Origin: Thermodesulfobacteriota bacterium
Lineage (GTDB): Bacteria; Desulfobacterota; Desulfarculia; JACQYL01
Direction of reading: 5' to 3'
Assembly (NCBI GenBank): GCA_963675595.2
Contig: CAXXLZ010000002.1
Coordinates: forward strand, 3,904,001 to 3,968,000
DNA: 64,000 bases
In this document: one piece after another, positions 1 through 64,000 of the stretch
Layout: each line of letters opens with the position of its first letter
Position numbering within the stretch: position 1 is the first letter of the stretch
The notes under the pieces: model-generated
Told to the model about the DNA's origin: nothing
What the model saw: only the letters and a program-made list of their open reading frames with translations
Database searches by the model: none
Program-made: the position numbers and the translations under genes

Positions 1-329
1 ACGGGGAGCCGGCTCATATGAACCGGAGCGTAGTCCGCCTCGCCCGAGGCCACGGCGCCGCGGGTGTCCACGGACAGGTAGAAAGACTTGAATCGGAAGG
101 AACCACCCATGCCCGACTCGGGTACGGGCAAGGCTCCCGTGGAAAAAGTCTGGAGGAGTTCGACGTCCGAGACTTCCCAACGTCGTTCAAGCAGCTTCCG
201 GATTAGAGTTTGAGGTTGAGCACAACCCGAACCGATAAAAACCCGGTTGCCTGAAGAAACGGACCGGACCGCTTCTTCGGGGCTACGGATTCTGCTGCGG
301 TACTCCGCTTCCCAATGTTTCCGCTTCAT
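1..329 (-). CDS. Acetyl-CoA hydrolase/CoA-transferase family protein, N-terminal part (runs off window start)
   Basis: Not in the ORF track. Manual translation from ATG at 329 gives MKRKHWEAEYRSRIRSPEEAVRSVSSGNRVFIGSGCAQPQTLI...GEADYAPVHMSRLP, a typical family N-terminus, and the frame stays open to the edge. Confidence 0.8.
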   Translation of the reverse strand, partial: MKRKHWEAEYRSRIRSPEEAVRSVSSGNRVFIGSGCAQPQTLIRKLLERRWEVSDVELLQTFSTGALPVPESGMGGSFRFKSFYLSVDTRGAVASGEADYAPVHMSRLP

Positions 330-744
330 GATCGGACTCCCTGAAAGTCGGTGGGCCGGAAGAGGGCGAGGTGGTTTCGCGACTGAAGCCACATGGATTA
401 TCTGAACTGAAAAAGGACGACTAATCAAGGAGTTTGTGAGGAGAACACCGGATCAACGGCTTGATTCAAACCAGCTATCCTGCTATCCTATTTCTTCTAT
501 TTGTTGGCGGCTTCGGACACGCCGAATCATATCACCGATTGGAGACCTGGGCGGCATACTCATGAATACCGGGACTTCCCACATCCGAATTTTCATTCCC
601 GTGGATACCCCATCATCGCTCCTTTGGGAAAAAAGGGAGGTGACGGCGATCTTATGGATCATGCCGAGCCCCTGCGGGGGCGGCTTCGAGCAGTAATCCG
701 AGATCGACTCATCTTTTCTTGTTTTTCTTGGAGGAAAACCAGCC

Positions 745-1920
745 ATGCGCACCATTGAAGAAATTAACCGGAAAATCCGGGAAGGCCGAGTTGTTGTCTG
801 CACGGCCGAGGAGATTATCGACGTCGTCCGTGAAAAGGGGAAGGCCGCGGCCGCCCGGGAAGTGGACGTGGTCACCACCGGAACCTTCAGTCCCATGTGT
901 TCCAGTGGGGCCTATTTCAATATCAAGCAGCCCAAAATCAAGATAAAGATGGGTGGAGGCGCGGCCTATCTGGATGAGGTGCCCGCATACGCCGGGTTCG
1001 CGGCCGCCGACATCTTCCTGGGCGCCACCGCCCTGCCCGATCGAGCTCCCAGGAACATTCGGCATCCCGGCGAATTCCCTTTTGGCGGCGCTCACGTCAT
1101 TGAAGCCTTGGTTTCGGGAAAGAAGGTAACTTTGCGGGCCACGGCCCACGGCACCGACTGTTATCCGGCGGTCGAACGTAAGGAACTCGTCGGACTCGAG
1201 GATATGAACGAAGCGGTGCTGTTCAATCCGAGAAACTGCTACCAGAACTACAACGTGGCCGTGAACTTATCCGATAAGACCATCTACACTTACATGGGGG
1301 TGCTGCGTCCCCACATGGGAAACGCGAATTACTGTTCCGCCGGGCAGCTCTCTCCCCTACTCAACGATCCGAAGTATCGGACCATAGGCATCGGCACGCG
1401 CATCTTCCTGGGAGGGGGCGAAGGCTACGTGATCTGGCAGGGGACTCAGCACAATCCCAGCGTTCCCAGGACGGAAAAGGGGGTCCCGAGGCGCGCTTCG
1501 GGCACGTTGGCCGTTATCGGGGATTTGAAGCAAATGAGTCCGGACTGGCTCAAGGCGGTGAGTTTCACCGGTTACGGCGTTTCCATGGCCATGGGCATCG
1601 GGATACCCATTCCCATTCTGGACGAGCGTATGATCGACTACGTTTCCGTCACGGACGCCGAACTGGTGGCCCCTGTGATGGACTACAGCAGAGATTACCC
1701 TTACAGCGAAGGCAGAGGTTCTCTGGCGGAAGTAACCTATGCCGAGCTCAAAACAGGCAGTATTGAAATCGACGGGAAAACCGTGCCCACGGGGTGTTTC
1801 TCTTCCTACCTCAAGGCCCGGGAGATCGCGGAGATTCTCAAGACCCGTATCAGGGAAGGGAAATTCCTGTTGACCGAAAAGGTGGCGTCGCTGCCCGGCG
1901 CGGAAGGAGGGCAGGGATAA
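745..1920 (+). CDS. Homocysteine biosynthesis protein / L-aspartate semialdehyde sulfurtransferase (DUF39, MA1821-like, no CBS domains)
   Basis: MRTIEEINRKI...DVVTTGTFSPMCSSGA, NPRNCYQNY, GQLSPLLNDP motifs; GGAGG RBS; followed by NIL-ferredoxin partner. Confidence 0.9.
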   Translation: MRTIEEINRKIREGRVVVCTAEEIIDVVREKGKAAAAREVDVVTTGTFSPMCSSGAYFNIKQPKIKIKMGGGAAYLDEVPAYAGFAAADIFLGATALPDRAPRNIRHPGEFPFGGAHVIEALVSGKKVTLRATAHGTDCYPAVERKELVGLEDMNEAVLFNPRNCYQNYNVAVNLSDKTIYTYMGVLRPHMGNANYCSAGQLSPLLNDPKYRTIGIGTRIFLGGGEGYVIWQGTQHNPSVPRTEKGVPRRASGTLAVIGDLKQMSPDWLKAVSFTGYGVSMAMGIGIPIPILDERMIDYVSVTDAELVAPVMDYSRDYPYSEGRGSLAEVTYAELKTGSIEIDGKTVPTGCFSSYLKAREIAEILKTRIREGKFLLTEKVASLPGAEGGQG

Positions 1921-2336
1921 TGGCTGCTCGAAAGATCGTATTTCGTTTTCCTCCCGAGGCTGTGGAAGAGCCCTTGACCTTCCGGCTGGTGAAGGACTTC
2001 AATTTAATGGTCAACATTCTTCGTGCGTCCATTGCCCCGGGCAAGAAAGGCCGTTTGGCCATGGCCTTGAGCGGCACGGAGGAGGATCTGGATCGGGCGC
2101 TGGATTACGCTCGCAGCATCGGAGTGGAATGGGAACCCATGGCGGAGGAAATCCGTCGCCGTGAAGAGCGGTGTACGAGTTGCACCGCCTGCATCCCCGC
2201 CTGCCCCACCCAGGCCTTGAATGTGGATCGTACGACTTGGCTGGTGTCCCTGGACAAAGACAAGTGCATCCTGTGCGGTTCGTGCGTGCCGGTCTGCGCG
2301 TATAAGGCCATGGAAATCGCTTATAACGGCGGCTGA
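1920..2336 (+). CDS. NIL-domain + 2x[4Fe-4S] ferredoxin (MA1822-like partner)
   Basis: TAATG stop/start overlap; 'VNILRA' NIL motif; CTSCTACIPACP and CILCGSCVPVC. Confidence 0.88.
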   Translation: MAARKIVFRFPPEAVEEPLTFRLVKDFNLMVNILRASIAPGKKGRLAMALSGTEEDLDRALDYARSIGVEWEPMAEEIRRREERCTSCTACIPACPTQALNVDRTTWLVSLDKDKCILCGSCVPVCAYKAMEIAYNGG

Positions 2337-2361
2337 GTCGAGCCGCCGGTGCCGTAATCAG

Positions 2362-2399
2362 CCAAAGGGAAAGAGCCGTCGACGGTTCTTCCCCTTTGG
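2362..2399. terminator. Stem-loop after the homocysteine operon
   Basis: Imperfect inverted repeat CCAAAGGGAAAGAGCCGTC/GACGGTTCTTCCCCTTTGG just downstream of the stop. Confidence 0.55.
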
Positions 2400-2599
2400 T
2401 CTCTTCATCCGCCCATTGAGAAACCATGATGGGCAAGGCGAGGGGCGCGCATGGAAGTGTGTCGCAGTGAAGAGGGATGATGGAGCGTAACGCCGCGGTT
2501 CGGGGTTCTCAGCGGACCATCGAGGACTGGTTGAGGGCAATGTTGCGTATCCGGAATTGATTCCGGAAAAGATGAGTTTTCAGCCCGAAAGGAGCTTCC

Positions 2600-3427
2600 A
2601 TGAGCTGGTTTGAAGTGAATCCCAATCTTTGCACACGCAGTGGATTGTGCGCCCGCGTCTGTCCCTCGGGCATCATCCGGCCTCCGGAGGGAGAAGACGG
2701 TTTGCCCGAGCTGATCCAAGGGGCGCAGTCTCTCTGCATCCGGTGCGGGCATTGTGTGGCGGCGTGTCCGGAGGGAGCCTTGGCCGTGGGGGGCATTTCA
2801 GCGGGTCGATGTACGCCCGTCAGGCCGGAATTGAGGGTTTCACCGGAGCAGGCCGAGCAATTGCTCCGTTCGCGTCGTTCCATTCGAAGTTTCCAGGATC
2901 GGCCGGTGGACAAGGCATTGATTCACCAGTTGATCGAGACGGCCCGGTATGCTCCGTCCGGACACAACTCGCAACCCGTCGAGTGGCTGGTCATCCATGA
3001 TTCACTTCAAGTGAAGGCGTTGACCGGTCTGGTGGCCGACTGGATGCGGGACTTGGTAAAAAGGGACGATCCTCTGGCTCGGCTGTGGCATGCCGACAGA
3101 ATCCTGGAGGTATGGGAGTCGGGTCGGGATCGTATCTGTCGCGGTGCACCCCACATGGTTACGGCCCACGGTCGGACGGATCTGGGTACCGCCCCCACGG
3201 CTTGCGTCATCGCACTGGCCTATCTGGAGATCGCGGCGTATGCTCAAGGCCTGGGAGCGTGTTGGGCGGGCTTTTTCAATTTGGCCGCGCTCCGATGGCC
3301 TCCCATGGCCGAAGCGTTGAATCTGCCTCCGGGGCACACGGCTTTCGGTTCCATGATGTTGGGGTACCCCGATATCACCTACCAACGTATTCCACCCAGA
3401 AAAGAGCCGCCGATCGTCTGGAGATAA
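2600..3427 (+). CDS. Nitroreductase family protein with N-terminal ferredoxin domain
   Basis: CTRSGLCARVCP and CIRCGHCVAACP; RRSIRSF, APSGHNSQP, GLGACW motifs; AGGAG RBS. Confidence 0.92.
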   Translation: MSWFEVNPNLCTRSGLCARVCPSGIIRPPEGEDGLPELIQGAQSLCIRCGHCVAACPEGALAVGGISAGRCTPVRPELRVSPEQAEQLLRSRRSIRSFQDRPVDKALIHQLIETARYAPSGHNSQPVEWLVIHDSLQVKALTGLVADWMRDLVKRDDPLARLWHADRILEVWESGRDRICRGAPHMVTAHGRTDLGTAPTACVIALAYLEIAAYAQGLGACWAGFFNLAALRWPPMAEALNLPPGHTAFGSMMLGYPDITYQRIPPRKEPPIVWR

Positions 3428-4000
3428 GGCCGGACAACGGATTTCTTGACTTACGAGCATTCCCGGCATCCGTCTCCGGGAATTGGTGCGCGGGGAACGA
3501 CTTTCGAGGAGATACGCCGACGAAGCCGCCCGCCCCGCGCCGGCTCTCCGAATGCTCCCATTCTCCTGCGTACGCAGGGCAGGTTGCGGTCGCTCGCCGT
3601 CGATCCCACCGACAAACTCATGTCCCGTTTTCCATCTTGACCGCATCACCGGTTCGACGCGCCGAAGAAAAGCATCACAGGTCGGTGCGCTTTCAGCACG
3701 TTGGTTCGCTCCATTCGGGAAGTGTGCCTGAGCGTTCCGGCCGATCGCCTTCATGGATTTGTCCGAAAAAGCAATAGGCTGAAAAGCGCTCTTTCAGGTA
3801 TGATATGAAAGTGGCCGCCGTGAAAAACTACTCCGACTCGTCGACGCTTGCCTTGGGAATCCCGCAGAAGGGGTTCCTCTCTTCCTCATTCCGTATATTT
3901 CAAGCCGGCGACAAACCATTCGAAATTTCTTGAGCTGCGAAGACGCACGGTTCGGAGTCCGACGCAACCCGGTGACGGATGGACGAAAAGGAGGTGCGAT

Positions 4001-6949
4001 GTGACCGCCAAGTCAGGAATCAGTCGTTTGCGGAACCGAACGATTTTGGTGATGAGCATGGTAATGCTCTGGGGCGCTGCGGCTTTCGTTTTTTCGGACA
4101 AGTCTTCCGACGCCTCGGACTCTGAACCCGTCGTCGTAACGTCTTCCGGGTCGCCCGATGGGGCTTCGTGGAGGGCGGCGGGCAGCGAGACCGATTTCCC
4201 GAAGAACCGCGGCCTGTATGTTCCGGTCCCGTTTCCGGACAGAACGGACGTCACCGAGGACAAAGACCGCCCTTTGGGTCGCGCCGTCACCTACGACGTG
4301 GAAACGGGGCAAGTGATCCGTCACCTACGCGTGCAGCGGGATTCCTCCGGAGGTTCGAACGGGGAGTACGTGCCCGGCGGAGCGGGCGTGTACGTTTCGG
4401 AGAAGGGATTGATTGGGCGTGAGACTCCGATTATGCCCGAGGATTTCTGCTCGTTGATCGAGATTTCGGACCCTTCCCCGGCGCCCTGGTGTCAGAGCGT
4501 CAAACTATTCATCATTGCGGTTGATGCCGACGGCGACGGCGTCTGCGATTCGGGAGAGACCTGTTATGAAGGCTCCGGCACCCTGATCGACCCCAAACAC
4601 GTGCTCACCGCGGGGCACTGCGTCCATGAAGGGGACGGAGGTGATTTCTACGACGTGATCACCGTGGTGCCCGGGTATGAAAACGGGAGCAGACCCTATG
4701 GAAGCGCTCGGTCCGTGCAACTCCACACATGGGAGGGGTGGGCGGACAACGGGACGTGGGGGCACGACGTGGGCGTGGTGGACCTGGACCGGCCCATCGG
4801 TGCGCTCACGGGCTGGCAGGGCTACGGCCACAACAACAGCACTTCCTTTTACTACGGGAACACCTTTACCAGTGCCGGATATCCGGGTGAATCCTACGGT
4901 GGTCAATACATGTACTATTGGTACGGAGACTTCGATTTCGTGTGGGACAAACACGTGTGCGTTTTCAGCAGGGGGTATCACGGACAGAGCGGAAGCGGGG
5001 CTCGGCGCAACGAAGGGGGCGGACCCGTGGTATACGCGGTGCACTCTTCCGGCACGGACATCGATACCACCAATTTTACCCGGGTTACCGAAGACAAATT
5101 CGAGGACATCCGCGACGACTTCATCGCCGGAGACCGACCTTCTTCCCCGGACCTGATTCCCCTGAACGTGCAGGTACGGCCGTCGGTAGTCCGGTCGGCC
5201 GAATCCCTGGAATCGCTGTCCTATGTGATTCACAATTATTCGTCGGCTGCATGGTCGGACCGCATTTATGTAAACGTCTATTTGTCGGACGATGATAATA
5301 TCTCCGCCTCGGATACCTTGCTGGATACCTACCACTTTACGGTCACCTTGGACCCCCTTGAATCCATTGCCATGACCCATGATCTGGTTCCGCCCGTGAT
5401 CCCGGCGGGAACCGCTTCCGGAGACTACTATGTGGGCGTGGTGCTGGACGTGGATGATGATCGGTCCGGCAACAACGACTCGGACGGAGATGATGCCGCT
5501 TCCCTGCGCGTGAGCGCCTGCGAGACACCGAGGGCGCCCGTGGGATTGACCGTGCCGGACGAGGACTGCGACGGTTCCTTCACCATCCGCTGGGCCGCCG
5601 TCCCGAACACCAACGCCCACATACTGGAACGAAGCACCAGTCCCACATACTCCGACGCGGTGGTCCTCTACGAGGGAACTTCGGACACGTACGAGGAAGA
5701 GGCGGACCTCGACACCTACTATTATCGGGTGCGGGCCGAAAATGACTGCGGGCTGGGCGACTGGAAGGAGGCCGGCCCCGTGGTGGTCATGGACCTGGAC
5801 CCCCCGGACGAAATCGTGGTTCCCGTCACGGATTGCGACGGCCTTTTTTCCATTAAGTGGCCGACTGCGGACGAAGCGGATTACTATGAACTGTATCGGT
5901 CGTCGGACCCTTATTTCGTTACCAAGGACGTTACGAAAGTCTACAGCGGAGACGAGACCAGTTACACGGAAACCGAAGACTTGACCGGGGAGGTCTACTA
6001 CCGCGTCCGCTCGGTACGGAATTTCTGCGGCCGCAGCGATTGGCAAACCGGGTCGGTCGTGATCGGGGGGAAGCCCGTGGCCCCCGCGTCCATCGATTAT
6101 CCCGAGACGAGCGACGACGGCGCATTCGAAGTGACCTGGGAATCGGTGCTGCTGGACGAATCTCACACCTATGTTCTCGAACGTTCAACGAGCATGATGT
6201 TTTCCGACGCGACGACCGTATACACCGGTGGGGAGCAGAGCTTTTCGGTTATGGGCCTGGGTGAGGGAACGCATTATTTTCGGGTTCGCGTGGAAACACC
6301 CTGCGGAGTAAGCAACTGGCGGACGGGCCTTGGGGTGGTCGTGGAAAAACCACCCTACGACGGCATCTGGAAGGACGCCGTTCCTTCCATGAATTTCTTC
6401 ATCCAGACCTACACCGACGGCTCGGGCATGGTCATCGCCACTCCCGACTTGAAAACCTATTCCGTGTTTATCGACGAGGACATTTCCGATGGTGTGGACG
6501 TGGACGACTACGCGGGTCTGGGCCGTCACCTGCGCATAAAATTTTTCGACGAGGATCACGGAGAGGCCGAGCTGAAGGCCGGTTCCCTGCAATCCTACTC
6601 CATCTCCAAGACGGCTCAAACGGACGATACTCCCACGAATCATGGGATCTGGAAGTCGCCGTCCTGCACCAAACCCGCAATGAACTTCTACATCCAGACC
6701 TATAAGACCGGCTCGGCCATTGTGATCGGCACTCCGGACTTGCTTTCCTACTATGTTTTCTTGGACGAGGACGCGCGCGACGGCCTGGATGTGGAGGAAC
6801 TCAGCGGCAAACCCTATCGGCTCAGCATGATTTTCCTGCCCTTCTACACGGGAGACATGCAGCCTCTGGACCGCTGCGTGGAGGCGCCCGTTCATGGATC
6901 CTCAGCCGCGGCCAAGGCTTGGTGCGTGTTGACTTCGGGGAAAAAATAG
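4001..6949 (+). CDS. Exported trypsin-like (V8/glutamyl-endopeptidase-type) serine protease with CARDB-like and FN3-like repeats and a duplicated C-terminal domain
   Basis: GTG at 4001 after GGAGG; hydrophobic N-terminal segment; triad LTAGHC / HDVGVVDL / GQSGSG; three FN3-like units ending in YYRVRA, YYRVRS, YFRVRV. Confidence 0.85.
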   Translation: MTAKSGISRLRNRTILVMSMVMLWGAAAFVFSDKSSDASDSEPVVVTSSGSPDGASWRAAGSETDFPKNRGLYVPVPFPDRTDVTEDKDRPLGRAVTYDVETGQVIRHLRVQRDSSGGSNGEYVPGGAGVYVSEKGLIGRETPIMPEDFCSLIEISDPSPAPWCQSVKLFIIAVDADGDGVCDSGETCYEGSGTLIDPKHVLTAGHCVHEGDGGDFYDVITVVPGYENGSRPYGSARSVQLHTWEGWADNGTWGHDVGVVDLDRPIGALTGWQGYGHNNSTSFYYGNTFTSAGYPGESYGGQYMYYWYGDFDFVWDKHVCVFSRGYHGQSGSGARRNEGGGPVVYAVHSSGTDIDTTNFTRVTEDKFEDIRDDFIAGDRPSSPDLIPLNVQVRPSVVRSAESLESLSYVIHNYSSAAWSDRIYVNVYLSDDDNISASDTLLDTYHFTVTLDPLESIAMTHDLVPPVIPAGTASGDYYVGVVLDVDDDRSGNNDSDGDDAASLRVSACETPRAPVGLTVPDEDCDGSFTIRWAAVPNTNAHILERSTSPTYSDAVVLYEGTSDTYEEEADLDTYYYRVRAENDCGLGDWKEAGPVVVMDLDPPDEIVVPVTDCDGLFSIKWPTADEADYYELYRSSDPYFVTKDVTKVYSGDETSYTETEDLTGEVYYRVRSVRNFCGRSDWQTGSVVIGGKPVAPASIDYPETSDDGAFEVTWESVLLDESHTYVLERSTSMMFSDATTVYTGGEQSFSVMGLGEGTHYFRVRVETPCGVSNWRTGLGVVVEKPPYDGIWKDAVPSMNFFIQTYTDGSGMVIATPDLKTYSVFIDEDISDGVDVDDYAGLGRHLRIKFFDEDHGEAELKAGSLQSYSISKTAQTDDTPTNHGIWKSPSCTKPAMNFYIQTYKTGSAIVIGTPDLLSYYVFLDEDARDGLDVEELSGKPYRLSMIFLPFYTGDMQPLDRCVEAPVHGSSAAAKAWCVLTSGKK

Positions 6950-7198
6950 GGTGATGGGACCCTCGATGGTCTGCATGAGGAGTTCACTCGACCGTTCCAG
7001 GCGGGATCCGGCTGAAAAAAATATCGGGCATGGGTCGAGGCGGGACGGGCCACATGGGGGACGAGAAAGGATTGATGTGCGACGCTTTTCCGATTTCGCC
7101 GGCGGACCTTCGGGCCGTGCGAACTTTCACGTCCAAGGGCGGGCCGCATTGTGCCCGCCCTATTGAGACTTCTCGGGGAAGCGCTTGCGCGAAAGAAC

Positions 7199-7221
7199 GG
7201 CGGGTTGACGGCGCTCCCGCC
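7199..7221 (-). terminator. Probable intrinsic terminator of the fadL-like gene
   Basis: GGCGGG...CCCGCC hairpin followed on the minus strand by GTTCTTT, about 10 nt after the stop. Confidence 0.45.
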
Positions 7222-7230
7222 TTGAGCGAT

Positions 7231-8493
7231 CTAGAATTTCCAGGTAAGGGCGAAATCGAACGAGTTTTCCATCAAAGAGGATTCCAGTTCCACCGGTTGG
7301 CCCGTGATGTCCGTCCCTCGTTCGCTCAGGGAGTTTTCAAAGGCGTGGACATAGCCCAAATGAACGGCGAACCGCTCCGACAGATCAATGCCCACGCCTA
7401 CACCGAGGTGGTGTTCCACCACTGCGGGAAACCCGACCATACGAAACGTTTCATAGTAATAACGAGGCATGGTCTTTCCCTGCACCGTGACCATTGATGT
7501 GCCGTTGAAACCGTTATTGGCATTGACCGGATTTTCGCCGTAATTGTAGCCCAAGCGTACGGAAAGCCAATCCAAGGGCTTGACCTGCACGCCTATGCCG
7601 AACACCCATTGGTTGTCCCAACCGAAGTCCCGGTATCCGGTGGCGTCTCCCCAGTTGATCCACCTGATGTCCGTTTCCAGGAGCAGACGATTGCCCCATG
7701 CTTTGAAGGCGGCGCCGAATCCCACCTGCTGCGGGGATTCGAGGCTGAGGTCGTCCAAGGAACCGTCCGCGTCGAAATCTTGGACGTTGTCGTATTCCAC
7801 TTCTTGAGGAGAAACGTAGGTCAGGCCCAAGGATACGTGGTCCCATGGTTTGTAGATGATCCCCGCCTGAGCTCCCACGGCGTATCCGAACGAGTTGCCG
7901 TTTCTCAGGTCAAGGCTTGAGTAGTCCACGTGAACGGCCAATCCCACGGACAGAAAGTCGGTGGCCTGATAGGCCAGGGAAGGAGCGAATTTGAAAATCT
8001 GAAGCTGCGAATATTCCCCGGCGATGAGTGGGGCCGCCCCGCCGAAGCCTTCGTACCGGCTCTGGTCCAGATTCGAGCCTCGATAGTCCACCCCCAGACC
8101 GGTGACTCCGTAGGCGGCGAAACCGAAACGCCATCGATACAGGTCCGGTCCCAGAGGTGAGGAAATGCCGATGGCCGGAATGGCGTAAACCTGATCGTCG
8201 CTGTCGGCTTGAATGACCGTATCCCCTCGTTTCACGCGAGCGCTCACTTCCGGCATGAACAGGGTGCCTGCGAAATCCACCTGCGAGGCGGGACAGTAGG
8301 GGCCGAAACACATGGCTGCGGGGTTGAGAAAGACCGCGCTGATGGCGTCTTCCGGGGCCGCGATGCCCACGCCGCCCATGGCCCGGGAGATGGGACCCAC
8401 GGAAATCAAATTGTCGCCGTTGGTGGCGAAGGCCGGCATGCAGAAGCCGGTTACAATTAAGACCAGAGCCAAAAACAACCCCATACGTTTCAT
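7231..8493 (-). CDS. OmpP1/FadL/TodX family outer-membrane transporter
   Basis: Signal peptide, then ATNG...RAMGGVGIA...NPAAM hatch motif; amphipathic beta strands; C-terminal Phe (LTWKF). Confidence 0.9.
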   Translation of the reverse strand: MKRMGLFLALVLIVTGFCMPAFATNGDNLISVGPISRAMGGVGIAAPEDAISAVFLNPAAMCFGPYCPASQVDFAGTLFMPEVSARVKRGDTVIQADSDDQVYAIPAIGISSPLGPDLYRWRFGFAAYGVTGLGVDYRGSNLDQSRYEGFGGAAPLIAGEYSQLQIFKFAPSLAYQATDFLSVGLAVHVDYSSLDLRNGNSFGYAVGAQAGIIYKPWDHVSLGLTYVSPQEVEYDNVQDFDADGSLDDLSLESPQQVGFGAAFKAWGNRLLLETDIRWINWGDATGYRDFGWDNQWVFGIGVQVKPLDWLSVRLGYNYGENPVNANNGFNGTSMVTVQGKTMPRYYYETFRMVGFPAVVEHHLGVGVGIDLSERFAVHLGYVHAFENSLSERGTDITGQPVELESSLMENSFDFALTWKF

Positions 8494-8602
8494 TGCTCTC
8501 CTCCTGGTGAATTACGGTGCAAACGGGGAGGTTCCGTGGAGCCGGAACCCGATGCCGCGGTTGGTGGAACGCCGAAGCCCTCGAAAGCCCGGCTGAAATG
8601 GT

Positions 8603-9157
8603 TTAGATAAACAACTGAATCTTGCTGTCGGCGGCTTCTTCGAGAAACTTGGCCACGCCGCAATAGTCGATTTTTGGATAGTCGATCATCTCCTTGGGGC
8701 TGAATCCCATGAGGTCCATGGACATCTGACACACGTAGATCTGAACGCCCATCTCCCCGGCGGCTTCCATGAGTTCCTCGAGGGACGCCACGTTCTTCTT
8801 CTTCATGAGGTTTTTCATCATGGCGGTTCCCATGCCGCCCATGTTCATTTTGGAGAGTTTCACGGAGCAGGATCCGGCCGGCAGCATGGCTCCGAAGAGT
8901 TTTCCCATAAGGTCCTTGTCGCCGCCTTTCTTGCCGCGATCCCTCAATGCGGGTGTGCCCCAAAAGGTGAAGAACATGACGACCTCCATGTCCATGGCGG
9001 CCGCGCCGGTGGCGATGACGAAAGCTGCGAGGACTTTGTCCAGGTCCCCGCTGAACACGATCATGGAGAGTTTCTCTTTGGGGGTTCGACCCTCGAGCTG
9101 TTCCATTCGTTCTTTGAGTTGATTGAATTCATCCATAAAGGTTTCAGTAAGTTCCAC
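8603..9157 (-). CDS. DsrE/DsrF/DrsH-like sulfur-carrier family protein
   Basis: LSMIVFSGDLDK, MFFTFWG, LSKMNMGGMG, VCQMSMDLMG motifs; GTG start with AGGAG RBS. Confidence 0.9.
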   Translation of the reverse strand: MELTETFMDEFNQLKERMEQLEGRTPKEKLSMIVFSGDLDKVLAAFVIATGAAAMDMEVVMFFTFWGTPALRDRGKKGGDKDLMGKLFGAMLPAGSCSVKLSKMNMGGMGTAMMKNLMKKKNVASLEELMEAAGEMGVQIYVCQMSMDLMGFSPKEMIDYPKIDYCGVAKFLEEAADSKIQLFI

Positions 9158-9223
9158 GTGTATTGCTCCTTTCGTAGCGTTATTTGGTAAACGATATGAA
9201 CTAAAAGGGGCGAAAGCAGGGCC

Positions 9224-9703
9224 TCACACCAGACCCTGTTTCACGCTTTCCATGCTGCTTCGAAGGGCCTCCAGCGAGGCCATGACCGTTTTTCTGCTCT
9301 CAGGACCGAGATCCAGCAGAAGGGCACGGTGGATGTCCTGGTTGAGTTCCTCGATTTCTTCGGCTTTTTCGCGGCCTTCACGAGTCAAACTGATGAGTTT
9401 GAAGCGGGCGTCTTCGGGATCGGGAATACGGTTGACCAGATGTTTTCGCTCCAAACCGTCCACGATTTTGGTCACCCGGCTCTTGGCCACATCGAGCTTC
9501 TGCGCGATGCCCTTGACCGTGAGGTAGCGTTCTCCTCGGAACAACATTAAACAGCGCAGCTCCGCTTGGGGAATGCCGAAGCGGGAGGAGAGATAGGCGG
9601 TGCGCATGAGGCAACACTCGAGAATCTGTTCGAGCAAATCGCGGATCCTGAGGGTCTGGTAGTCAATGAGTTCGTCGTGTGTTCGTTTCTCTTCCGCGTC
9701 CAC
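9224..9703 (-). CDS. MarR family transcriptional regulator
   Basis: LTVKGIAQKLDVAKSRVTKIVDGLERKHLVNRIPDPEDAR wHTH; GTG at 9703 with GGAG RBS (the ORF track extends further upstream). Confidence 0.9.
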   Translation of the reverse strand: MDAEEKRTHDELIDYQTLRIRDLLEQILECCLMRTAYLSSRFGIPQAELRCLMLFRGERYLTVKGIAQKLDVAKSRVTKIVDGLERKHLVNRIPDPEDARFKLISLTREGREKAEEIEELNQDIHRALLLDLGPESRKTVMASLEALRSSMESVKQGLV

Positions 9704-10070
9704 TACGGCTCCGGTGCGCCGGGCGGTTGTCCGGCGGGAAGGTTTCACTCTTTGCGGCAATAGTTACCAGTATGAACCAATGGTAATGAAGAGAAGGCAA
9801 CTCGTCAACTGATTTTTTCCGTGAAAAATGAGAGACCACGCGGGCCATTGGGAAACGTCCGTTGGAGGAGATACCGGGGGGGCAGGAGCAAAGCAGCCGT
9901 TGATTCCGGGAGAGTGGGCGCTTAATGTATGCGGTTGAAAGAATCGACTCCGCATCGGGAATTCTCCGATGTGTTTCCAAGCTCACCGGTCTTTGCGAAC
10001 GCCGGTCCCCAGCGAAGAGGAAGGGACCGAAGTTCGCCGAAGGCGCGCCGTAACTTCATCGGAGGTTTGA

Positions 10071-10289
10071 ATGGTGCGGCCCTTGTTATGTCCCTTTACG
10101 TTCCCTCGAGGCGACGGACGGTCCTCCTCCTTTGAGGAGCCCACGACATGGCACGCCATGGGGCTGAGGACCGAGGAAGAGGCGGAAGGTCGGCCGTGCC
10201 GGCCCGACTGTGCCCTGTGGATGGACGGCGCCTGCGCTTTCGTGGCCATCGCCCGCAACTTGGCGCTCCAGTCGGAAGAAGAAGAGTGA
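10071..10289 (+). CDS. Small Cys-containing hypothetical protein
   Basis: GGAGG RBS; LCPF...CRPDCALW...CAF pattern; acidic tail. Confidence 0.55.
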   Translation: MVRPLLCPFTFPRGDGRSSSFEEPTTWHAMGLRTEEEAEGRPCRPDCALWMDGACAFVAIARNLALQSEEEE

Positions 10290-10693
10290 CGATGACCTCC
10301 CGAAGCCATGTTCGGTCCATGGCCGCACTCACCGGCTGCGTATCGCGCTGAGCTTCAGTCGGAATGAGAGCGGCGTCGGGGGTTGCTTCTTGCGGAAACG
10401 GGGGTAACGCCGCCTTGCCCGCGAGTCGGGTTTAGGGTCTTAATTCGTCGACGGGAACCCGGAGCGGATGGGCGACCGGCCGCAAGGAAGGTCGCATGCG
10501 TGCGAAAAACGGCCGTCCGGCTTGGTAAGAGATGCTTTATCAAGGTCGCCGAGGGATGCTTGGCGCGGTACGGCGGGCATGTGGCGCTGCAACGAGGCTT
10601 TCGATTTGCGGTCGATTCTTCATGAGTGTCGCGCCGGGGACGCGTCGGAAGAAAAGAAGCGCCCCGGCAACGGTCGGTTGAACCCTTTCGGGA

Positions 10694-11500
10694 TCAGTCG
10701 TCGTACCCGGTGGGCTTGACGTCGACATTCAGTTCGGAAATCCCCTCAATTCCTTCCGTCAACTCTTGGACCTTTTCCGTGGTTCGGTCCAGAGCCTCCA
10801 GGGGCGCCTGGACCACCGCGGCCACTCTCCCGTCGCGCGCGGTCACGGAAACTCGGGGGAAGGAGTCCACAACGGCCGCTTCAACTTCGGCCGCCAGGCA
10901 AAGATCGTCCATGACGCGTTTGGATTCGGGCGTTGTATTGAAATGGGAAAAGGCGACGGCATGGAGCACGATGTCCACCACGTCGTCCACGGTGAGCTTC
11001 CGGATGTGCAGCGTCATGTCGTAGAGCTCGGGGTCTCTCGTATCGATACCGTAAAGATGCATTCCCCATTTGCGGCGCTCTTCGTCGTCCTTTTCCAGCA
11101 ACTTTCGCGCCTTCTCCTCGGAAATATTTTCCCTTTTCATCTCTTCACGGACGCGGTCGGTCATATCGGCCATAATGCGTACTTTGAGTACGTGGGACAC
11201 GTCGTTGACGAAATAATGTCCCGCCAGCCCGTGGTAGACCACGTTATCCTTTTGAAGGTGCTTGAGCAGCGCCGCACGAATATAGGCGACGTATTTGGTC
11301 TTGCCGTAAGAGAAGCGTTCAAGGATCGACGGGGCGTCATGAAGCGCTCGCACCAGTTTGAACTCCGGGGCGCCGAAGTGAGCCGATGCCTCCAGCAATA
11401 CGTCGCGCGAAATGCATTCGTATCCGAGTTCCCGAGCTACCCGCTCCGCCACTTCCTTCCCACGGCTGTATGATCCTCTGGAGATGGTGATAATGGACAT
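10694..11500 (-). CDS. Cytidylate-kinase-like family protein with a C-terminal BON-like domain
   Basis: MSIITISRGSYSRGKEVAERVA, NVVYHGLAGH, DPELYDMTL; GGAG RBS. Confidence 0.85.
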   Translation of the reverse strand: MSIITISRGSYSRGKEVAERVARELGYECISRDVLLEASAHFGAPEFKLVRALHDAPSILERFSYGKTKYVAYIRAALLKHLQKDNVVYHGLAGHYFVNDVSHVLKVRIMADMTDRVREEMKRENISEEKARKLLEKDDEERRKWGMHLYGIDTRDPELYDMTLHIRKLTVDDVVDIVLHAVAFSHFNTTPESKRVMDDLCLAAEVEAAVVDSFPRVSVTARDGRVAAVVQAPLEALDRTTEKVQELTEGIEGISELNVDVKPTGYDD

Positions 11501-11799
11501 CTTGGCTCCCTTTCTTTTGTGGCCGGGTCCCGCTCGAAGCGCCGTCAATTCTTGAACCGCATCATGTGCGGCATGCATTGAGCCTTGGGCGATTGATTCG
11601 GCCGTATCCCATGAATCCGATCAAGATGGGGAAAGGATAGCACGGCTTATTCCCGATTGTCTACGGGGTGCGAATTCATGTAATTGAATTGTTGAATAGG
11701 CGAGACGAGGGGGGAGATCATCCGGGACGAAGAGTCCGCGAGGACGGCGGGTGAATCTTCCGATACCACCCGCCGATGTCATGACATTGCCGGGTTGGG

Positions 11800-12206
11800 C
11801 CCTAGTCCTGGGGCATGAATACCAAGGATACCCCCCGACCTCCGGAATACGAGTCCCCTTCAACCTCCATGCATCCGATGGTCGCACGCTTTCCCATGAT
11901 GTCGTCCGTAAGCTTGTCCGGCGGAATGGTGACGATGTTTCCCATGAGCCATGGGCCTTCGTCCGTTTCCACCATGGCCACCACATAAGGGGTTCTGAAG
12001 GAAGGCGCGGCCACATTGGACACGGTGTAGGTCTTGATGACGCATTTTTTGGACAGTTCCACCAGTTCGCCGTCGGGCGACCCGCATTCCTGGCAAACCA
12101 TGCGGGGAGGGCAGTTCACCTCGCCGCATTTGGAGCATTTGATCCCCATGAGCTTGTTGTCTTTGATGGCCTCGAACCACTCGGCCGCGGTCATTTTGGC
12201 TTTCAT
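11800..12206 (-). CDS. DUF35 Zn-ribbon/OB-fold protein (thiolase partner); ORF track end 11802
   Basis: KCSKCG...PPRMVCQECG, PYVVAMVETDEG; immediately downstream of the thiolase. Confidence 0.88.
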
Positions 12207-12226
12207 CGGACTCTCCTCCTACGCCG

Positions 12227-13399
12227 TTAGTCGATGGTAAACACCGTGTTCACCACGGTGCAGAAGTCGCCGCCCAGGGTGTCCGTAAGCCCGACTTTGG
12301 CGTCTTTGACTTGGCGGTCCCCGCAGTTGCCTCGAAGCTGATTCACGATCTCGTAAGCCTGGGCCACGCCCGTGGCGCCGATGGGATGTCCTTTGGCCTT
12401 GAGCCCACCGGAGGGGTTCACCGGCAGACTGCCGTCCAAAGCGGTTTCTCCGGCCTCGACGGCCTCGTGACCCTCACCCGGTTCGTAAAAACCAAGCATC
12501 TCCGTGGCCACAATTTCCGCCATGGTGAAGCAGTCGTGCAGTTCCACCACGTCCACGTCCTTGGGCGTGATGCCCGCCATGTCGTAGGCCGCTTTGGAGG
12601 ATTCCTGCCGGGCCTTCATGATGGTGAAGTCCTTCTGGGAAATCAGGGAACCGTTGGAGCCCATTCCCACGCCGGCGACGCGAACGGGTTTGTCCACATA
12701 CTGTTTGGCCGTCTCCATGGGGGCCAGTACGATGGCGGCCGCTCCGTCGGAAAAGGGGCAGCAGTCGAAAAGCTGCAACGGGTCGCAAACCATGAAGCTG
12801 TTCAACACCGTGTCCACATCGATGAGCTTCTTGAACTGAGCCAGTTCGTTCTTGTACCCGTTGGCGTGGTTCTTCACCGCCACCTTGGCCATGCGCTCCT
12901 TCAACGTCTTGAGGGGTAGGCCGTACTTGTTCGCGTAGAGCCTTGCCATCATGGCGAAGACTCCGGGAAAGGTGACGCCCGCGAAGAACTCGTATCTGCC
13001 GTCCGAGGCCATGGCGAAAGTCCGTGTGGCGGTGGGCGTGTCCATGGCCAGGGCGCGTTCGACGCCCCCCACCAACACCAGGTCCTTCATGCCTGAAGCC
13101 ACCATCATAAAACCGTTGTAAATGGCCGTGGAACCCGACGCGCAGGCGGCTTCCACTCGAATGGCCGGTGCGCTGTGAGGAATACCCAATTCACCGGCCG
13201 CCATGCCGGCGATGACCATCTGCCCGTCCGTGAAATCTCCCAGGCAGTTGGCCAGGAGCAGTCCCTGGATGTCCTTGCCTTGAATGTTCGACGCCTGAAG
13301 AGCGTCCATACCCGCCTCGGCGAAAAGCTCCACACAACTCTTGGTGTCGTGCTTGCCGAAGGGGGTCATACCCACGCCCAATACGGCCACTTCTCTCAT
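12227..13399 (-). CDS. Thiolase (SCP-x/archaeal type)
   Basis: VEAACASG, VELHDCF, NPSGGLKAKGHPIGATG motifs. Confidence 0.93.
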   Translation of the reverse strand: MREVAVLGVGMTPFGKHDTKSCVELFAEAGMDALQASNIQGKDIQGLLLANCLGDFTDGQMVIAGMAAGELGIPHSAPAIRVEAACASGSTAIYNGFMMVASGMKDLVLVGGVERALAMDTPTATRTFAMASDGRYEFFAGVTFPGVFAMMARLYANKYGLPLKTLKERMAKVAVKNHANGYKNELAQFKKLIDVDTVLNSFMVCDPLQLFDCCPFSDGAAAIVLAPMETAKQYVDKPVRVAGVGMGSNGSLISQKDFTIMKARQESSKAAYDMAGITPKDVDVVELHDCFTMAEIVATEMLGFYEPGEGHEAVEAGETALDGSLPVNPSGGLKAKGHPIGATGVAQAYEIVNQLRGNCGDRQVKDAKVGLTDTLGGDFCTVVNTVFTID

Positions 13400-13487
13400 G
13401 ACTTAGCCTCCCTGTTATGAGTCGTTCGAGGAAGCCGGAGACGGTTTCCCCGATGCTTCCCTAAAAATTCTTCTGTCGGGTTTTCGA

Positions 13488-13510
13488 GGGGCGCTTTCCA
13501 GAAGCGCCCC
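13488..13510. repeat. GC-rich palindromic hairpin (REP-like), copy 1
   Basis: GGGGCGCTT-TCCAG-AAGCGCCCC; same stem as 15711-15743. Confidence 0.55.
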
Positions 13511-13539
13511 CCCGATCTAGATGATCAATACAACGGCCG

Positions 13540-15480
13540 TTAAGGCTCCAAATCTTCGGGTGTGGCCGGTTCCCACATGTCCACGGGCGGGTAATCCGCC
13601 GGATTGATGCCTTCGTCTTCCCAATCGATCCATCTCATGGCGTTGACGCGCATGCGTTTGCCGATCTTGGGCAGCTTGTCCCAGGGCATGTGATACATGC
13701 AGAACTGGTAGGTGGGCGTGCTGAGTTGCGGGTTGCCCACGGTGGGGTCCATCTGCACGTTGAGCACCGCGGGTTGACCCTGCTCGGCCGCCTTGAAGCT
13801 TCGTTCCAGAGCGGGTTTGAATTCCTCCGGCGAGCTCACGTGTTCTCCGTAGCAGCCCAGGAGCTTGTAAATCTCGTGGTACGGGATATCCGGCAGGCTT
13901 TCGGCGCCCATGGGCTGATCCTGGGCTCCCAGGGCTTCCCAGTGGGGACCGTACATCTTCTTGAGCGAGGTGAGCCATCCGTTGTTGTTGTGGACCAGAA
14001 ACACAATGGGCAGCTTGCAGCGCACCGCGGTTTCCACGTCCCATCCGGCCAATCCCATACCCGCGTCTCCCATGAGCGCCAGCACGGGATGGTTCTTGGA
14101 TTCCGGGTCTCCGTAGGCGGCCCCGATGGCCATGCCCACGCCGTGGCCCACGCCGGCCTGTTCCGAGGAATCCATGATCTGTCCGGAGTAGCGGGCTTGG
14201 ACAAAGGGCGGGATAAACGCGGAAATGCTGAACCCGTCCACGATGACCCGGTTCATGCCGTTGTACTTGTCTTCGCACACTTCCCAAAGAGCCTTGCAGG
14301 CCCAACCGGGATGCACCGGAGAATGGGCCGCATACTTATCGGCGCGCGCGAGAAGCTGTTTTCGGGCTTCGGTATGCACGCCGCGCACGGTCTCCAACCA
14401 TTCCCTTCTGCCGGCCGGCGGCTCGAGGCCTTTCTCCTTGACGTAGTCGATCATCTGATTCAGGAACACCTTGGCGTTGGCCAGGGCGGCGAGCTTGGTG
14501 TCCACAAAGGAGTAGATTTGCTGCGGGGACTCATTCACCTGGATGGTCTTGGGCCAGCGTCCTCCGTAACCGTCGAAGAAGCCGATCTTCATGCCCAGGG
14601 AAAGCAGAAGATCGCTCTTCTTGAGCACTCCCTTGGCCGCGCGGGAGCTGAAGAACAGAGGATGAGTTTCGTCCACGGCGCCTCGGCCGATGCGCCGGCC
14701 GGAAACCGGAATCTGAGCCAGTTCGCAGAACTCCGTGAGTTCTTTTCCCGCGGCGGCCCAATGCACGCCGTCGCCGGCGAAAAGTACGGGAGACTTGGCT
14801 TCGTACAAAGCCTGAACGATGCGGGCCACGTCTTTTGGGTCGGCGCCGGAAGCATACGGCTTGCCTATGCCGGCTTCGTTCCATTGCTCCCGGTACAAAG
14901 CGTGTTCGCCGTACATACCGGCTTCCACTCGGGGAGGCACGTCCTTGGTCAACGCGCTCAAAGTGAACTCAAGGCCGATGGGACCGCGAGGATAGGCCAG
15001 GGAATCGTTTACCGCCTTGGTGACGAACCACTTGAACTGACACGGATCGATGACCCGTTGGGTCCATTTGGTGATGCCGTCCATGAGTTTTTCGCCGTAG
15101 GAAACCTGGATCGTATAGGTCTGGTCGTGTTCCGGCTCATGTCCGCCCATGAGTAGGATCACCGGGCTGCACGACAGGTAGGCCTGCTGAATCGCGCTGA
15201 CCGTGTTGGCCACGCCGGGTCCCACCGTGGCGTACGCCACTCCGGGCTTGCCGGTGACTTTGGCGTAGGCCTCGGCCGCGTAGACTCCGGCCTGCTCGTG
15301 ACGCATGGTGATGGTGCGAATTCCGTGAAAGCTCAATTCGTCCACCATGCACCAGATATGGCCTCCATGCACGCCGAAGGCCGTGTCCACGCCGTTTTCC
15401 TTGAGTGCTTCGGCAATGTAGGATGCGGCGTGGGGAATCTGCTCCTTCATGGTGACTTCCGGGACTTGCTCTTCGCTCAT
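13540..15480 (-). CDS. Thiamine-diphosphate-dependent enzyme (2-hydroxyacyl-CoA lyase / oxalyl-CoA decarboxylase / acetolactate-synthase-like)
   Basis: FGVHGGH, RHEQAGVYAA, GPGVAN and the GDAGMG...NN ThDP motif; GGAGG RBS favours ATG 15480 over 15495. Confidence 0.88.
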   Translation of the reverse strand: MSEEQVPEVTMKEQIPHAASYIAEALKENGVDTAFGVHGGHIWCMVDELSFHGIRTITMRHEQAGVYAAEAYAKVTGKPGVAYATVGPGVANTVSAIQQAYLSCSPVILLMGGHEPEHDQTYTIQVSYGEKLMDGITKWTQRVIDPCQFKWFVTKAVNDSLAYPRGPIGLEFTLSALTKDVPPRVEAGMYGEHALYREQWNEAGIGKPYASGADPKDVARIVQALYEAKSPVLFAGDGVHWAAAGKELTEFCELAQIPVSGRRIGRGAVDETHPLFFSSRAAKGVLKKSDLLLSLGMKIGFFDGYGGRWPKTIQVNESPQQIYSFVDTKLAALANAKVFLNQMIDYVKEKGLEPPAGRREWLETVRGVHTEARKQLLARADKYAAHSPVHPGWACKALWEVCEDKYNGMNRVIVDGFSISAFIPPFVQARYSGQIMDSSEQAGVGHGVGMAIGAAYGDPESKNHPVLALMGDAGMGLAGWDVETAVRCKLPIVFLVHNNNGWLTSLKKMYGPHWEALGAQDQPMGAESLPDIPYHEIYKLLGCYGEHVSSPEEFKPALERSFKAAEQGQPAVLNVQMDPTVGNPQLSTPTYQFCMYHMPWDKLPKIGKRMRVNAMRWIDWEDEGINPADYPPVDMWEPATPEDLEP

Positions 15481-15710
15481 GTGTTGTTCCTCCATGTTCG
15501 ATTACCGTAAACCGTCTTCGGACCGCCAAACCGTTCTTTGACGGATCGACAAAGTCTGTTTTCCAAATCCTATTTCATTTCGGGGAGGCAAACCCGTTGT
15601 GCAAAAGACCGTTAGGCCTGATTTTTGGTTGTTCCCGGCGCTCCACCGCAGCGGCGGTTCGGCCGCCGGAGGCGGGGTGCCGCCGCCACGTTTAAACGTT
15701 TTGCGGGGGG

Positions 15711-15743
15711 CCGGGGGGCGCTTTTTCCAAAAGCGCCCCCCGG
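15711..15743. repeat. GC-rich palindromic hairpin (REP-like/terminator), copy 2
   Basis: CCGGGGGGCGCTTTT-TCC-AAAAGCGCCCCCCGG, a perfect 15-bp stem. Confidence 0.6.
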
Positions 15744-15766
15744 TGTAGTGAATTTTTTCCGGCCTG

Positions 15767-16924
15767 TTAGAGGGTGCCCGCCAGGACGAGCTTCTGAATC
15801 TGCGTAGTCCCTTCGTAGATTTGGGTGATCTTGGCATCCCGCATCATGCGTTCCACCGGATATTCTTTGATGTATCCGTACCCGCCCAGCACCTGGACGG
15901 CTTCGGTGGTAACCTTCATGGCCGTGTCGGAAGCAAAATTCTTGCTTGCGGAAGAATACCGAATGACTTCGGGCGATACGCGGGAAAGGTCTCTGGGGAC
16001 TTCTTCGAGCAAAGTGGCCGTCTTGTAGAGGAGTTCGCGGGCGGCCAGGACCTGGATGGTCATATCGGCCAAGAGAAAGGCCAATCCTTGTTGCTGCAGA
16101 ATGGGACGGCCGAATTGCTCCCGTTCCTTGGCGTACTGAACGGCGTAATCCAGGGCCCCGTCGGCGATACCCAGCGCCTGAGCGGCCACCGAGGGTCTGG
16201 TGAAATCCAGGGTCTTCATGACGATGGAGAATCCTTTGCCTTCCCCGGCCAGCAGGTTTTCCGCCGGTACGCGGCAATTTTCGAACAGCAGTTCCACGGT
16301 GCTGGACGCCCGAATTCCCATCTTATCTTCCTTCTTTCCAATGGAAAATCCGGGAGTTCCCTTTTCCACGATGAACACGCCGAGTCCTTTGTTGCCCGGA
16401 AGTTCAGGGTTGGTTCGGGCGGTCACGGTGAGCACGTCGGCCACGTCGCCATGCGTGATGAAGCACTTTCTGCCGTCCAGCACGTAGGAATCTCCGTCCC
16501 GGACCGCCTTGGTGCGAATGCCGCCCACGTCGGAGCCTGCTCCGGGTTCGGTGAGTCCGAAGGCGATCAGCTTGGAACCTTCCGCCAGATCGGGGAAGAA
16601 GCGTTGCTTCTGTTCGTCGTTGCCCGCCAGGGAGATGGGCATGGTGCCGAGTTCGTGCACCAGGGGAATCACCGAAGTGGAAGCACAGACGCGGGCGATT
16701 TCTTCGATGATAATGCAGCAGCTCAGGAAACCCATTTCCGCGCCCCCGTAGGTTTCCGGGAAGTCTGCGGCGAACAGGCCGTTTTCTTTAAGCAGGTCCG
16801 ACATTTCGTGTGAGAATACCCCTTCTTCGTCGCGTTTCGCCGCGCCGGGGGCGATCTTTTCCTTGGCCAGCCTTCGGACCGTATCTTTGAGCATGAGTTG
16901 TTCTTCACTCAGCGTGTAGCTCAT
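15767..16924 (-). CDS. Acyl-CoA dehydrogenase
   Basis: FGLTEPGAGSD, GKKEDKMGIRAS, REQFGRPI, GGYGY...ERMMRDAKITQIYEGT; start MSYTLSEEQ with AGGAG RBS. Confidence 0.95.
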   Translation of the reverse strand: MSYTLSEEQLMLKDTVRRLAKEKIAPGAAKRDEEGVFSHEMSDLLKENGLFAADFPETYGGAEMGFLSCCIIIEEIARVCASTSVIPLVHELGTMPISLAGNDEQKQRFFPDLAEGSKLIAFGLTEPGAGSDVGGIRTKAVRDGDSYVLDGRKCFITHGDVADVLTVTARTNPELPGNKGLGVFIVEKGTPGFSIGKKEDKMGIRASSTVELLFENCRVPAENLLAGEGKGFSIVMKTLDFTRPSVAAQALGIADGALDYAVQYAKEREQFGRPILQQQGLAFLLADMTIQVLAARELLYKTATLLEEVPRDLSRVSPEVIRYSSASKNFASDTAMKVTTEAVQVLGGYGYIKEYPVERMMRDAKITQIYEGTTQIQKLVLAGTL

Positions 16925-17128
16925 GAGGGGCTCCTTTCCATGTGGTCCCTTGGAAGCGGTTTGGTTCAGGGTTCGTGAGCGGATCCGCCGACCGGTTTTC
17001 TCCATAATCCGGGAAGCATGGGACCGGTACGGATTGGTCAATCGCCTGTCCGTCGGTGAGGCCGTGCGACCAGGGGTCGATCCGCGATCTGTTTTCCGTT
17101 TTCAGACATACTGGAACGGCCCGAAAAG

Positions 17129-17145
17129 ATCATGAATCGTGCCAA
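17129..17145 (-). promoter_or_regulatory. Candidate sigma54 (-24/-12) promoter for the acyl-CoA dehydrogenase unit
   Basis: Minus strand TTGGCACG-ATTC-ATGAT: perfect -24 box, imperfect -12 (GA instead of GC). Confidence 0.4.
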
Positions 17146-17346
17146 GGAAGAATGTTTAGTAAAACAAGGGGGTTGTGTGCTGTGTGCGAGTGACGGCGAA
17201 ATCCGGCTCCGGGTCGTTTCGGACCAAATGGCGGGGACGGCAAGTGGGGCGATGGGGATTTTTGTCGTGAAAACAGACGGATAAGGTGGGTCGATCGGAC
17301 CCATTTGGTTGGTGCGAGAGGGCCGGAGAGCCTCGGAAGGCGGTGG

Positions 17347-18090
17347 TCAAGTCTTGAAAAAGACCGTGAGACCCTGCCGGAATCGGGGGATGAGGGCTTC
17401 TACGGTTCGTTCCACGAGATTCCTGTAGGCATGCGGCCAGTAGCGGCAATACTCCTTTTTCCACAGGGACAGTCCCAGGGAGCGTCCGAAGCGCTCCACC
17501 TCGGTCATGGTGTATTCCCGGAGGTGTTCCTTGAATTGCAGGTCCGTTCCGGGAATTTCGAAGGGATTCCTGCCGAAGAGCATCTGCATTCGTTTTCCAA
17601 TGGCCACGGCGTTGGGGGTCTGGATCAACAATCCGCCGTCACGGTCTTTCAATAGGCTTCTGAGTAATTGGAGCGGCAGGTTGGGCGAGATGGGGATATG
17701 TTCGATAATCTCGCAGAATACGATGAGGTCGAAGGGCGCTTTCTTGAAGCTCACCGGCTTCTTCCGGGCGCACTCGATCAGGTCGTAGGGTTGGTGTTCT
17801 TCCATAAGGCAAAGAGGGACCAGTTTCGGATATTCGTATCCCAACGTGGAAACCGATACTTGAGGGCTCACCAGTTCTCTGATGCAGCGGGTGAGAAAAT
17901 GGGGCCCCACGTCCAGTACCTTCCTTGCACCGTATTCCATGCAGAATTCCTGGACCAGGTTCACGGCGTAGGCCAGCCGTTTGGACTGCTGTTTCAGGTA
18001 GACTCGTTCTTCCTCCGTAAGCTCCAAATGGGAGAATAGGGATTCGATGTCCTCCGCCGATCGCTTGATGATTGGTTGGTGGGTGTGCAT
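17347..18090 (-). CDS. Class I SAM-dependent methyltransferase-like protein
   Basis: KVLDVGP, FDLIVFCEIIEH, GGLLIQTPN, HLREYT motifs; ATG 18090 with GGAGG RBS. Confidence 0.75.
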   Translation of the reverse strand: MHTHQPIIKRSAEDIESLFSHLELTEEERVYLKQQSKRLAYAVNLVQEFCMEYGARKVLDVGPHFLTRCIRELVSPQVSVSTLGYEYPKLVPLCLMEEHQPYDLIECARKKPVSFKKAPFDLIVFCEIIEHIPISPNLPLQLLRSLLKDRDGGLLIQTPNAVAIGKRMQMLFGRNPFEIPGTDLQFKEHLREYTMTEVERFGRSLGLSLWKKEYCRYWPHAYRNLVERTVEALIPRFRQGLTVFFKT

Positions 18091-18542
18091 AAGGTGGCCT
18101 CCGAAAAATGGTTCGGCTTCCCGATGGGCCGCTCTTTCCACGGCAGTCGAAGAAATTATATTCCGGCTAAAAATAATAGTCTATTGACGAAATCATGATT
18201 TTAACTCATGAAAATCGCTACATTTCTTGGCGAATTTCGTGATATGCGCTTGAATAAACCGGTACCTAAAATTATCTATACAGCGCGGCGGGCGGTGCTT
18301 TGGAAGTCGAGTCGAAAGCCTTCGCCGGCCCGTGCCGGAAGATCGCATAGGTGTCCCATGTTCAACTTTGCCGGCGGTCCCGGCTTGCATGTTCCGCGGA
18401 AGGCGCATAAAGTGGCGGGACGCGTTCCCGGAACCCGGAGAGGCCGGGTACGGCGATTGGAGCCCCACGACGACCGTTGGGGAAGATCGAAGAAATGTTT
18501 TCGTATCATCAGGCAGTGATGGGATTGTGGCCGGACGTCGTC

Positions 18543-19571
18543 ATGCAGATCGGTAATCTAACCATCGAGCCGCCGGTGTTCCTCGCCCCTATGGCGGGTT
18601 ATACGGACATGGCTTTTCGGCTCCCGGCACGGGAGCACGGGTGCGGTCTGGTGTTCTCCGAGATGGTGAGCGCCAAGGGACTCCAGCTGAAGCAGGGCAG
18701 GACCTCGGCCTATTTGCGCAATGATCCCGAAGAATTTCCTCTGGCCGTTCAGCTTTTCGGCACGGAGCCGGAAGTCCTGGCCCAGGGTGCGATGAAGGCA
18801 CGGGAGGCCGGGGCCGCGGTGATCGATCTGAACATGGGGTGTCCCGTGCGCAAGGTCACCAAGAAAGGGGCGGGGGCCGCGCTGATGAAAACCCCGGAAT
18901 TGATCCAACGGATTTTGGACCGTGTTCGCCGGGCCGTGGACTGTCCCCTGACCGTGAAAATCCGCCTGGGGTGGGATTCGTCCACCATCAACCATCTCGA
19001 AGTGGGACGCATCGCGCAAGACTGCGGCGTGGACGCCGTGACTCTGCACGGGCGGACCGCCAAGTCCCTGTTCACCGGGCAGGCGGATTGGGACGCGGTT
19101 CGCGCGTTGAAGGAACATCTGGATATTCCGGTGGTGGGCAACGGAGACGTGACTCGCCCGGAACAGGTACTCGAGATGATGGCGCACACCGGGTGCGACG
19201 CGGTCATGGTGGGTCGGGCGTCCATGGGGAATCCCTGGTTCTTTCAGAGAGCGGCGGCCCTGCTGGAGGGGCGTCCCGACTTCGAACCCGATCTCGATGA
19301 GCGGGAGCGGATGATTCGCAGGCATTTCGAACTGCTGTTGCGGCTCTACCAACCCATCAAGGCCGTGCGAAAGCTCAGGACGCACATCATGCACTACACG
19401 CGCGGGCTGCCGTATGGTTCGACGTTTCGGGGCAAAATCCAACGGGTGGATGACGAAAAGGTGTTGTTCTCCGAGCTGTCCGCCTATTTCGAAGCGGTGA
19501 AAGAGCACGGATCCGAGGAAGACCCTCCGGAAAGAGATTCCGGGGACCTCCTTCGATGCGTTTCAGCTTGA
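18543..19571 (+). CDS. dusB: tRNA-dihydrouridine synthase DusB
   Basis: LAPMAGYTD, IDLNMGCP, VKIRLGW, LHGRT, GNGDV, MVGRASMGNPW. Confidence 0.93.
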   Translation: MQIGNLTIEPPVFLAPMAGYTDMAFRLPAREHGCGLVFSEMVSAKGLQLKQGRTSAYLRNDPEEFPLAVQLFGTEPEVLAQGAMKAREAGAAVIDLNMGCPVRKVTKKGAGAALMKTPELIQRILDRVRRAVDCPLTVKIRLGWDSSTINHLEVGRIAQDCGVDAVTLHGRTAKSLFTGQADWDAVRALKEHLDIPVVGNGDVTRPEQVLEMMAHTGCDAVMVGRASMGNPWFFQRAAALLEGRPDFEPDLDERERMIRRHFELLLRLYQPIKAVRKLRTHIMHYTRGLPYGSTFRGKIQRVDDEKVLFSELSAYFEAVKEHGSEEDPPERDSGDLLRCVSA

Positions 19572-19623
19572 GGAAGGGTGAAACCGACGCCATGCGCGAT
19601 CAGGCCTTGTCTATGGAACTGCG

Positions 19624-20538
19624 ATGACACGTGAATACCAACGCGGAACGTCTTTGTTGTTCAAATCCATGCCGGGCCTGGACGACTCGGAAGAGGATCG
19701 CGTACCCGCTTCCGTGACTCGGGTGATGGATGGGCACGTGCACGTGTTTCCCGACCAAATATTGCGGGCCATTCGCAAATGGTTCGATGCGCACGCCTGG
19801 CCAATCCGGTACCTATTGACTGCGCAGGAGACGCTTGATTTTCTGTTTTCGCACGGGATCGACCGGATTGGGGCGCTACAATACGCGCACAAACCGGGTA
19901 TCGCTCGGGAACTGAATTCGTTCCTGGCTCGGCTGTGCGCCGACAACGAACGAGTGATCGGCATGGCCACCGTGTTTCCCGGAGAAAGGGATGCGCGAGG
20001 GATTTTGGAGGAAGGTTTTCGTCTCGGCCTGGCCGGAGTGAAGCTGCACTCCCACGTTCAATGCTTCCATATGGACGGTGAGGCCATGCACGAAATCTAT
20101 GATGTTTGCGCAAAGCACGAAAAACCGCTGATCATGCATGTGGGTCGGGAACCCAAGAGCGACGCTTACGCTTGCGATCCTTACGAGCTGTGTTCGGCGG
20201 ACAGAGTGGAAAACGTGCTGGAACGATATCCCGGTCTCCGCCTGTGCGTACCTCACTTGGGCGCCGACGAGTTCTCCGCCTACCGAAGCCTGCTTGAACG
20301 CTTCGATCATCTCTGGGTGGACACCACCATGATGTTGGCGGACTACTTTCCGTTTTCCATTGATTCCGATTTTCGAGGCATGAGAACGGATCGAATCATG
20401 TACGGCACGGACTTCCCCAACATTCCCTACGCCTGGGATCGGGAGCTCAAACGTTTGGCGGCCTTCGAACTTTCCGAGGATGTGCGGGACCGCATCCTGT
20501 TTGGAAACGCCATGGAGTTTTTCCGCATCCGTTTGTGA
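19624..20538 (+). CDS. Amidohydrolase_2 family metal-dependent hydrolase
   Basis: DGHVHVF, GVKLH, MHVG, VPHLG, MYGTDFP. Confidence 0.9.
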   Translation: MTREYQRGTSLLFKSMPGLDDSEEDRVPASVTRVMDGHVHVFPDQILRAIRKWFDAHAWPIRYLLTAQETLDFLFSHGIDRIGALQYAHKPGIARELNSFLARLCADNERVIGMATVFPGERDARGILEEGFRLGLAGVKLHSHVQCFHMDGEAMHEIYDVCAKHEKPLIMHVGREPKSDAYACDPYELCSADRVENVLERYPGLRLCVPHLGADEFSAYRSLLERFDHLWVDTTMMLADYFPFSIDSDFRGMRTDRIMYGTDFPNIPYAWDRELKRLAAFELSEDVRDRILFGNAMEFFRIRL

Positions 20539-20604
20539 AAAGCCGAAGTCTGCGTCCGCCGCGAACAGCCGATATAAGACGGATAGACCGAAAGGGGTTC
20601 AAAC

Positions 20605-22350
20605 GTGAAAGTCAAGCTGGCCCGGACCGCGGGGTTCTGCATGGGAGTGCGTCGGGCCCTGGATATAGTGCTCAAGGCGGCCAACAACGAAGAGAAACCG
20701 ATCTACACCTACGGGCCGCTGATTCACAATCCGCAGGTGCTCGAACTGCTGGTTCGACGGGGCGTGGTTTCCGTGAACCGCATCGAGGACATTCAAGGCG
20801 GCACGGTGTTTATTCGGGCCCACGGCGTACCGCCGGAGGTGAAGAGTAAGATCGCGGATCGATGCAACAAGGTGATCGACGCCACCTGTCCCCACGTGGT
20901 GCGGGCTCAGGTCATTCTCGACAAGTATGCCGCCAAGGGGTACCGCGGCATCATCGTGGGAGAGCCGGACCATCCGGAAGTCATCGGACTCTTGGGCTTC
21001 ACCCATGGCCGGGGGGTGGTGGTACAGCATCCCGAAGAGCTGCACCAGGTGCCGTCCGACGAGAAGGTCGTCATCGTGGCTCAAACCACCCAGCACTCCG
21101 AGGACTTCGACCAGTTGGTTCGTCACGCGGAAACCTATTTCAAGGATATGAAGGTCGAGCGGACCATTTGCGGAGCCACCCGGGAGAGGCAGGAAGAGGT
21201 ACGACAACTGGCGTCCCAAGTGGAAGGCATGGTGGTGGTGGGCGGCTACAACAGCGGTAACACGCGCAGACTGGCCATGATTTCCAGGGAGTCGGGCGTG
21301 GACACCCGGCACGTGGAAACGGACGCGGAGATCGATCCTGAAACCATGGCCCATCTAAACTTGGTAGGGGTGACCGCCGGCGCCTCCACACCGAGTTGGA
21401 TGATCAAACGGGTCGTACAGAAACTCCAGAACATGCGGGGACGGGATTCCGGATGGTGGGGCGCCGCGGTTCGGCTGCCCAAGTTCATGCTGCAGAGTTG
21501 CCTTTACGTGGCCTTGGCCGGTTCCGCTTTGACCTATACCGGTATGACCGCCCAGGGACTTGTTCCTTCCCACCGGACCCTCGAGCTCCTGCTTATCGCC
21601 TTCCTGTTTTTGTACAGCCTGCACAACCTGAACCATTTTCTGGACCGGGAGGCGGAACAGTTCAACGACCCCGAACGAATCCGGTTTTTCGATCGAAATA
21701 AGCGCTGGTTGGCTACCACTGGAATTTTGGCCCAGATATTGGTCCTCTTGCTAACCTTCCGCATCGGAACCGCCATGTTCTTGATTTCCCTGCTGGTCAT
21801 GGTGGTGGGCCTCCTGTACAGCGTTCCTTTGGTCCCTCCGACCATCCGAGGAAAGATTCGCTATTCGCGCATCAAAGACATTCCCGGCTCGAAATCCATT
21901 GCCGTGGCTCTGGGGTGGGGATTTGTGGCCGCCTTCCTGCCGGCGCTGGCCGAGGGATTCGGACATCTTTCCGCTTTTCTGCAGACCTTCATGGTGATCT
22001 TGGTGCTGGTGTATGTTCGGTCGTCCATTTTCGAGCTGCTGGAAGTGCAGGGCGATATGATTGTGGGAAACGAAACCCTCCCCATTCTTCTGGGGGAAAA
22101 GCGGACGCTCAACCTGCTCAATGCGGCCCTACTCGTCCTGGCGGTTGCCATCGCGGGTGTGACCATCGCGGGATATGGCGGTCGTCGACTCTGGTTGTTC
22201 GAGATTTGCTGTGTCTACGGCCTGATCTGCGTATGGTTGTATCGCAAAGAAAAAGTGGAGCCGGGTCCCGCGTTCGAGTTGCTGGTGGAGTCCAATTTCA
22301 TCCTGGTGGGCGTGGCGGCCTATGCGTTCAATCACGGCCTTCCCTGGTGA
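20605..22350 (+). CDS. ispH: IspH (LytB) fused to a C-terminal UbiA-like membrane domain
   Basis: AGFCMGVRRA, IHNP, RAHG, DATCP, QTT, TICGAT, SGNT, TAGASTP; then about 8 hydrophobic helices with GDMIVGNETLP. Confidence 0.92.
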   Translation: MKVKLARTAGFCMGVRRALDIVLKAANNEEKPIYTYGPLIHNPQVLELLVRRGVVSVNRIEDIQGGTVFIRAHGVPPEVKSKIADRCNKVIDATCPHVVRAQVILDKYAAKGYRGIIVGEPDHPEVIGLLGFTHGRGVVVQHPEELHQVPSDEKVVIVAQTTQHSEDFDQLVRHAETYFKDMKVERTICGATRERQEEVRQLASQVEGMVVVGGYNSGNTRRLAMISRESGVDTRHVETDAEIDPETMAHLNLVGVTAGASTPSWMIKRVVQKLQNMRGRDSGWWGAAVRLPKFMLQSCLYVALAGSALTYTGMTAQGLVPSHRTLELLLIAFLFLYSLHNLNHFLDREAEQFNDPERIRFFDRNKRWLATTGILAQILVLLLTFRIGTAMFLISLLVMVVGLLYSVPLVPPTIRGKIRYSRIKDIPGSKSIAVALGWGFVAAFLPALAEGFGHLSAFLQTFMVILVLVYVRSSIFELLEVQGDMIVGNETLPILLGEKRTLNLLNAALLVLAVAIAGVTIAGYGGRRLWLFEICCVYGLICVWLYRKEKVEPGPAFELLVESNFILVGVAAYAFNHGLPW

Positions 22351-22631
22351 GGAACTGCGTGTCATGGCAGCGCTTCGGGATCTCGCTTTTCCGGTTTAGG
22401 ACGACGGCCCGGACATCCCGGCCCATTGAGGAAGGTGTGGGTCCCGCCCGTTGGAGGGCAATCTTGACAGCCTGTTGAAGAGCGCGATCTGCGGCGTTGC
22501 GTATCATTCCCGGCCATCGCGACATGCTCTCAACTTTGCCTTTTTCGGGATTTCCGCGCCCTGCATCTCGTCTATTATCAGCAGCCTCAAGCCACCGGCC
22601 TTTTTCAGCGGGCCGTCGAGCCGGTAGGATC

Positions 22632-23462
22632 ATGCCCCTGGTTTCCGTTGTTATCCCCACGTATAATCGGAGCGCCTGGGTGCGGGAGGCCGTAGCGTCG
22701 GTTCTCGCGCAAACTTATCGAGACTTCGAACTCATCGTTGTGGACGACGGCTCCACCGACGACACGCGTGAAGCCCTCCGACGTTTCGACTCCCAAATCA
22801 TACCGGTCTTTCTACCCCGATCCGGGGTGAGCGCCGCGAGGAACGAAGGCGTTCGGCAAAGCCGGGGAAGCCTCATCGCATTCCTGGATTCGGACGACCT
22901 TTGGCTCCCCGAGAAGCTCGAAGTCCAGGTAGCCTACATGGAGGCGCACTCGGGGATCGCCGTCTGCCAGACGGACGAAATGTGGATCCGCAATGGACGG
23001 CGGGTTAATCCAAAGAAGTATCACCTCAAACAGGGAGGCGATATTTTCGGTATTTCGTTGGAGCGATGCATGATCAGTCCGTCGGCGGTTATGCTGAGGA
23101 AGACTCTTTTCAACGCCGTAGGGGGATTCGACCCCACCATGGAGGCCTGTGAAGACTACGATTTGTGGCTGCGCATCACCTGCCGCCTGCCGGTGGGCCT
23201 GATTCCTCAGGCCCTGACGGTTAAGCGGGGAGGGCATGCGGACCAGCTTAGTCGAACCGTTCCCACTCTGGACCGCTACCGAATCCTTTCCATCGCAAAG
23301 CTGCTCGAATCCGCGGTGTTGTCGGACGAGCAGGCAAGCTTGGCTCGGAGGGAACTGGCCCGCAAGGCCCGCATCTATATCGAGGGATGCGAAAAGCGGG
23401 GAAAAAAGGAGGAGGCGTCCACTTTGGCGAGTCGTTTACGAGGCCTTTTGGAAGGAGTATGA
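22632..23462 (+). CDS. GT2 family glycosyltransferase
   Basis: VSVVIPTYNR, VVDDGSTD, AFLDSDD, EDYDLWLR. Confidence 0.92.
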   Translation: MPLVSVVIPTYNRSAWVREAVASVLAQTYRDFELIVVDDGSTDDTREALRRFDSQIIPVFLPRSGVSAARNEGVRQSRGSLIAFLDSDDLWLPEKLEVQVAYMEAHSGIAVCQTDEMWIRNGRRVNPKKYHLKQGGDIFGISLERCMISPSAVMLRKTLFNAVGGFDPTMEACEDYDLWLRITCRLPVGLIPQALTVKRGGHADQLSRTVPTLDRYRILSIAKLLESAVLSDEQASLARRELARKARIYIEGCEKRGKKEEASTLASRLRGLLEGV

Positions 23463-23537
23463 TGCGTATTCTCATTGCGGGTCGCTGTTGTCTCCCGTAC
23501 CCTCGTTTTCAACTCCCACTTTTCGAAGCGGATTCCC

Positions 23538-25805
23538 ATGCGCTCCACTTCTTCCCTCGTTCTTGCACTGTTTTATTTCTTCGTGCTCTCCGGCTGCTCG
23601 ATCTTCGCCCCATTACCCGAGCCTTCGAGCACCCTCGAGCGCATCGCGAGCTTTCCTTCCGGTAAGGCGCCCCTGGCCGGCCCGGTGACCATTTACTGGG
23701 ACGACCACCTGATTCCATTCATCGAAGCCCGCTACGACGAAGACCTACCCTTCGCATTGGGAATGGTTCATGCTCATTTGCGTCTGGCTCAAATGGAGCT
23801 GTACCGGCGCGCCGCAGCCGGACGTTTATCCGAGAGTTTCGGCTTCTACCTCGCCGATGTGGATCACGGGTTGCGCACGCTGGGCTTGGTTCCCACGGCG
23901 AAACGAATCGAGTCGGCTCTGCCGGAATCCACCCGCGTGTGGATCCAACGATATGTCGAGGGGCTGAATCACTATTTGGAGCATACCTCCCAAATGCCTC
24001 ACGAGGCCGAAGTGATGGGGTACGGTAAGGAACCCTGGACGGTGACCGACGTGCTGACCATCAGCCGGATATTCGGCGCCGACGTGAACTGGCTCCTTTT
24101 CGCTCGTCTGCTCCCTTTGTGGAACACTTCCGATTGGGACTTCATCAAAGAACGCTATCTTCGATTGGGACGGATGAGCATTCCCAGCTTTGGACCCGAG
24201 AGGGGGGAACTCATCGAGGTGATGGGAGAATCCGTTGGGCGAGGGAGCAACTCGGTGGCGGTGGGTTCGCGGAAAACGCGCCACGGAGCGGCACTCATGG
24301 CCAATGATCCCCATGTGGGCATTCAGGTTCCCAACCTCTGGATGATCGGCGGCATCAAATCTCCGTCCTATCATGCGGTGGGCCTCATGTTTCCCGGGCT
24401 ACCGGCGGTGGTGATCGGGCGGAACGCCCATGTGGCTTGGGGCGGGACGAACATGAGGGCGGCTTCGAGCGACTTGGTGGACGTATCTTCCCTGGACCCC
24501 TCGGAATTCAGGGAGCGCAAGGAGACCATCCGAATTCGCTGGTGGCCCGATCGGGAGGTGACCATCCGGGAATGCGATTGGGGGCCCGTGATCACGGACC
24601 TGGCCTACTTCGAGGATTATCAGGGGCCTCCCCTGGCCCTCCGATGGGTGGGACACGAACCGAGCGACGAGATCGGAGCCGTTCTGGCGGCCAACCGGGC
24701 TTCCAACTGGCGGGATTTTCGGGCCGCATGGCGGACCTATGCCGTGTCGGGACAGAACGTCCTGTACGCGGACGACAAAGGAAACGTGGGCCAGCTCTTG
24801 GCCGTGAAGTTGCCGGTGCGGGGCTATGATCGTTTGTCCGACCTGCTCCAGGACCCCTCGGACCCGTTGACGGACTGGTCGGGATACCTTGTTTCCGAAG
24901 ACCTGCCCATGTCTTTCAACCCCACGGCCGGTTTCATCGCTTCGGCCAACAATCTTCCCATCCGTACGGATCCGCCTGTGGGGTTTTTCTTCATGGACGG
25001 AGATCGCATTCGGCGTCTGCAGCGAACGCTGGAGCATGCCGAGTCGGTAGACCGAGCTCTTCTTCAACAACTTCATCGCGACGTGTTCTCCTGGAGTGCT
25101 TGGGAGCTTTGTCGCACGGTGGCCGAAATCATGGAGGATTACGGAGACGAGGCTGGAATGCTCGACGCTTTGAATTCCTGGAACGGCGAACTCAACGCCG
25201 ACTCCAGAGAGGCCCTGGCCTTCCAGCTCTTGGCCCATTACCTGGCGAAAACCTTCTATGAATCTCGATTGTCGGAACAAGGCGCCGAGGCCCTCATGAG
25301 TTCGGCGGCGTTTTTCGAGATCCTACAAGCCGATCTTCTGGACACGTCCAAGGACGAGGTGCGACGCTGTGTTCGCCGAGCACTCAAAGAGGCAAAGGAC
25401 GACTTCTTGAAATGGCGAACCTGGGGGGATGTTCATCGTCTTCGGCTGAATCATTTCCTGGGGCGAATTCCCTTTTGGGGAAGGCGATATCGCTTTGATG
25501 ATTTTCCCGCGTCCGGTGGGTCGACCACTCTGATGAAGACGGCGCACGGAGCGTTTAACGGCCGTCAGGGCGTGAGTTACGGCTCCAATGCCCGGCATAT
25601 TTCAGATCTTTCGGATATGGATGCCAACTGGTTCGTTCTGCTCGGCGGGCAAGACGGGCGGCTCGGCGCCGATAACCTGTTGGACCAGGTTCCGCTTTGG
25701 AGGGAAGGGCGGTACATTCAAGTGCCGTTGAGGCTGGAAACCGTGCGGGAACGCTTTCCCCATCGGACGGAGCTGGAAGCGGCCAAAGAGACCTCTTCCT
25801 TCTAG
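23538..25805 (+). CDS. Penicillin acylase family (S45 Ntn hydrolase), predicted lipoprotein
   Basis: LSGC lipobox; GMVHAHLRLAQM; catalytic GSNSVAV and ANDPH; SANN. Confidence 0.9.
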   Translation: MRSTSSLVLALFYFFVLSGCSIFAPLPEPSSTLERIASFPSGKAPLAGPVTIYWDDHLIPFIEARYDEDLPFALGMVHAHLRLAQMELYRRAAAGRLSESFGFYLADVDHGLRTLGLVPTAKRIESALPESTRVWIQRYVEGLNHYLEHTSQMPHEAEVMGYGKEPWTVTDVLTISRIFGADVNWLLFARLLPLWNTSDWDFIKERYLRLGRMSIPSFGPERGELIEVMGESVGRGSNSVAVGSRKTRHGAALMANDPHVGIQVPNLWMIGGIKSPSYHAVGLMFPGLPAVVIGRNAHVAWGGTNMRAASSDLVDVSSLDPSEFRERKETIRIRWWPDREVTIRECDWGPVITDLAYFEDYQGPPLALRWVGHEPSDEIGAVLAANRASNWRDFRAAWRTYAVSGQNVLYADDKGNVGQLLAVKLPVRGYDRLSDLLQDPSDPLTDWSGYLVSEDLPMSFNPTAGFIASANNLPIRTDPPVGFFFMDGDRIRRLQRTLEHAESVDRALLQQLHRDVFSWSAWELCRTVAEIMEDYGDEAGMLDALNSWNGELNADSREALAFQLLAHYLAKTFYESRLSEQGAEALMSSAAFFEILQADLLDTSKDEVRRCVRRALKEAKDDFLKWRTWGDVHRLRLNHFLGRIPFWGRRYRFDDFPASGGSTTLMKTAHGAFNGRQGVSYGSNARHISDLSDMDANWFVLLGGQDGRLGADNLLDQVPLWREGRYIQVPLRLETVRERFPHRTELEAAKETSSF

Positions 25806-25944
25806 TGCCTATCCGGCCGTTTTCATCACGCGGGTGGTTCCTCCGCGGGACTCTCTCCCATCAGCCCATGGAAACAGCCGAATTACCGCGGATCGGCAAG
25901 GAACGAAGCGAGGGGTCGGCGATCGGTCGGAATTCGAAAGGAGT

Positions 25945-26643
25945 TCACACCGCCGAAGGGACGATGAGACGCTTGCCCTCCAACAGAATCCCGCCGGACT
26001 CTCGGAGACTTTTGAGCGCCCGAGTCACGCTGACGCGATGGGCTCCCACCAGAAAACTCAGCTCTTCGTGGGTGAGGGGAAAAGGGATCAGAGAACCATT
26101 GGGACCGGGAATGCCGTGTTCTTCGGCCACGTTAAGCAGCACGCCTCGTAGCCGTTCCGCAACATTGGGCATGGAAAGGCTTCCCACCCGACTGGTCAAT
26201 CGCGAAATCCGTTTGCTCAGGTTTTTGATCACCTGCAGCCCGATATTCGGGTGAGACAACACCAGATTTTCGAACTGCTCCCGGGTAAATCCGCAAACGA
26301 GACTCTCCTCCATGCACCAAGCGCTCAACGGGTAGTCCATATCCTCGCTGAGCATCTGCTCTCCCAGAAAATCCCCCGCTTTTCGGATATCCAGAGTGAT
26401 TTCAGTTCCGTCTTCGAGTAACTTGGTGAGTTTGACCCGTCCCGCTTTGATGAGGAACATATCGTCCACGGGGTCTCCCTGGACGAACACGGATTGTCCT
26501 TGGGAGAAGGATTTTCGGAAAGCGGTGTTGGATAGGGCTTCGGATTCCTTCGGCTGGAGATGCTGGAAGATCCAAAGATGGCCGATGCAAACCGGCGACA
26601 ACTTCATTCCCGGAGCTGCTGTTTGCTCGCACAAGCACCCCAT
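25945..26643 (-). CDS. Crp/Fnr family regulator with N-terminal Cys motif (HcpR/CooA/NtcA-like)
   Basis: MGCLCE...VC N-terminus; cNMP beta-roll (GRVKL, GDFLGE); HTH THEELSFLVGAHRVSVTR. Confidence 0.92.
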   Translation of the reverse strand: MGCLCEQTAAPGMKLSPVCIGHLWIFQHLQPKESEALSNTAFRKSFSQGQSVFVQGDPVDDMFLIKAGRVKLTKLLEDGTEITLDIRKAGDFLGEQMLSEDMDYPLSAWCMEESLVCGFTREQFENLVLSHPNIGLQVIKNLSKRISRLTSRVGSLSMPNVAERLRGVLLNVAEEHGIPGPNGSLIPFPLTHEELSFLVGAHRVSVTRALKSLRESGGILLEGKRLIVPSAV

Positions 26644-26833
26644 GCTCTACGCCTTTCCGGAAAAAAGGGGACGATTCCCGTTAAAATTCGCGGGGCCCGT
26701 GCATGCTCGGGAATCGCGAGAAGAGGCGGGCGAGTATGGCCTCCGACCCGCGCAAGGATCCCCGTGCCTTGACGATAGAGAAGACGGTGGGAAAAAGCAA
26801 CGGCCTGTGGGAGACTCAGGGACGGTTTCTCCC

Positions 26834-27406
26834 TTAAAGAGCAATTCCAAGCAACGCCTGAATGCTTTCTCTGAAGCGGGCCAGGTCCAGGCTCTGAAAT
26901 TCCAGGGGTATTTGGACCAAATCGAAAAAATTCAGCACTTCTTCGTCCGTCAGTGAGTTCAGACCCGCATCGAGAACCAGGATGCGATCGTACCTCCCGA
27001 AGTTCATGCGGGTGTCCGTTTCGTCCCAGCCCAACCTTTGCATCATGCGGGGCCATCCCCTCACCCATGCCGGCGTCATCAGCATGGTTCCCCCTTGCTC
27101 CAATTCTTTTCTGCTCTCGCCGCAAAGAGCCGCAATGCAGTCATGGAAACAGGGGACCTCCGCCCCTTCTTTTCGGGCCAAATCGCACAGGTCGGGCAGA
27201 CAGGCGGAGCCGAACAGAAATCGGACGGTGCAGCCGTTTTTCTTGGCCTGTTCACAAGCTCCGCCCAATTTCTTTTCCAGAAGCGCCGGGTCGGCATGCA
27301 GTCCTTCATCGATCCAGATGATTTCCGATTCAAAGCCTCCGGGGAGGACGGCTTCCAGCTCATCCTTGAATATTTTGCATGCGACCAAGGTGAACGGTTG
27401 TGCCAT
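26834..27406 (-). CDS. DUF1638 domain protein
   Basis: VACKIFKDEL, GLHADP, FGSAC, DCIAAL, TPAW, YDRILVLD pattern. Confidence 0.8.
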   Translation of the reverse strand: MAQPFTLVACKIFKDELEAVLPGGFESEIIWIDEGLHADPALLEKKLGGACEQAKKNGCTVRFLFGSACLPDLCDLARKEGAEVPCFHDCIAALCGESRKELEQGGTMLMTPAWVRGWPRMMQRLGWDETDTRMNFGRYDRILVLDAGLNSLTDEEVLNFFDLVQIPLEFQSLDLARFRESIQALLGIAL

Positions 27407-27629
27407 GGAACTCGCCTCCTTAATGCCGGATGCTCAACAGGCCGTTGAGAAAAGATGAGTTGCAGGGTGCGCGAGCCTCGAGAATCCAGGGCATACACCG
27501 CAGATCACGTTTTTCAACGTTCCGTCGGGGTGTGGCCCGACGTCCCGAGGGGGAGCCGCCCGCTCTTCCACAGCCGCAGGAAGAAGACTCCCGGCCGGGA
27601 TGCCTTGCCACGACAAAAATGGTTGGGAA

Positions 27630-27749
27630 TCAGGATTTCTTCTTGTCTTCTTCGAGAACGACCTTCCTATCGCAAAGATCGCACTTGCCTTCCTCGGTGA
27701 TACAAGGCTGCTTGGGAGCCTCGCCGCCGCAGATTCCGCACTTGGGCAT
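27630..27749 (-). CDS. 39-aa Cys-rich microprotein (Zn/Fe-finger-like)
   Basis: MPKCGICGGEAPKQPCITEEGKCDLCDRKVVLEEDKKKS; strong AAGGAGGT RBS; two CxxC. Confidence 0.75.
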   Translation of the reverse strand: MPKCGICGGEAPKQPCITEEGKCDLCDRKVVLEEDKKKS

Positions 27750-27914
27750 GGTCACACCTCCTTCCTTCCCGTGGTATGCGGCCTGCTTCGGGCAGGCCTC
27801 GGGGAACGAACCGGCTTGTTGCATCTTCATCCATTTCCTTAAGCGTCGGCCGATCACGCGGATCGCCTAACCTGGACGATCCTTCATTGAGGTCTCTTCC
27901 ATGTATTGGGCTGC

Positions 27915-27957
27915 ATCATAGGCGAGTTCGGAACGCACCGCTGTAGCACACGCTACA
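27915..27957 (-). promoter_or_regulatory. Class II Crp-family promoter: -10 TATGAT plus TGTA-N8-TACA operator at -41.5
   Basis: Palindrome TGTAGC-ACAC-GCTACA at 27942-27957; minus-strand TATGAT at 27920-27915. Confidence 0.65.
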
Positions 27958-28207
27958 TGGAAGCGTTTTTTTTTGGGGGGATGGAGGAAACCGGCCGCCC
28001 CGAGGCATAACCATCGGAATTTCGGTGCGGAGAGGGACCTGAGAGGACCTTTCTTGACACGCATCCAACACAAAGAGAAGATAAGAGGGCCTTGTCGCGG
28101 GTCTTTCCCCGCGTTTATGTTGCTAGGATTCTCATGCACCTCCCGGTCTTGAACCGGGCCGCCGGTTAATGCTCGAAAAAGCGGAAGGGATTGTCGGGGA
28201 AGGGGTT

Positions 28208-30427
28208 ATGCGTCGGATTCAGCCACTACGAGTCGTCTTGCTCCTGCTGTGGGTCCTGTTTTTGCAGGCCGTTCCGCTCCCGCCTCCAGCCGGGGCCGTG
28301 GAGGAATACGCTTTGGCCACGGGCAAGGCCTGCATTTTCTGCCACGTGGAATCCACCGGGGGCGACCTGAAAACCATGGGTTTCGCCTACATCCGCAACG
28401 GGTACCGCTACCCCGTCCCTGAACGGATTTTCAAGAAGGTGGCGTCGTTCCGGGACCCGGTGCACAAAGCCGTCCGCTTTGGGGTGGGTTACCTCCATTT
28501 GCTGGCCGCCGTGGTGTTTTTCGGAGCCATCTTCTATATCCACATCTTCGTGAGGCCGAAACGATTCCGAGGGGGCATTCCCAGGAACGAGAGAATCCTT
28601 GGAGTCTCCTGCATGGCGATGTTGGCCGGTACCGGCGCCTACCTCACGTGGTTGCGTATCGAGCGTTGGGAGCAGTTCTTCGACAATACCTTCGGTCTGA
28701 TGCTGTTCTGCAAGATCATCCTATTTGTCGTTATGGTCCTGGTGGGACTTACGGCCGCCACCGCGGTGAATCACCTCATGAAGAAAGAGGCGAGGGAAGC
28801 GTCCGATTCCCAAAACAAAGCCTCGGGCTCCGATCTTTCCGGTTTCGACGGATTGGAGGGCCGGCCCGCCTATATCGCCTACCAGGGGAAAGTCTACGAC
28901 GTTACCGAGAGCCTCAAGTGGAAGGACGGAAAACATTTCGGCAAGCATGCGGCCGGCGGGGATCTGACCGAAGCCCTGAAAGGAGCGCCTCATGGGCCGG
29001 AGGTCCTCGAACGGATGAAGGCGGTGTCCGGCATGGAGCCGGATACGGCGAAGAAGGTTCCCTCCAGTCCCGCCCATTCCGTTTTCGTCTGGATGGCTTA
29101 TGTCAACCTGATCATCGTATTCCTGATTCTCGCCTGCATCAGTGTGTGGCGTTGGGGGTTTCCCATTCGCTTGGTTCCCGAGCAACGGAAAGCGGCCGTC
29201 GTGGCGGCCGGTTGCATTGCGTGCCACGAGAAAAGAAACCCGGGTTTGGTGAGCGACTGGAGAAACGGGGTGCACGCACGCGTCGGCGTGGACTGCTACA
29301 AGTGTCACAAGGCAGGGGCGGATTCGAGCGAGTCGGCCAACGGGGCCCATTTCGAGCATGACCCGAATCCCGTTTCCGTGGTGGTCGGTCCGAAGACGTG
29401 CTCAGGATGTCACCCCAAACAGGTTGCGCAGTATGCTTTGAGCAAACACGCGCGTACACGGGAAATCATGTGGAAAGTGGATCCGTGGATCAAGGACGGA
29501 ATGAACAACGAGATCGAAAGGATCACGGGTTGCTTTGCCTGCCACGGCACCGAGGTGACCCTTGCCGACGGCAAACCTTTTCCGGGCACCTGGCCCAACG
29601 TGGGAGTGGGAAGAGAGAATCCGGACGGGACCCGTGGAAGTTGTTCGAGCTGTCACACTCGCCACAGATTCTCCGTGGAGGAGGCGCGCAAGCCCGAGTC
29701 CTGCGGTCAGTGCCACCTCGGCCCGGATCATCCTCAGATCGAGATCTACAACGAATCCAAACACGGCGCCGTCTATCATACGGAGGGTGCGCAATGGAGT
29801 TGGAGAGGAGAGGACGGCCAATGGCTGGCGGGACGTGATTATCGGGCGCCCACGTGCGCCGCATGCCACATGTCGGGTTCCCGGACGGCGGAGGCAAGCC
29901 ATGACGTAACCGGTCGACTCTCCTGGGAGCTGCAGACCGCCCTGACCGTGCGGCCTTCCGATTTCGAACCGCTACCCTCATCGGTGGGATGGAAAGACGC
30001 GCGAGCCGCCATGCAGTCCGTGTGTTTTCAGTGTCATTCGAAGACGTGGACCGAGCACCACTTCTCGAATCTGGACGCGGTTGTGGACAACTACGACCGC
30101 AACTACTTCGCCCCGGCCCGCGAGCGAATCGCCCGATTGTATTCTCAAGGGAAGCTTTCCGGAACGTTGTATTTCGACGAACCTCTTGAATGGGATTACT
30201 ACGAACTTTGGCATCATGAGGGGCGCAGGGCCCGCATGGGAGCGGCCATGATGGCCCCGGACTATGCCTGGTGGCACGGCTTTTACGAAGTGAAACATCG
30301 TTTTTTGAATCTCATGAGGCATGCGGACCACATCGGAGATACGGGGGCGGAGACGCGATTTCCGCTCTTTCCGGGGCGACATGAATCGGTGAGGCCCCGG
30401 ACTTTGGAGGAGGATTTACCGGAATAG
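28208..30427 (+). CDS. Multiheme cytochrome c fusion: monoheme + 4-TM (CopD-like) + cytochrome b5 + octaheme HAO-family domain
   Basis: Nine CxxCH (CIFCH, CIACH, CYKCH, CSGCH, CFACH, CSSCH, CGQCH, CAACH, CFQCH); GKVYDVT...HAAG...APHG b5 motif; CHTRHRF, HLGPDHPQ, APDYAWWHG HAO motifs. Confidence 0.88.
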   Translation: MRRIQPLRVVLLLLWVLFLQAVPLPPPAGAVEEYALATGKACIFCHVESTGGDLKTMGFAYIRNGYRYPVPERIFKKVASFRDPVHKAVRFGVGYLHLLAAVVFFGAIFYIHIFVRPKRFRGGIPRNERILGVSCMAMLAGTGAYLTWLRIERWEQFFDNTFGLMLFCKIILFVVMVLVGLTAATAVNHLMKKEAREASDSQNKASGSDLSGFDGLEGRPAYIAYQGKVYDVTESLKWKDGKHFGKHAAGGDLTEALKGAPHGPEVLERMKAVSGMEPDTAKKVPSSPAHSVFVWMAYVNLIIVFLILACISVWRWGFPIRLVPEQRKAAVVAAGCIACHEKRNPGLVSDWRNGVHARVGVDCYKCHKAGADSSESANGAHFEHDPNPVSVVVGPKTCSGCHPKQVAQYALSKHARTREIMWKVDPWIKDGMNNEIERITGCFACHGTEVTLADGKPFPGTWPNVGVGRENPDGTRGSCSSCHTRHRFSVEEARKPESCGQCHLGPDHPQIEIYNESKHGAVYHTEGAQWSWRGEDGQWLAGRDYRAPTCAACHMSGSRTAEASHDVTGRLSWELQTALTVRPSDFEPLPSSVGWKDARAAMQSVCFQCHSKTWTEHHFSNLDAVVDNYDRNYFAPARERIARLYSQGKLSGTLYFDEPLEWDYYELWHHEGRRARMGAAMMAPDYAWWHGFYEVKHRFLNLMRHADHIGDTGAETRFPLFPGRHESVRPRTLEEDLPE

Positions 30428-30463
30428 GTCGGGTGCCCCTTTTTCCGGCGAGGAGACGTATCT

Positions 30464-31000
30464 GTGTCCGGAACCGGATATGGAGAGCTTTTCGTCGGGT
30501 TTTGGAGGGTGAAATTTGCCGATTCACCGATACGGATCGTATGGTTTTCACCGATGACTCCTTTTTTCTATTTTCAAGATGACGTGACGGTTTCCGGGAA
30601 TTGCCTGGGATGCGGAAAGTGCTGCCGGAATCTGGTTCTGGTTCACCGCGGGAAGCCCGTGCGACTGGAGGCCGAATTCGAGGCGCTCAAGAAGACGAAT
30701 CCGTTCTACGAGAACATGGAGCCCGTCGGCCGATCGAGAGAGGATGCTCTCCTATATTTTTGGTGTCGGCTGCTCCGTGAAGACAACAGCTGCGGAGATT
30801 ATGAACGTCGGCCGGCCATGTGCAGAAGTTATCCGGATCCCAAGGTCTTCCGATTGGGGGGGAGGTTGTTGTCCGGCTGCGGATACCGGGTTTCTCCCCG
30901 GAAGGACTTCGCGCGGGTTCTGGAGGAATCGCTGAACCGGAGTCCGACCATGTGGGGCCGATTACTCAATTATCTCAAAGGAACGCTGAATTCCCCATGA
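30464..31000 (+). CDS. YkgJ family Cys-cluster (CxxCxxCC) protein
   Basis: CLGCGKCC, CRLL...CGDYERRPAMCRSYP; GTG with AGGAG RBS (alternative ATG 30554). Confidence 0.82.
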   Translation: MSGTGYGELFVGFWRVKFADSPIRIVWFSPMTPFFYFQDDVTVSGNCLGCGKCCRNLVLVHRGKPVRLEAEFEALKKTNPFYENMEPVGRSREDALLYFWCRLLREDNSCGDYERRPAMCRSYPDPKVFRLGGRLLSGCGYRVSPRKDFARVLEESLNRSPTMWGRLLNYLKGTLNSP

Positions 31001-31971
31001 TCGAGCTTCCCTGGATCAAACGCGCTTCCAAAGCCGAGCTCCATCTGCATCTTGAAGGAAGCATTCCTCTGGAAATCCTGCGAAGCGCGGCAAACCGTAA
31101 GGGCCTTCCTTCCGTGCCCCGGAACTTTTACGCTTTCCGGGATTTCCATGAATTCGACACGATTTTTTCCCGCTTGCCCGGCCTTCTCTACGAGGAGGAG
31201 GATTTTTACCTGATTGGTTTGGCCCTCGCTTCAAGACAGGCTGCGGACGGTGTGGCGTATACCGAAACGTTCACCATGCCGGTGGCCTGGGAGAAGGCGG
31301 GCATACCGCTGAAGGCGGTGCTCGGCGGCGTGGATGCCGGCCTCAAGGAAGGGGAACGCATCCACGGAGTCTGCGTGCGCCTGATCTACTCGATTCCGAG
31401 GCTTTGGGGTGAAGGGCCCGGCTTGCGAACCCTGGAAATCATTCGGGAATTTCCCCTCGACCGTGTGGTGGGAGTGGATCTGACGGGGCCGGAACACCCG
31501 GGTACCGTGGCGCCCTTTCGGCGGATTTTTCGGCAGGCACGGTCCATGGGGCTGCAGACCGTGGCTCATGCCGGCGAGTTTTCTTCGCCGAAACAGGTGT
31601 GGGAGACCTTGAGGCTGCTCAAACCCCGGCGCATCGGTCATGGAATCTGCTCCGCGGAGGACGAATCCTTGATGGAACATTTGGCGCGGGAGGATGTGCC
31701 TCTGGAGATTTCCCTGGGAAGCAACGTGCTCTTGGGCGCCGTACCCGCCCTGGAGGATCATCCGGTGAGGAATCTGTTCGAGCACGGCGTACCGATCGTG
31801 ATCAACACGGACGATCCGGCCTTCTTCGGCGTTTCGCTCACTGGGGAGCTTTCGCGTCTGGTGACGAACCTGGGATTTGTTCGAGAAGAAGTGGAAGGAT
31901 TGATGGAGAACGGATTCCGGTATGCTTTCTCGAAAAACGCACAAGGATTTTGCGCTCCGAGGACTTGCTGA
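30997..31971 (+). CDS. add: Adenosine/adenine deaminase
   Basis: KAELHLHLEGS, AHAGE, RIGHG, INTDDP; ATGA overlap with the upstream gene. Confidence 0.9.
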   Translation: MIELPWIKRASKAELHLHLEGSIPLEILRSAANRKGLPSVPRNFYAFRDFHEFDTIFSRLPGLLYEEEDFYLIGLALASRQAADGVAYTETFTMPVAWEKAGIPLKAVLGGVDAGLKEGERIHGVCVRLIYSIPRLWGEGPGLRTLEIIREFPLDRVVGVDLTGPEHPGTVAPFRRIFRQARSMGLQTVAHAGEFSSPKQVWETLRLLKPRRIGHGICSAEDESLMEHLAREDVPLEISLGSNVLLGAVPALEDHPVRNLFEHGVPIVINTDDPAFFGVSLTGELSRLVTNLGFVREEVEGLMENGFRYAFSKNAQGFCAPRTC

Positions 31972-32331
31972 ATCGGGCTCGCCGACCTGTCGGGAAGCGC
32001 CTCAAAAGTGGCTGAATGTCCCTGTAGTGAGAAAGTCTTTTCTTGTACCTCATGGATGAATCGTTTCTTTTCCCGCCTTAAAATGACGGGTACTACCTAT
32101 TGATATCCTTTTCAAATCAGGCGAAAATAGATCATTTGGGTGGAATTTTCGGTGATGACGGCCTTGGGTCGGCCTTCGGCGTGCTCCGTCCATGATCATG
32201 AAATGCTCGGGCTCAGACGGCGAGAGTTCCGAGTCACGGGCTGATCCGTATCTTCCGTTCATCGACCATTTCTTCGCGGGCCACTTGCATAACGGTTCCA
32301 CTTTCGCCGGCCGGCGGCGATTCGGGAGCGC

Positions 32332-33474
32332 ATGTACGTCTTTCGGGATTTCAAGAGTTTCGCGCATGCGGAAGCTGATTTGGTACGTCCGCTGACGCTG
32401 ATAACGGGGCCCACGGGTTGCGGGAAGACCAACTTGGTGGAAGGTCTGGAGCTCGCCTCTTTCTTGGCGAGAGGAATCTGCTTTGATGACCTTCTCAGGA
32501 GCCGGGGACCCGGCATTCGTGGGGGGATTGCGTGCTGTCCTCGGGGAGAAGGTCACTCTTTCACCATAGGTTACGAGGGCCGGTTTCATTTTTTGGGATC
32601 GCGGCGACGTTTTCGTTACCGGATTACGCCGGTGTGCGGATCCGGATTGGACATCGCCGAGGAACGACTCGAATTGGAGGACGGCACCCTGTTCTTTCAA
32701 ACGTTACCTCAGGAACAGGGTGATTCTGCCGATGAAATGATAGTAAGATGTAATACATTCGGCAAAGACCGTTTCGGTCTCCGGATTTCCGTTTGCCGGA
32801 ACCGCTCCTTCCTATCCCGGTTTCCGCATTGTCGTTTTGAAGTGAAACCTCATCCCGACTGCTACTCGGTGGTGGACGGCTTGCTCCGAAAGTTTTTGCC
32901 GGTGTACCGGTTTGATCCACAACCTCACTCCATGAGGGAGTACGTGCGTATCGGGGATCGATCACTAAATTTGGACGGATCGAACCTTGCCTCGCTGCTG
33001 TTTTCCATGAGTCGAGATACGCAAGAGAAACAGGACGCCGTTCGGAGGATTTTCCGGAATGCCAATGAGCTCCTGGGCGAAATCTACGAGACTTTGGACT
33101 TCGTTGCGACTCCCCTGAAGGATGTCCTGTTCATGGTGTACGAGAAGTATGGAGAGTCTTGGTTGGACATGCGCCTTCTTTCCGACGGGACGCTTCGAAT
33201 TTTGGCTCTCTTGGCCTCTCTCGAAACCGTTCCGCCGGGCGCTTGCCTGGTGTGGGACGCCTTTGATCGCTTCTTGCCCGTGGATGTGGCCGTTTCTCTT
33301 CTGGATCGGGCAAGGGGAGTCGCGGCGGACCGTTCGATCGGGATCGTTGCCACAACGGGCCGCGAGGAGACGGCAGATGAGATTGTCGGTCGGTCGGGGT
33401 TTCACGTGCTGTCCTGCAGACGTGGGAGCCAAGGAATGAGTGAGCTTAAGGACCGGAAGAGGGAAGGTCCTTGA
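32332..33474 (+). CDS. ABC-type/AAA_21 ATPase-like protein with degenerate Walker B
   Basis: FRDFKS, Walker A GPTGCGKT, DGSNLA, LSDGTLR; Walker B region reads LVWDAFD. Confidence 0.75.
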   Translation: MYVFRDFKSFAHAEADLVRPLTLITGPTGCGKTNLVEGLELASFLARGICFDDLLRSRGPGIRGGIACCPRGEGHSFTIGYEGRFHFLGSRRRFRYRITPVCGSGLDIAEERLELEDGTLFFQTLPQEQGDSADEMIVRCNTFGKDRFGLRISVCRNRSFLSRFPHCRFEVKPHPDCYSVVDGLLRKFLPVYRFDPQPHSMREYVRIGDRSLNLDGSNLASLLFSMSRDTQEKQDAVRRIFRNANELLGEIYETLDFVATPLKDVLFMVYEKYGESWLDMRLLSDGTLRILALLASLETVPPGACLVWDAFDRFLPVDVAVSLLDRARGVAADRSIGIVATTGREETADEIVGRSGFHVLSCRRGSQGMSELKDRKREGP

Positions 33475-33529
33475 TTTCCGTACCTTGATTTTCGTGTTTT
33501 TGGCACCGCCGGATTCGAGGAGGAAGTTC

Positions 33530-34603
33530 ATGGAGAGACTGCCCATCGAGGAACTTCAGCCGGGCATGTACGTCAATGGAGTGGACGGCCTTCCCGGTCT
33601 GGTGGTGCGGCCTGGAAAGGTCGACAAGAACGACATCGAACGTCTTTGCTCAAAGGGAGTGCGGACCGTCTACGTGGTCCGATCCTACGAAGTGGACCTG
33701 GAATCCTTTTCGGACGAGATCAAGGCGTCCGGGAAGGCCATGAACAAGGTGAAAGCGGCGTTTTCAGGAGTGGCCCACACCTTGAAGATCAATAATCATG
33801 TGCCCATGGAAAAGGTCGGCGAAATGTGCGATCTCCTTCTGGACGAGGTGGAGACGCGCTCCGAAATTGTCCTGAACACCTTACGCCTCAGAGACAAAGA
33901 CAACTACACGTATGAGCATTCCGTTCGGGTGGGGGTTTATTCCATCATTATGGCCAGGATCCTGGGCATGAATCGAGCCGAACAGGCGGATTTCGGCACG
34001 GCGGGATTGCTCCACGACATCGGCAAGCTCGTGATCCCCAAGAGGCTGATTAAGAAGAAAGGGAGTCTTTCCCCACAAGAGTTCGAGGTCATGCGGTTGC
34101 ACCCCGCAGCCGCTGAAGAACTCCTGTCCCGTACACCGCACATCACCAAGAAGATCGTGGACGGGGTGGCGCAACACCATGAAAGAATGGACGGCAACGG
34201 CTATCCCAAAGGGCTGCGGGGAGACCGAATCAGCCTCTTGGGCAAGTGCCTCGGAATCGTGGATACCTACGACGCCATGACCAGCGACCGGCCGTACCGC
34301 AGAGCCAAGACATCCTGGTCGGCCTTTTCGGAAATGCGGACGCACTATCTCCACGCTTACGACCCGGAACTTATGGACCGGTTCATCAAAGAAGTGGGCA
34401 TCTTCGCGCCGGGTACCTACGTCAAACTGGCGGACGGACAAAGCGCCACCGTGGTGGGCAATAACCGGAACGCCCTGCTCAAGCCCTGGGTCATCACCTA
34501 CGGCGTCGACTACAACCCGGACAGCATCGTCAACTTGGCCGAAACGGAGGTCAAAATCGAGGAGGTGCTTCAGCCGGAACAGCTGATTCCCGGCCTCTGC
34601 TGA
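33530..34603 (+). CDS. HD-GYP cyclic-dinucleotide phosphodiesterase with a DUF3391-like N-terminus
   Basis: LQPGMYV, YTYEHSVRV, LLHDIGK, HHERMDGNGYP, DRPYR; GAGGAGG RBS. Confidence 0.92.
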   Translation: MERLPIEELQPGMYVNGVDGLPGLVVRPGKVDKNDIERLCSKGVRTVYVVRSYEVDLESFSDEIKASGKAMNKVKAAFSGVAHTLKINNHVPMEKVGEMCDLLLDEVETRSEIVLNTLRLRDKDNYTYEHSVRVGVYSIIMARILGMNRAEQADFGTAGLLHDIGKLVIPKRLIKKKGSLSPQEFEVMRLHPAAAEELLSRTPHITKKIVDGVAQHHERMDGNGYPKGLRGDRISLLGKCLGIVDTYDAMTSDRPYRRAKTSWSAFSEMRTHYLHAYDPELMDRFIKEVGIFAPGTYVKLADGQSATVVGNNRNALLKPWVITYGVDYNPDSIVNLAETEVKIEEVLQPEQLIPGLC

Positions 34604-34843
34604 ATCCATCTCGCGAGTCAACGACAGTTCGAGCGCATTCCTCCAGTGCGATATATTCGCAGGGATTCTCTGGAGTTCCCCACGCGATTCCGGCATAATA
34701 CATTCCATCGGTTTTTCTCCGAATAGAGCTTGGCGGAGTTCCTCTAGGCTTCACCGATCCGGCGTGTCGGCCCTCTTTACCGAAGGTTTTAGAGCCCCAT
34801 CGGTTTTTGTCCCGAAACCCCCACAGCCTCACCCCTGGGAACC

Positions 34844-36391
34844 ATGAAACTCAAATACTACCTGCTTCGCAACGCCATGGGGTTCGGCAATTTCACCGCC
34901 AATTTGGTCGGCTGGGCCGCCGTGGAGATTCTTTCCCGATCCTGGCTACCGGAAGCCTTCTTTCATGCGGGCGAAACCCGGCGGATGTTGGCCATTCTGT
35001 TCCCGCCGGCAGCCTTTTTCTTTGCCTCTCTGGCCAACGTCGCCTACGAGCTTCCTTTTCGTTCCTGCTTTCGGGCGATCACCGAGGGCAAGGCGGTCTC
35101 TCCACAACTCCTGCAGCGAGCACGCCGCAGGACGCTCAACCAGCCCTATTTTGCGGCGGGACTGGACTTCGCAATCTGGCTCGTGGCCGGTATTTCTTTC
35201 GGTCTGGTAGTGCATCGTTCATCGGAAATTGGTTACCTGGCTTTGGCCAGTTTTCTGCAACCCGTGGTCACGGGACTGCTCACCGCGATCCTGGCGTTCT
35301 TTTTTATTGAACACGTTATTCAGCATCGGCTAGCTCCCATCCTTTTCCCCAACGGAGCCCTGCATGCCGTCCGAGGCACGCTTCGCATCCGCATCGGCAC
35401 GAGAACGGCTGCTTTGGTGTTTGCCACGAGTCTGGTTCCCCTTTGCGCCATACTGTTGACCATCTATGGATTTTCTCGGATAACGGCCAAGGGCGTGTGG
35501 CCGCCGGCAGTCGTCTTTCAGAAACTCCAGGTGGCCATTGTTGTGGAGACTATCGGCTTCATCTTGTTCGCGGTCTGTTCCGCGTTTTTTGTGGCCGTGA
35601 ACCAAGTCCGCGCGCTGGGTGAAATGACGCGTGTTCTCAAGCGGGTGAGCCGGGGCGATTTCGGGCAGCGTGTGCAAGTGGTTTCCAACGACGAAATTGG
35701 CTACGTGGGAGACGTAATCAACGAGATGGCGGAAGGGCTCGAAGAACGTGAATTCATCAAAGATACTTTCGGAAAGTACGTAACGCGGGAGGTACGGGAC
35801 GAAATTCTCGAGGGGCGCATTCCTCTGGACGGCGAAACCAAAGAAGTCACTTTGCTGTTTGCGGATCTCCGGGAATTCACCCGTATGGTGGAAACCACGA
35901 TTCCGAAAGCCGTGGTGAAAGTGATCAACCGCTATTTCGCCGAGATGTCCTCGGCCATTCGGGATCACGGTGGTTTGGTGCTTCAGTTCATCGGCGACGA
36001 GATCGAGGCCGTTTTTGGAGCACCACTGGCTCTGGTCGACCATCCTCAAGCCGCGGTGCGGGCGGCTCTTGAGATGCGAGAGCGCCTCGTGAAGCTGAAC
36101 GAGGAATTGGAGGCGTGGGGCGGTCCCGTGTTGAGGCACGGTATCGGCGTGCACACGGGGAGCGTGTTGGCGGCGAATATCGGAAGTCCGGACCGCCTGT
36201 CCTATGCCATGGTGGGAGACACGGTGAACTTGGCGTCACGGATTCAGGAACTGAATAAGAACTTTGGAACGGATATTCTCATCAGTGTGGCGACGTTCGA
36301 GCGGTTGGACGGGAGCGTGCACGCGGGAAAGCTCCCGGAGGCCAAGGTAAAGGGAAAGACCGCTCCGGTGGAGGTGTTTCAGGTTTTCTGA
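34844..36391 (+). CDS. Membrane-bound class III nucleotide cyclase (about 6 TM + HAMP + CHD)
   Basis: HAMP (NDEIGYVGDVINEM); FADLREFT, FIGD, GIGVHTG, GDTVNLASR, VKGK. Confidence 0.92.
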   Translation: MKLKYYLLRNAMGFGNFTANLVGWAAVEILSRSWLPEAFFHAGETRRMLAILFPPAAFFFASLANVAYELPFRSCFRAITEGKAVSPQLLQRARRRTLNQPYFAAGLDFAIWLVAGISFGLVVHRSSEIGYLALASFLQPVVTGLLTAILAFFFIEHVIQHRLAPILFPNGALHAVRGTLRIRIGTRTAALVFATSLVPLCAILLTIYGFSRITAKGVWPPAVVFQKLQVAIVVETIGFILFAVCSAFFVAVNQVRALGEMTRVLKRVSRGDFGQRVQVVSNDEIGYVGDVINEMAEGLEEREFIKDTFGKYVTREVRDEILEGRIPLDGETKEVTLLFADLREFTRMVETTIPKAVVKVINRYFAEMSSAIRDHGGLVLQFIGDEIEAVFGAPLALVDHPQAAVRAALEMRERLVKLNEELEAWGGPVLRHGIGVHTGSVLAANIGSPDRLSYAMVGDTVNLASRIQELNKNFGTDILISVATFERLDGSVHAGKLPEAKVKGKTAPVEVFQVF

Positions 36392-36428
36392 CACGTAGGC
36401 GTTCCCGCGATCGGCGGACTGATTCCAC

Positions 36429-36456
36429 TTGACGTGCGGAGGCGGTTCTTCATAAT
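36429..36456 (+). promoter_or_regulatory. sigma70-type promoter upstream of the ketosynthase operon
   Basis: TTGACG-16 nt-CATAAT. Confidence 0.55.
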
Positions 36457-36627
36457 GGAGTTATGGGGCTATGGAAGGGTTTGCGTTTGAACGATCGGAC
36501 GGAAAAGTGAATCGGCTCCCGCGCCACGCCCTCGTCACCCCCCAGTAAAGCATCCGAAACGATATCCGATAAAGAGGATCGATTCTGTGGACGACCTTGA
36601 GCGGGCGAGGCGTCCGGGAGGAGAAGA

Positions 36628-37872
36628 ATGCTGCAAGCCGCGCGAGACGGCGGTCGTCGTGTCGTGATTACCGGAATGGGCGTGGTTTCTTGTCTGGGCG
36701 CGACTCTCGATGAAGTGACCCGAGCTCTTCAGGAAGGCAAATCGGGAATCGCCGTGGTGCCGGAACGCATCGAATTGGGCTTTCGCTCTCCTTTATCCGG
36801 TGTTCTGCCTCCTTTCAGCATCAAGGATCGGCTAAAAAGAAAAGATCGAAAAGGGTTGAGCGAGGCGGCTTCCTACGCAATGGTCGCTGCGCTTGACGGG
36901 CTCGACGGTTTCGGAGACGCGAGCCTGTTGGATAGCGAGAGGGCGGGAATCCTCATCGGCAACGATTCCTCTTCCGATCAATCGATTTATACTTTGGACA
37001 CGGTACGGACGGAGAAGCGAACCGGCACGTTGGGCGCCGGTCTGGTGCTCAAGTCCATGAACTCGAGTCCGACCATCAACATGACGCCCTTCTTCAAGAT
37101 CAAAGGCCTGAGCCTGACCATCAGTGCGGCTTGTGCCAGCGGAGCACACGCAACGGGCCTGGCGTACATGCTCATCAAGTCGGGATTTCTTGATCTGGCG
37201 CTTGCCGGCGGATGCCAGGAATTGAACTGGCAGTCCATGGCCTCCTTTGACGCCTTGATGACTTTCTCAACCCGTATTTCCGAACCGGAAAAGGCTTCCC
37301 GTCCCTTCGACGCGGATCGGGACGGATTGGTCCCCAGCGGAGGAGGAGCCGCACTCTACGTCGAGGAATTGGAGCACGCTCGTCGGAGGGGAGCGGATAT
37401 CTTGGCTGAAATCGTGGGCTACGGCTTCACCGCGGACGGCACTCATCCGACCAATCCGGACGGCTTCGGGGCGGAGCGCTGCATACGCTTGGCTCTTGAT
37501 CACGCACGGATGGATCCGGAAGAGGTGGATTACATCAATGGTCATGCCACGGGGACTTACGTGGGAGACCGTGCTGAGGCACAGGCCATCCACGCGGTAT
37601 TTAAGAACCACGACACCCCGGTAAGTTCCACGAAATCCATGACGGGTCATGAGTGTTGGATGGCCGGAGCGAGCGAACTGATCTACTGCATCTTGATGAT
37701 GCGACACGGTTTCATGGCTCCCAACATCAACTTTGAAAGACAGGGCCCCGACGAACCCCCCATCCATGTGATTCCTGAAACACGAGAAAAGCAATTGAAG
37801 ACTGTTTTATCCAATTCGTTCGGCTTCGGCGGCACCAACGCGTGCGTCGTTTTGCGGAGCTTCGAGGGATGA
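36628..37872 (+). CDS. Beta-ketoacyl-ACP synthase (FabB/FabF-type, specialised clade)
   Basis: RRVVITGMG; triad SAACASG / INGHATGT / KSMTGHECW; SNSFGFGGTN. Confidence 0.93.
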   Translation: MLQAARDGGRRVVITGMGVVSCLGATLDEVTRALQEGKSGIAVVPERIELGFRSPLSGVLPPFSIKDRLKRKDRKGLSEAASYAMVAALDGLDGFGDASLLDSERAGILIGNDSSSDQSIYTLDTVRTEKRTGTLGAGLVLKSMNSSPTINMTPFFKIKGLSLTISAACASGAHATGLAYMLIKSGFLDLALAGGCQELNWQSMASFDALMTFSTRISEPEKASRPFDADRDGLVPSGGGAALYVEELEHARRRGADILAEIVGYGFTADGTHPTNPDGFGAERCIRLALDHARMDPEEVDYINGHATGTYVGDRAEAQAIHAVFKNHDTPVSSTKSMTGHECWMAGASELIYCILMMRHGFMAPNINFERQGPDEPPIHVIPETREKQLKTVLSNSFGFGGTNACVVLRSFEG

Positions 37873-37876
37873 CGGA

Positions 37877-39346
37877 GTGACGGCGGGCCAAGCGGTGATC
37901 ATCGGCGCCGGACTGGGTGGATTGTCCTGCGGCGTGTTGCTGGCGGAAGCCGGTTGGCGGGTGACTCTCCTGGAGCAGTTCCGCAAGCCCGGGGGATACA
38001 TGGCCCGGTTCCGTCGAGGTGGCGCGGTCTTCGACACCGGATTTCATTTTGTGGGAAGTCTGGGGCCGGGCGAGGCTTCACGGCCCTACTTCGAGGACTT
38101 GGGAATTCTGGAACGCGTGAAGCTCATCCGCTTCCCTTCCGACCGGTTCTTCAGGTACTTGATTCCCGGGTCCTCGCCCCTGGAACTTCCCAACGGATTG
38201 GACGCGGCTTTCGACGTGCTGAATACCCGCTTTCCCGGCAATACCGCAGGCTTGGATTCCTTCAAATCGCAAGTTCGGGAAACCATGGCCACCTTTCCCT
38301 GGTTCAATTTGGAGCCCGTTCCTTCGGAACAGGTTCATCGGCACATGCGTACTCCCCTCAAGACGATGGTCGATCAAGCCACCGAAGATGCCGGACTAAG
38401 ACGGGTCCTCATGCTCATGTCCTGGGGAACTTCCTTGCGACCCGAGGTATGTCCTTTTGCTCTGGCGGCCATCCTCAACGGTTCCATGATTGCCGGTGCG
38501 TGGCGGATTTCGGGAGGAGGAGAGGCCCTGACCAAGGCTTTGGTGGATCGTTTTCTTGAACTGGGCGGAATCCTCGAATGTTCCGCCGAAGTGACCGGTT
38601 TCAAAATCAACGGGCTGAGGGCCGAGTCGGTACAAACTTCCGACGGCCGTCAATTCGAGGGAGACCTGTTCATCGCGACGCCTCATCCCAAGACGATCCT
38701 GGAAATCGCGGGACCGGAAGCTTTTCGTCCCACCTTCCGCGAAATGGTTCAAGACTTTGAAGACGCCCCCGGAAGTTTTTGTGTGTTCCTGGAGACGGAT
38801 CGATCCCCGGATTCCCTTTGTCGCACCAATAATTTTTTGTTGGGAGAATCTTGGGAAGACACGATTTACCTGTTATCTCCGTCCGCCGTTGAAGGAGCGG
38901 ATAAAGGACACACGCTGCATGCGCTCACCTGGATGGACTTCGACAAAGTGTCTGCGTGGGCCGAGTCGAAGCCGGGGAGCCGCCCCCCGGCGTATCTGGA
39001 ATTCAAAGCCCGTCGGACGGAACGGATTCTGTCCCGAGTCAAGGCCTGCTGTCCGGAAATCCGGGAGGGCATTCGGTATGTGGAGGCCTCGACACCACTG
39101 ACCAATCAGTATTATACCCGGAGCCATGGTGGGGCGGCCATGGGAGTGAGTCAAGGAGTGCATCAACAGGGCGCTCGGAGAATGAGGCCGAGGAACAAAC
39201 TCCGGAATTTGTTTTTCGCCGGTCAGTCGGTGGGCACGCCGGGAATCATAGGAACGCTGATTACTTCCTATATGCTTTGTGACCAGATCTTAGGCGAAGG
39301 TGTGTTGTGGAACAGATTGCGAAAACGGGCGGGGAAAGCCCCATGA
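37877..39346 (+). CDS. Phytoene desaturase / retinol saturase-like FAD oxidoreductase
   Basis: IIGAGLGGL, FDTGFHF, EASTPLT, NLFFAGQ...PGIIG. Confidence 0.88.
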   Translation: MTAGQAVIIGAGLGGLSCGVLLAEAGWRVTLLEQFRKPGGYMARFRRGGAVFDTGFHFVGSLGPGEASRPYFEDLGILERVKLIRFPSDRFFRYLIPGSSPLELPNGLDAAFDVLNTRFPGNTAGLDSFKSQVRETMATFPWFNLEPVPSEQVHRHMRTPLKTMVDQATEDAGLRRVLMLMSWGTSLRPEVCPFALAAILNGSMIAGAWRISGGGEALTKALVDRFLELGGILECSAEVTGFKINGLRAESVQTSDGRQFEGDLFIATPHPKTILEIAGPEAFRPTFREMVQDFEDAPGSFCVFLETDRSPDSLCRTNNFLLGESWEDTIYLLSPSAVEGADKGHTLHALTWMDFDKVSAWAESKPGSRPPAYLEFKARRTERILSRVKACCPEIREGIRYVEASTPLTNQYYTRSHGGAAMGVSQGVHQQGARRMRPRNKLRNLFFAGQSVGTPGIIGTLITSYMLCDQILGEGVLWNRLRKRAGKAP

Positions 39347-40611
39347 GAATCCACCTCGTCTATCCGGCCTGGCCCAAAATGCCCCACCAAACTCGGTTCG
39401 ATCTTCCGCCGCACGGTCCCGTGTGTTTCGCCTCGTCCGTTCCCCCGGGAACCGAGATTGTATTCACCGATGAAAACGTGCAACCGCTGGACTTCGAGAC
39501 TGAATCCGACCTGGTGTGTATTTCCATGATGCTCACGTGTCAGGCTCCTCGGGGATGGGAAATCGCCGATGAATTCCGAAGGAGAGGGCGCACGGTGATT
39601 GTGGGGGGCATTGCGGCCATGCTTCACGCCGAGGAATGCGCCATGCATGCCGACAGCGTCTTCGTGGGTGAAGCGGAAGGATTTTTTTCACAGACGATCG
39701 ATGATTTCAAGAATGGGCGGCTTCGGAGATTCTACCGACCGGAAAGTTTCCCGGACGTGACGGAACTTCCCTTCGCCGATCGAAGCATTTTGGACTATGA
39801 CTGTTACACCTACAAAGGTGTACGCATGGTGGATCTGATTCATGGGAGCCGGGGATGCCGTTTCAACTGCTATCCCTGTTGCGTTCCCATGCTCGGCGGA
39901 CGGAAGTTTCGTCCCAGACCGCCCGCGCGGGTGGCCGCGGAGATCGCTTCCGTGGATAATGATCGCTTTTTTCTGGTCGACAATTCCCTTGCACAAGACC
40001 GGGATTGGGTGCTTGCCTTGTTCAAGGCCCTCGCGCCCCTCGACATTCACTGGATATCCCATCCGTTGTTCAACACCGATCAGGTGGTGGAAGCCGCGGC
40101 CGCGGCCGGATGCTGGTATGTTTACCAGGCGGTGTACGATATGAGTGAGAAGACCCGAAACCGGATTCGCAGATTGAAGGATCACGGGATCGGTGTTGAG
40201 GGAACCGTGTTGTTGGGACTGGACGACCAGACGGAAGACGACGTTCTTCGCATGGTGGATTTTCTTCTCGAATTGGACCTGGACTTGGCCGAATTCACGG
40301 TCCTCACTCCTTTCCCACATTCGAAGGCCTATGAGGACCTGGAGCGGGAGGGACGGATCCTGCACAAAGATTGGAGTAGGTACACGGCTTCCGAGGTGGT
40401 GTTTCAGCCCAAACACATGACGCCGGGACGATTGCAGGAACTCCACGATTATGCGTGGGAGGCCTTCTATCGCGACGAGAGTCAGCAGCAGCGCATGTTT
40501 CGGCTGTTCATGAAGCTCATGAAGAAACAAGGCCGGTCGGACGCCGGACGGAGACGCGGTAGACGGTGCGCGGCCTCCAACGGAGTCGCGGGAAGCAACG
40601 GAGAAAGCTGA
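39343..40611 (+). CDS. B12-binding-domain radical SAM enzyme
   Basis: ATGA overlap; N-terminal Rossmann-like B12 domain; SRGCRFNCYPC; TPFPHS. Confidence 0.88.
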   Translation: MRIHLVYPAWPKMPHQTRFDLPPHGPVCFASSVPPGTEIVFTDENVQPLDFETESDLVCISMMLTCQAPRGWEIADEFRRRGRTVIVGGIAAMLHAEECAMHADSVFVGEAEGFFSQTIDDFKNGRLRRFYRPESFPDVTELPFADRSILDYDCYTYKGVRMVDLIHGSRGCRFNCYPCCVPMLGGRKFRPRPPARVAAEIASVDNDRFFLVDNSLAQDRDWVLALFKALAPLDIHWISHPLFNTDQVVEAAAAAGCWYVYQAVYDMSEKTRNRIRRLKDHGIGVEGTVLLGLDDQTEDDVLRMVDFLLELDLDLAEFTVLTPFPHSKAYEDLEREGRILHKDWSRYTASEVVFQPKHMTPGRLQELHDYAWEAFYRDESQQQRMFRLFMKLMKKQGRSDAGRRRGRRCAASNGVAGSNGES

Positions 40612-40734
40612 GGAACAAGGCGGAGTTTCACTGGGATGCGGTGTCCAAGGGTGAAATGCGGTCCGTCTTCGGCGGGCGGTTCGTGTTTTTCATGGACCGG
40701 TTGATGTTCCACTCAACCTATTGGGGATGAATTC

Positions 40735-42036
40735 TTGGAAGTGATTACTACGCACACGAGCACGGATTTTGATGCCCTGGCTTCGCTGGTCGCAGCTTCG
40801 ATCATCTACCCCGAAGCCGTTGTGGTGTTGCCCAGGAGCCTGAATCCCAACGTTAAAGCGTTCTTGTCCATTCACAAAGACCTTTTCGATCTGGAAACCG
40901 TTCTTGACATCGACCTGGATTGGGTCACCAAGCTGATTGTGGTGGATACCAACCGTTGGGGTCGTTTGGATAAGATGGACGCCCTGGCGTCCAAGGAAGG
41001 ACTGGTGGTTCACCTTTGGGATCATCATCCCGAAATCGGCGATATTGTGCCTCACTGGTCCTGCCAGGAACTCACCGGCGCGGCGACGACCCTCCTGGTG
41101 CAGCAGCTGGAGGAGGAAAAGAAGGAGCTGCTGTCTCCCATTTTTGCGACGCTCTTCCTGGCGGGGATCTACGAGGACACGGGAAACCTATCCTTTCCCT
41201 CCACCACGGCGGAGGACGCCCGCGCGGCCGCTTACCTGTTGGATCAGCAAGCGGACCTCAACGTGCTCAACAGCTTCCTGCGCCCAACCTACGGACCCAA
41301 ACAGAAAGACATCCTTTTCGAGATGCTCAGGAGCGGCAACCGGACGGTCATTGATGAGCAGCGTATCGGGCTTTCAATGGTGGAAGTAAATGGGCATACG
41401 CCCGGCCTTTCCCTGGTGGTCCAGATGTATCGGGACATCGTCAACGTGGACGCGGCCTTCGGAATCTTCGTTGACCCGAAAAAAGATTCCTGCATGATCA
41501 TCGCACGCAGCGCATCCGACGCCATCAACGTGGCGACCGTGCTCCGAGGTTTGGGAGGCGGGGGGCATCCCGCCGCCGCCTCGGCGTTTCTGAAATCGGC
41601 CAATCCGGAGGCGGTCCAAGACACGATCCTCGGACTCGTCAGAGGAAACCAGCAGTCCTCGATCCAGATCAGCGACCTCATGTCCTTCCCCGTGGTGACC
41701 GTCCCCCCCGATATGACGATGACGGACGTGGCCCAGCTGCTCAACGACACCGGGCATTCCGGCGTGCTCGTGGTCGAAGAGGGGCGACTTGCGGGAGTCA
41801 TTTCCAAGAGGGATTTCAACAGGATCAAAAAGAAGTCCGGATGGAGGTCCCCCGTCAAGGCTTTTATGTCCAGAGACGTGCTTACCATCGATCCGGCGGT
41901 GAGCCCCATCAAGGCGGCGCGGATCATGCTCAAGCACGACATCGGGAGGTTGCCCGTGATGGAGGACGGTCATATCATCGGAATTCTTACCCGATCGGAC
42001 CTGATGATCTTCTTTTACGACCTCTTGCCCGATTGA
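40735..42036 (+). CDS. DHH/DHHA1 phosphoesterase with a C-terminal CBS pair
   Basis: THTSTDFDA, VVDT, WDHH, EDTG, GGGGHPAAAS; two CBS domains; TTG start. Confidence 0.88.
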   Translation: MEVITTHTSTDFDALASLVAASIIYPEAVVVLPRSLNPNVKAFLSIHKDLFDLETVLDIDLDWVTKLIVVDTNRWGRLDKMDALASKEGLVVHLWDHHPEIGDIVPHWSCQELTGAATTLLVQQLEEEKKELLSPIFATLFLAGIYEDTGNLSFPSTTAEDARAAAYLLDQQADLNVLNSFLRPTYGPKQKDILFEMLRSGNRTVIDEQRIGLSMVEVNGHTPGLSLVVQMYRDIVNVDAAFGIFVDPKKDSCMIIARSASDAINVATVLRGLGGGGHPAAASAFLKSANPEAVQDTILGLVRGNQQSSIQISDLMSFPVVTVPPDMTMTDVAQLLNDTGHSGVLVVEEGRLAGVISKRDFNRIKKKSGWRSPVKAFMSRDVLTIDPAVSPIKAARIMLKHDIGRLPVMEDGHIIGILTRSDLMIFFYDLLPD

Positions 42037-42112
42037 GCCCCGTACGCGGAACCATTCAGGGGGCGCAACCGTTCGGAAAGAGGGGTCCCCATGATGTTCT
42101 TTCCAAGCGCCT

Positions 42113-43642
42113 ATGAACGAACACATGAATAAAGGAAAAATCCGATCCGGCCCCAGCAGGGTGGTGCTGATTCACCCTCGTGGTTTCGGCTATGTCAAAG
42201 GTAAGCCGGACGTCACTCATTTGGCCAACCGCATGCCTCCTTTGGGCTTGCTGAGTATCGCCGCGTACCTGCGTGCCCAGGGCGTCGCCGTCTCTGTGGT
42301 GGATTTGTGTGCGCGGCCGGAGCCCATGGAGAGTCTCCTGCGAAGGCTGGAAACCATGCGTCCGGATTACGTGGGGTTCAGCTGCACCACGGCGAGTTTC
42401 CTGGATGGAACGGTTGTCGCCGAGGCCGTCAAAGACCGTTTGCCCGGCGTAGGGATTGTATTCGGCGGTGTCCATGTGTCGGCGCTAAGAGATGGAATAC
42501 TGGATTCTTTTCCCATTGTCGACTTCGTGGTCGCCGGTGAAGGGGAACAAACCATGCTCGAGCTGGTCCGTGGAGAGGACCCGCGGCATATTCGAGGTTT
42601 GACCCACCGCGACAAAGGGACGAACGGGGAATCGGAGGAAAAGCGGCGTCCTCTGGACCCGGATGCGCTGCCCTTTCCGGCATATGATCTTCTGGAAGGT
42701 TTCCCGAAAGACTACCTGCTTCCCATCTTCAACTATCCTCGCTTCCCCGGAGCCACCCTGGTGACGAGCCGGGGCTGCCCCTACCAGTGCACCTACTGCG
42801 ACAGGTCGGTTTACGGCAGGTCTTATCGGTACAACTCGCCTGCATACGTTTACGAACACATGCGCATGCTCCGCAGGCGGTTCGGGGTTCGGCACATCAA
42901 TATTTACGACGATCAATTCACCTTTCATCGCGGCAGAGTCGGAGAGTTTTGCGAGCAGATGGCCCGGCGTCCCTTAGGAGTGACGTTCAATTGCGCCGTT
43001 CACGCCGGTCATGTGGATCCGGAACTCCTGCGTCTTTTGAAAAAGGCCGGCTGCTGGATGGTCAGTCTGGGCATCGAGTCCGGGGATGCCGAGCTGGTGG
43101 CACGCCATAAGCGGAACACGGACCTATCCAAAATTTACCAAACCGTCGGAATGATCAAAAGTGCGGGCCTGCGGGTCAAGGGACTTTTCATGATGGGATT
43201 GCCGGGGGAGACCGAAGAAAGCATCCGGCGCACCATCCGTTTCATCCTCTCTCTCGACCTCGACGATATGAATATGTCCAAGTTCACACCTTTCCCCGGT
43301 GCTCCCATCTACCGAGATATCCGGGAATACGGGAGTTTCGAGGAGGACTGGAACCTGCTCAATTGCCTGAATTTTACGTTCGTGCCTAAGGGGATTCGGT
43401 CAAAAGAACGCCTGGATGAGCTCTATAGTCTGTTCCTCAAGAGTTGGTACCAGCGGCCCGCCGTTCGCAGCAAGTATGTGCGGATGTTTTGGCAGTCGCC
43501 CCATTCCTGGTGGGTTCTCCTGAGACATCTTCCCGCATTCCTACGTGCTCGAAACGACTGGAACGCCGGGTCCGGGGAGAGAATTCGCATCCGGCCGCCA
43601 CGATCTTCGACATTCCGTAAAGATATGGTAAATCCTTTGTGA
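42113..43642 (+). CDS. B12-binding-domain radical SAM enzyme (class B methyltransferase-like)
   Basis: PPLGLLSIAAYL, FGGVH, GEGE, SRGCPYQCTYC, GIESG, GLPGET, TPFPG. Start uncertain (42113 or 42125). Confidence 0.9.
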   Translation: MNEHMNKGKIRSGPSRVVLIHPRGFGYVKGKPDVTHLANRMPPLGLLSIAAYLRAQGVAVSVVDLCARPEPMESLLRRLETMRPDYVGFSCTTASFLDGTVVAEAVKDRLPGVGIVFGGVHVSALRDGILDSFPIVDFVVAGEGEQTMLELVRGEDPRHIRGLTHRDKGTNGESEEKRRPLDPDALPFPAYDLLEGFPKDYLLPIFNYPRFPGATLVTSRGCPYQCTYCDRSVYGRSYRYNSPAYVYEHMRMLRRRFGVRHINIYDDQFTFHRGRVGEFCEQMARRPLGVTFNCAVHAGHVDPELLRLLKKAGCWMVSLGIESGDAELVARHKRNTDLSKIYQTVGMIKSAGLRVKGLFMMGLPGETEESIRRTIRFILSLDLDDMNMSKFTPFPGAPIYRDIREYGSFEEDWNLLNCLNFTFVPKGIRSKERLDELYSLFLKSWYQRPAVRSKYVRMFWQSPHSWWVLLRHLPAFLRARNDWNAGSGERIRIRPPRSSTFRKDMVNPL

Positions 43643-43784
43643 ACTCTTCTCGGTAAGCCCTCCGACCGTTTGGAATCTTTCGAACCGCTCTGTTAGAATC
43701 ACGAAGAACTCACCGGCGCCGCACGAATGCTCCAAAGTCCGTTCGACCCGAGAAACCTCTATCTCTTACCTCAAGGAAAATTTC

Positions 43785-46700
43785 ATGACGGACATCGCTC
43801 GTCCACAAACTCCCTATTATGACGCATCTACCCGCCATACAGTGCGGATTCTCTCGCCTGATTCCACCGAAAGCCGTGTGGAATTGGTGCGGATGGCCGG
43901 AGCTGCCGTGCCCGTTTATGTTCAGCCGGAAACGCCGCTTTGGTTCGTACCGAGCCCCTCTTTGGATCGGATGCTTCTGGACGGCTCGGACCGCCCGCCG
44001 CGGGGAGCGGAGACTCCGGACCGGGTTCTGGACCGATGGGACCTGGAGCGCATATTGACGTCCTGTCGTCGGGAACCCTACTCCGGACCTCGAGTGATGG
44101 AACTGAAGAAGCTGCGTGAGCTTTGGCTGCACGTGACCAATGCCTGCAACCTTCGTTGCGCGCATTGTCTTTTTTCCTGCGGCCCCGGTCCCGCCCCATC
44201 TCTTCCTCTCGCGCGCATGTCCTCCCTCGTTGAAGAAGCTTACGGGCTGGGTTGCAGGCTGGTGCTGTTTACCGGGGGAGAGCCCCTTTTGGTTGAAGGC
44301 CTGTCGGATTTGTTGGCAACGTCGCAGGCGCGTCCGGATCTCACCTTGGCGGTGCTCACCAACGGTCTTCTGATTCCCTCTTTGTTCCGGAAGATGCGAT
44401 TTCCGGATCCTGAACGGTTGCACTTCCAGGTGAGCCTGGATGGTTCTCGAGACTTTCATGAAGGTCTCAGGGGGAAAGGTTCCTATGATGGGGCGATTCG
44501 GGGCCTGAATCTGCTGATGGAACAGGGATTTCCCTGCAGTATCGCCATGACCGTGACATCGGACAACGTCGGTTCCATGGCTGAGGTGGTGCGCACGTCA
44601 CACGCAATCGGCGTTCGGGCGGTTCACTATCTGTGGTGTTTCCGTCGTGGCAAAGCGGAGGGCCTTGATTTTCCATCCATGGAGTCCTTGATTCGGAACT
44701 TGAGCTTGGCCGAGTCCGAAGCCCGGCGGCTCGGAGTGGTGATCGACAACATCGAGGCGATGCGCAGCCAGGTTTTCTCTCCGCCCGGCACCAGGTTCGA
44801 TTTGGGCAATGCCGGCTGGGAATCCCTTGCCGTCGGGCCGGACGGCTTTGTCTATCCCACCCCCGCCCTTGTGGGGAGAGAAGCCTTGCGAGCCGGATCG
44901 ATCGATGTCGGTCTCGAACGGATATGGAGACACAGCGAATTATTCGAACGAATCCGTCGCTTCTCTCTGTTCGATATTCCTGAAATGGCGGAGGACCCCT
45001 GGCGGTTGATCACCGGTGGAGGGGACTTGGACCACTGCCTTTCACTTGCCGCACAACCGGCCGGTTCCGAATTCAACCCGGGCCCCGATCCCTATGCCCC
45101 CCTGTATCGGGCCATGGCCCGGATGGTGATCGAAGAAGAAACGGCAGGTCTTCCCGCGCCCCCGTCGTCGGGATTGATACTTAAAATGGGCGATGTCATG
45201 CCGGAATGCCCGCCGGAGCGGGAATTGAATTTCACCCACTGCAACTGCCTGCTTTCCGTCGGAGGAAGCACCACTCACCTGGTTCGAGAATTCTATTCCG
45301 AACGCGCGGCAACCACGGACGCCTCCATCCGGAATCCGGTGCACTATTCCGATGAGGAGGCCGGATTTATTCCGGAAGAAGCTCGTTTGCGGGCCTACGG
45401 ATGCGGCAGCCCCGTGGGGGAGGCCGCCCTCGTGGAGGGCGAGACGGTGGTTGATTTGGGGTCCGGCGCAGGCGCCGAATGCTTTGTAGCCGCACGTGCC
45501 GTGGGACCCAGGGGAAGAGTGATCGGTGTGGACATGACAGCGGAGATGCTGGCCCTTGCGCGACAGACGTCGGTGAAGGTAGCCGAACGTCTGGGCTATT
45601 CGAACGTGGAATTCGTCGAGGGCTTCCTTGAGGATATTCCACTCGAATCGCGAAGTGCCGACGTGGTCGTCTCCAACTGCGTGGTCAACCTGAGCCGGAA
45701 CAAACGACGAGTGTTTCAAGAAATCTTTCGGATATTGAAGCCGGGGGGGAGAATCGTCATCTCCGATGTGGCCACCGAAACGGAGCCACCCTTGGAGGTC
45801 CGGTCGGATCACCGACTCATCGGTGAATGCATCGGCGGGGCTCAGGTTCAGGACTACCTGTTCGGCATGCTGCGGGATACGGGATTCCAAGGAGCAAGGG
45901 CGCTGAAGCGGTTCCCGTATCGTTCCGTGGGAGGCCACGATTTTCATTCTCTGACCTTTGCCGCGTCCAAACCGCCGGCGGCGTCTTCGGCGCCGATGGA
46001 CGTGGTTTACGCCGGTCCGTTTCGGGCCGTTGTCCTGGACGACGGCACCGTGCTGAACCGGGGAGTCCGCCGGACGCTGCGGGCGGCGTGGCAGGGTTCC
46101 CCGGAGGACGCGGCTCGGGCCGGGATATTCTTTCTTGATCAGGATACGGGAGCGATCACCAATGTGGACGCGGTGTGCGACTGCAACTGCGGTTTGCCTC
46201 CGGAACCGGCCGTGGAGGAGGAGACGTCGGACAGGCCCGCCACAGGCTGCCTCGAATGCGGCGCCCCGCTGGTCTATCAATCCGTGCCGGAAGATCGGGT
46301 ATGCATCCGTTGCGGCAGGGTCGCTCCCTCCGACGCGATCTGCGAGAACGGTCATTTCATCTGTGATTTCTGTCACGCCAAGGATCCCTCCGAAGTCATC
46401 GAGCGGGTGTGTCTGCTCAGCATGGAAACCGACATGCTCCGGCTGTTTGAAGAGGTCAGATCACATCGATGTTTTCCCATGCACGGACCGGAACACCATG
46501 GGCTTGTCCCGGGGGTGATTTTGTCGGCGTTTCGTAACTCGGGAGGCGATCTCACCCGGGAAGCGATCGTCGCGGGCATTCGACGCGGCGCCATGGTTCC
46601 GGGAGGCGCCTGCGCTTTCATGGGGACCTGCGGAGCCGCCACAGGTGTCGGGGTTGCGTTTTCCATGATTCTGGAGGCCACTCCCCTGACTCCGTCGAAG

Positions 46701-46976
46701 CGGCGGGATATCCAATCCCTGGTGGCGGACGTCATCAAAGCGATTGCCGAGCGCAAAGCGGCACGCTGCTGTCGGCGCGAAAGCTATATCGCCTTGAGGA
46801 TTGCGGCGGCTCGATCCAAGGAACTGCTGTCCGTCACACTCAAGGCGGAAGACGACTTCTCGTGTTCTCAGTACGCCGCCAACAGGGAATGTATCGGATC
46901 CGCCTGTCCGGTGTTTCCCAAAAGAGAAGATGTCTCGTTGAGTCCGATCAAAATCGTGAGGGCGGCGAAAGGCTGA
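43785..46976 (+). CDS. Radical SAM + ArsM-like SAM methyltransferase + Zn-ribbon + DUF5714-like Cys-rich fusion protein
   Basis: CNLRCAHC, TGGEP; YGCGSP, DLGSGAG, SNCVVNL, ECIGGA; CLECG/CIRCG/CENGHFICDFCH; HGPEHH, GACAFMGTCGA, RCCRR. Confidence 0.85.
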   Translation: MTDIARPQTPYYDASTRHTVRILSPDSTESRVELVRMAGAAVPVYVQPETPLWFVPSPSLDRMLLDGSDRPPRGAETPDRVLDRWDLERILTSCRREPYSGPRVMELKKLRELWLHVTNACNLRCAHCLFSCGPGPAPSLPLARMSSLVEEAYGLGCRLVLFTGGEPLLVEGLSDLLATSQARPDLTLAVLTNGLLIPSLFRKMRFPDPERLHFQVSLDGSRDFHEGLRGKGSYDGAIRGLNLLMEQGFPCSIAMTVTSDNVGSMAEVVRTSHAIGVRAVHYLWCFRRGKAEGLDFPSMESLIRNLSLAESEARRLGVVIDNIEAMRSQVFSPPGTRFDLGNAGWESLAVGPDGFVYPTPALVGREALRAGSIDVGLERIWRHSELFERIRRFSLFDIPEMAEDPWRLITGGGDLDHCLSLAAQPAGSEFNPGPDPYAPLYRAMARMVIEEETAGLPAPPSSGLILKMGDVMPECPPERELNFTHCNCLLSVGGSTTHLVREFYSERAATTDASIRNPVHYSDEEAGFIPEEARLRAYGCGSPVGEAALVEGETVVDLGSGAGAECFVAARAVGPRGRVIGVDMTAEMLALARQTSVKVAERLGYSNVEFVEGFLEDIPLESRSADVVVSNCVVNLSRNKRRVFQEIFRILKPGGRIVISDVATETEPPLEVRSDHRLIGECIGGAQVQDYLFGMLRDTGFQGARALKRFPYRSVGGHDFHSLTFAASKPPAASSAPMDVVYAGPFRAVVLDDGTVLNRGVRRTLRAAWQGSPEDAARAGIFFLDQDTGAITNVDAVCDCNCGLPPEPAVEEETSDRPATGCLECGAPLVYQSVPEDRVCIRCGRVAPSDAICENGHFICDFCHAKDPSEVIERVCLLSMETDMLRLFEEVRSHRCFPMHGPEHHGLVPGVILSAFRNSGGDLTREAIVAGIRRGAMVPGGACAFMGTCGAATGVGVAFSMILEATPLTPSKRRDIQSLVADVIKAIAERKAARCCRRESYIALRIAAARSKELLSVTLKAEDDFSCSQYAANRECIGSACPVFPKREDVSLSPIKIVRAAKG

Positions 46977-47121
46977 CGAATAACCGGCTCACGGCGTTCG
47001 GAACGATCCCGCCCACGGCACGGCGGCCAGCGGCTCGATGTTGGACGTCCGAGAAGACCGTATCACAAGGGGTGACCGTGCCTCTGCAAATCGGCGCCGG
47101 CGCATGAACGACTTTGTTCAA

Positions 47122-47149
47122 ATAAGTCGGCTTCCATAAGCCGACCTAT
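47122..47149. terminator. Inverted repeat downstream of the fusion gene
   Basis: ATAAGTCGGCTT-CCAT-AAGCCGACCTAT; no clear U-tract. Confidence 0.35.
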
Positions 47150-47190
47150 CCGACCTCCGACTGAACAAGGAAGGGGAGAAGGGGCGGGCC

Positions 47191-47205
47191 GACCTTGACA
47201 AGGTC
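47191..47205 (+). promoter_or_regulatory. Palindromic operator overlapping a TTGACA -35 box upstream of mop
   Basis: GACCTTG-A-CAAGGTC perfect palindrome containing TTGACA. Confidence 0.45.
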
Positions 47206-47298
47206 CGGTTCGTGATTAGCGAACCTTAGAAGCATCAATAACAAAAGGTCTACAAGACCGTATCCTCAACTTTCGACCGCAGTTTCGGGAGGTGTGAA

Positions 47299-47508
47299 TT
47301 GAACCTGAGCGCCAGGAATGTATTCAAAGGAAAAGTCGTCGATGTAAAAGAAGGCACGATCATGGCGAAGGTGAAAGTGGACATCGGCAGCGGCAACATC
47401 ATCACTTCCCTCATCAGTTCGGAGGCTGTCAACCAACTCGGAGTCAAGGTGGGGGAAGAAGTTTCCGTGCTGGTCAAGGCCACAAGCGTCATGGTTGCAA
47501 AGGGCTAG
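47299..47508 (+). CDS. mop: Mop/TOBE molybdate-tungstate-binding protein (molbindin)
   Basis: LSARNVFKGKV...ITSLIS...VKATSVM; TTG start with GGAGGT RBS. Confidence 0.9.
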   Translation: MNLSARNVFKGKVVDVKEGTIMAKVKVDIGSGNIITSLISSEAVNQLGVKVGEEVSVLVKATSVMVAKG

Positions 47509-48125
47509 GTCGTCGCCTATCCGAGCCTGCGCCGGCAACGACCGACCGACGCGCATAATCGGTTTGTGCCGATGGGCGTTCATGAGCGCAGGCCTTTCAA
47601 ATCGAAATGAGGCAAGGATTGCCTCAGGCAATGAAAAGGCCGTATCCAAGTCGATCATTCTTCCGTAATGCCCCGGGCCCAATGTGCCGGAAGATCGTTG
47701 ATCTTTTCGGAAGGCATGTCGACTCGTTCATACGAACCTCCCGGGGAGACTCCCTCTTGCCGGTTATCCCAAACTTTCCGGTCTCCCAAACGCCTACCAC
47801 CTATCCTCCGGTCGATGCATGCCGGAGCCCATCGTTCCCTACCCGATTTTTGCTGAATGTCCTTGTCTGAAGACCTCCGGCTGTTTCGCGTGAGTGTCCG
47901 GATGTCGCTTGATTCAAGGATTGAAAGGCAGTAAGCGTATTCTTATTTCAAACACGACTCAGACCTGTCTTCGCGTTTCTCACGTCGATTCGGCATGCGG
48001 ATACGGCGTCTCGATCCGTCCCGATGCGATTGCGCTATGAATTGATCGACAACCCCCTCCGGGCCCCACGGCCGCCGTGTCCGGGAAGTCGTCTGAAACG
48101 CGGCGTCGGTTGGGAGGTTGTATCG

Positions 48126-48890
48126 ATGAGGTTAATCGAGAATCTTTATCGTCATTTTCATGAAAAGGCTCGGCATACCAGAGTATCACATGTTTCCGTA
48201 GGCCTAAGATATACGGCCGTATTGACCGACGACGGCGGTATGGGACTCGCCTATACCAATTTGAGCTCTTCCGGCTGCTGTGCGACCAAAGGAGCTTACC
48301 GAGACTACGAAGAACGGCCCGCCGTCGAGTTGTTGGAGCAAATCAAGGATTCCTCACCTTTGCATCGCAGTATGGGGCTGGCACTCGTCAATGCCATGAA
48401 CTACCGGCAGGCCTGTGAACTCCGGGAGGACTCGGGCGACGGCTATTGGATGGATGCGTTCGGTGTCGGGAAAGAAACGCGGGTTGCCATGGTGGGGTTT
48501 TTTCGTCCCCTCATGAAGTTGTTCAAGGAGCGCGGCGCTCTGGTGGAAGTATTGGACGATCAGCAGGGAGTCGGCGATCGGGTTTCCTTCTATGGGAAGC
48601 TGGACGGGTGGGCGGATGTGTTGTTGCTTACCTCGACTTCCATTTTGAACGCGAGCACCGAGGAAGTGCTCGGTCGTCTCGGTCCGGAGGTAAAGGTCGT
48701 CATGCTGGGGCCGAGCACTCCTTTGATCCCCGAAGCTTTCTCTCATCTTCCCGTTCACGTGCTGGCGGGAACCGTTCCCATCGACAAGAACGGCGTGTTG
48801 AAAGCAGTCCGGCATGGAGAAGGAACGCCCGTGATCCATCGATTCAGTCGGAAGGCTTATACCGTTTTGCCGGGGCGAGAGTTTCATTGA
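48126..48890 (+). CDS. DUF364/DUF4213 Rossmann-like (putative metal/pterin-binding) protein
   Basis: GLRYTAV, GLALVNA, VAMVGFF, TSTSILN, LGPSTP, LAGT; GGAGG RBS. Confidence 0.8.
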   Translation: MRLIENLYRHFHEKARHTRVSHVSVGLRYTAVLTDDGGMGLAYTNLSSSGCCATKGAYRDYEERPAVELLEQIKDSSPLHRSMGLALVNAMNYRQACELREDSGDGYWMDAFGVGKETRVAMVGFFRPLMKLFKERGALVEVLDDQQGVGDRVSFYGKLDGWADVLLLTSTSILNASTEEVLGRLGPEVKVVMLGPSTPLIPEAFSHLPVHVLAGTVPIDKNGVLKAVRHGEGTPVIHRFSRKAYTVLPGREFH

Positions 48891-49308
48891 GCCTTCGCCA
48901 AAGTGACCGGCCCACCGTCGATGGGAATAATTTCCTTTGGATGGTTATCGGTGCCGGCTTCCCGAAGGATTCTCCTTCAGGCTCCCGGGGCCTGAGAGCG
49001 GGCGGTACGGTACGGCCGGACGGCAGATCCGTGGGGAAGGCTGCGAGAACGAGGGATGCCGTGAGTTCTCGATGCCGGGGCGACTCGAGCGGATGGGCGT
49101 TGCAGGGCGTCCGAACGGCAGGTGGGTTTATGAAGCATTTAACGGAAATGCCGTGTTGTCGCCCTCTTGGGGCCTGATTTCATGGCACCGGGCTCGGGCT
49201 GTTCCGTCGGGGAGCGACCGGTTTTTTCGTTGCGTTCTCCCATGGTCTGCCTTATCATTTTTGTAGTGGTGTTGGTTTTTTCATCCGGACTCGAAAGGAA
49301 GCCCAGAT

Positions 49309-49917
49309 ATGTTTAGAAGAGTTTCGTTTCTCATTGTTCTTGTTGTTTTTGCCCTGTCGATGGGAGTGGTGTGGACGATGCCGGCGTATGCCGACGACAT
49401 CTCCGACGCCATTGAAGAAGGCTTGGCGCTCTACAAGAAGGGCGAGTTCTCCGAGGCGGTTCAGAATCTGGATTACGCGTCTCAGTTGATTCGCCAGAAG
49501 AAGAGCGACAAGTTAAAGACCTTGCTTCCCGAGGCCCCGGAAGGATGGACTGCGGAGGAGTCGTCGTCCGAAGCCATGACCGGCGCCATGTTTGGAGGAG
49601 CTGTCGCGGCCAGGCGGACCTACATCAAGGACTCGAGCCGGATGAATATCGAGATCATCACCGATTCTCCCATGTTACAGGGCATGATGATGATGTTTAA
49701 CAATCCTATGTTCGCGACGTCCGATGGGGGAAGACTCACCAAGATCGCGGGTCGGAAGGCCATTATGAAATACTCCGATTCCGGCCGCGAAGGGGATATC
49801 CGGATAGTGGTGGCGGACCGTTTCCTGGTCAATGTCTCGGGAACCGACGTGTCCAAGGAAGAACTCACGAATTTTGCGGAGAAGATCAACTACGAGGAAA
49901 TGGCCAAGCTGCCCTAA
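49309..49917 (+). CDS. Exported hypothetical protein
   Basis: Signal peptide ending PAYA-DD; helical N-domain, then LLPEAPEGW beta domain; typical codon usage. Confidence 0.75.
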   Translation: MFRRVSFLIVLVVFALSMGVVWTMPAYADDISDAIEEGLALYKKGEFSEAVQNLDYASQLIRQKKSDKLKTLLPEAPEGWTAEESSSEAMTGAMFGGAVAARRTYIKDSSRMNIEIITDSPMLQGMMMMFNNPMFATSDGGRLTKIAGRKAIMKYSDSGREGDIRIVVADRFLVNVSGTDVSKEELTNFAEKINYEEMAKLP

Positions 49918-49962
49918 GGAGTTTGTCAGGGAAACCGGCATAGGATGGAAGAGGGCTGCGCC

Positions 49963-50271
49963 ATGGAAGAAGACAGGAACGACCGGAATTCGGAAGGCAA
50001 GAGGGTAAAAGTATACTGTGCCAATGCCCGATGTCTGACGGAAGAAGAGGTTCAGGCCCTGCCCGAGGACAAACGAAAGCAGATGGAGGAATCGGGCGGA
50101 AAAGGTCTCTGGATGGAATTCTTCTGTCCGGACGAAAGTTGTCTTAGGGAAGAAGAAAGAATCGATCTTCCCGTGAGAATGGTCGCGGATGAGAAGAAAA
50201 AGGGAATGTGGTTGAATTTGTTCTGCCCGGAAGACCGATGTGTCATCGATGACGAAACCGACCTTCCCTGA
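49963..50271 (+). CDS. Small acidic protein with three C-x4-C repeats
   Basis: VYCANARCL, FFCPDESCL, LFCPEDRCV; GAGG RBS. Confidence 0.7.
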   Translation: MEEDRNDRNSEGKRVKVYCANARCLTEEEVQALPEDKRKQMEESGGKGLWMEFFCPDESCLREEERIDLPVRMVADEKKKGMWLNLFCPEDRCVIDDETDLP

Positions 50272-50607
50272 GGCGGAAGCGCCGTGAAGGGGCCCGGGGG
50301 AGCGTGGTTCTCCCGGCGACCCCATGATCAAATACCGAACATCGGCTCCCCTCAATCGGAGTGCCGCCTATTCTCCCGCACTGGCTGGGCGGCCCCGGTC
50401 GGCACAAGAACGACTATCGTGATAATTTGTGTAACCGTATGGTAATAGAACAGCTCATCTACTGAAGGCGTCAAAACGCAATGGGTTCGGCCCATTCGCC
50501 GTTAGGCCTCATCTCGTTGGGAAGGATTGGGCTCCCCTTTTGTCGGGGGGCGGGATCCGACCGGCGTTCGAAGGCTTCCCATCCCTATTATTGGAGACAA
50601 GGGGCTC

Positions 50608-51522
50608 TTAGAGCAGTTTTCTCGCCAGGTTTTCGATCAGCTCTCGGTTCTCCAGTTTTTCCCGCCACAACAAAGGAACGGCGTCCACACCAAGGTAGGC
50701 CCCGGAGAGTGCGCACGCCATGGCCCCCAGTGTGTCGCGGTCTCCGCCGTTCAGGATCGCGCAGAAAAGGCAGTCCTCAAACGACATGGGATACCTGAGA
50801 AAGGCATAGAAAGCGAACGGCAAGGATTCATTCACCGCGACGGAACGGCCGAGGGCGTTCGCCGCCGGTTCCGCATCGGAGCTTTCGCTTACCAGCTCCG
50901 CCAAACGTTCCATTTTTTCCCGCATCTGTTGGGTTTTCGGGAATCTCACGAGGCTGTTCAGAAAACGATCGGTGGGGAAAGGGTGGTCGGGGTCGATCTT
51001 TACCGCTTCGCCCACGGCGAAAGCCAGTGTGGCCGCACCGTCCATCCCTACGGGGTGGGTGTGCGTCACCCTCGCGGAAGCACACGCCTCATCGTAGAGT
51101 AACCGAGAATCGTGGTAAAATAGCCCGACGGGCGACACACGCATGGCGGCGCCGTTTCCGAAGGAGCCTGCGCCCCCGAACAAGCGCGCCGCCGCTTCGG
51201 GGTATGGAATTCCTTGTGAAGCCACGATTTGGAAGATCATGGGCGGCCCCGGGGCGTAGCCCCTCCATGGCTCCGCATCGTAATTTCGCCGGAAAACGTC
51301 CCCCAGCCGCTGGACGTCGATCTTTCGGACTTGGCCCAGCGTTTCGGCGATCCCCAAAGCCATGGCCGTGTCGTCGGTATATCGCAGAACGGGAATCTCT
51401 TCCAGAACCGAGGTCAATTTGGCACGATCGGGACACTCAAAGGCCATCTCGCCGATGGCGTCTCCGATTCCGGATCCAAGCATGGAACCCAGGAACTTGG
51501 ATTCAAGATCGGGTCGGTGCAT
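50608..51522 (-). CDS. ADP-ribosylglycohydrolase (DraG/ARH3 family)
   Basis: GDAIG, YTDDT, GNGAAMR, THTHP, GGDRDT; ATG 51522 with AAGGAG RBS. Confidence 0.93.
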   Translation of the reverse strand: MHRPDLESKFLGSMLGSGIGDAIGEMAFECPDRAKLTSVLEEIPVLRYTDDTAMALGIAETLGQVRKIDVQRLGDVFRRNYDAEPWRGYAPGPPMIFQIVASQGIPYPEAAARLFGGAGSFGNGAAMRVSPVGLFYHDSRLLYDEACASARVTHTHPVGMDGAATLAFAVGEAVKIDPDHPFPTDRFLNSLVRFPKTQQMREKMERLAELVSESSDAEPAANALGRSVAVNESLPFAFYAFLRYPMSFEDCLFCAILNGGDRDTLGAMACALSGAYLGVDAVPLLWREKLENRELIENLARKLL

Positions 51523-51751
51523 AGGTGCTCCTTTCGTTCTGATGAACCGGAACAAGGGACCCGCTGCCGAATGCGGGGCCCGCCCGAGGCGGGCCGGTGG
51601 GATGATTCTTAGTGTTTGACGGATCATTGCAGAATTCCTTTCCGGTGTCCATGGATTCCGGAAACACGGGTGCCCGGAGCCGGCTTAATGAGTCCGGGCT
51701 CGCGAACGAGTAACGCGCTGTTTGGAATAGGCACAACGTGCCGGCGGAGGG

Positions 51752-54700
51752 ATGATCTTGCTCAAAACCTACGTGAGTAATCGTCAGGAACTACTGCTGG
51801 ACCGTTTGGTCCAAGTGCTGGAAGCTCCATCTCCGTCCGTACTTTGTCCGGAAGTGATTCTAGTGCAAAGCAAGGGAATGGAACGCTGGATCTCTCTCGA
51901 ATTGGCTGCTCGGTGGGGGATTTGCGCCAACTGCAGATTCCTGTTTCCCAACACCCTGGTCGAAGAAGTATTCGAGGCTTATTTCTCCGGATCCTCACAA
52001 GATGATGGGTTTTCCAAGGACAGGCTCGCTTGGCGGATCATGGGACTTCTTCCCACGTTGTCCAAGGAACGAGCCTTTGAGGACATACGCCGATACCTGT
52101 CCGAAGATCCTACCGGACTGAAGCTGTACCAGGTATCTGCGAAGGTTGCCGATCTGTTCGATCAATATCTGACCTTTCGCCCCGACATGCTCCTCAAGTG
52201 GGAAAGGACCCGAGATTCCAGCTGGCAAGCCGTGCTTTGGCGCAAGATCGTGGGTGATTCCACGGGCACGCACCGAGCAGCTCTCTTGGAACGCTTTCTG
52301 GAATGCGCGGCGCGTGGGGAGACTCCCGGGTCCCACCTGCCGGTGAGGATCAGTGTTTTCGGTATTTCCTACTTGCCCGGGTTCCACCTTGAGGTGCTCA
52401 ATGCGATTTCCAGGTTTTCCGATGTCCACTTCTTTCTGATGAATCCGTGCAAGGTCTACTGGGGAGATATTCGGTCGAGCCGTGAAATCGCGGGCATCGA
52501 AGCCGCGGCGGGACGGAAGGAGCAATCGGAGCCGGAGCTTCACTTCGAGGAAGGAGCCCTGCTTCTGGCCTCTCTCGGGGTTCATGGAAGGGAGTTCTTC
52601 AATCTGGTCCAGGACATGGACGTGACGGAAGAATCGCAGGATTTCGAGGATCCCGGGACCGACACTCTCTTGGCGAAAACTCAGTCCGAGATTCTCAACT
52701 TGGGGGACGGAGAAGTTCAAGAGCCTTCCAGCGTTCCGCTCTCTCCGCCGGACCATTCCATCGCGATACATTCGTGCCACAGTCCCATGAGGGAAATCGA
52801 AGTGCTTCACGACGCGCTTCTTTCCCTTTTCCAGTCCAATCCGGAACTCCGGCCCGAAGATGTGGCCGTCATGACGCCCGACATCGATATCTATGCCCCT
52901 TTCATACGGGCGGTGTTCGACGCTCCCGAAGAGGTCGACGAGAGGATTCCGTACACGGTTGCCGACCGCAGCCTAAGAAATGAGGGGCGGCTCGCGGAAC
53001 CGTTTTTGGCTCTATTGGCGCTATGGGAAGGCCGCCTTGGGGTATCGGAGGTTCAGGCCATTGCCGAGGCGCTCCCCGTCCGACAAAGATTCGGATTTTC
53101 CGAAACGGACATGGAATTGCTCGCGCGGTGGGTTTCGGAGACGGGAATACGATGGGGACTGGACGGAGAGGAGCGGGCACGCTTGGGGTTGCCGCGAACG
53201 GAGGAGAACACCTGGAGAGCGGGCTTGGACCGACTTCTGTTGGGCTTGGCCATGCCGGACGGACAGGGTTGTGAATTCGCCGGCATTATCCCCTATGACG
53301 CAATCGAAGGTGCTTCGGCGTCGATCCTGGGTGCGTTTCTTGAATTTGCCGAACGGTTGTTCCGATGGCGAGCTCAATCGGGTGAAGCAAAGACCCTCGA
53401 AGAGTGGGGGCGGCTTCTCTTGGAGGTACTGGATGCTTTTTTCGAGCCCTCGGCGGAAACCGAAAGGGAAATGCAGACCATCCGAGGAATGATCCAACGC
53501 CTTTCGTCGCAGCAGGCGGACCTGGGCGAGGGACACAAAGTGGGCCCCACCGTGGTTTCGGCTTTTTTTAAACAGCGTTTCCAGGGAGAGTATCTTGGAT
53601 CCGGTTTTCTAGGTGGAGGGGTGACTTTCTGCTCCATGCTTCCCATGCGCAGCATTCCTTTTGAGGTAATCTGCCTGTTGGGAATGGACTCGGAGGCTTT
53701 CCCCAGGAAGTCCAAAGTCATGGAATTCGATCTCATCGCCAGGCATCCCCGACCGGGTGACCGATCCCGAAGGCATGACGATCGCTATTTGTTCTTGGAA
53801 ACTCTGTTGTCGGCGCGCCGCAAGCTTCACATCAGCTATGTGGGGCAGAGAATCCAGGACAACGAAGAGATTTCACCTTCCGTGGTGGTCAGCGAGCTGC
53901 TTGATTCCCTGCAACGAACCATCGGAGAGGCGCATGAGGCGACGGTGGAAAGACTCATAGTGACCAAGCATCGTCTTCAGGCCTTCAATCCCGCCTATTT
54001 CCGAGAAGAGGGAAACCTGTTCAGCTATTCCAAGGTCAATTGCCGCGCCGCGCAAAGCCTGAACTCCATTCATGAACTCCCGCCGTTCTTTGGTGTGCCT
54101 TTGGATGAGCCCGGAGAAGAATGGAGAACCGTCGACCTGGACTTCCTGTGCGATTTCTTCTCCAATCCCTGCAAAGTGCTGCTGAAGAATCGGCTGGGGG
54201 CGGCACTCGAAGAAGAGGTTCCGAGTCCCGAAGATCGAGAGGTTTTCGCTCTGGACGCCCTTCAAGCCCACAAGGTCCGGGAGGAAATGTCGCGGGCGTT
54301 GTTGGCCGGGGAAGCGGAGCAGGACGTCTTGCGGCGCATGGTCAAGTTAGGACGACTGCCACACGGCGTTGTGGGATTGTGCGGGTTCGACAGGCTGAAG
54401 TGGGAAGTAAAGGCATTCGTGGAACGAGTTCGGGAGAGCATGACGGAAGAAAGACCTCCCATGGAAGTGGATATGACATTCAATCATTTTCGTCTGGTCG
54501 GCGGGATTCGGGGAATTCGTGGGCAGGGACTGGTTGGATTTCGTTGCGCCAAAATCAAGCCCAAAGATCGTCTGCGCATGTGGATTCGCCACTTGGTTTT
54601 GTGTGCGCTGAGCGTCGAACCGCCTTACTCGGAAAGCTTGCACATTGGGCTGGACCTGACCTGCGGATATGCTCGACCGCAAGATCCCCGCGCCGTTTTG

Positions 54701-54997
54701 GCCTCACTTTTGGAGCTTTACGGGGAGGGGCTCCGCCGGCCTATTCCCTTTTATCCCGTCGCCTCCTTCACCTACGCCGCTGAGCGCCTTAAGGACAAGA
54801 GCTCGGAAGCGAAGGCTTTGCGAAAGGCATTGAGAGAATGGGTGAGCGGAGACTTTCCAGGTCAACAAGGAGAAGATCGGGACCCGTATTTCGATGCGTG
54901 CTTTCGCGATAAGATTCCGCTGGGCGACGAGTTTCGGAGCTTGGCCGAACGGATATTCTTTCCCATGCTGGAGCATGAAAGGGAACTCAAAGCATGA
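51752..54997 (+). CDS. recC: Exodeoxyribonuclease V gamma subunit
   Basis: LVQSKGMERW, DLFDQY, NPCKVYWGDI, HSCHSPMREIEVLHD, LPMRSIPF, DRYLFLE. Confidence 0.95.
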   Translation: MILLKTYVSNRQELLLDRLVQVLEAPSPSVLCPEVILVQSKGMERWISLELAARWGICANCRFLFPNTLVEEVFEAYFSGSSQDDGFSKDRLAWRIMGLLPTLSKERAFEDIRRYLSEDPTGLKLYQVSAKVADLFDQYLTFRPDMLLKWERTRDSSWQAVLWRKIVGDSTGTHRAALLERFLECAARGETPGSHLPVRISVFGISYLPGFHLEVLNAISRFSDVHFFLMNPCKVYWGDIRSSREIAGIEAAAGRKEQSEPELHFEEGALLLASLGVHGREFFNLVQDMDVTEESQDFEDPGTDTLLAKTQSEILNLGDGEVQEPSSVPLSPPDHSIAIHSCHSPMREIEVLHDALLSLFQSNPELRPEDVAVMTPDIDIYAPFIRAVFDAPEEVDERIPYTVADRSLRNEGRLAEPFLALLALWEGRLGVSEVQAIAEALPVRQRFGFSETDMELLARWVSETGIRWGLDGEERARLGLPRTEENTWRAGLDRLLLGLAMPDGQGCEFAGIIPYDAIEGASASILGAFLEFAERLFRWRAQSGEAKTLEEWGRLLLEVLDAFFEPSAETEREMQTIRGMIQRLSSQQADLGEGHKVGPTVVSAFFKQRFQGEYLGSGFLGGGVTFCSMLPMRSIPFEVICLLGMDSEAFPRKSKVMEFDLIARHPRPGDRSRRHDDRYLFLETLLSARRKLHISYVGQRIQDNEEISPSVVVSELLDSLQRTIGEAHEATVERLIVTKHRLQAFNPAYFREEGNLFSYSKVNCRAAQSLNSIHELPPFFGVPLDEPGEEWRTVDLDFLCDFFSNPCKVLLKNRLGAALEEEVPSPEDREVFALDALQAHKVREEMSRALLAGEAEQDVLRRMVKLGRLPHGVVGLCGFDRLKWEVKAFVERVRESMTEERPPMEVDMTFNHFRLVGGIRGIRGQGLVGFRCAKIKPKDRLRMWIRHLVLCALSVEPPYSESLHIGLDLTCGYARPQDPRAVLASLLELYGEGLRRPIPFYPVASFTYAAERLKDKSSEAKALRKALREWVSGDFPGQQGEDRDPYFDACFRDKIPLGDEFRSLAERIFFPMLEHERELKA

Positions 54998-57900
54998 ATC
55001 CGGAGATGCGGAACGGCAAACGGAACAGCGCGGTCGGGCAAGAGGAGTTGGATCTGTTTGCCGCCCCGTTGGAGGGGGTCAATCTCATCGAGGCTAGTGC
55101 GGGGACGGGGAAGACTTTCGCCATCGCCGCGCTTTACCTTCGCCTGATACTGGAGAGGGAACTGAGCGTCGACCGGATTCTGGTTGTGACGTTCACCAAG
55201 GCGGCCACCGATGAGTTGAGGAGTCGGATTCGAAAGCGTCTTGTCGGTGCCTTGAAGGTCATGGAGGGAGGATCCTCGGATGACCCTTTCGTTGTTCGAT
55301 ACCTGCAAGGAGGTTCCGTAACCTCCCTGTCGATAAGGCTGCTGCGAAACGCCATTGTGAATTTCGACGAAGCGGCGATCTTTACCATTCATGGATTTTG
55401 TCGACGGGTGCTGCAGGAAAACGCTTTTGAAAGCGGAAGCCCCTTCGACACCGAGCTGGTGTCGGACCAAAACGACTTGGCCCGAGAGGCGGCGGAGGAC
55501 TTCTGGCGTTCCCACATGTACTCGGCTCCGTACGATTTCGTCCATTTCGTCACGAATTGCAGGAACACCGGGGTCGAGACTTTCGTAGGTCTGGCGAACG
55601 ATTACGGCTCCAAATGGGATTTAAAGGTTCTTCCGGACCCGATTGCCGGCGTGGAGCGGGTGGAACCCTCGCTTTTTCAACCCGTCCGCCTTGCGGCGGC
55701 CCAACTGGGCGACCTCTGGAGAGGGAGAAGGAGCGAGATTGCGGAGGCCGTGAAGTCACCGGCCATGAACGGAAATCTTTACAGAAAGAGCAGTATTCCG
55801 TTTTGGATTAAAGAAATGGACGCTTATTTCGACCGAGACCCCTTCGTTCCATTTCCGCTTCCCAAATCTCTGACTAAGTGGACGGCCGAGTCCATTGCGG
55901 GAGGAACAAAAAAGAACCAAAAACCTCCCGAACATCCGTTCTTTCATGCCTGCGGCGATTACCTGCGGGAGGCCTCGGCGCTGGAAACCGTATTGGACGA
56001 GGTGCTGCTGGGATTGAAAGTCAAATTCCTGAGAGGATTGAAGGAGGAACTCGATTTCAGGAAGGAGCGGAGGAACCTTCAGCACTTTGATGACCTATTG
56101 CTGAAGGTTCGAAAATCTCTGGCTCAGGGCGGAGGCTCGCCTTTGGGAAAAGCGGTGCGCGGAAAATTCGCGGCGGCGCTTGTGGATGAATTTCAGGACA
56201 CGGATCCGGTTCAATATGCTATTTTTCGTACCGTTTTCGCAAAAGGCCGAAAGCCTTTGTTCCTGATCGGCGATCCGAAGCAGGCTATTTATAGTTTTCG
56301 TGGCGCAGACCTGTATTCCTACCTTAAAGCTTCGGGACAAGTGGACCGTAGGTTCACTTTGCCCGTCAATCGGCGCTCCGTGCCGGGCTTGATCGAGGCG
56401 GTGAACACCTTGTTCTCGGCAGTCCCCAATCCCTTTCTGTATCAGGAGATCGCGTTTCATCCCACCAGGCCCCCGGAGGCCGGACTTCCCCGCCTGCTCA
56501 CGGAGAGCGGTGAGACCGGAAAGCCCCTGCAACTTTGGATTGTGGATTCGGAGAGCGACAAGGCGGAATCGGGACTTACGGAAAAAGAGAGTGATGTTTT
56601 GTCCGCGGTCGTCGGAGACGATGTCGATATCCGAATCTGTGATGCGGTGGCGGTCGAAATCCACCGCCTGCTTACCGGAGCGCGTGAGTCTCGAATCCTT
56701 TTGGGCGGTGAGCCGTTGAAGGAAAGCGACATCGCCGTGCTGGTACGTACCCACATTCAGGCGCGCAAAGTTCAGAAGGCCCTGAACGGGGTGGGGATCA
56801 ACAGTGTGCTGTATAAGCAAGGGAACGTTTTTGCTTCAAGAGAATCGGAAGAGCTCTGTCGGGTAATGGAGGCGGTTCTGGAGCCCGCCGCGAGCCGGGT
56901 GCTTAAAGCGGCTCTCATTACGCGACTTCTGGGGTTGAACGGAGAGGACCTGGGAGCTTTCCACGAAGAAGATGCCGATTGGAGCGGGTGGGTTTCCAGG
57001 TTCAGCGAATACCGAGAACTTTGGGTTCGTTTCGGCTTCGCACGTATGTTCCGCACCTTGCTTCTGAGAGAGGGTATTCGAGAGTGTCTAGTGGCGAGGA
57101 CCGGGGGCGAGAGGGCTCTGACCAATCTTCTCCACTTGGCGGAATTGCTGCAGGAACAAGAAACAGGATCGAGCCTGCCTCCTCGGGGACTACTCAAATG
57201 GTTTTACGAGAAGCGACACGAGGACACGGCCTTGGAGGAACACGAGCTTCGTCTGGAAAGTGACGAGCGGGCGGTTAATGTGGTCACGATTCACAGAAGC
57301 AAGGGGCTCGAGTTCCCGGTGGTCTTCTGCCCATTCACTTGGGATGCTTCGGTCGAAAGCCGGAATCGGAGAATCATTTTTCACGATGCGCAAGACCATG
57401 ATCGGCTGACTGCGGACTTGGGATCTCGGGAGCGAAATCGTCATCTTGCGCAATCGCTCAAAGAAAATCTCGCTGAAGACGCTCGGCTCCTATATGTGGC
57501 GCTGACTCGAGCCGTAGCGCGTTGTTACCTGATCCAACCGAAAGGAGTGAGACTGAGGATTTCCGCGCAGGCGCTGCTCTCGGCGGGACCCGATCCTCTC
57601 GACCCGGAGGATCCCGTAGCCGACCTCTCAGCCCGGACGACGCAACTGGGAAGCGAAGGATTGGCGGCCAACCTGGAGAACCTGGCTCGTCGCGCACCTC
57701 TAAGCATGGAGGTGACTCATCCACGCCGGGAGGTAACGGGCAAGATGCCGCCTGTGACGGACGGGAGGCCTGTTCTCGTCTGTCGTGAATTCACGGGAAG
57801 CATTGTGAGGGATCGCCGACTGCTTAGTTTTACCTTCCTGGCCACCCGGGCGGAGGCCGAACCCGATCTGCCCGAACACGATGCCTTGCCCGCTCCGGAG

Positions 57901-58692
57901 GAGCGAGAGGAGATCGAAGAATCGGGGGAAGACCCGGACGAACGTTCCATCTTTCGCTTTCCCAAAGGAGCGGTTACGGGGAACTGTTTTCATGAGATTC
58001 TCGAGCGACTGGATTACACGGACGCTGATTCTCCCTCCGTGAAAGAACTCATTGCGGAAACATTGGACAGTTACGGATTCGACGATTTTTGGCTGGACTC
58101 CGTATTTCGGATGGTACGCAACGTAATCGAGGTGCCCCTGGTCCGCGGTCGCTCCGATTTCTCTTTGTCACTGATCGATCGCCGGCATCGGGTCAACGAG
58201 ATGGAATTCACCTTTCCGTTGGATGGTTTCTCATCCAAAGGCCTAAAAGAGGTCCTTCGTTCGGTAAGTCGGGACACGGAACACGCCTTGGGGGTCGTCG
58301 ATGTTTTGGAACGACTAGAGTTCTCTTCGTGCAGCGGTTTCATGAGGGGGTTTGTTGATCTGGTTTTCGAATTGGACGGGCGGTTCTTCTTGGTGGACTG
58401 GAAGACCAATCACCTCGGGAACCGCATCGGCGAGTACGGTACGCAAGCCCTGGAGTCCGCCATGATTCGGGAATTATACGTGCTTCAATACCTGATCTAT
58501 ACGGTGGCCGTGGATCGTTATCTCGCCCGGCGCCTTCCGGGATACCGTTATGAAGAGCACTTCGGAGGCGTGTTCTATTTGTTTCTCCGTGGTATCGACG
58601 CCCGGGTCGGGCCGGATTTCGGGGTGTATGCCGACCGACCATCGGCAAGGTTGGTGGCCGGGTTGTCCGAAGCGTTTGGGGGATACGGATAG
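54994..58692 (+). CDS. recB: Exodeoxyribonuclease V beta subunit
   Basis: EASAGTGKT, VDEFQDT, GDPKQAIY, TIHRSKGLEF, YVALTRA; nuclease GFVDLVF...DWKTN. Confidence 0.95.
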   Translation: MNPEMRNGKRNSAVGQEELDLFAAPLEGVNLIEASAGTGKTFAIAALYLRLILERELSVDRILVVTFTKAATDELRSRIRKRLVGALKVMEGGSSDDPFVVRYLQGGSVTSLSIRLLRNAIVNFDEAAIFTIHGFCRRVLQENAFESGSPFDTELVSDQNDLAREAAEDFWRSHMYSAPYDFVHFVTNCRNTGVETFVGLANDYGSKWDLKVLPDPIAGVERVEPSLFQPVRLAAAQLGDLWRGRRSEIAEAVKSPAMNGNLYRKSSIPFWIKEMDAYFDRDPFVPFPLPKSLTKWTAESIAGGTKKNQKPPEHPFFHACGDYLREASALETVLDEVLLGLKVKFLRGLKEELDFRKERRNLQHFDDLLLKVRKSLAQGGGSPLGKAVRGKFAAALVDEFQDTDPVQYAIFRTVFAKGRKPLFLIGDPKQAIYSFRGADLYSYLKASGQVDRRFTLPVNRRSVPGLIEAVNTLFSAVPNPFLYQEIAFHPTRPPEAGLPRLLTESGETGKPLQLWIVDSESDKAESGLTEKESDVLSAVVGDDVDIRICDAVAVEIHRLLTGARESRILLGGEPLKESDIAVLVRTHIQARKVQKALNGVGINSVLYKQGNVFASRESEELCRVMEAVLEPAASRVLKAALITRLLGLNGEDLGAFHEEDADWSGWVSRFSEYRELWVRFGFARMFRTLLLREGIRECLVARTGGERALTNLLHLAELLQEQETGSSLPPRGLLKWFYEKRHEDTALEEHELRLESDERAVNVVTIHRSKGLEFPVVFCPFTWDASVESRNRRIIFHDAQDHDRLTADLGSRERNRHLAQSLKENLAEDARLLYVALTRAVARCYLIQPKGVRLRISAQALLSAGPDPLDPEDPVADLSARTTQLGSEGLAANLENLARRAPLSMEVTHPRREVTGKMPPVTDGRPVLVCREFTGSIVRDRRLLSFTFLATRAEAEPDLPEHDALPAPEEREEIEESGEDPDERSIFRFPKGAVTGNCFHEILERLDYTDADSPSVKELIAETLDSYGFDDFWLDSVFRMVRNVIEVPLVRGRSDFSLSLIDRRHRVNEMEFTFPLDGFSSKGLKEVLRSVSRDTEHALGVVDVLERLEFSSCSGFMRGFVDLVFELDGRFFLVDWKTNHLGNRIGEYGTQALESAMIRELYVLQYLIYTVAVDRYLARRLPGYRYEEHFGGVFYLFLRGIDARVGPDFGVYADRPSARLVAGLSEAFGGYG

Positions 58693-58781
58693 TTGGATGG
58701 ACTCCCTGCTGATCGTGCCGTCCTTTCATTCCTTACCGGCCGTTGCGACGCCGTGACGGAGACCCTACCGACGGGAACTGT

Positions 58782-60674
58782 ATGGATCTGGATGCTCTTA
58801 CATTCTTGAGTTCATCGGGACTATTGTCCCCTCTTGACGTTCATTTCGGCCGTTTCATCGCCGGGAAGCACATTCCCGGGGGGATATGCGCCTATGCCGG
58901 GATGGCCGGAGCTTTGGCCGGAAGATACACCGGCATGGGGAACGTGTGTGTGGACTTGAAGCGGCTTTCCGGCCGATTGTGGCCTCCCGACGCCGCCCCT
59001 TCGGAGGGCGTGCGATTGCCGGACTTCAGCGTCTGGCGGAGACGTTTGTTGGAAGGTGAGGCCGTGGGGCGTCCGGGAGAAAGAAAGCCTTTGATCCTGG
59101 ATTCGAAGGGGCGGCTGTATCTGTTTCGATACTGGAATTATGAAAGGCGGCTTGCCGAGGCCATTCTTGGACTGGCGGCGGAACCCGTCCGGGTTCCGGA
59201 CGTGGACGGGCTCAAGGAGGGATTGTTACGCTTGTTTCCTTCCGACGGGGTTGAAGAGACGGACCGGCAGCAAGTGGCTGCGATGTGCGCTTTGACCCGG
59301 AGGTTCTGCGTGATTACCGGAGGGCCGGGTACCGGCAAGACCACGACCGTGGCCAAGATTTTGGCGCTGTTTGTCGAGCGGCAACCGGAGATCGCCGCGA
59401 AGATCGCATTGGCGGCGCCTACGGGTAAGGCTGCGGCCCGGTTGAAAGAGTCTCTTCGATGGGCCGTGAGCGGGCTTGATTGCCGAAAAGAGGTGGTTGA
59501 AGCCGTCCCCATGGAGGCGTGCACGATTCACCGCCTTCTAGGAAGTCGTGTGGGCACTCCTTATTTTCAACACCACAAGGAAAACCCTTTGTCCAAACAG
59601 CTCGTCATCGTGGACGAGGCTTCCATGGTGGACCTGCCGCTGATGTCCAAACTCATTCAGGCCCTTCCGGAACAGGGTCGTCTGATTCTTCTGGGAGACA
59701 AGGACCAATTGGCCTCGGTTGAAGCGGGCGCGCTGTTGGGAGATATTTGCTCGGACGAAGCAACGGACTGTTTCTCCGAAGGATTCGAAAGGCTGTGCCG
59801 ATCCCTTACGGGAAGGCCGCTTTCCGGATGGGTGCGTCGGGAGGACCAAAGTGGATTGTGCGACGGCATCGTCGAACTCACGCGGAATTACAGGTTTTCC
59901 GACGCCGGGGGCATCGCGGTCGTCGGCGAATTGGTGAAACAAGGCAAGGGCACGAAAGCCTTGCAGGTCTTGGCCGAGGGAAAGGCTCCGGGCGTAACTT
60001 GGCGGCCCTTGCCTGGTCCGGACGTACTCGGGCGCGCCCTTAAGGAGTTGGTTTCAGACGTTTTTGAGGATTATGGGGAACGGGTTCGCGAAACCTGCAA
60101 GCTTGGAGTCGGTGAGGAAGGCGCGATCGGCCTGCTGCAGTACCTTAGGCGTTTTCGGATCCTTTCACCGGTACGGCAGGGCCCTTTCGGAGTCGTCGGT
60201 TTGAACAGGATGGTGGAGTCGATCTTGGGGGAATACGGAACCACGGGGTCGGGACCGGCACCTTACCCCGGGAAACCCATAATGGTCTTGCGAAACGACT
60301 ATCATCTGAAGTTGTTCAACGGGGATGTGGGAGTCTTGTTGCCGAACCCGTCTAATCCTGGAGAGTTGTTTGCCTATTTCGAGACACCGGAGGGGGCCAT
60401 CCGATCGTACCCCATCGCGTCTCTCCCCCAGTGGGAGACCGTGTACGCGATGACGGTGCACAAGAGTCAGGGTTCTGAATTCGACCGGGTGTTGTTGGTT
60501 CTTCCGGATCGTAGGGTCGAGGTGCTGTCGAGGGAGTTGATTTATACTGCCGTTTCGCGGGCCAAGCGGAGCGTGGAGATTTGGGGAACGGAAAGCGTGT
60601 TTCAGTTTGCCGTGGCGCGAAAGGTCGAACGGGGTTCCGGGTTGGCCGACGCCTTGGGCTTTGAGTCGGACTGA
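58782..60674 (+). CDS. recD: Exodeoxyribonuclease V alpha subunit
   Basis: GGPGTGKTT, APTGKAA, TIHRLL, DEASMVD, GDKDQL, TVHKSQGSE, YTAVSRA. Confidence 0.95.
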   Translation: MDLDALTFLSSSGLLSPLDVHFGRFIAGKHIPGGICAYAGMAGALAGRYTGMGNVCVDLKRLSGRLWPPDAAPSEGVRLPDFSVWRRRLLEGEAVGRPGERKPLILDSKGRLYLFRYWNYERRLAEAILGLAAEPVRVPDVDGLKEGLLRLFPSDGVEETDRQQVAAMCALTRRFCVITGGPGTGKTTTVAKILALFVERQPEIAAKIALAAPTGKAAARLKESLRWAVSGLDCRKEVVEAVPMEACTIHRLLGSRVGTPYFQHHKENPLSKQLVIVDEASMVDLPLMSKLIQALPEQGRLILLGDKDQLASVEAGALLGDICSDEATDCFSEGFERLCRSLTGRPLSGWVRREDQSGLCDGIVELTRNYRFSDAGGIAVVGELVKQGKGTKALQVLAEGKAPGVTWRPLPGPDVLGRALKELVSDVFEDYGERVRETCKLGVGEEGAIGLLQYLRRFRILSPVRQGPFGVVGLNRMVESILGEYGTTGSGPAPYPGKPIMVLRNDYHLKLFNGDVGVLLPNPSNPGELFAYFETPEGAIRSYPIASLPQWETVYAMTVHKSQGSEFDRVLLVLPDRRVEVLSRELIYTAVSRAKRSVEIWGTESVFQFAVARKVERGSGLADALGFESD

Positions 60675-61254
60675 GCGGTATGGGCACCGTGAGGTCCTTT
60701 TCCGTGAAGCACACATTAAGACTTGAAGGAGAGAGCGGACCCCGGTTAGGTATATAGTTGGAACGAGTGTCGCCTCGGGCGCACCAATCCGCCGTCGACG
60801 GAATCCGTAGTTCCACAATCCAGGCAGCGAGCACTTCATTCTTTCGTCCAAGTGTGTTTCAAGAATCAACGAGCAGGAAAACCTCGTCCCGGGATTTGGT
60901 CGGCGGCGTGAGAATTCCCAAGGAACGCAGTCTCGAACACCCGACACACAAAAGAGGAAACGATGAAAAGACTAATGGTCCCGGCGTTTTTTTGCGCCGC
61001 CGTCATCACTTCTTCCCGGAACCTTGCGTCCCCATTGGATGGTTGCATGTTCCCGGCGAGATGAAGAGACGATCGGGAGCCTCTTTTACGTTTGAGGAGC
61101 CGGAAGAACGAACCCACACCGGAGCCTGAGGACGCGCTCTGAGGACAAGGGGGCGATGTGTTGTGCCGGGCCTCCATGACCGGCGCTTACGTTTACCGCC
61201 CACCATATGGAAACCGTTGCACCGAATTCAAACCCACCCAAAATGGGAGGAATC

Positions 61255-62040
61255 ATGAGTGATCCCGTGCTGCTGGTTGAAAAGAACGAAGGTATTGTCA
61301 CGCTCACTTTGAATCGGCCTGAAGCGATGAACGCCCTTTCCAACGAGCTCCGGTATCGGTTGACGCAAACTTTCCAGGAACTCCGCGAGGATGCTGAAAC
61401 CCGGGTCGTTATTCTTACCGGAAACGGACGCGCTTTTTGTGCAGGCCTCGATCTGAAGGAAATGGTCGCCGCCGGCGTGGTGCCTTTAGGCCCCGGGGAG
61501 CAAGAGGCGGGCCGAGATTTCAGCGCCGAAATGGACGCCTTCGATCGGCCCATTATCGGCGCCGTCAACGGAGTCGCCGTGACGGGCGGTTTCGAACTGG
61601 CTTTGGCTTGCGACTTTCTCGTGGCTTCATCAGCGGCCCGATTCGCGGACACCCACGCGCGCGTGGGGATCGTTCCGGGTTGGGGGCTCAGCCAGAGACT
61701 CTCGCGGCTCATCGGCATCGGTCGCGCCAAGGAATTATCTTTTACCGGCAACTATATCACGGCGGAACAGGCACTGAGCTGGGGATTGGTGAACCGCGTC
61801 ACCACGCCCGAGGACCTCATGCCGACTTGTCGTGCTCTGGCCGAAGACATGCTGTCCTGTGTTCCGGGCGTGGTTCGGGATTACAAGCGGTTGATCGACG
61901 AGGGATATGGGATGAGTTTCTCGAACGCCCTCGAGATGGAAAAACGTGTTTCCGTGGAATACGCGAAAAGGGTTACGGCGGAGAGTCTTGGCGCGGTGAG
62001 TCGAGGAGTACGGGAGCGAGGAAGGAAACAGACGGAATGA
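61255..62040 (+). CDS. Enoyl-CoA hydratase/isomerase (crotonase) family
   Basis: LNRPEAMNAL, AFCAGLDL, GGFELALACD, FADTHARVG; GGAGG RBS. Confidence 0.92.
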   Translation: MSDPVLLVEKNEGIVTLTLNRPEAMNALSNELRYRLTQTFQELREDAETRVVILTGNGRAFCAGLDLKEMVAAGVVPLGPGEQEAGRDFSAEMDAFDRPIIGAVNGVAVTGGFELALACDFLVASSAARFADTHARVGIVPGWGLSQRLSRLIGIGRAKELSFTGNYITAEQALSWGLVNRVTTPEDLMPTCRALAEDMLSCVPGVVRDYKRLIDEGYGMSFSNALEMEKRVSVEYAKRVTAESLGAVSRGVRERGRKQTE

Positions 62041-62570
62041 GCGCAAGGGGACGGGTGTGCACGCACTGCGGGATTAACTGATGGAATTAGGAACTGCTAA
62101 ATGTTAAGAGAAAAATGGAATCCCTGTGCCCGGAGCGGTGCGGAAAAGCGGAGCCGGGCGGTCGGTATGCCGAGGATGTCGACGCCCTAAGGGGAAATGC
62201 GTGTCTTAGGCTAGGGACACAGGGAAGGGTCCGCTGCTTGGTTGCTGCATACCGTAGAGCGCCGACCGGTCTCGTTGGTGCATTTCACGGAACATACGCG
62301 ACTTCTTCACCGATCCGCCGTTTCCTCGTGTCTCGGTATGCCCGAGACGGGAGGGTCGGAGTGCGGAGAAGCGGATACCCTTGGGCGGGTTTTGCCTCGC
62401 GCGGATCACCGGATTTGCCGCATGCCTCGGGGGAAGGCGCTTTTCTTTTTGGTCCCCGGTATGTTTTCGGCTTGAATTGTTTTCGGCTCGCTGTGAGCTA
62501 GAAGGTTTCGGAGGGTGACCCGAAAGGGAAACCGCACGATTCATTTCGTTCAAAGGAGGACGACGGACCC

Positions 62571-64000
62571 ATGTCGGTGGACACGAACCTCAAGATCTTG
62601 GTGGTGGAAGATTCGGGCATTACTCGCAAGATGGAGATCAAGGCCCTGAATCAACTGGGCTTCAACCGTGTCGTCGAAGCGGAAGACGGCGTCCAGGCGT
62701 CTAAGATGCTTGCCGAACAAGCGGATGTGGACCTGATCATCAGCGACTGGAACATGCCCAATATGGACGGATACGAGTTGTTGTGCCAGGTCCGGTCCAA
62801 TGAACTCACGCGGGAGGTTCCATTCATCATGGCCACCGCGAGGGGAGAGAAAAAACAGGCGGAGAAGGCGATATCCGCCGGTGTCAGCAGCTTCATCAGC
62901 AAGCCTTTCAGTCCGCCGGAACTCAAGGAGGTCATCGAGTCGGTTCTGCAATCACCCGGTGCCGCCGTAGTCGAGAAGAGCGGGATCAGGGTCCCGGAAA
63001 TGACGGATTCCGGTAAATTGCGGCTGAATATAGGACATATTCAAATTACCGACCACCTTACCCTGGGAGTCCTGCAACACCTTATTCGTTCCGAGAAGCT
63101 CGCTCCCCGGCATTTTGAGCTCGCAACCCATTGCATGCCCAGTTGGAATCCCGTCCAGAGGGCTTTGGAAAAAGGAGAACTTGACGGGGCCTTCGTGCTT
63201 GCTCCCATCGCCATGGACCTGTTCTCCTATGGAGTTCCCCTGAAACTGGTTCTTTTCGCTCATAAGAACGGCAGCATCGCGGTTCAAAAAAAGAGGGGAA
63301 AGTCCGACGGCGAAACAGATTTGAAGAGCCGGTTCGAAGGAAAGACTTTTTACATTCCTCATGAGCTTTCGATCCATCACATGCTGTCACACATGTTCTT
63401 GAAAGAAATCGGGCTCAAGCCGGGAGCCGTGGGGAGAGGCGAATTCGACGTGTTTTTCGAAGTCGTACCCCCTGTGCGCATGCCCGAATTTCTCAAGACC
63501 AATCCGGAGGCCGGGGGATATATGGTGGCGGAGCCATTGGGGACCAAAGCCATAGCTGAAGGGATCGCGGATCAGCTGTTTTTGTCGGGGCAGATGTGGA
63601 CCAATCATCCGTGCTGTGTGGTGGCGCTGAGGGAAGAAGTGCTCAAAGAACACGAGGGTGCGGTGCAGGAGTTCGTAGAGATGCTTGTGGAATCGGGGCG
63701 GTTTATTCAGCAGAAGCCCGAGGCTGCGGCGGAAATCGGGGTGGCCTTTCTCGATCCCGAAAAGACCCTCGGACTCAAGGTACCGGTGCTGAAGAACGTG
63801 CTGAAAGAGGCCCAGGGAATCAAGACACACGACTTGTTCCCCGTGGTAGACGATTTGAAGCGTATCGCCGACTACATGGGAGAAGAGATGGGCATCGGCG
63901 CACCTTTGGATTTTGGCGACTTCGTGGAGACACGGTTTGCCGAAGCGGCGTGCGGCGGCATCATGGAACGTTCGGCCTTCCGTCAGGTAGGGGACATCAT
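62571..64000 (+). CDS. CheY-like receiver fused to an NrtA/CmpA (NMT1-like) substrate-binding domain, partial (runs off window end)
   Basis: Not in the ORF track. Manual translation: MSVDTNLKILVVEDS...ISDWNMP...SKPF, then IGHIQITDHL, SWNPV, LAPIAMDL, HKNGS, AEPLG, HPCCVV; GGAGG RBS. Confidence 0.85.
   Translation, partial: MSVDTNLKILVVEDSGITRKMEIKALNQLGFNRVVEAEDGVQASKMLAEQADVDLIISDWNMPNMDGYELLCQVRSNELTREVPFIMATARGEKKQAEKAISAGVSSFISKPFSPPELKEVIESVLQSPGAAVVEKSGIRVPEMTDSGKLRLNIGHIQITDHLTLGVLQHLIRSEKLAPRHFELATHCMPSWNPVQRALEKGELDGAFVLAPIAMDLFSYGVPLKLVLFAHKNGSIAVQKKRGKSDGETDLKSRFEGKTFYIPHELSIHHMLSHMFLKEIGLKPGAVGRGEFDVFFEVVPPVRMPEFLKTNPEAGGYMVAEPLGTKAIAEGIADQLFLSGQMWTNHPCCVVALREEVLKEHEGAVQEFVEMLVESGRFIQQKPEAAAEIGVAFLDPEKTLGLKVPVLKNVLKEAQGIKTHDLFPVVDDLKRIADYMGEEMGIGAPLDFGDFVETRFAEAACGGIMERSAFRQVGDI

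Follow-up and report, generated by a model that had tools for sequence, protein, structure and literature searches.

A conserved radical SAM, ArsM-type methyltransferase and DUF5714 fusion protein, a candidate single-chain replacement for ArsS in Desulfobacterota

The window analysed here is a stretch of 64,000 nucleotides from a Thermodesulfobacteriota bacterium (assembly GCA_963675595.2, contig CAXXLZ010000002.1, positions 3,904,001 to 3,968,000 of the forward strand). Open reading frame calling and translation place one frame of 1063 amino acids, P0001, at window positions 43785-46976 on the plus strand. Five parts are recognised in this fusion: an RRE-like N-domain, a radical SAM core, a SPASM fold, an ArsM-type methyltransferase, and a zinc ribbon with DUF5714; the radical SAM part thus precedes the methyltransferase. 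The features of the locus are given below in window coordinates, with the evidence for each in brackets.

43785..46976, plus strand: whole fusion gene P0001 (open reading frame, translation, full-length relatives, AlphaFold2 model)
43827..44099, plus strand: RRE-like N-domain, approximately residues 15-105 (VIA-align structural match; P51 and W53 invariant)
44100..44684, plus strand: radical SAM core, residues 106-300 (Pfam PF04055; C121xxxC125xxC128; TGGEP at 163-167)
44685..45194, plus strand: SPASM-fold region, residues 301-470 (structural match to anSME, CteB and PqqE; GGGDxDH at 411-417)
45195..45260, plus strand: Cys/His hairpin (C475, H485, C486, C488) at the junction of radical SAM module and methyltransferase (conservation)
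45261..46190, plus strand: ArsM-type methyltransferase, residues 493-802, ending in a beta subdomain and a CxC tail (PDB matches, alignment, trees)
46191..46229, plus strand: flexible linker, residues 803-815 (model pLDDT below 50)
46230..46382, plus strand: zinc ribbon (C822/C825/C840/C843) and second site (C853/H857/C860/C863) (invariant Cys/His)
46383..46919, plus strand: DUF5714 helical core (PF18978; HGPEHH; C943, C949; R994-C995-C996; C1027, C1036, C1041)
47299-47508: Mop/TOBE gene (domain match)
48024-48890: DUF4213 and DUF364 gene (domain match)

A previous sequence-only reading had described a multi-module frame of this length, and every motif that it named is found in the translation. 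A protein search returned 406 homologues at E<=0.001; of the 120 listed, 116 have the identical domains within 1000-1130 amino acids, and the full-length architecture is kept in more than 110 proteins among those listed, mostly from Desulfobacterota. The fusion family is real and conserved, beyond chance. No protein among these more than 110 full-length relatives is characterised; the earlier reading likewise knew of no characterised function for the architecture. Across the 116 sequences, conservation reaches 96-100% at C121/C125/C128, C540, C632, C682 and 18 further cysteines. The AlphaFold2 model of the whole fusion has a mean pLDDT of 90.2 and a pTM of 0.77. Selenocysteine is absent, the TGA codons counted in the fusion frames being terminal stops.

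The best structural match of the model in VIA-align is the sactipeptide synthase CteB (5wgg_A; Z 30.6, 399 residues aligned, model 31-456 to chain 1-450), with its N-terminal domain included, followed by TigE (8vpo; model 25-460, Z 25.5), SkfB, SuiB, ChlB and anSME (Z 29.1). The N-domain of the fusion has no match in a Pfam search; we take that of CteB to be an RRE. The radical SAM core (Pfam Radical_SAM, residues 117-262) carries the intact CxxxCxxC motif noted from the sequence, as CNLRCAHC at residues 121-128, and its cluster and SAM-binding motifs are invariant in 115-116 sequences. The closest NCBIfam model is the Rv1681 family (90.9 bits, below the cut-off of 380). The SPASM-like stretch, with DLGNAG at 339-344 and FVYPTP at 355-360, was correctly read as lacking its usual cysteines: no cysteine between residues 285 and 470 exceeds 45% in the 116 sequences, the seven or eight cysteines that bind auxiliary [4Fe-4S] clusters in SPASM maturases are absent, and the Pfam SPASM match (approximately 343-393) reaches 19.1 bits against a cut-off of 21.5. 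In the hairpin that follows, C475 and C488 are conserved in 100% and C486 in 64% of the same 116 sequences; the hairpin (C475/H485/C486/C488) is a candidate metalloid site.

The match to CteB over model residues 31-456 raises the possibility that the target of the RRE, radical SAM and SPASM module is a ribosomal peptide or else a protein, perhaps of the DUF5714 family, with the methyltransferase methylating the product; at one locus (L094) a stand-alone DUF5714 gene lies directly upstream of the fusion. Against such a maturase stand the loss of the SPASM cluster cysteines, a search of the 1.2 kb around 12 fusion copies, which gave no small ORF common to them (blastp-short, E<=1e-3), and the lack of a conserved neighbour at 13 loci. 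It would also leave unexplained the ArsM cysteine triad, the genomic association with TIGR04282/TIGR04283 and the complementarity to ArsS described below, and we consider it distinctly improbable.

The methyltransferase (Pfam Methyltransf_31, residues 551-689) has ArsM/AS3MT as its best solved relatives: ArsM matches in the PDB span E 3e-36 (5evj) to 1e-30, and the arsenite methyltransferase CmArsM (4fr0) aligns with model residues 519-787 over 264 residues (VIA-align Z 28.3). The motifs YGCGSP (538-543), SNCV (630-633) and GECIGGA (680-686) contain C540, C632 and C682, which align with C72, C174 and C224 of CmArsM and are present in 100% of 116 sequences. The CxC tail is formed by C800 and C802. 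The fourth, N-terminal ArsM cysteine (C44 of CmArsM; a CC pair in long ArsM) is absent in alignments to short and long ArsM: 'LCCPV' of long ArsM aligns with 'IRNPV' of the fusion, short ArsM is Cys-rich there, and C475/C486/C488 stand further upstream than the position expected. Among the NCBIfam models the domain passes no ArsM cut-off (NF008823, 231.9 bits, or 234.7 in the genome search, against 263). In an unrooted tree the fusion methyltransferases, always part of a fusion, form a single long-stemmed clade, with canonical short ArsM on one side of it and long ArsM on the other. A quick tree rooted with five outgroups, whose branches are very long, groups the fusions with short ArsM (SH-aLRT 94) within an ArsM group (82), neither node being starred; the unrooted tree agrees with this grouping. 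The domain is of ArsM ancestry, as had been proposed from the sequence, given the best-matching structures, the three invariant As-binding cysteines and moderate support for a probable place inside the ArsM radiation.

This ancestry, by sequence and by structure match, would also suit a simple detoxifying ArsM that methylates arsenite for volatilisation only, with the radical SAM and DUF5714 parts in a supporting redox or regulatory role and no C-As bond made. The genome has no ArsM that passes a model (its best NF008823 matches are the fusion and a selenoprotein paralogue), which speaks for this alternative. We nevertheless hold it to be very improbable in view of the radical SAM cluster and SAM-binding motifs, invariant in more than 110 sequences, and of the genomic context presented below.

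The C-terminal Zn-ribbon and HGPEHH/GxCGA/RCC domain recognised from the sequence proved to be a zinc ribbon and DUF5714 (PF18978). The ribbon (CLECG at 822-826, CIRCG at 840-844) and the second Cys/His site are invariant in fusions and stand-alone DUF5714 proteins alike; in profile comparison only RING-type fingers resemble this region, weakly. DUF5714 matches residues 872-1043 over model positions 1-172 of 173 (188.8 bits, cut-off 26.2; E 7.5e-56), with HGPEHH at 900-905, GTCGAA at 947-952 and RCC at 994-996, and C_GCAxxG_C_C matches the region weakly (E 5e-4). The core is modelled at a pLDDT of 91.4, and a structure search gave no clear solved fold for it (best Z 5.6, 1h21_A and 9fsl_A).

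The downstream Mop and DUF364 genes had been suggested to belong to the system. Neither adjoins any of 16 related fusion loci, and in two genomes of the same family a homologue of window 49309-49917 directly follows the fusion. The two genes are outside the fusion system and appear to have been inserted into this genome. The proposed link to ars, mod or tup genes likewise failed to appear: among 86 ORFs flanking 13 homologues there is no arsenic-resistance or arsenic-transport family, and this absence of an ars operon also weighs against the purely detoxifying ArsM.

A different association was found by comparative genomics. We scored 401 genomes of the phylum for the fusion by a DUF5714-type match in an open frame of 900 amino acids or more (all three domains were checked in 12 of the 29 positives). 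The TIGR04283 'arsenosugar' glycosyltransferase occurs in 28/29 fusion-bearing genomes versus 169/372 others, and ArsS in 3/29 versus 141/372, although Fisher tests of this co-occurrence overstate its significance because the genomes are kin. The 197 TIGR04283-positive genomes comprise 131 with ArsS only, 25 with the fusion only, three with both and 38 with neither. In all of seven loci, chosen for proximity of fusion and TIGR04283 on one contig, a TIGR04283 gene above the cut-off is the immediate, co-directional neighbour of the fusion, and TIGR04282 is also present in six of them; such adjacency was seen in only 6/29 fusion genomes, plus one split copy. At the 13 loci without a conserved neighbour, a GT2 gene adjoins the fusion only once (L011). 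By reading of coordinates, ArsS holds the same slot beside TIGR04283 in at least 27 genomes, and the occupation of this slot by the fusion again disfavours a plain detoxifying ArsM. In the present genome TIGR04283 (257 bits) lies 3.5 Mb from the fusion, TIGR04282 was not found, and ArsS is absent, the best match to the ArsS model being the fusion itself (37 bits). ArsM-type methyltransferases recur beside radical SAM genes elsewhere: of 74 loci, five have an Rv1681-like radical SAM (L020 with a TIGR04282-TIGR04283 gene as well), and natural ArsM-ArsS fusions occur (L063; frames of 666-704 amino acids). Long ArsM is rare (6/401 genomes), so most ArsS cassettes in the phylum work without it. The organoarsenical radical SAM pairing put forward by the sequence-only reading is supported by this co-occurrence, the position in the cassette and the complementarity to ArsS.

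It is from the TIGR04283 co-occurrence, the adjacency and the rare overlap of fusion and ArsS that our preferred reading is drawn, which, judged from sequence, we consider somewhat more probable than its negation: the fusion would take the place of ArsS as a structurally different, single-chain enzyme that brings its own ArsM and produces a carbon-arsenic compound. We infer the substrate (organo-arsenic or a closely related metalloid), the order of the steps, the SAM bond cleaved and the role of DUF5714. A trivalent metalloid may be loaded onto cysteine pairs, candidates being C995-C996 of DUF5714, the C800xC802 tail and the C475/C486/C488 hairpin. The ArsM-type domain would grip it at C540/C632/C682 and methylate it with SAM; at the [4Fe-4S] cluster of the radical SAM domain another SAM would be cleaved, and the resulting carbon radical would combine with the metalloid to form a C-As bond, in the simplest case by ArsS-like 5'-deoxyadenosylation. 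Where present, the TIGR04282 and TIGR04283 transferases would process the product further. Several observations count against this reading: the 13 loci have neither arsenic genes nor any conserved neighbour, few copies adjoin TIGR04283, in this genome that gene is remote, the radical SAM module is unlike ArsS and ArsL and resembles most closely, in structure, RRE-bearing maturases of peptides or proteins, and the methyltransferase falls short of the ArsM cut-offs and has no N-terminal CC.

TIGR04282 and TIGR04283 owe their names to association and, to our knowledge, to no assay. The ArsS/TIGR04282/TIGR04283 cassette of anaerobes, and the fusion with it, might have a different soft element (Se, Sb, Te or a sulfur species) as its substrate or build a small-molecule cofactor, the arsenic name having been carried over from cyanobacteria. 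ArsS in 144/401 and TIGR04283 in 197/401 genomes of the phylum are very high frequencies for a trait specialised on arsenic; one in-frame TGA marks many ArsS copies as selenoproteins; and stand-alone DUF5714 proteins with a Cys-Sec motif adjoin CopD-like, CDF and ArsR-type genes. The missing ars genes around the 13 homologues and the sub-threshold methyltransferase scores point the same way. However, the three As(III)-binding cysteines of solved ArsM structures are invariant in the fusion, its methyltransferase appears to nest among ArsM groups, and experiments are reported to have demonstrated C-As bond formation by ArsS; we assign this alternative a small, still appreciable, probability.

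A bolder form of the single-chain ArsS replacement is an arsenic assembly line, in which the metalloid would never be released. DUF5714 would be the loading domain, and a flexible cysteine arm, made up of the C800xC802 tail and the disordered 803-815 linker, would deliver the metalloid first to the methyltransferase triad and next to the radical SAM site; the RRE-like domain, inherited from peptide maturases, would bind this arm of its own chain instead of a leader peptide. We regard this as improbable; if true, a carrier arm would handle a toxic metalloid, on a scaffold repurposed from RiPP maturases.

Comparison with ArsM, ArsS and ArsL, as suggested from the sequence, upheld an ArsM-like methyltransferase, whereas the models for ArsS and ArsL both exclude the radical SAM module. 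The pair of ArsS and ArsM likewise comprises a radical SAM protein and a methyltransferase of ArsM type, and ArsS and the fusion have TIGR04282/TIGR04283 partners and the operon slot in common while being complementary across genomes. Membership of the ArsS family (TIGR04167) was rejected, the fusion scoring 37.2 bits against a cut-off of 300 and only over model positions 3-149; true ArsS aligns at 29% over 153 amino acids (BLASTP), and in a tree of radical SAM cores the fusion falls outside the clade of ArsS and Rv1681-like proteins. ArsS has a C-terminal Cys/Sec domain after its core, whereas the fusion has the RRE-like N-domain and a cysteine-less SPASM fold, and in addition the zinc ribbon and DUF5714; it also differs in its domain order, with the radical SAM part ahead of the methyltransferase. 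Relative to ArsM/AS3MT (CmArsM 4fr0/4fs8, CrArsM 5evj, human AS3MT 8xt7), its methyltransferase shares the fold including the C-terminal subdomain, keeps the equivalents of Cys72/174/224 and has 30-36% identity in structure alignments, but scores below the NF008823 cut-off, has the canonical N-terminal cysteine(s) replaced and forms a clade of its own.

In arsinothricin synthesis the radical SAM enzyme ArsL forms a C-As bond on As(III) bound by a cysteine motif, and an ArsM methylates (bioRxiv 10.1101/2024.02.01.577332). ArsL (NF040542) has an RCCLKC tail, whereas the invariant RCC motif of the fusion lies inside the globular DUF5714 domain, with approximately 500 residues between it and the radical SAM module; the neighbourhood of the fusion showed no arsQ-type gene. 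We rejected ArsL membership, as the fusion is not among the 18 NF040542 matches in this genome and no RCCLKC tail follows its radical SAM module.

With the SPASM/twitch maturases (CteB, anSME, SkfB, PqqE) the fusion shares a fold of approximately 400 residues, including N-domain and SPASM (Z 25-31); it differs in lacking the auxiliary-cluster cysteines and any precursor peptide gene found, and in having the methyltransferase and DUF5714. Against the MbdU model (NF045648) it scores 124.9 bits, far below the cut-off of 600, and lacks the two selenocysteines of that model. MbdU and the stand-alone DUF5714 proteins nonetheless have the same invariant Cys/His positions as the fusion, including the CC pair, and the N-terminal Cys-Sec of stand-alone forms corresponds to the position of C800xC802.

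The single ORF of 1063 aa at window positions 43785–46976 (+), hereafter the fusion, contains all the motifs that a sequence-only reading had quoted, each where that reading had placed it. Pfam delimits its main parts as follows:

Residues 117–262: Radical_SAM
Residues ~550–690: class I methyltransferase models
Residues 872–1043: DUF5714 (188.8 bits)

Pfam also returns a SPASM match of 19.1 bits, slightly below the cut-off, and a weak C_GCAxxG_C_C match within DUF5714. The top NCBIfam models are SPASM-type radical SAM models for the N-terminal part (Rv1681 family, 90.9 bits, followed by ScmF, StsB, and mycofactocin), arsenite methyltransferases for the middle part (NF008823, 231.9 bits with a cut-off of 263; NF040538, 180.7 bits), and selenoprotein MbdU for residues 812–1050 (124.9 bits); every NCBIfam match of the fusion lies below its cut-off.

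A large protein collection holds 406 matches to the fusion, and 116 of the best 120 share its domains at a length of 1000–1130 aa. Among the matches listed, named homologues carry only generic labels (e.g. ‘DUF5714 domain-containing protein’ and ‘methyltransferase domain-containing protein’), and their hosts are of Desulfobacterota type (Desulfoluna, Dissulfuribacter, Thiovibrio, Desulfobulbaceae, and Desulfomonilaceae) together with some Planctomycetota. Across 116 aligned sequences, the methyltransferase cysteine triad and the hairpin cysteines C475 and C488 are invariant, C802 and C800 are conserved at 100% and 98%, and all except two of the C-terminal cysteines are conserved at 96–100%. 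Selenocysteine in the fusions was considered and rejected, the counted in-frame TGA codons being terminal stops.

A literature search returned no publication on the fusion architecture or on DUF5714, nothing on Rv1681 as a radical SAM protein, and, among the matches listed for MbdU, only unrelated acronyms. Papers on ArsM and radical SAM enzymes do not, by title or abstract, address the fusion architecture, and neither of the selenoprotein reviews treating arsenite methyltransferase and radical SAM proteins covers the fusion. The MbdU and ArsM selenoproteins were reportedly defined by Haft and Gwadz in 2023 and Haft and Tolstoy in 2025; these works, which may bear on DUF5714, lay outside the reach of the search.

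The AlphaFold2 model of the fusion (115-sequence alignment) has a mean pLDDT of 90.2 and a pTM of 0.77, with low-confidence stretches only at residues 1–10, 803–815, and 1051–1063. It was compared with solved structures using VIA:

Structural matches of the fusion model (Z; aligned residues; model range; chain range)
CteB, sactipeptide synthase (5wgg_A): 30.6; 399; 31–456; 1–450
anSME (4k36_A): 29.1; 346; 109–494; 2–392
CmArsM (4fr0): 28.3; 264; 519–787; 49–343
TigE (8vpo): 25.5; 390; 25–460; 3–468

The methyltransferase belongs to the ArsM lineage, solved ArsM/AS3MT chains being its best matches in both sequence and structure. The proposed As(III)-binding cysteines hold up: the 4fr0 alignment pairs C540, C632, and C682 with C72, C174, and C224, respectively. 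For comparison, 61 ArsM-type ORFs were drawn from related loci: 13 ‘short’ ArsM that pass NF008823, 45 ‘long’ ArsM scoring 310–375 bits on NF040538, and 3 of an intermediate type. In an unrooted tree with these ORFs, the fusion domains sampled (17) group together with a support of 100, in a position between short and long ArsM. A second tree, with five generic methyltransferases from the fusion's own genome as outgroup, gives the short, fusion, and long group a support of 82 and places the fusion as sister to short ArsM (94); it comes from a quick search and has very long outgroup branches. The fusion shares with long ArsM a C-terminal subdomain and a tail rich in cysteines (C800xC802), but it has lost the N-terminal ‘LCCPV’ cysteines of long ArsM and an insertion of ~45 residues. 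That the fusion is a plain ArsM would agree with this lineage; counting against it, the radical SAM cysteines and TGGEP are invariant among 115–116 aligned sequences, and we consider a plain ArsM very improbable.

A second ArsM-like gene in the same genome (G000:C2:2113315-2113893 (−); locus L077, 982–2196 (−)) contains in-frame TGA codons, has ‘HHULGGA’ at the Cys224 equivalent and an AhpD-like ‘CDPU’ domain, and lacks the SNCV cysteine. It is followed by a rhodanese/DsbD-like frame with more TGA codons, and these genes look like an ArsM/AhpD selenoprotein system.

The CteB, TigE, and anSME matches indicate that, in the predicted structure, the N-terminal third of the fusion is an entire peptide or protein maturase architecture: an N-terminal recognition-type domain, the radical SAM core, and a SPASM fold. 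The fusion might therefore be a peptide or protein maturase itself, a reading to which we assign a low probability; unlike SPASM maturases, it lacks auxiliary-cluster ligands, and the 116-sequence alignment contains zero conserved cysteines at residues 285–470.

We slightly favor the reading in which the fusion stands in for ArsS as one chain of distinct structure that carries its own ArsM, acting in a putative organo-arsenic pathway linked to TIGR04282 and TIGR04283, the ‘arsenosugar’-named transferases that form a cassette with ArsS (TIGR04167). The evidence comes from 401 genomes of the phylum, each scored as fusion-bearing when a DUF5714-type match fell inside an open frame ≥900 aa long (all three domains confirmed in 12 of 29). 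By this definition the fusion occurs in 29 genomes, its own included; TIGR04283 occurs in 197 at E≤1e-45 (184 above cut-off) and ArsS in 144 (141 above cut-off).

Co-occurrence across the phylum
TIGR04283 in fusion genomes: 28/29
TIGR04283 in other genomes: 169/372
ArsS in fusion genomes: 3/29
ArsS in other genomes: 141/372
TIGR04283-positive genomes with ArsS only: 131
TIGR04283-positive genomes with the fusion only: 25
TIGR04283-positive genomes with both: 3
TIGR04283-positive genomes with neither: 38

Fisher tests on these counts give p values of 1e-8 and 1e-11, which overstate the significance because the genomes are kin. Three of the 38 ‘neither’ genomes hold truncated or split fusion matches.

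Position points the same way in part. In all seven loci selected for having the fusion and TIGR04283 on one contig, TIGR04283 directly adjoins the fusion on the same strand; six of these loci also have TIGR04282, and the gene orders are of three kinds: [04282][04283][fusion], [fusion][04282-04283], and [04283][fusion]. By coordinates, among the best 150 matches each for TIGR04283 and ArsS, ArsS occupies the same slot beside TIGR04283 in at least 27 genomes. G083, one of the three genomes with both, has two separate cassettes on different contigs, one pairing ArsS with a long ArsM and the other comprising the fusion and TIGR04282-04283. Counting against an ArsS substitute, adjacency to TIGR04283 is a minority arrangement (6 of 29 fusion genomes plus one split copy), and in the fusion's own genome TIGR04283 lies 3.5 Mb away. 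Neither the ArsS nor the ArsL model recognizes the fusion. Also against it, grouping with ArsM-adjacent radical SAM genes was rejected, the radical SAM core tree placing the fusion outside the clade of ArsS and Rv1681-like proteins. The same cassette may instead serve another element or product, a reading that would share the genomic association and that we regard as unlikely; the ArsM-type cysteine triad is a point for arsenic.

In the split copy (L110, G200:C41, 1684–4967 (−)), within [TIGR04282][TIGR04283][fusion], a TAA divides the gene into ORFs of 761 and 334 aa; the break may mark a pseudogene, reflect a sequencing error, or belong to a genuinely split form. A complete cassette in the fusion's own genome was rejected, TIGR04282 not being found there at E≤1e-10. 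Nor is it supported that the fusion replaces the separate long ArsM of ArsS genomes: long ArsM occurs in only 6 of 401 genomes, so that most cassettes would do without a dedicated one, which also counts against an ArsS substitute. In 4 of ~23 inspected loci, pyridine nucleotide-disulfide oxidoreductases, either MerA-like or of the dicluster type, lie no more than a few kb from the fusion and may supply reductant:

L108, 11211–12659
L111, 5018–6790
L008, 8386–9873
L011, 1836–4112

Radical SAM and ArsM genes are paired in other ways as well. Long ArsM adjoins a radical SAM gene in five Planctomycetota/Acidobacteriota loci (L020, L021, L029, L040, and L049); the Rv1681 family is the best model for both these radical SAM proteins and the fusion (34% identity over 167 aa). 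At L020, a TIGR04282-TIGR04283 gene follows the long ArsM and Rv1681-like pair. The Rv1681-like proteins, which take the place of ArsS beside long ArsM in these five loci, are a candidate third radical SAM partner for the cassette. True ArsS accompanies long ArsM at L024, and the two are fused at L063 (4111–6165). Within the same phylum, natural ArsM-ArsS fusions of 666–704 aa, methyltransferase first and ArsS second (L063; G162:C22, G168:C4, G228:C1, G137:C12, and G257:C1), are a second, independent route of joining both activities.

The genes around the fusion in the window are as follows:

37877–43642, same strand, upstream: FAD amine-oxidase-like gene, two B12-binding radical SAM genes, DHH-DHHA1-CBS protein
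47299–47508: Mop/TOBE gene, 69 aa
48024–48890: DUF4213+DUF364 gene
49309–49917: secreted protein
50608–51627 (−): ADP-ribosylglycohydrolase gene
51752–54997: recC
54994–58692 and 58743–60674: two long ORFs, probably recB and recD

The core of the earlier interpretation, an ArsM-type methyltransferase in an organo-arsenic radical SAM pairing, stands; its suggestion that the Mop and DUF364 genes are parts of the system does not, both being absent by tblastn beside 13 homologues from other genera and three closer relatives. The pair (47299–48890; spacers of 320 and 515 bp) looks like a local insertion, since in two same-family genomes the fusion directly precedes a homologue of the 49309–49917 gene. 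The expected link to ars/mod/tup genes also failed to appear: among 13 loci, Pfam found no arsenic, molybdate, or tungstate genes in 86 flanking ORFs, which are housekeeping and varied genes, and all-against-all clustering found no conserved neighbor except the fusion. The upstream run (37877–43642) is not kept beside other fusion copies either: tblastn found neither its B12-radical SAM pair, nor its FAD oxidase, nor its DHH-CBS protein beside the 13 homologues or three closer relatives, and these genes were rejected as partners. A precursor peptide gene was likewise sought and rejected, no small ORF being shared within 1.2 kb of 12 fusion copies. There was no Rfam match at E≤0.1 for a riboswitch or other RNA near Mop (window 36000–52000), and a promoter/terminator scan gave consensus-level sites only. 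The genes at 50608–60674 are ordinary.

The C-terminal 248 residues, modeled alone, reach a pLDDT of 91.4. For the DUF5714 fold, Foldseek found nothing in the PDB at E<1, a PDB profile search nothing significant, and the ESM Atlas DUF5714 clusters only; the best hits of a wide VIA comparison (Z 5.6; split-Soret cytochrome c 1h21_A and CyuA 9fsl_A) lie inside that tool's noise range. Stand-alone DUF5714 proteins (~250–290 aa) share with the fusion the zinc ribbon, a second Cys/His site, C943/C949, and the CC pair. In several of them, a Cys-Sec (TGA) motif near the N-terminus takes the position of C800xC802. Their neighbors include an ArsR-type regulator, a CDF transporter, and CopD-like membrane proteins (after the DUF5714 gene at L081 and L082), and at L094 the next gene downstream, in the same orientation, is the fusion. 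This suggests a metal/metalloid handling or redox role for DUF5714. In the stand-alone zinc ribbon and DUF5714 proteins (L080–L087; L094, 9971–10660 (−)), ‘MLGC.HA’ replaces the ‘HGPEHH’ of the fusion.

If the fusion is an ArsS substitute, sulfate-reducing and related anaerobes would be likely producers of complex organoarsenicals, whether in sediments, aquifers, or rice paddies; the gene would be a single-gene metagenome marker of carbon-arsenic chemistry, the protein a compact system for studying the transfer of toxic trivalent intermediates between active sites, and DUF5714, with its selenoprotein relatives, would gain a first functional context. ArsS work was done in cyanobacteria. According to one preprint, the radical SAM enzymes described as making carbon-arsenic bonds follow two routes only, those of ArsS and ArsL, and ArsL, studied in the soil bacterium Burkholderia gladioli, binds As(III) via a C-terminal RCCLKC motif (bioRxiv 10.1101/2024.02.01.577332). 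By analogy with that motif, the invariant RCC of DUF5714 is a candidate As(III) site. As an ArsS substitute, the fusion would be a third, structurally unrelated radical SAM solution for making carbon-arsenic bonds, beside ArsS and ArsL.
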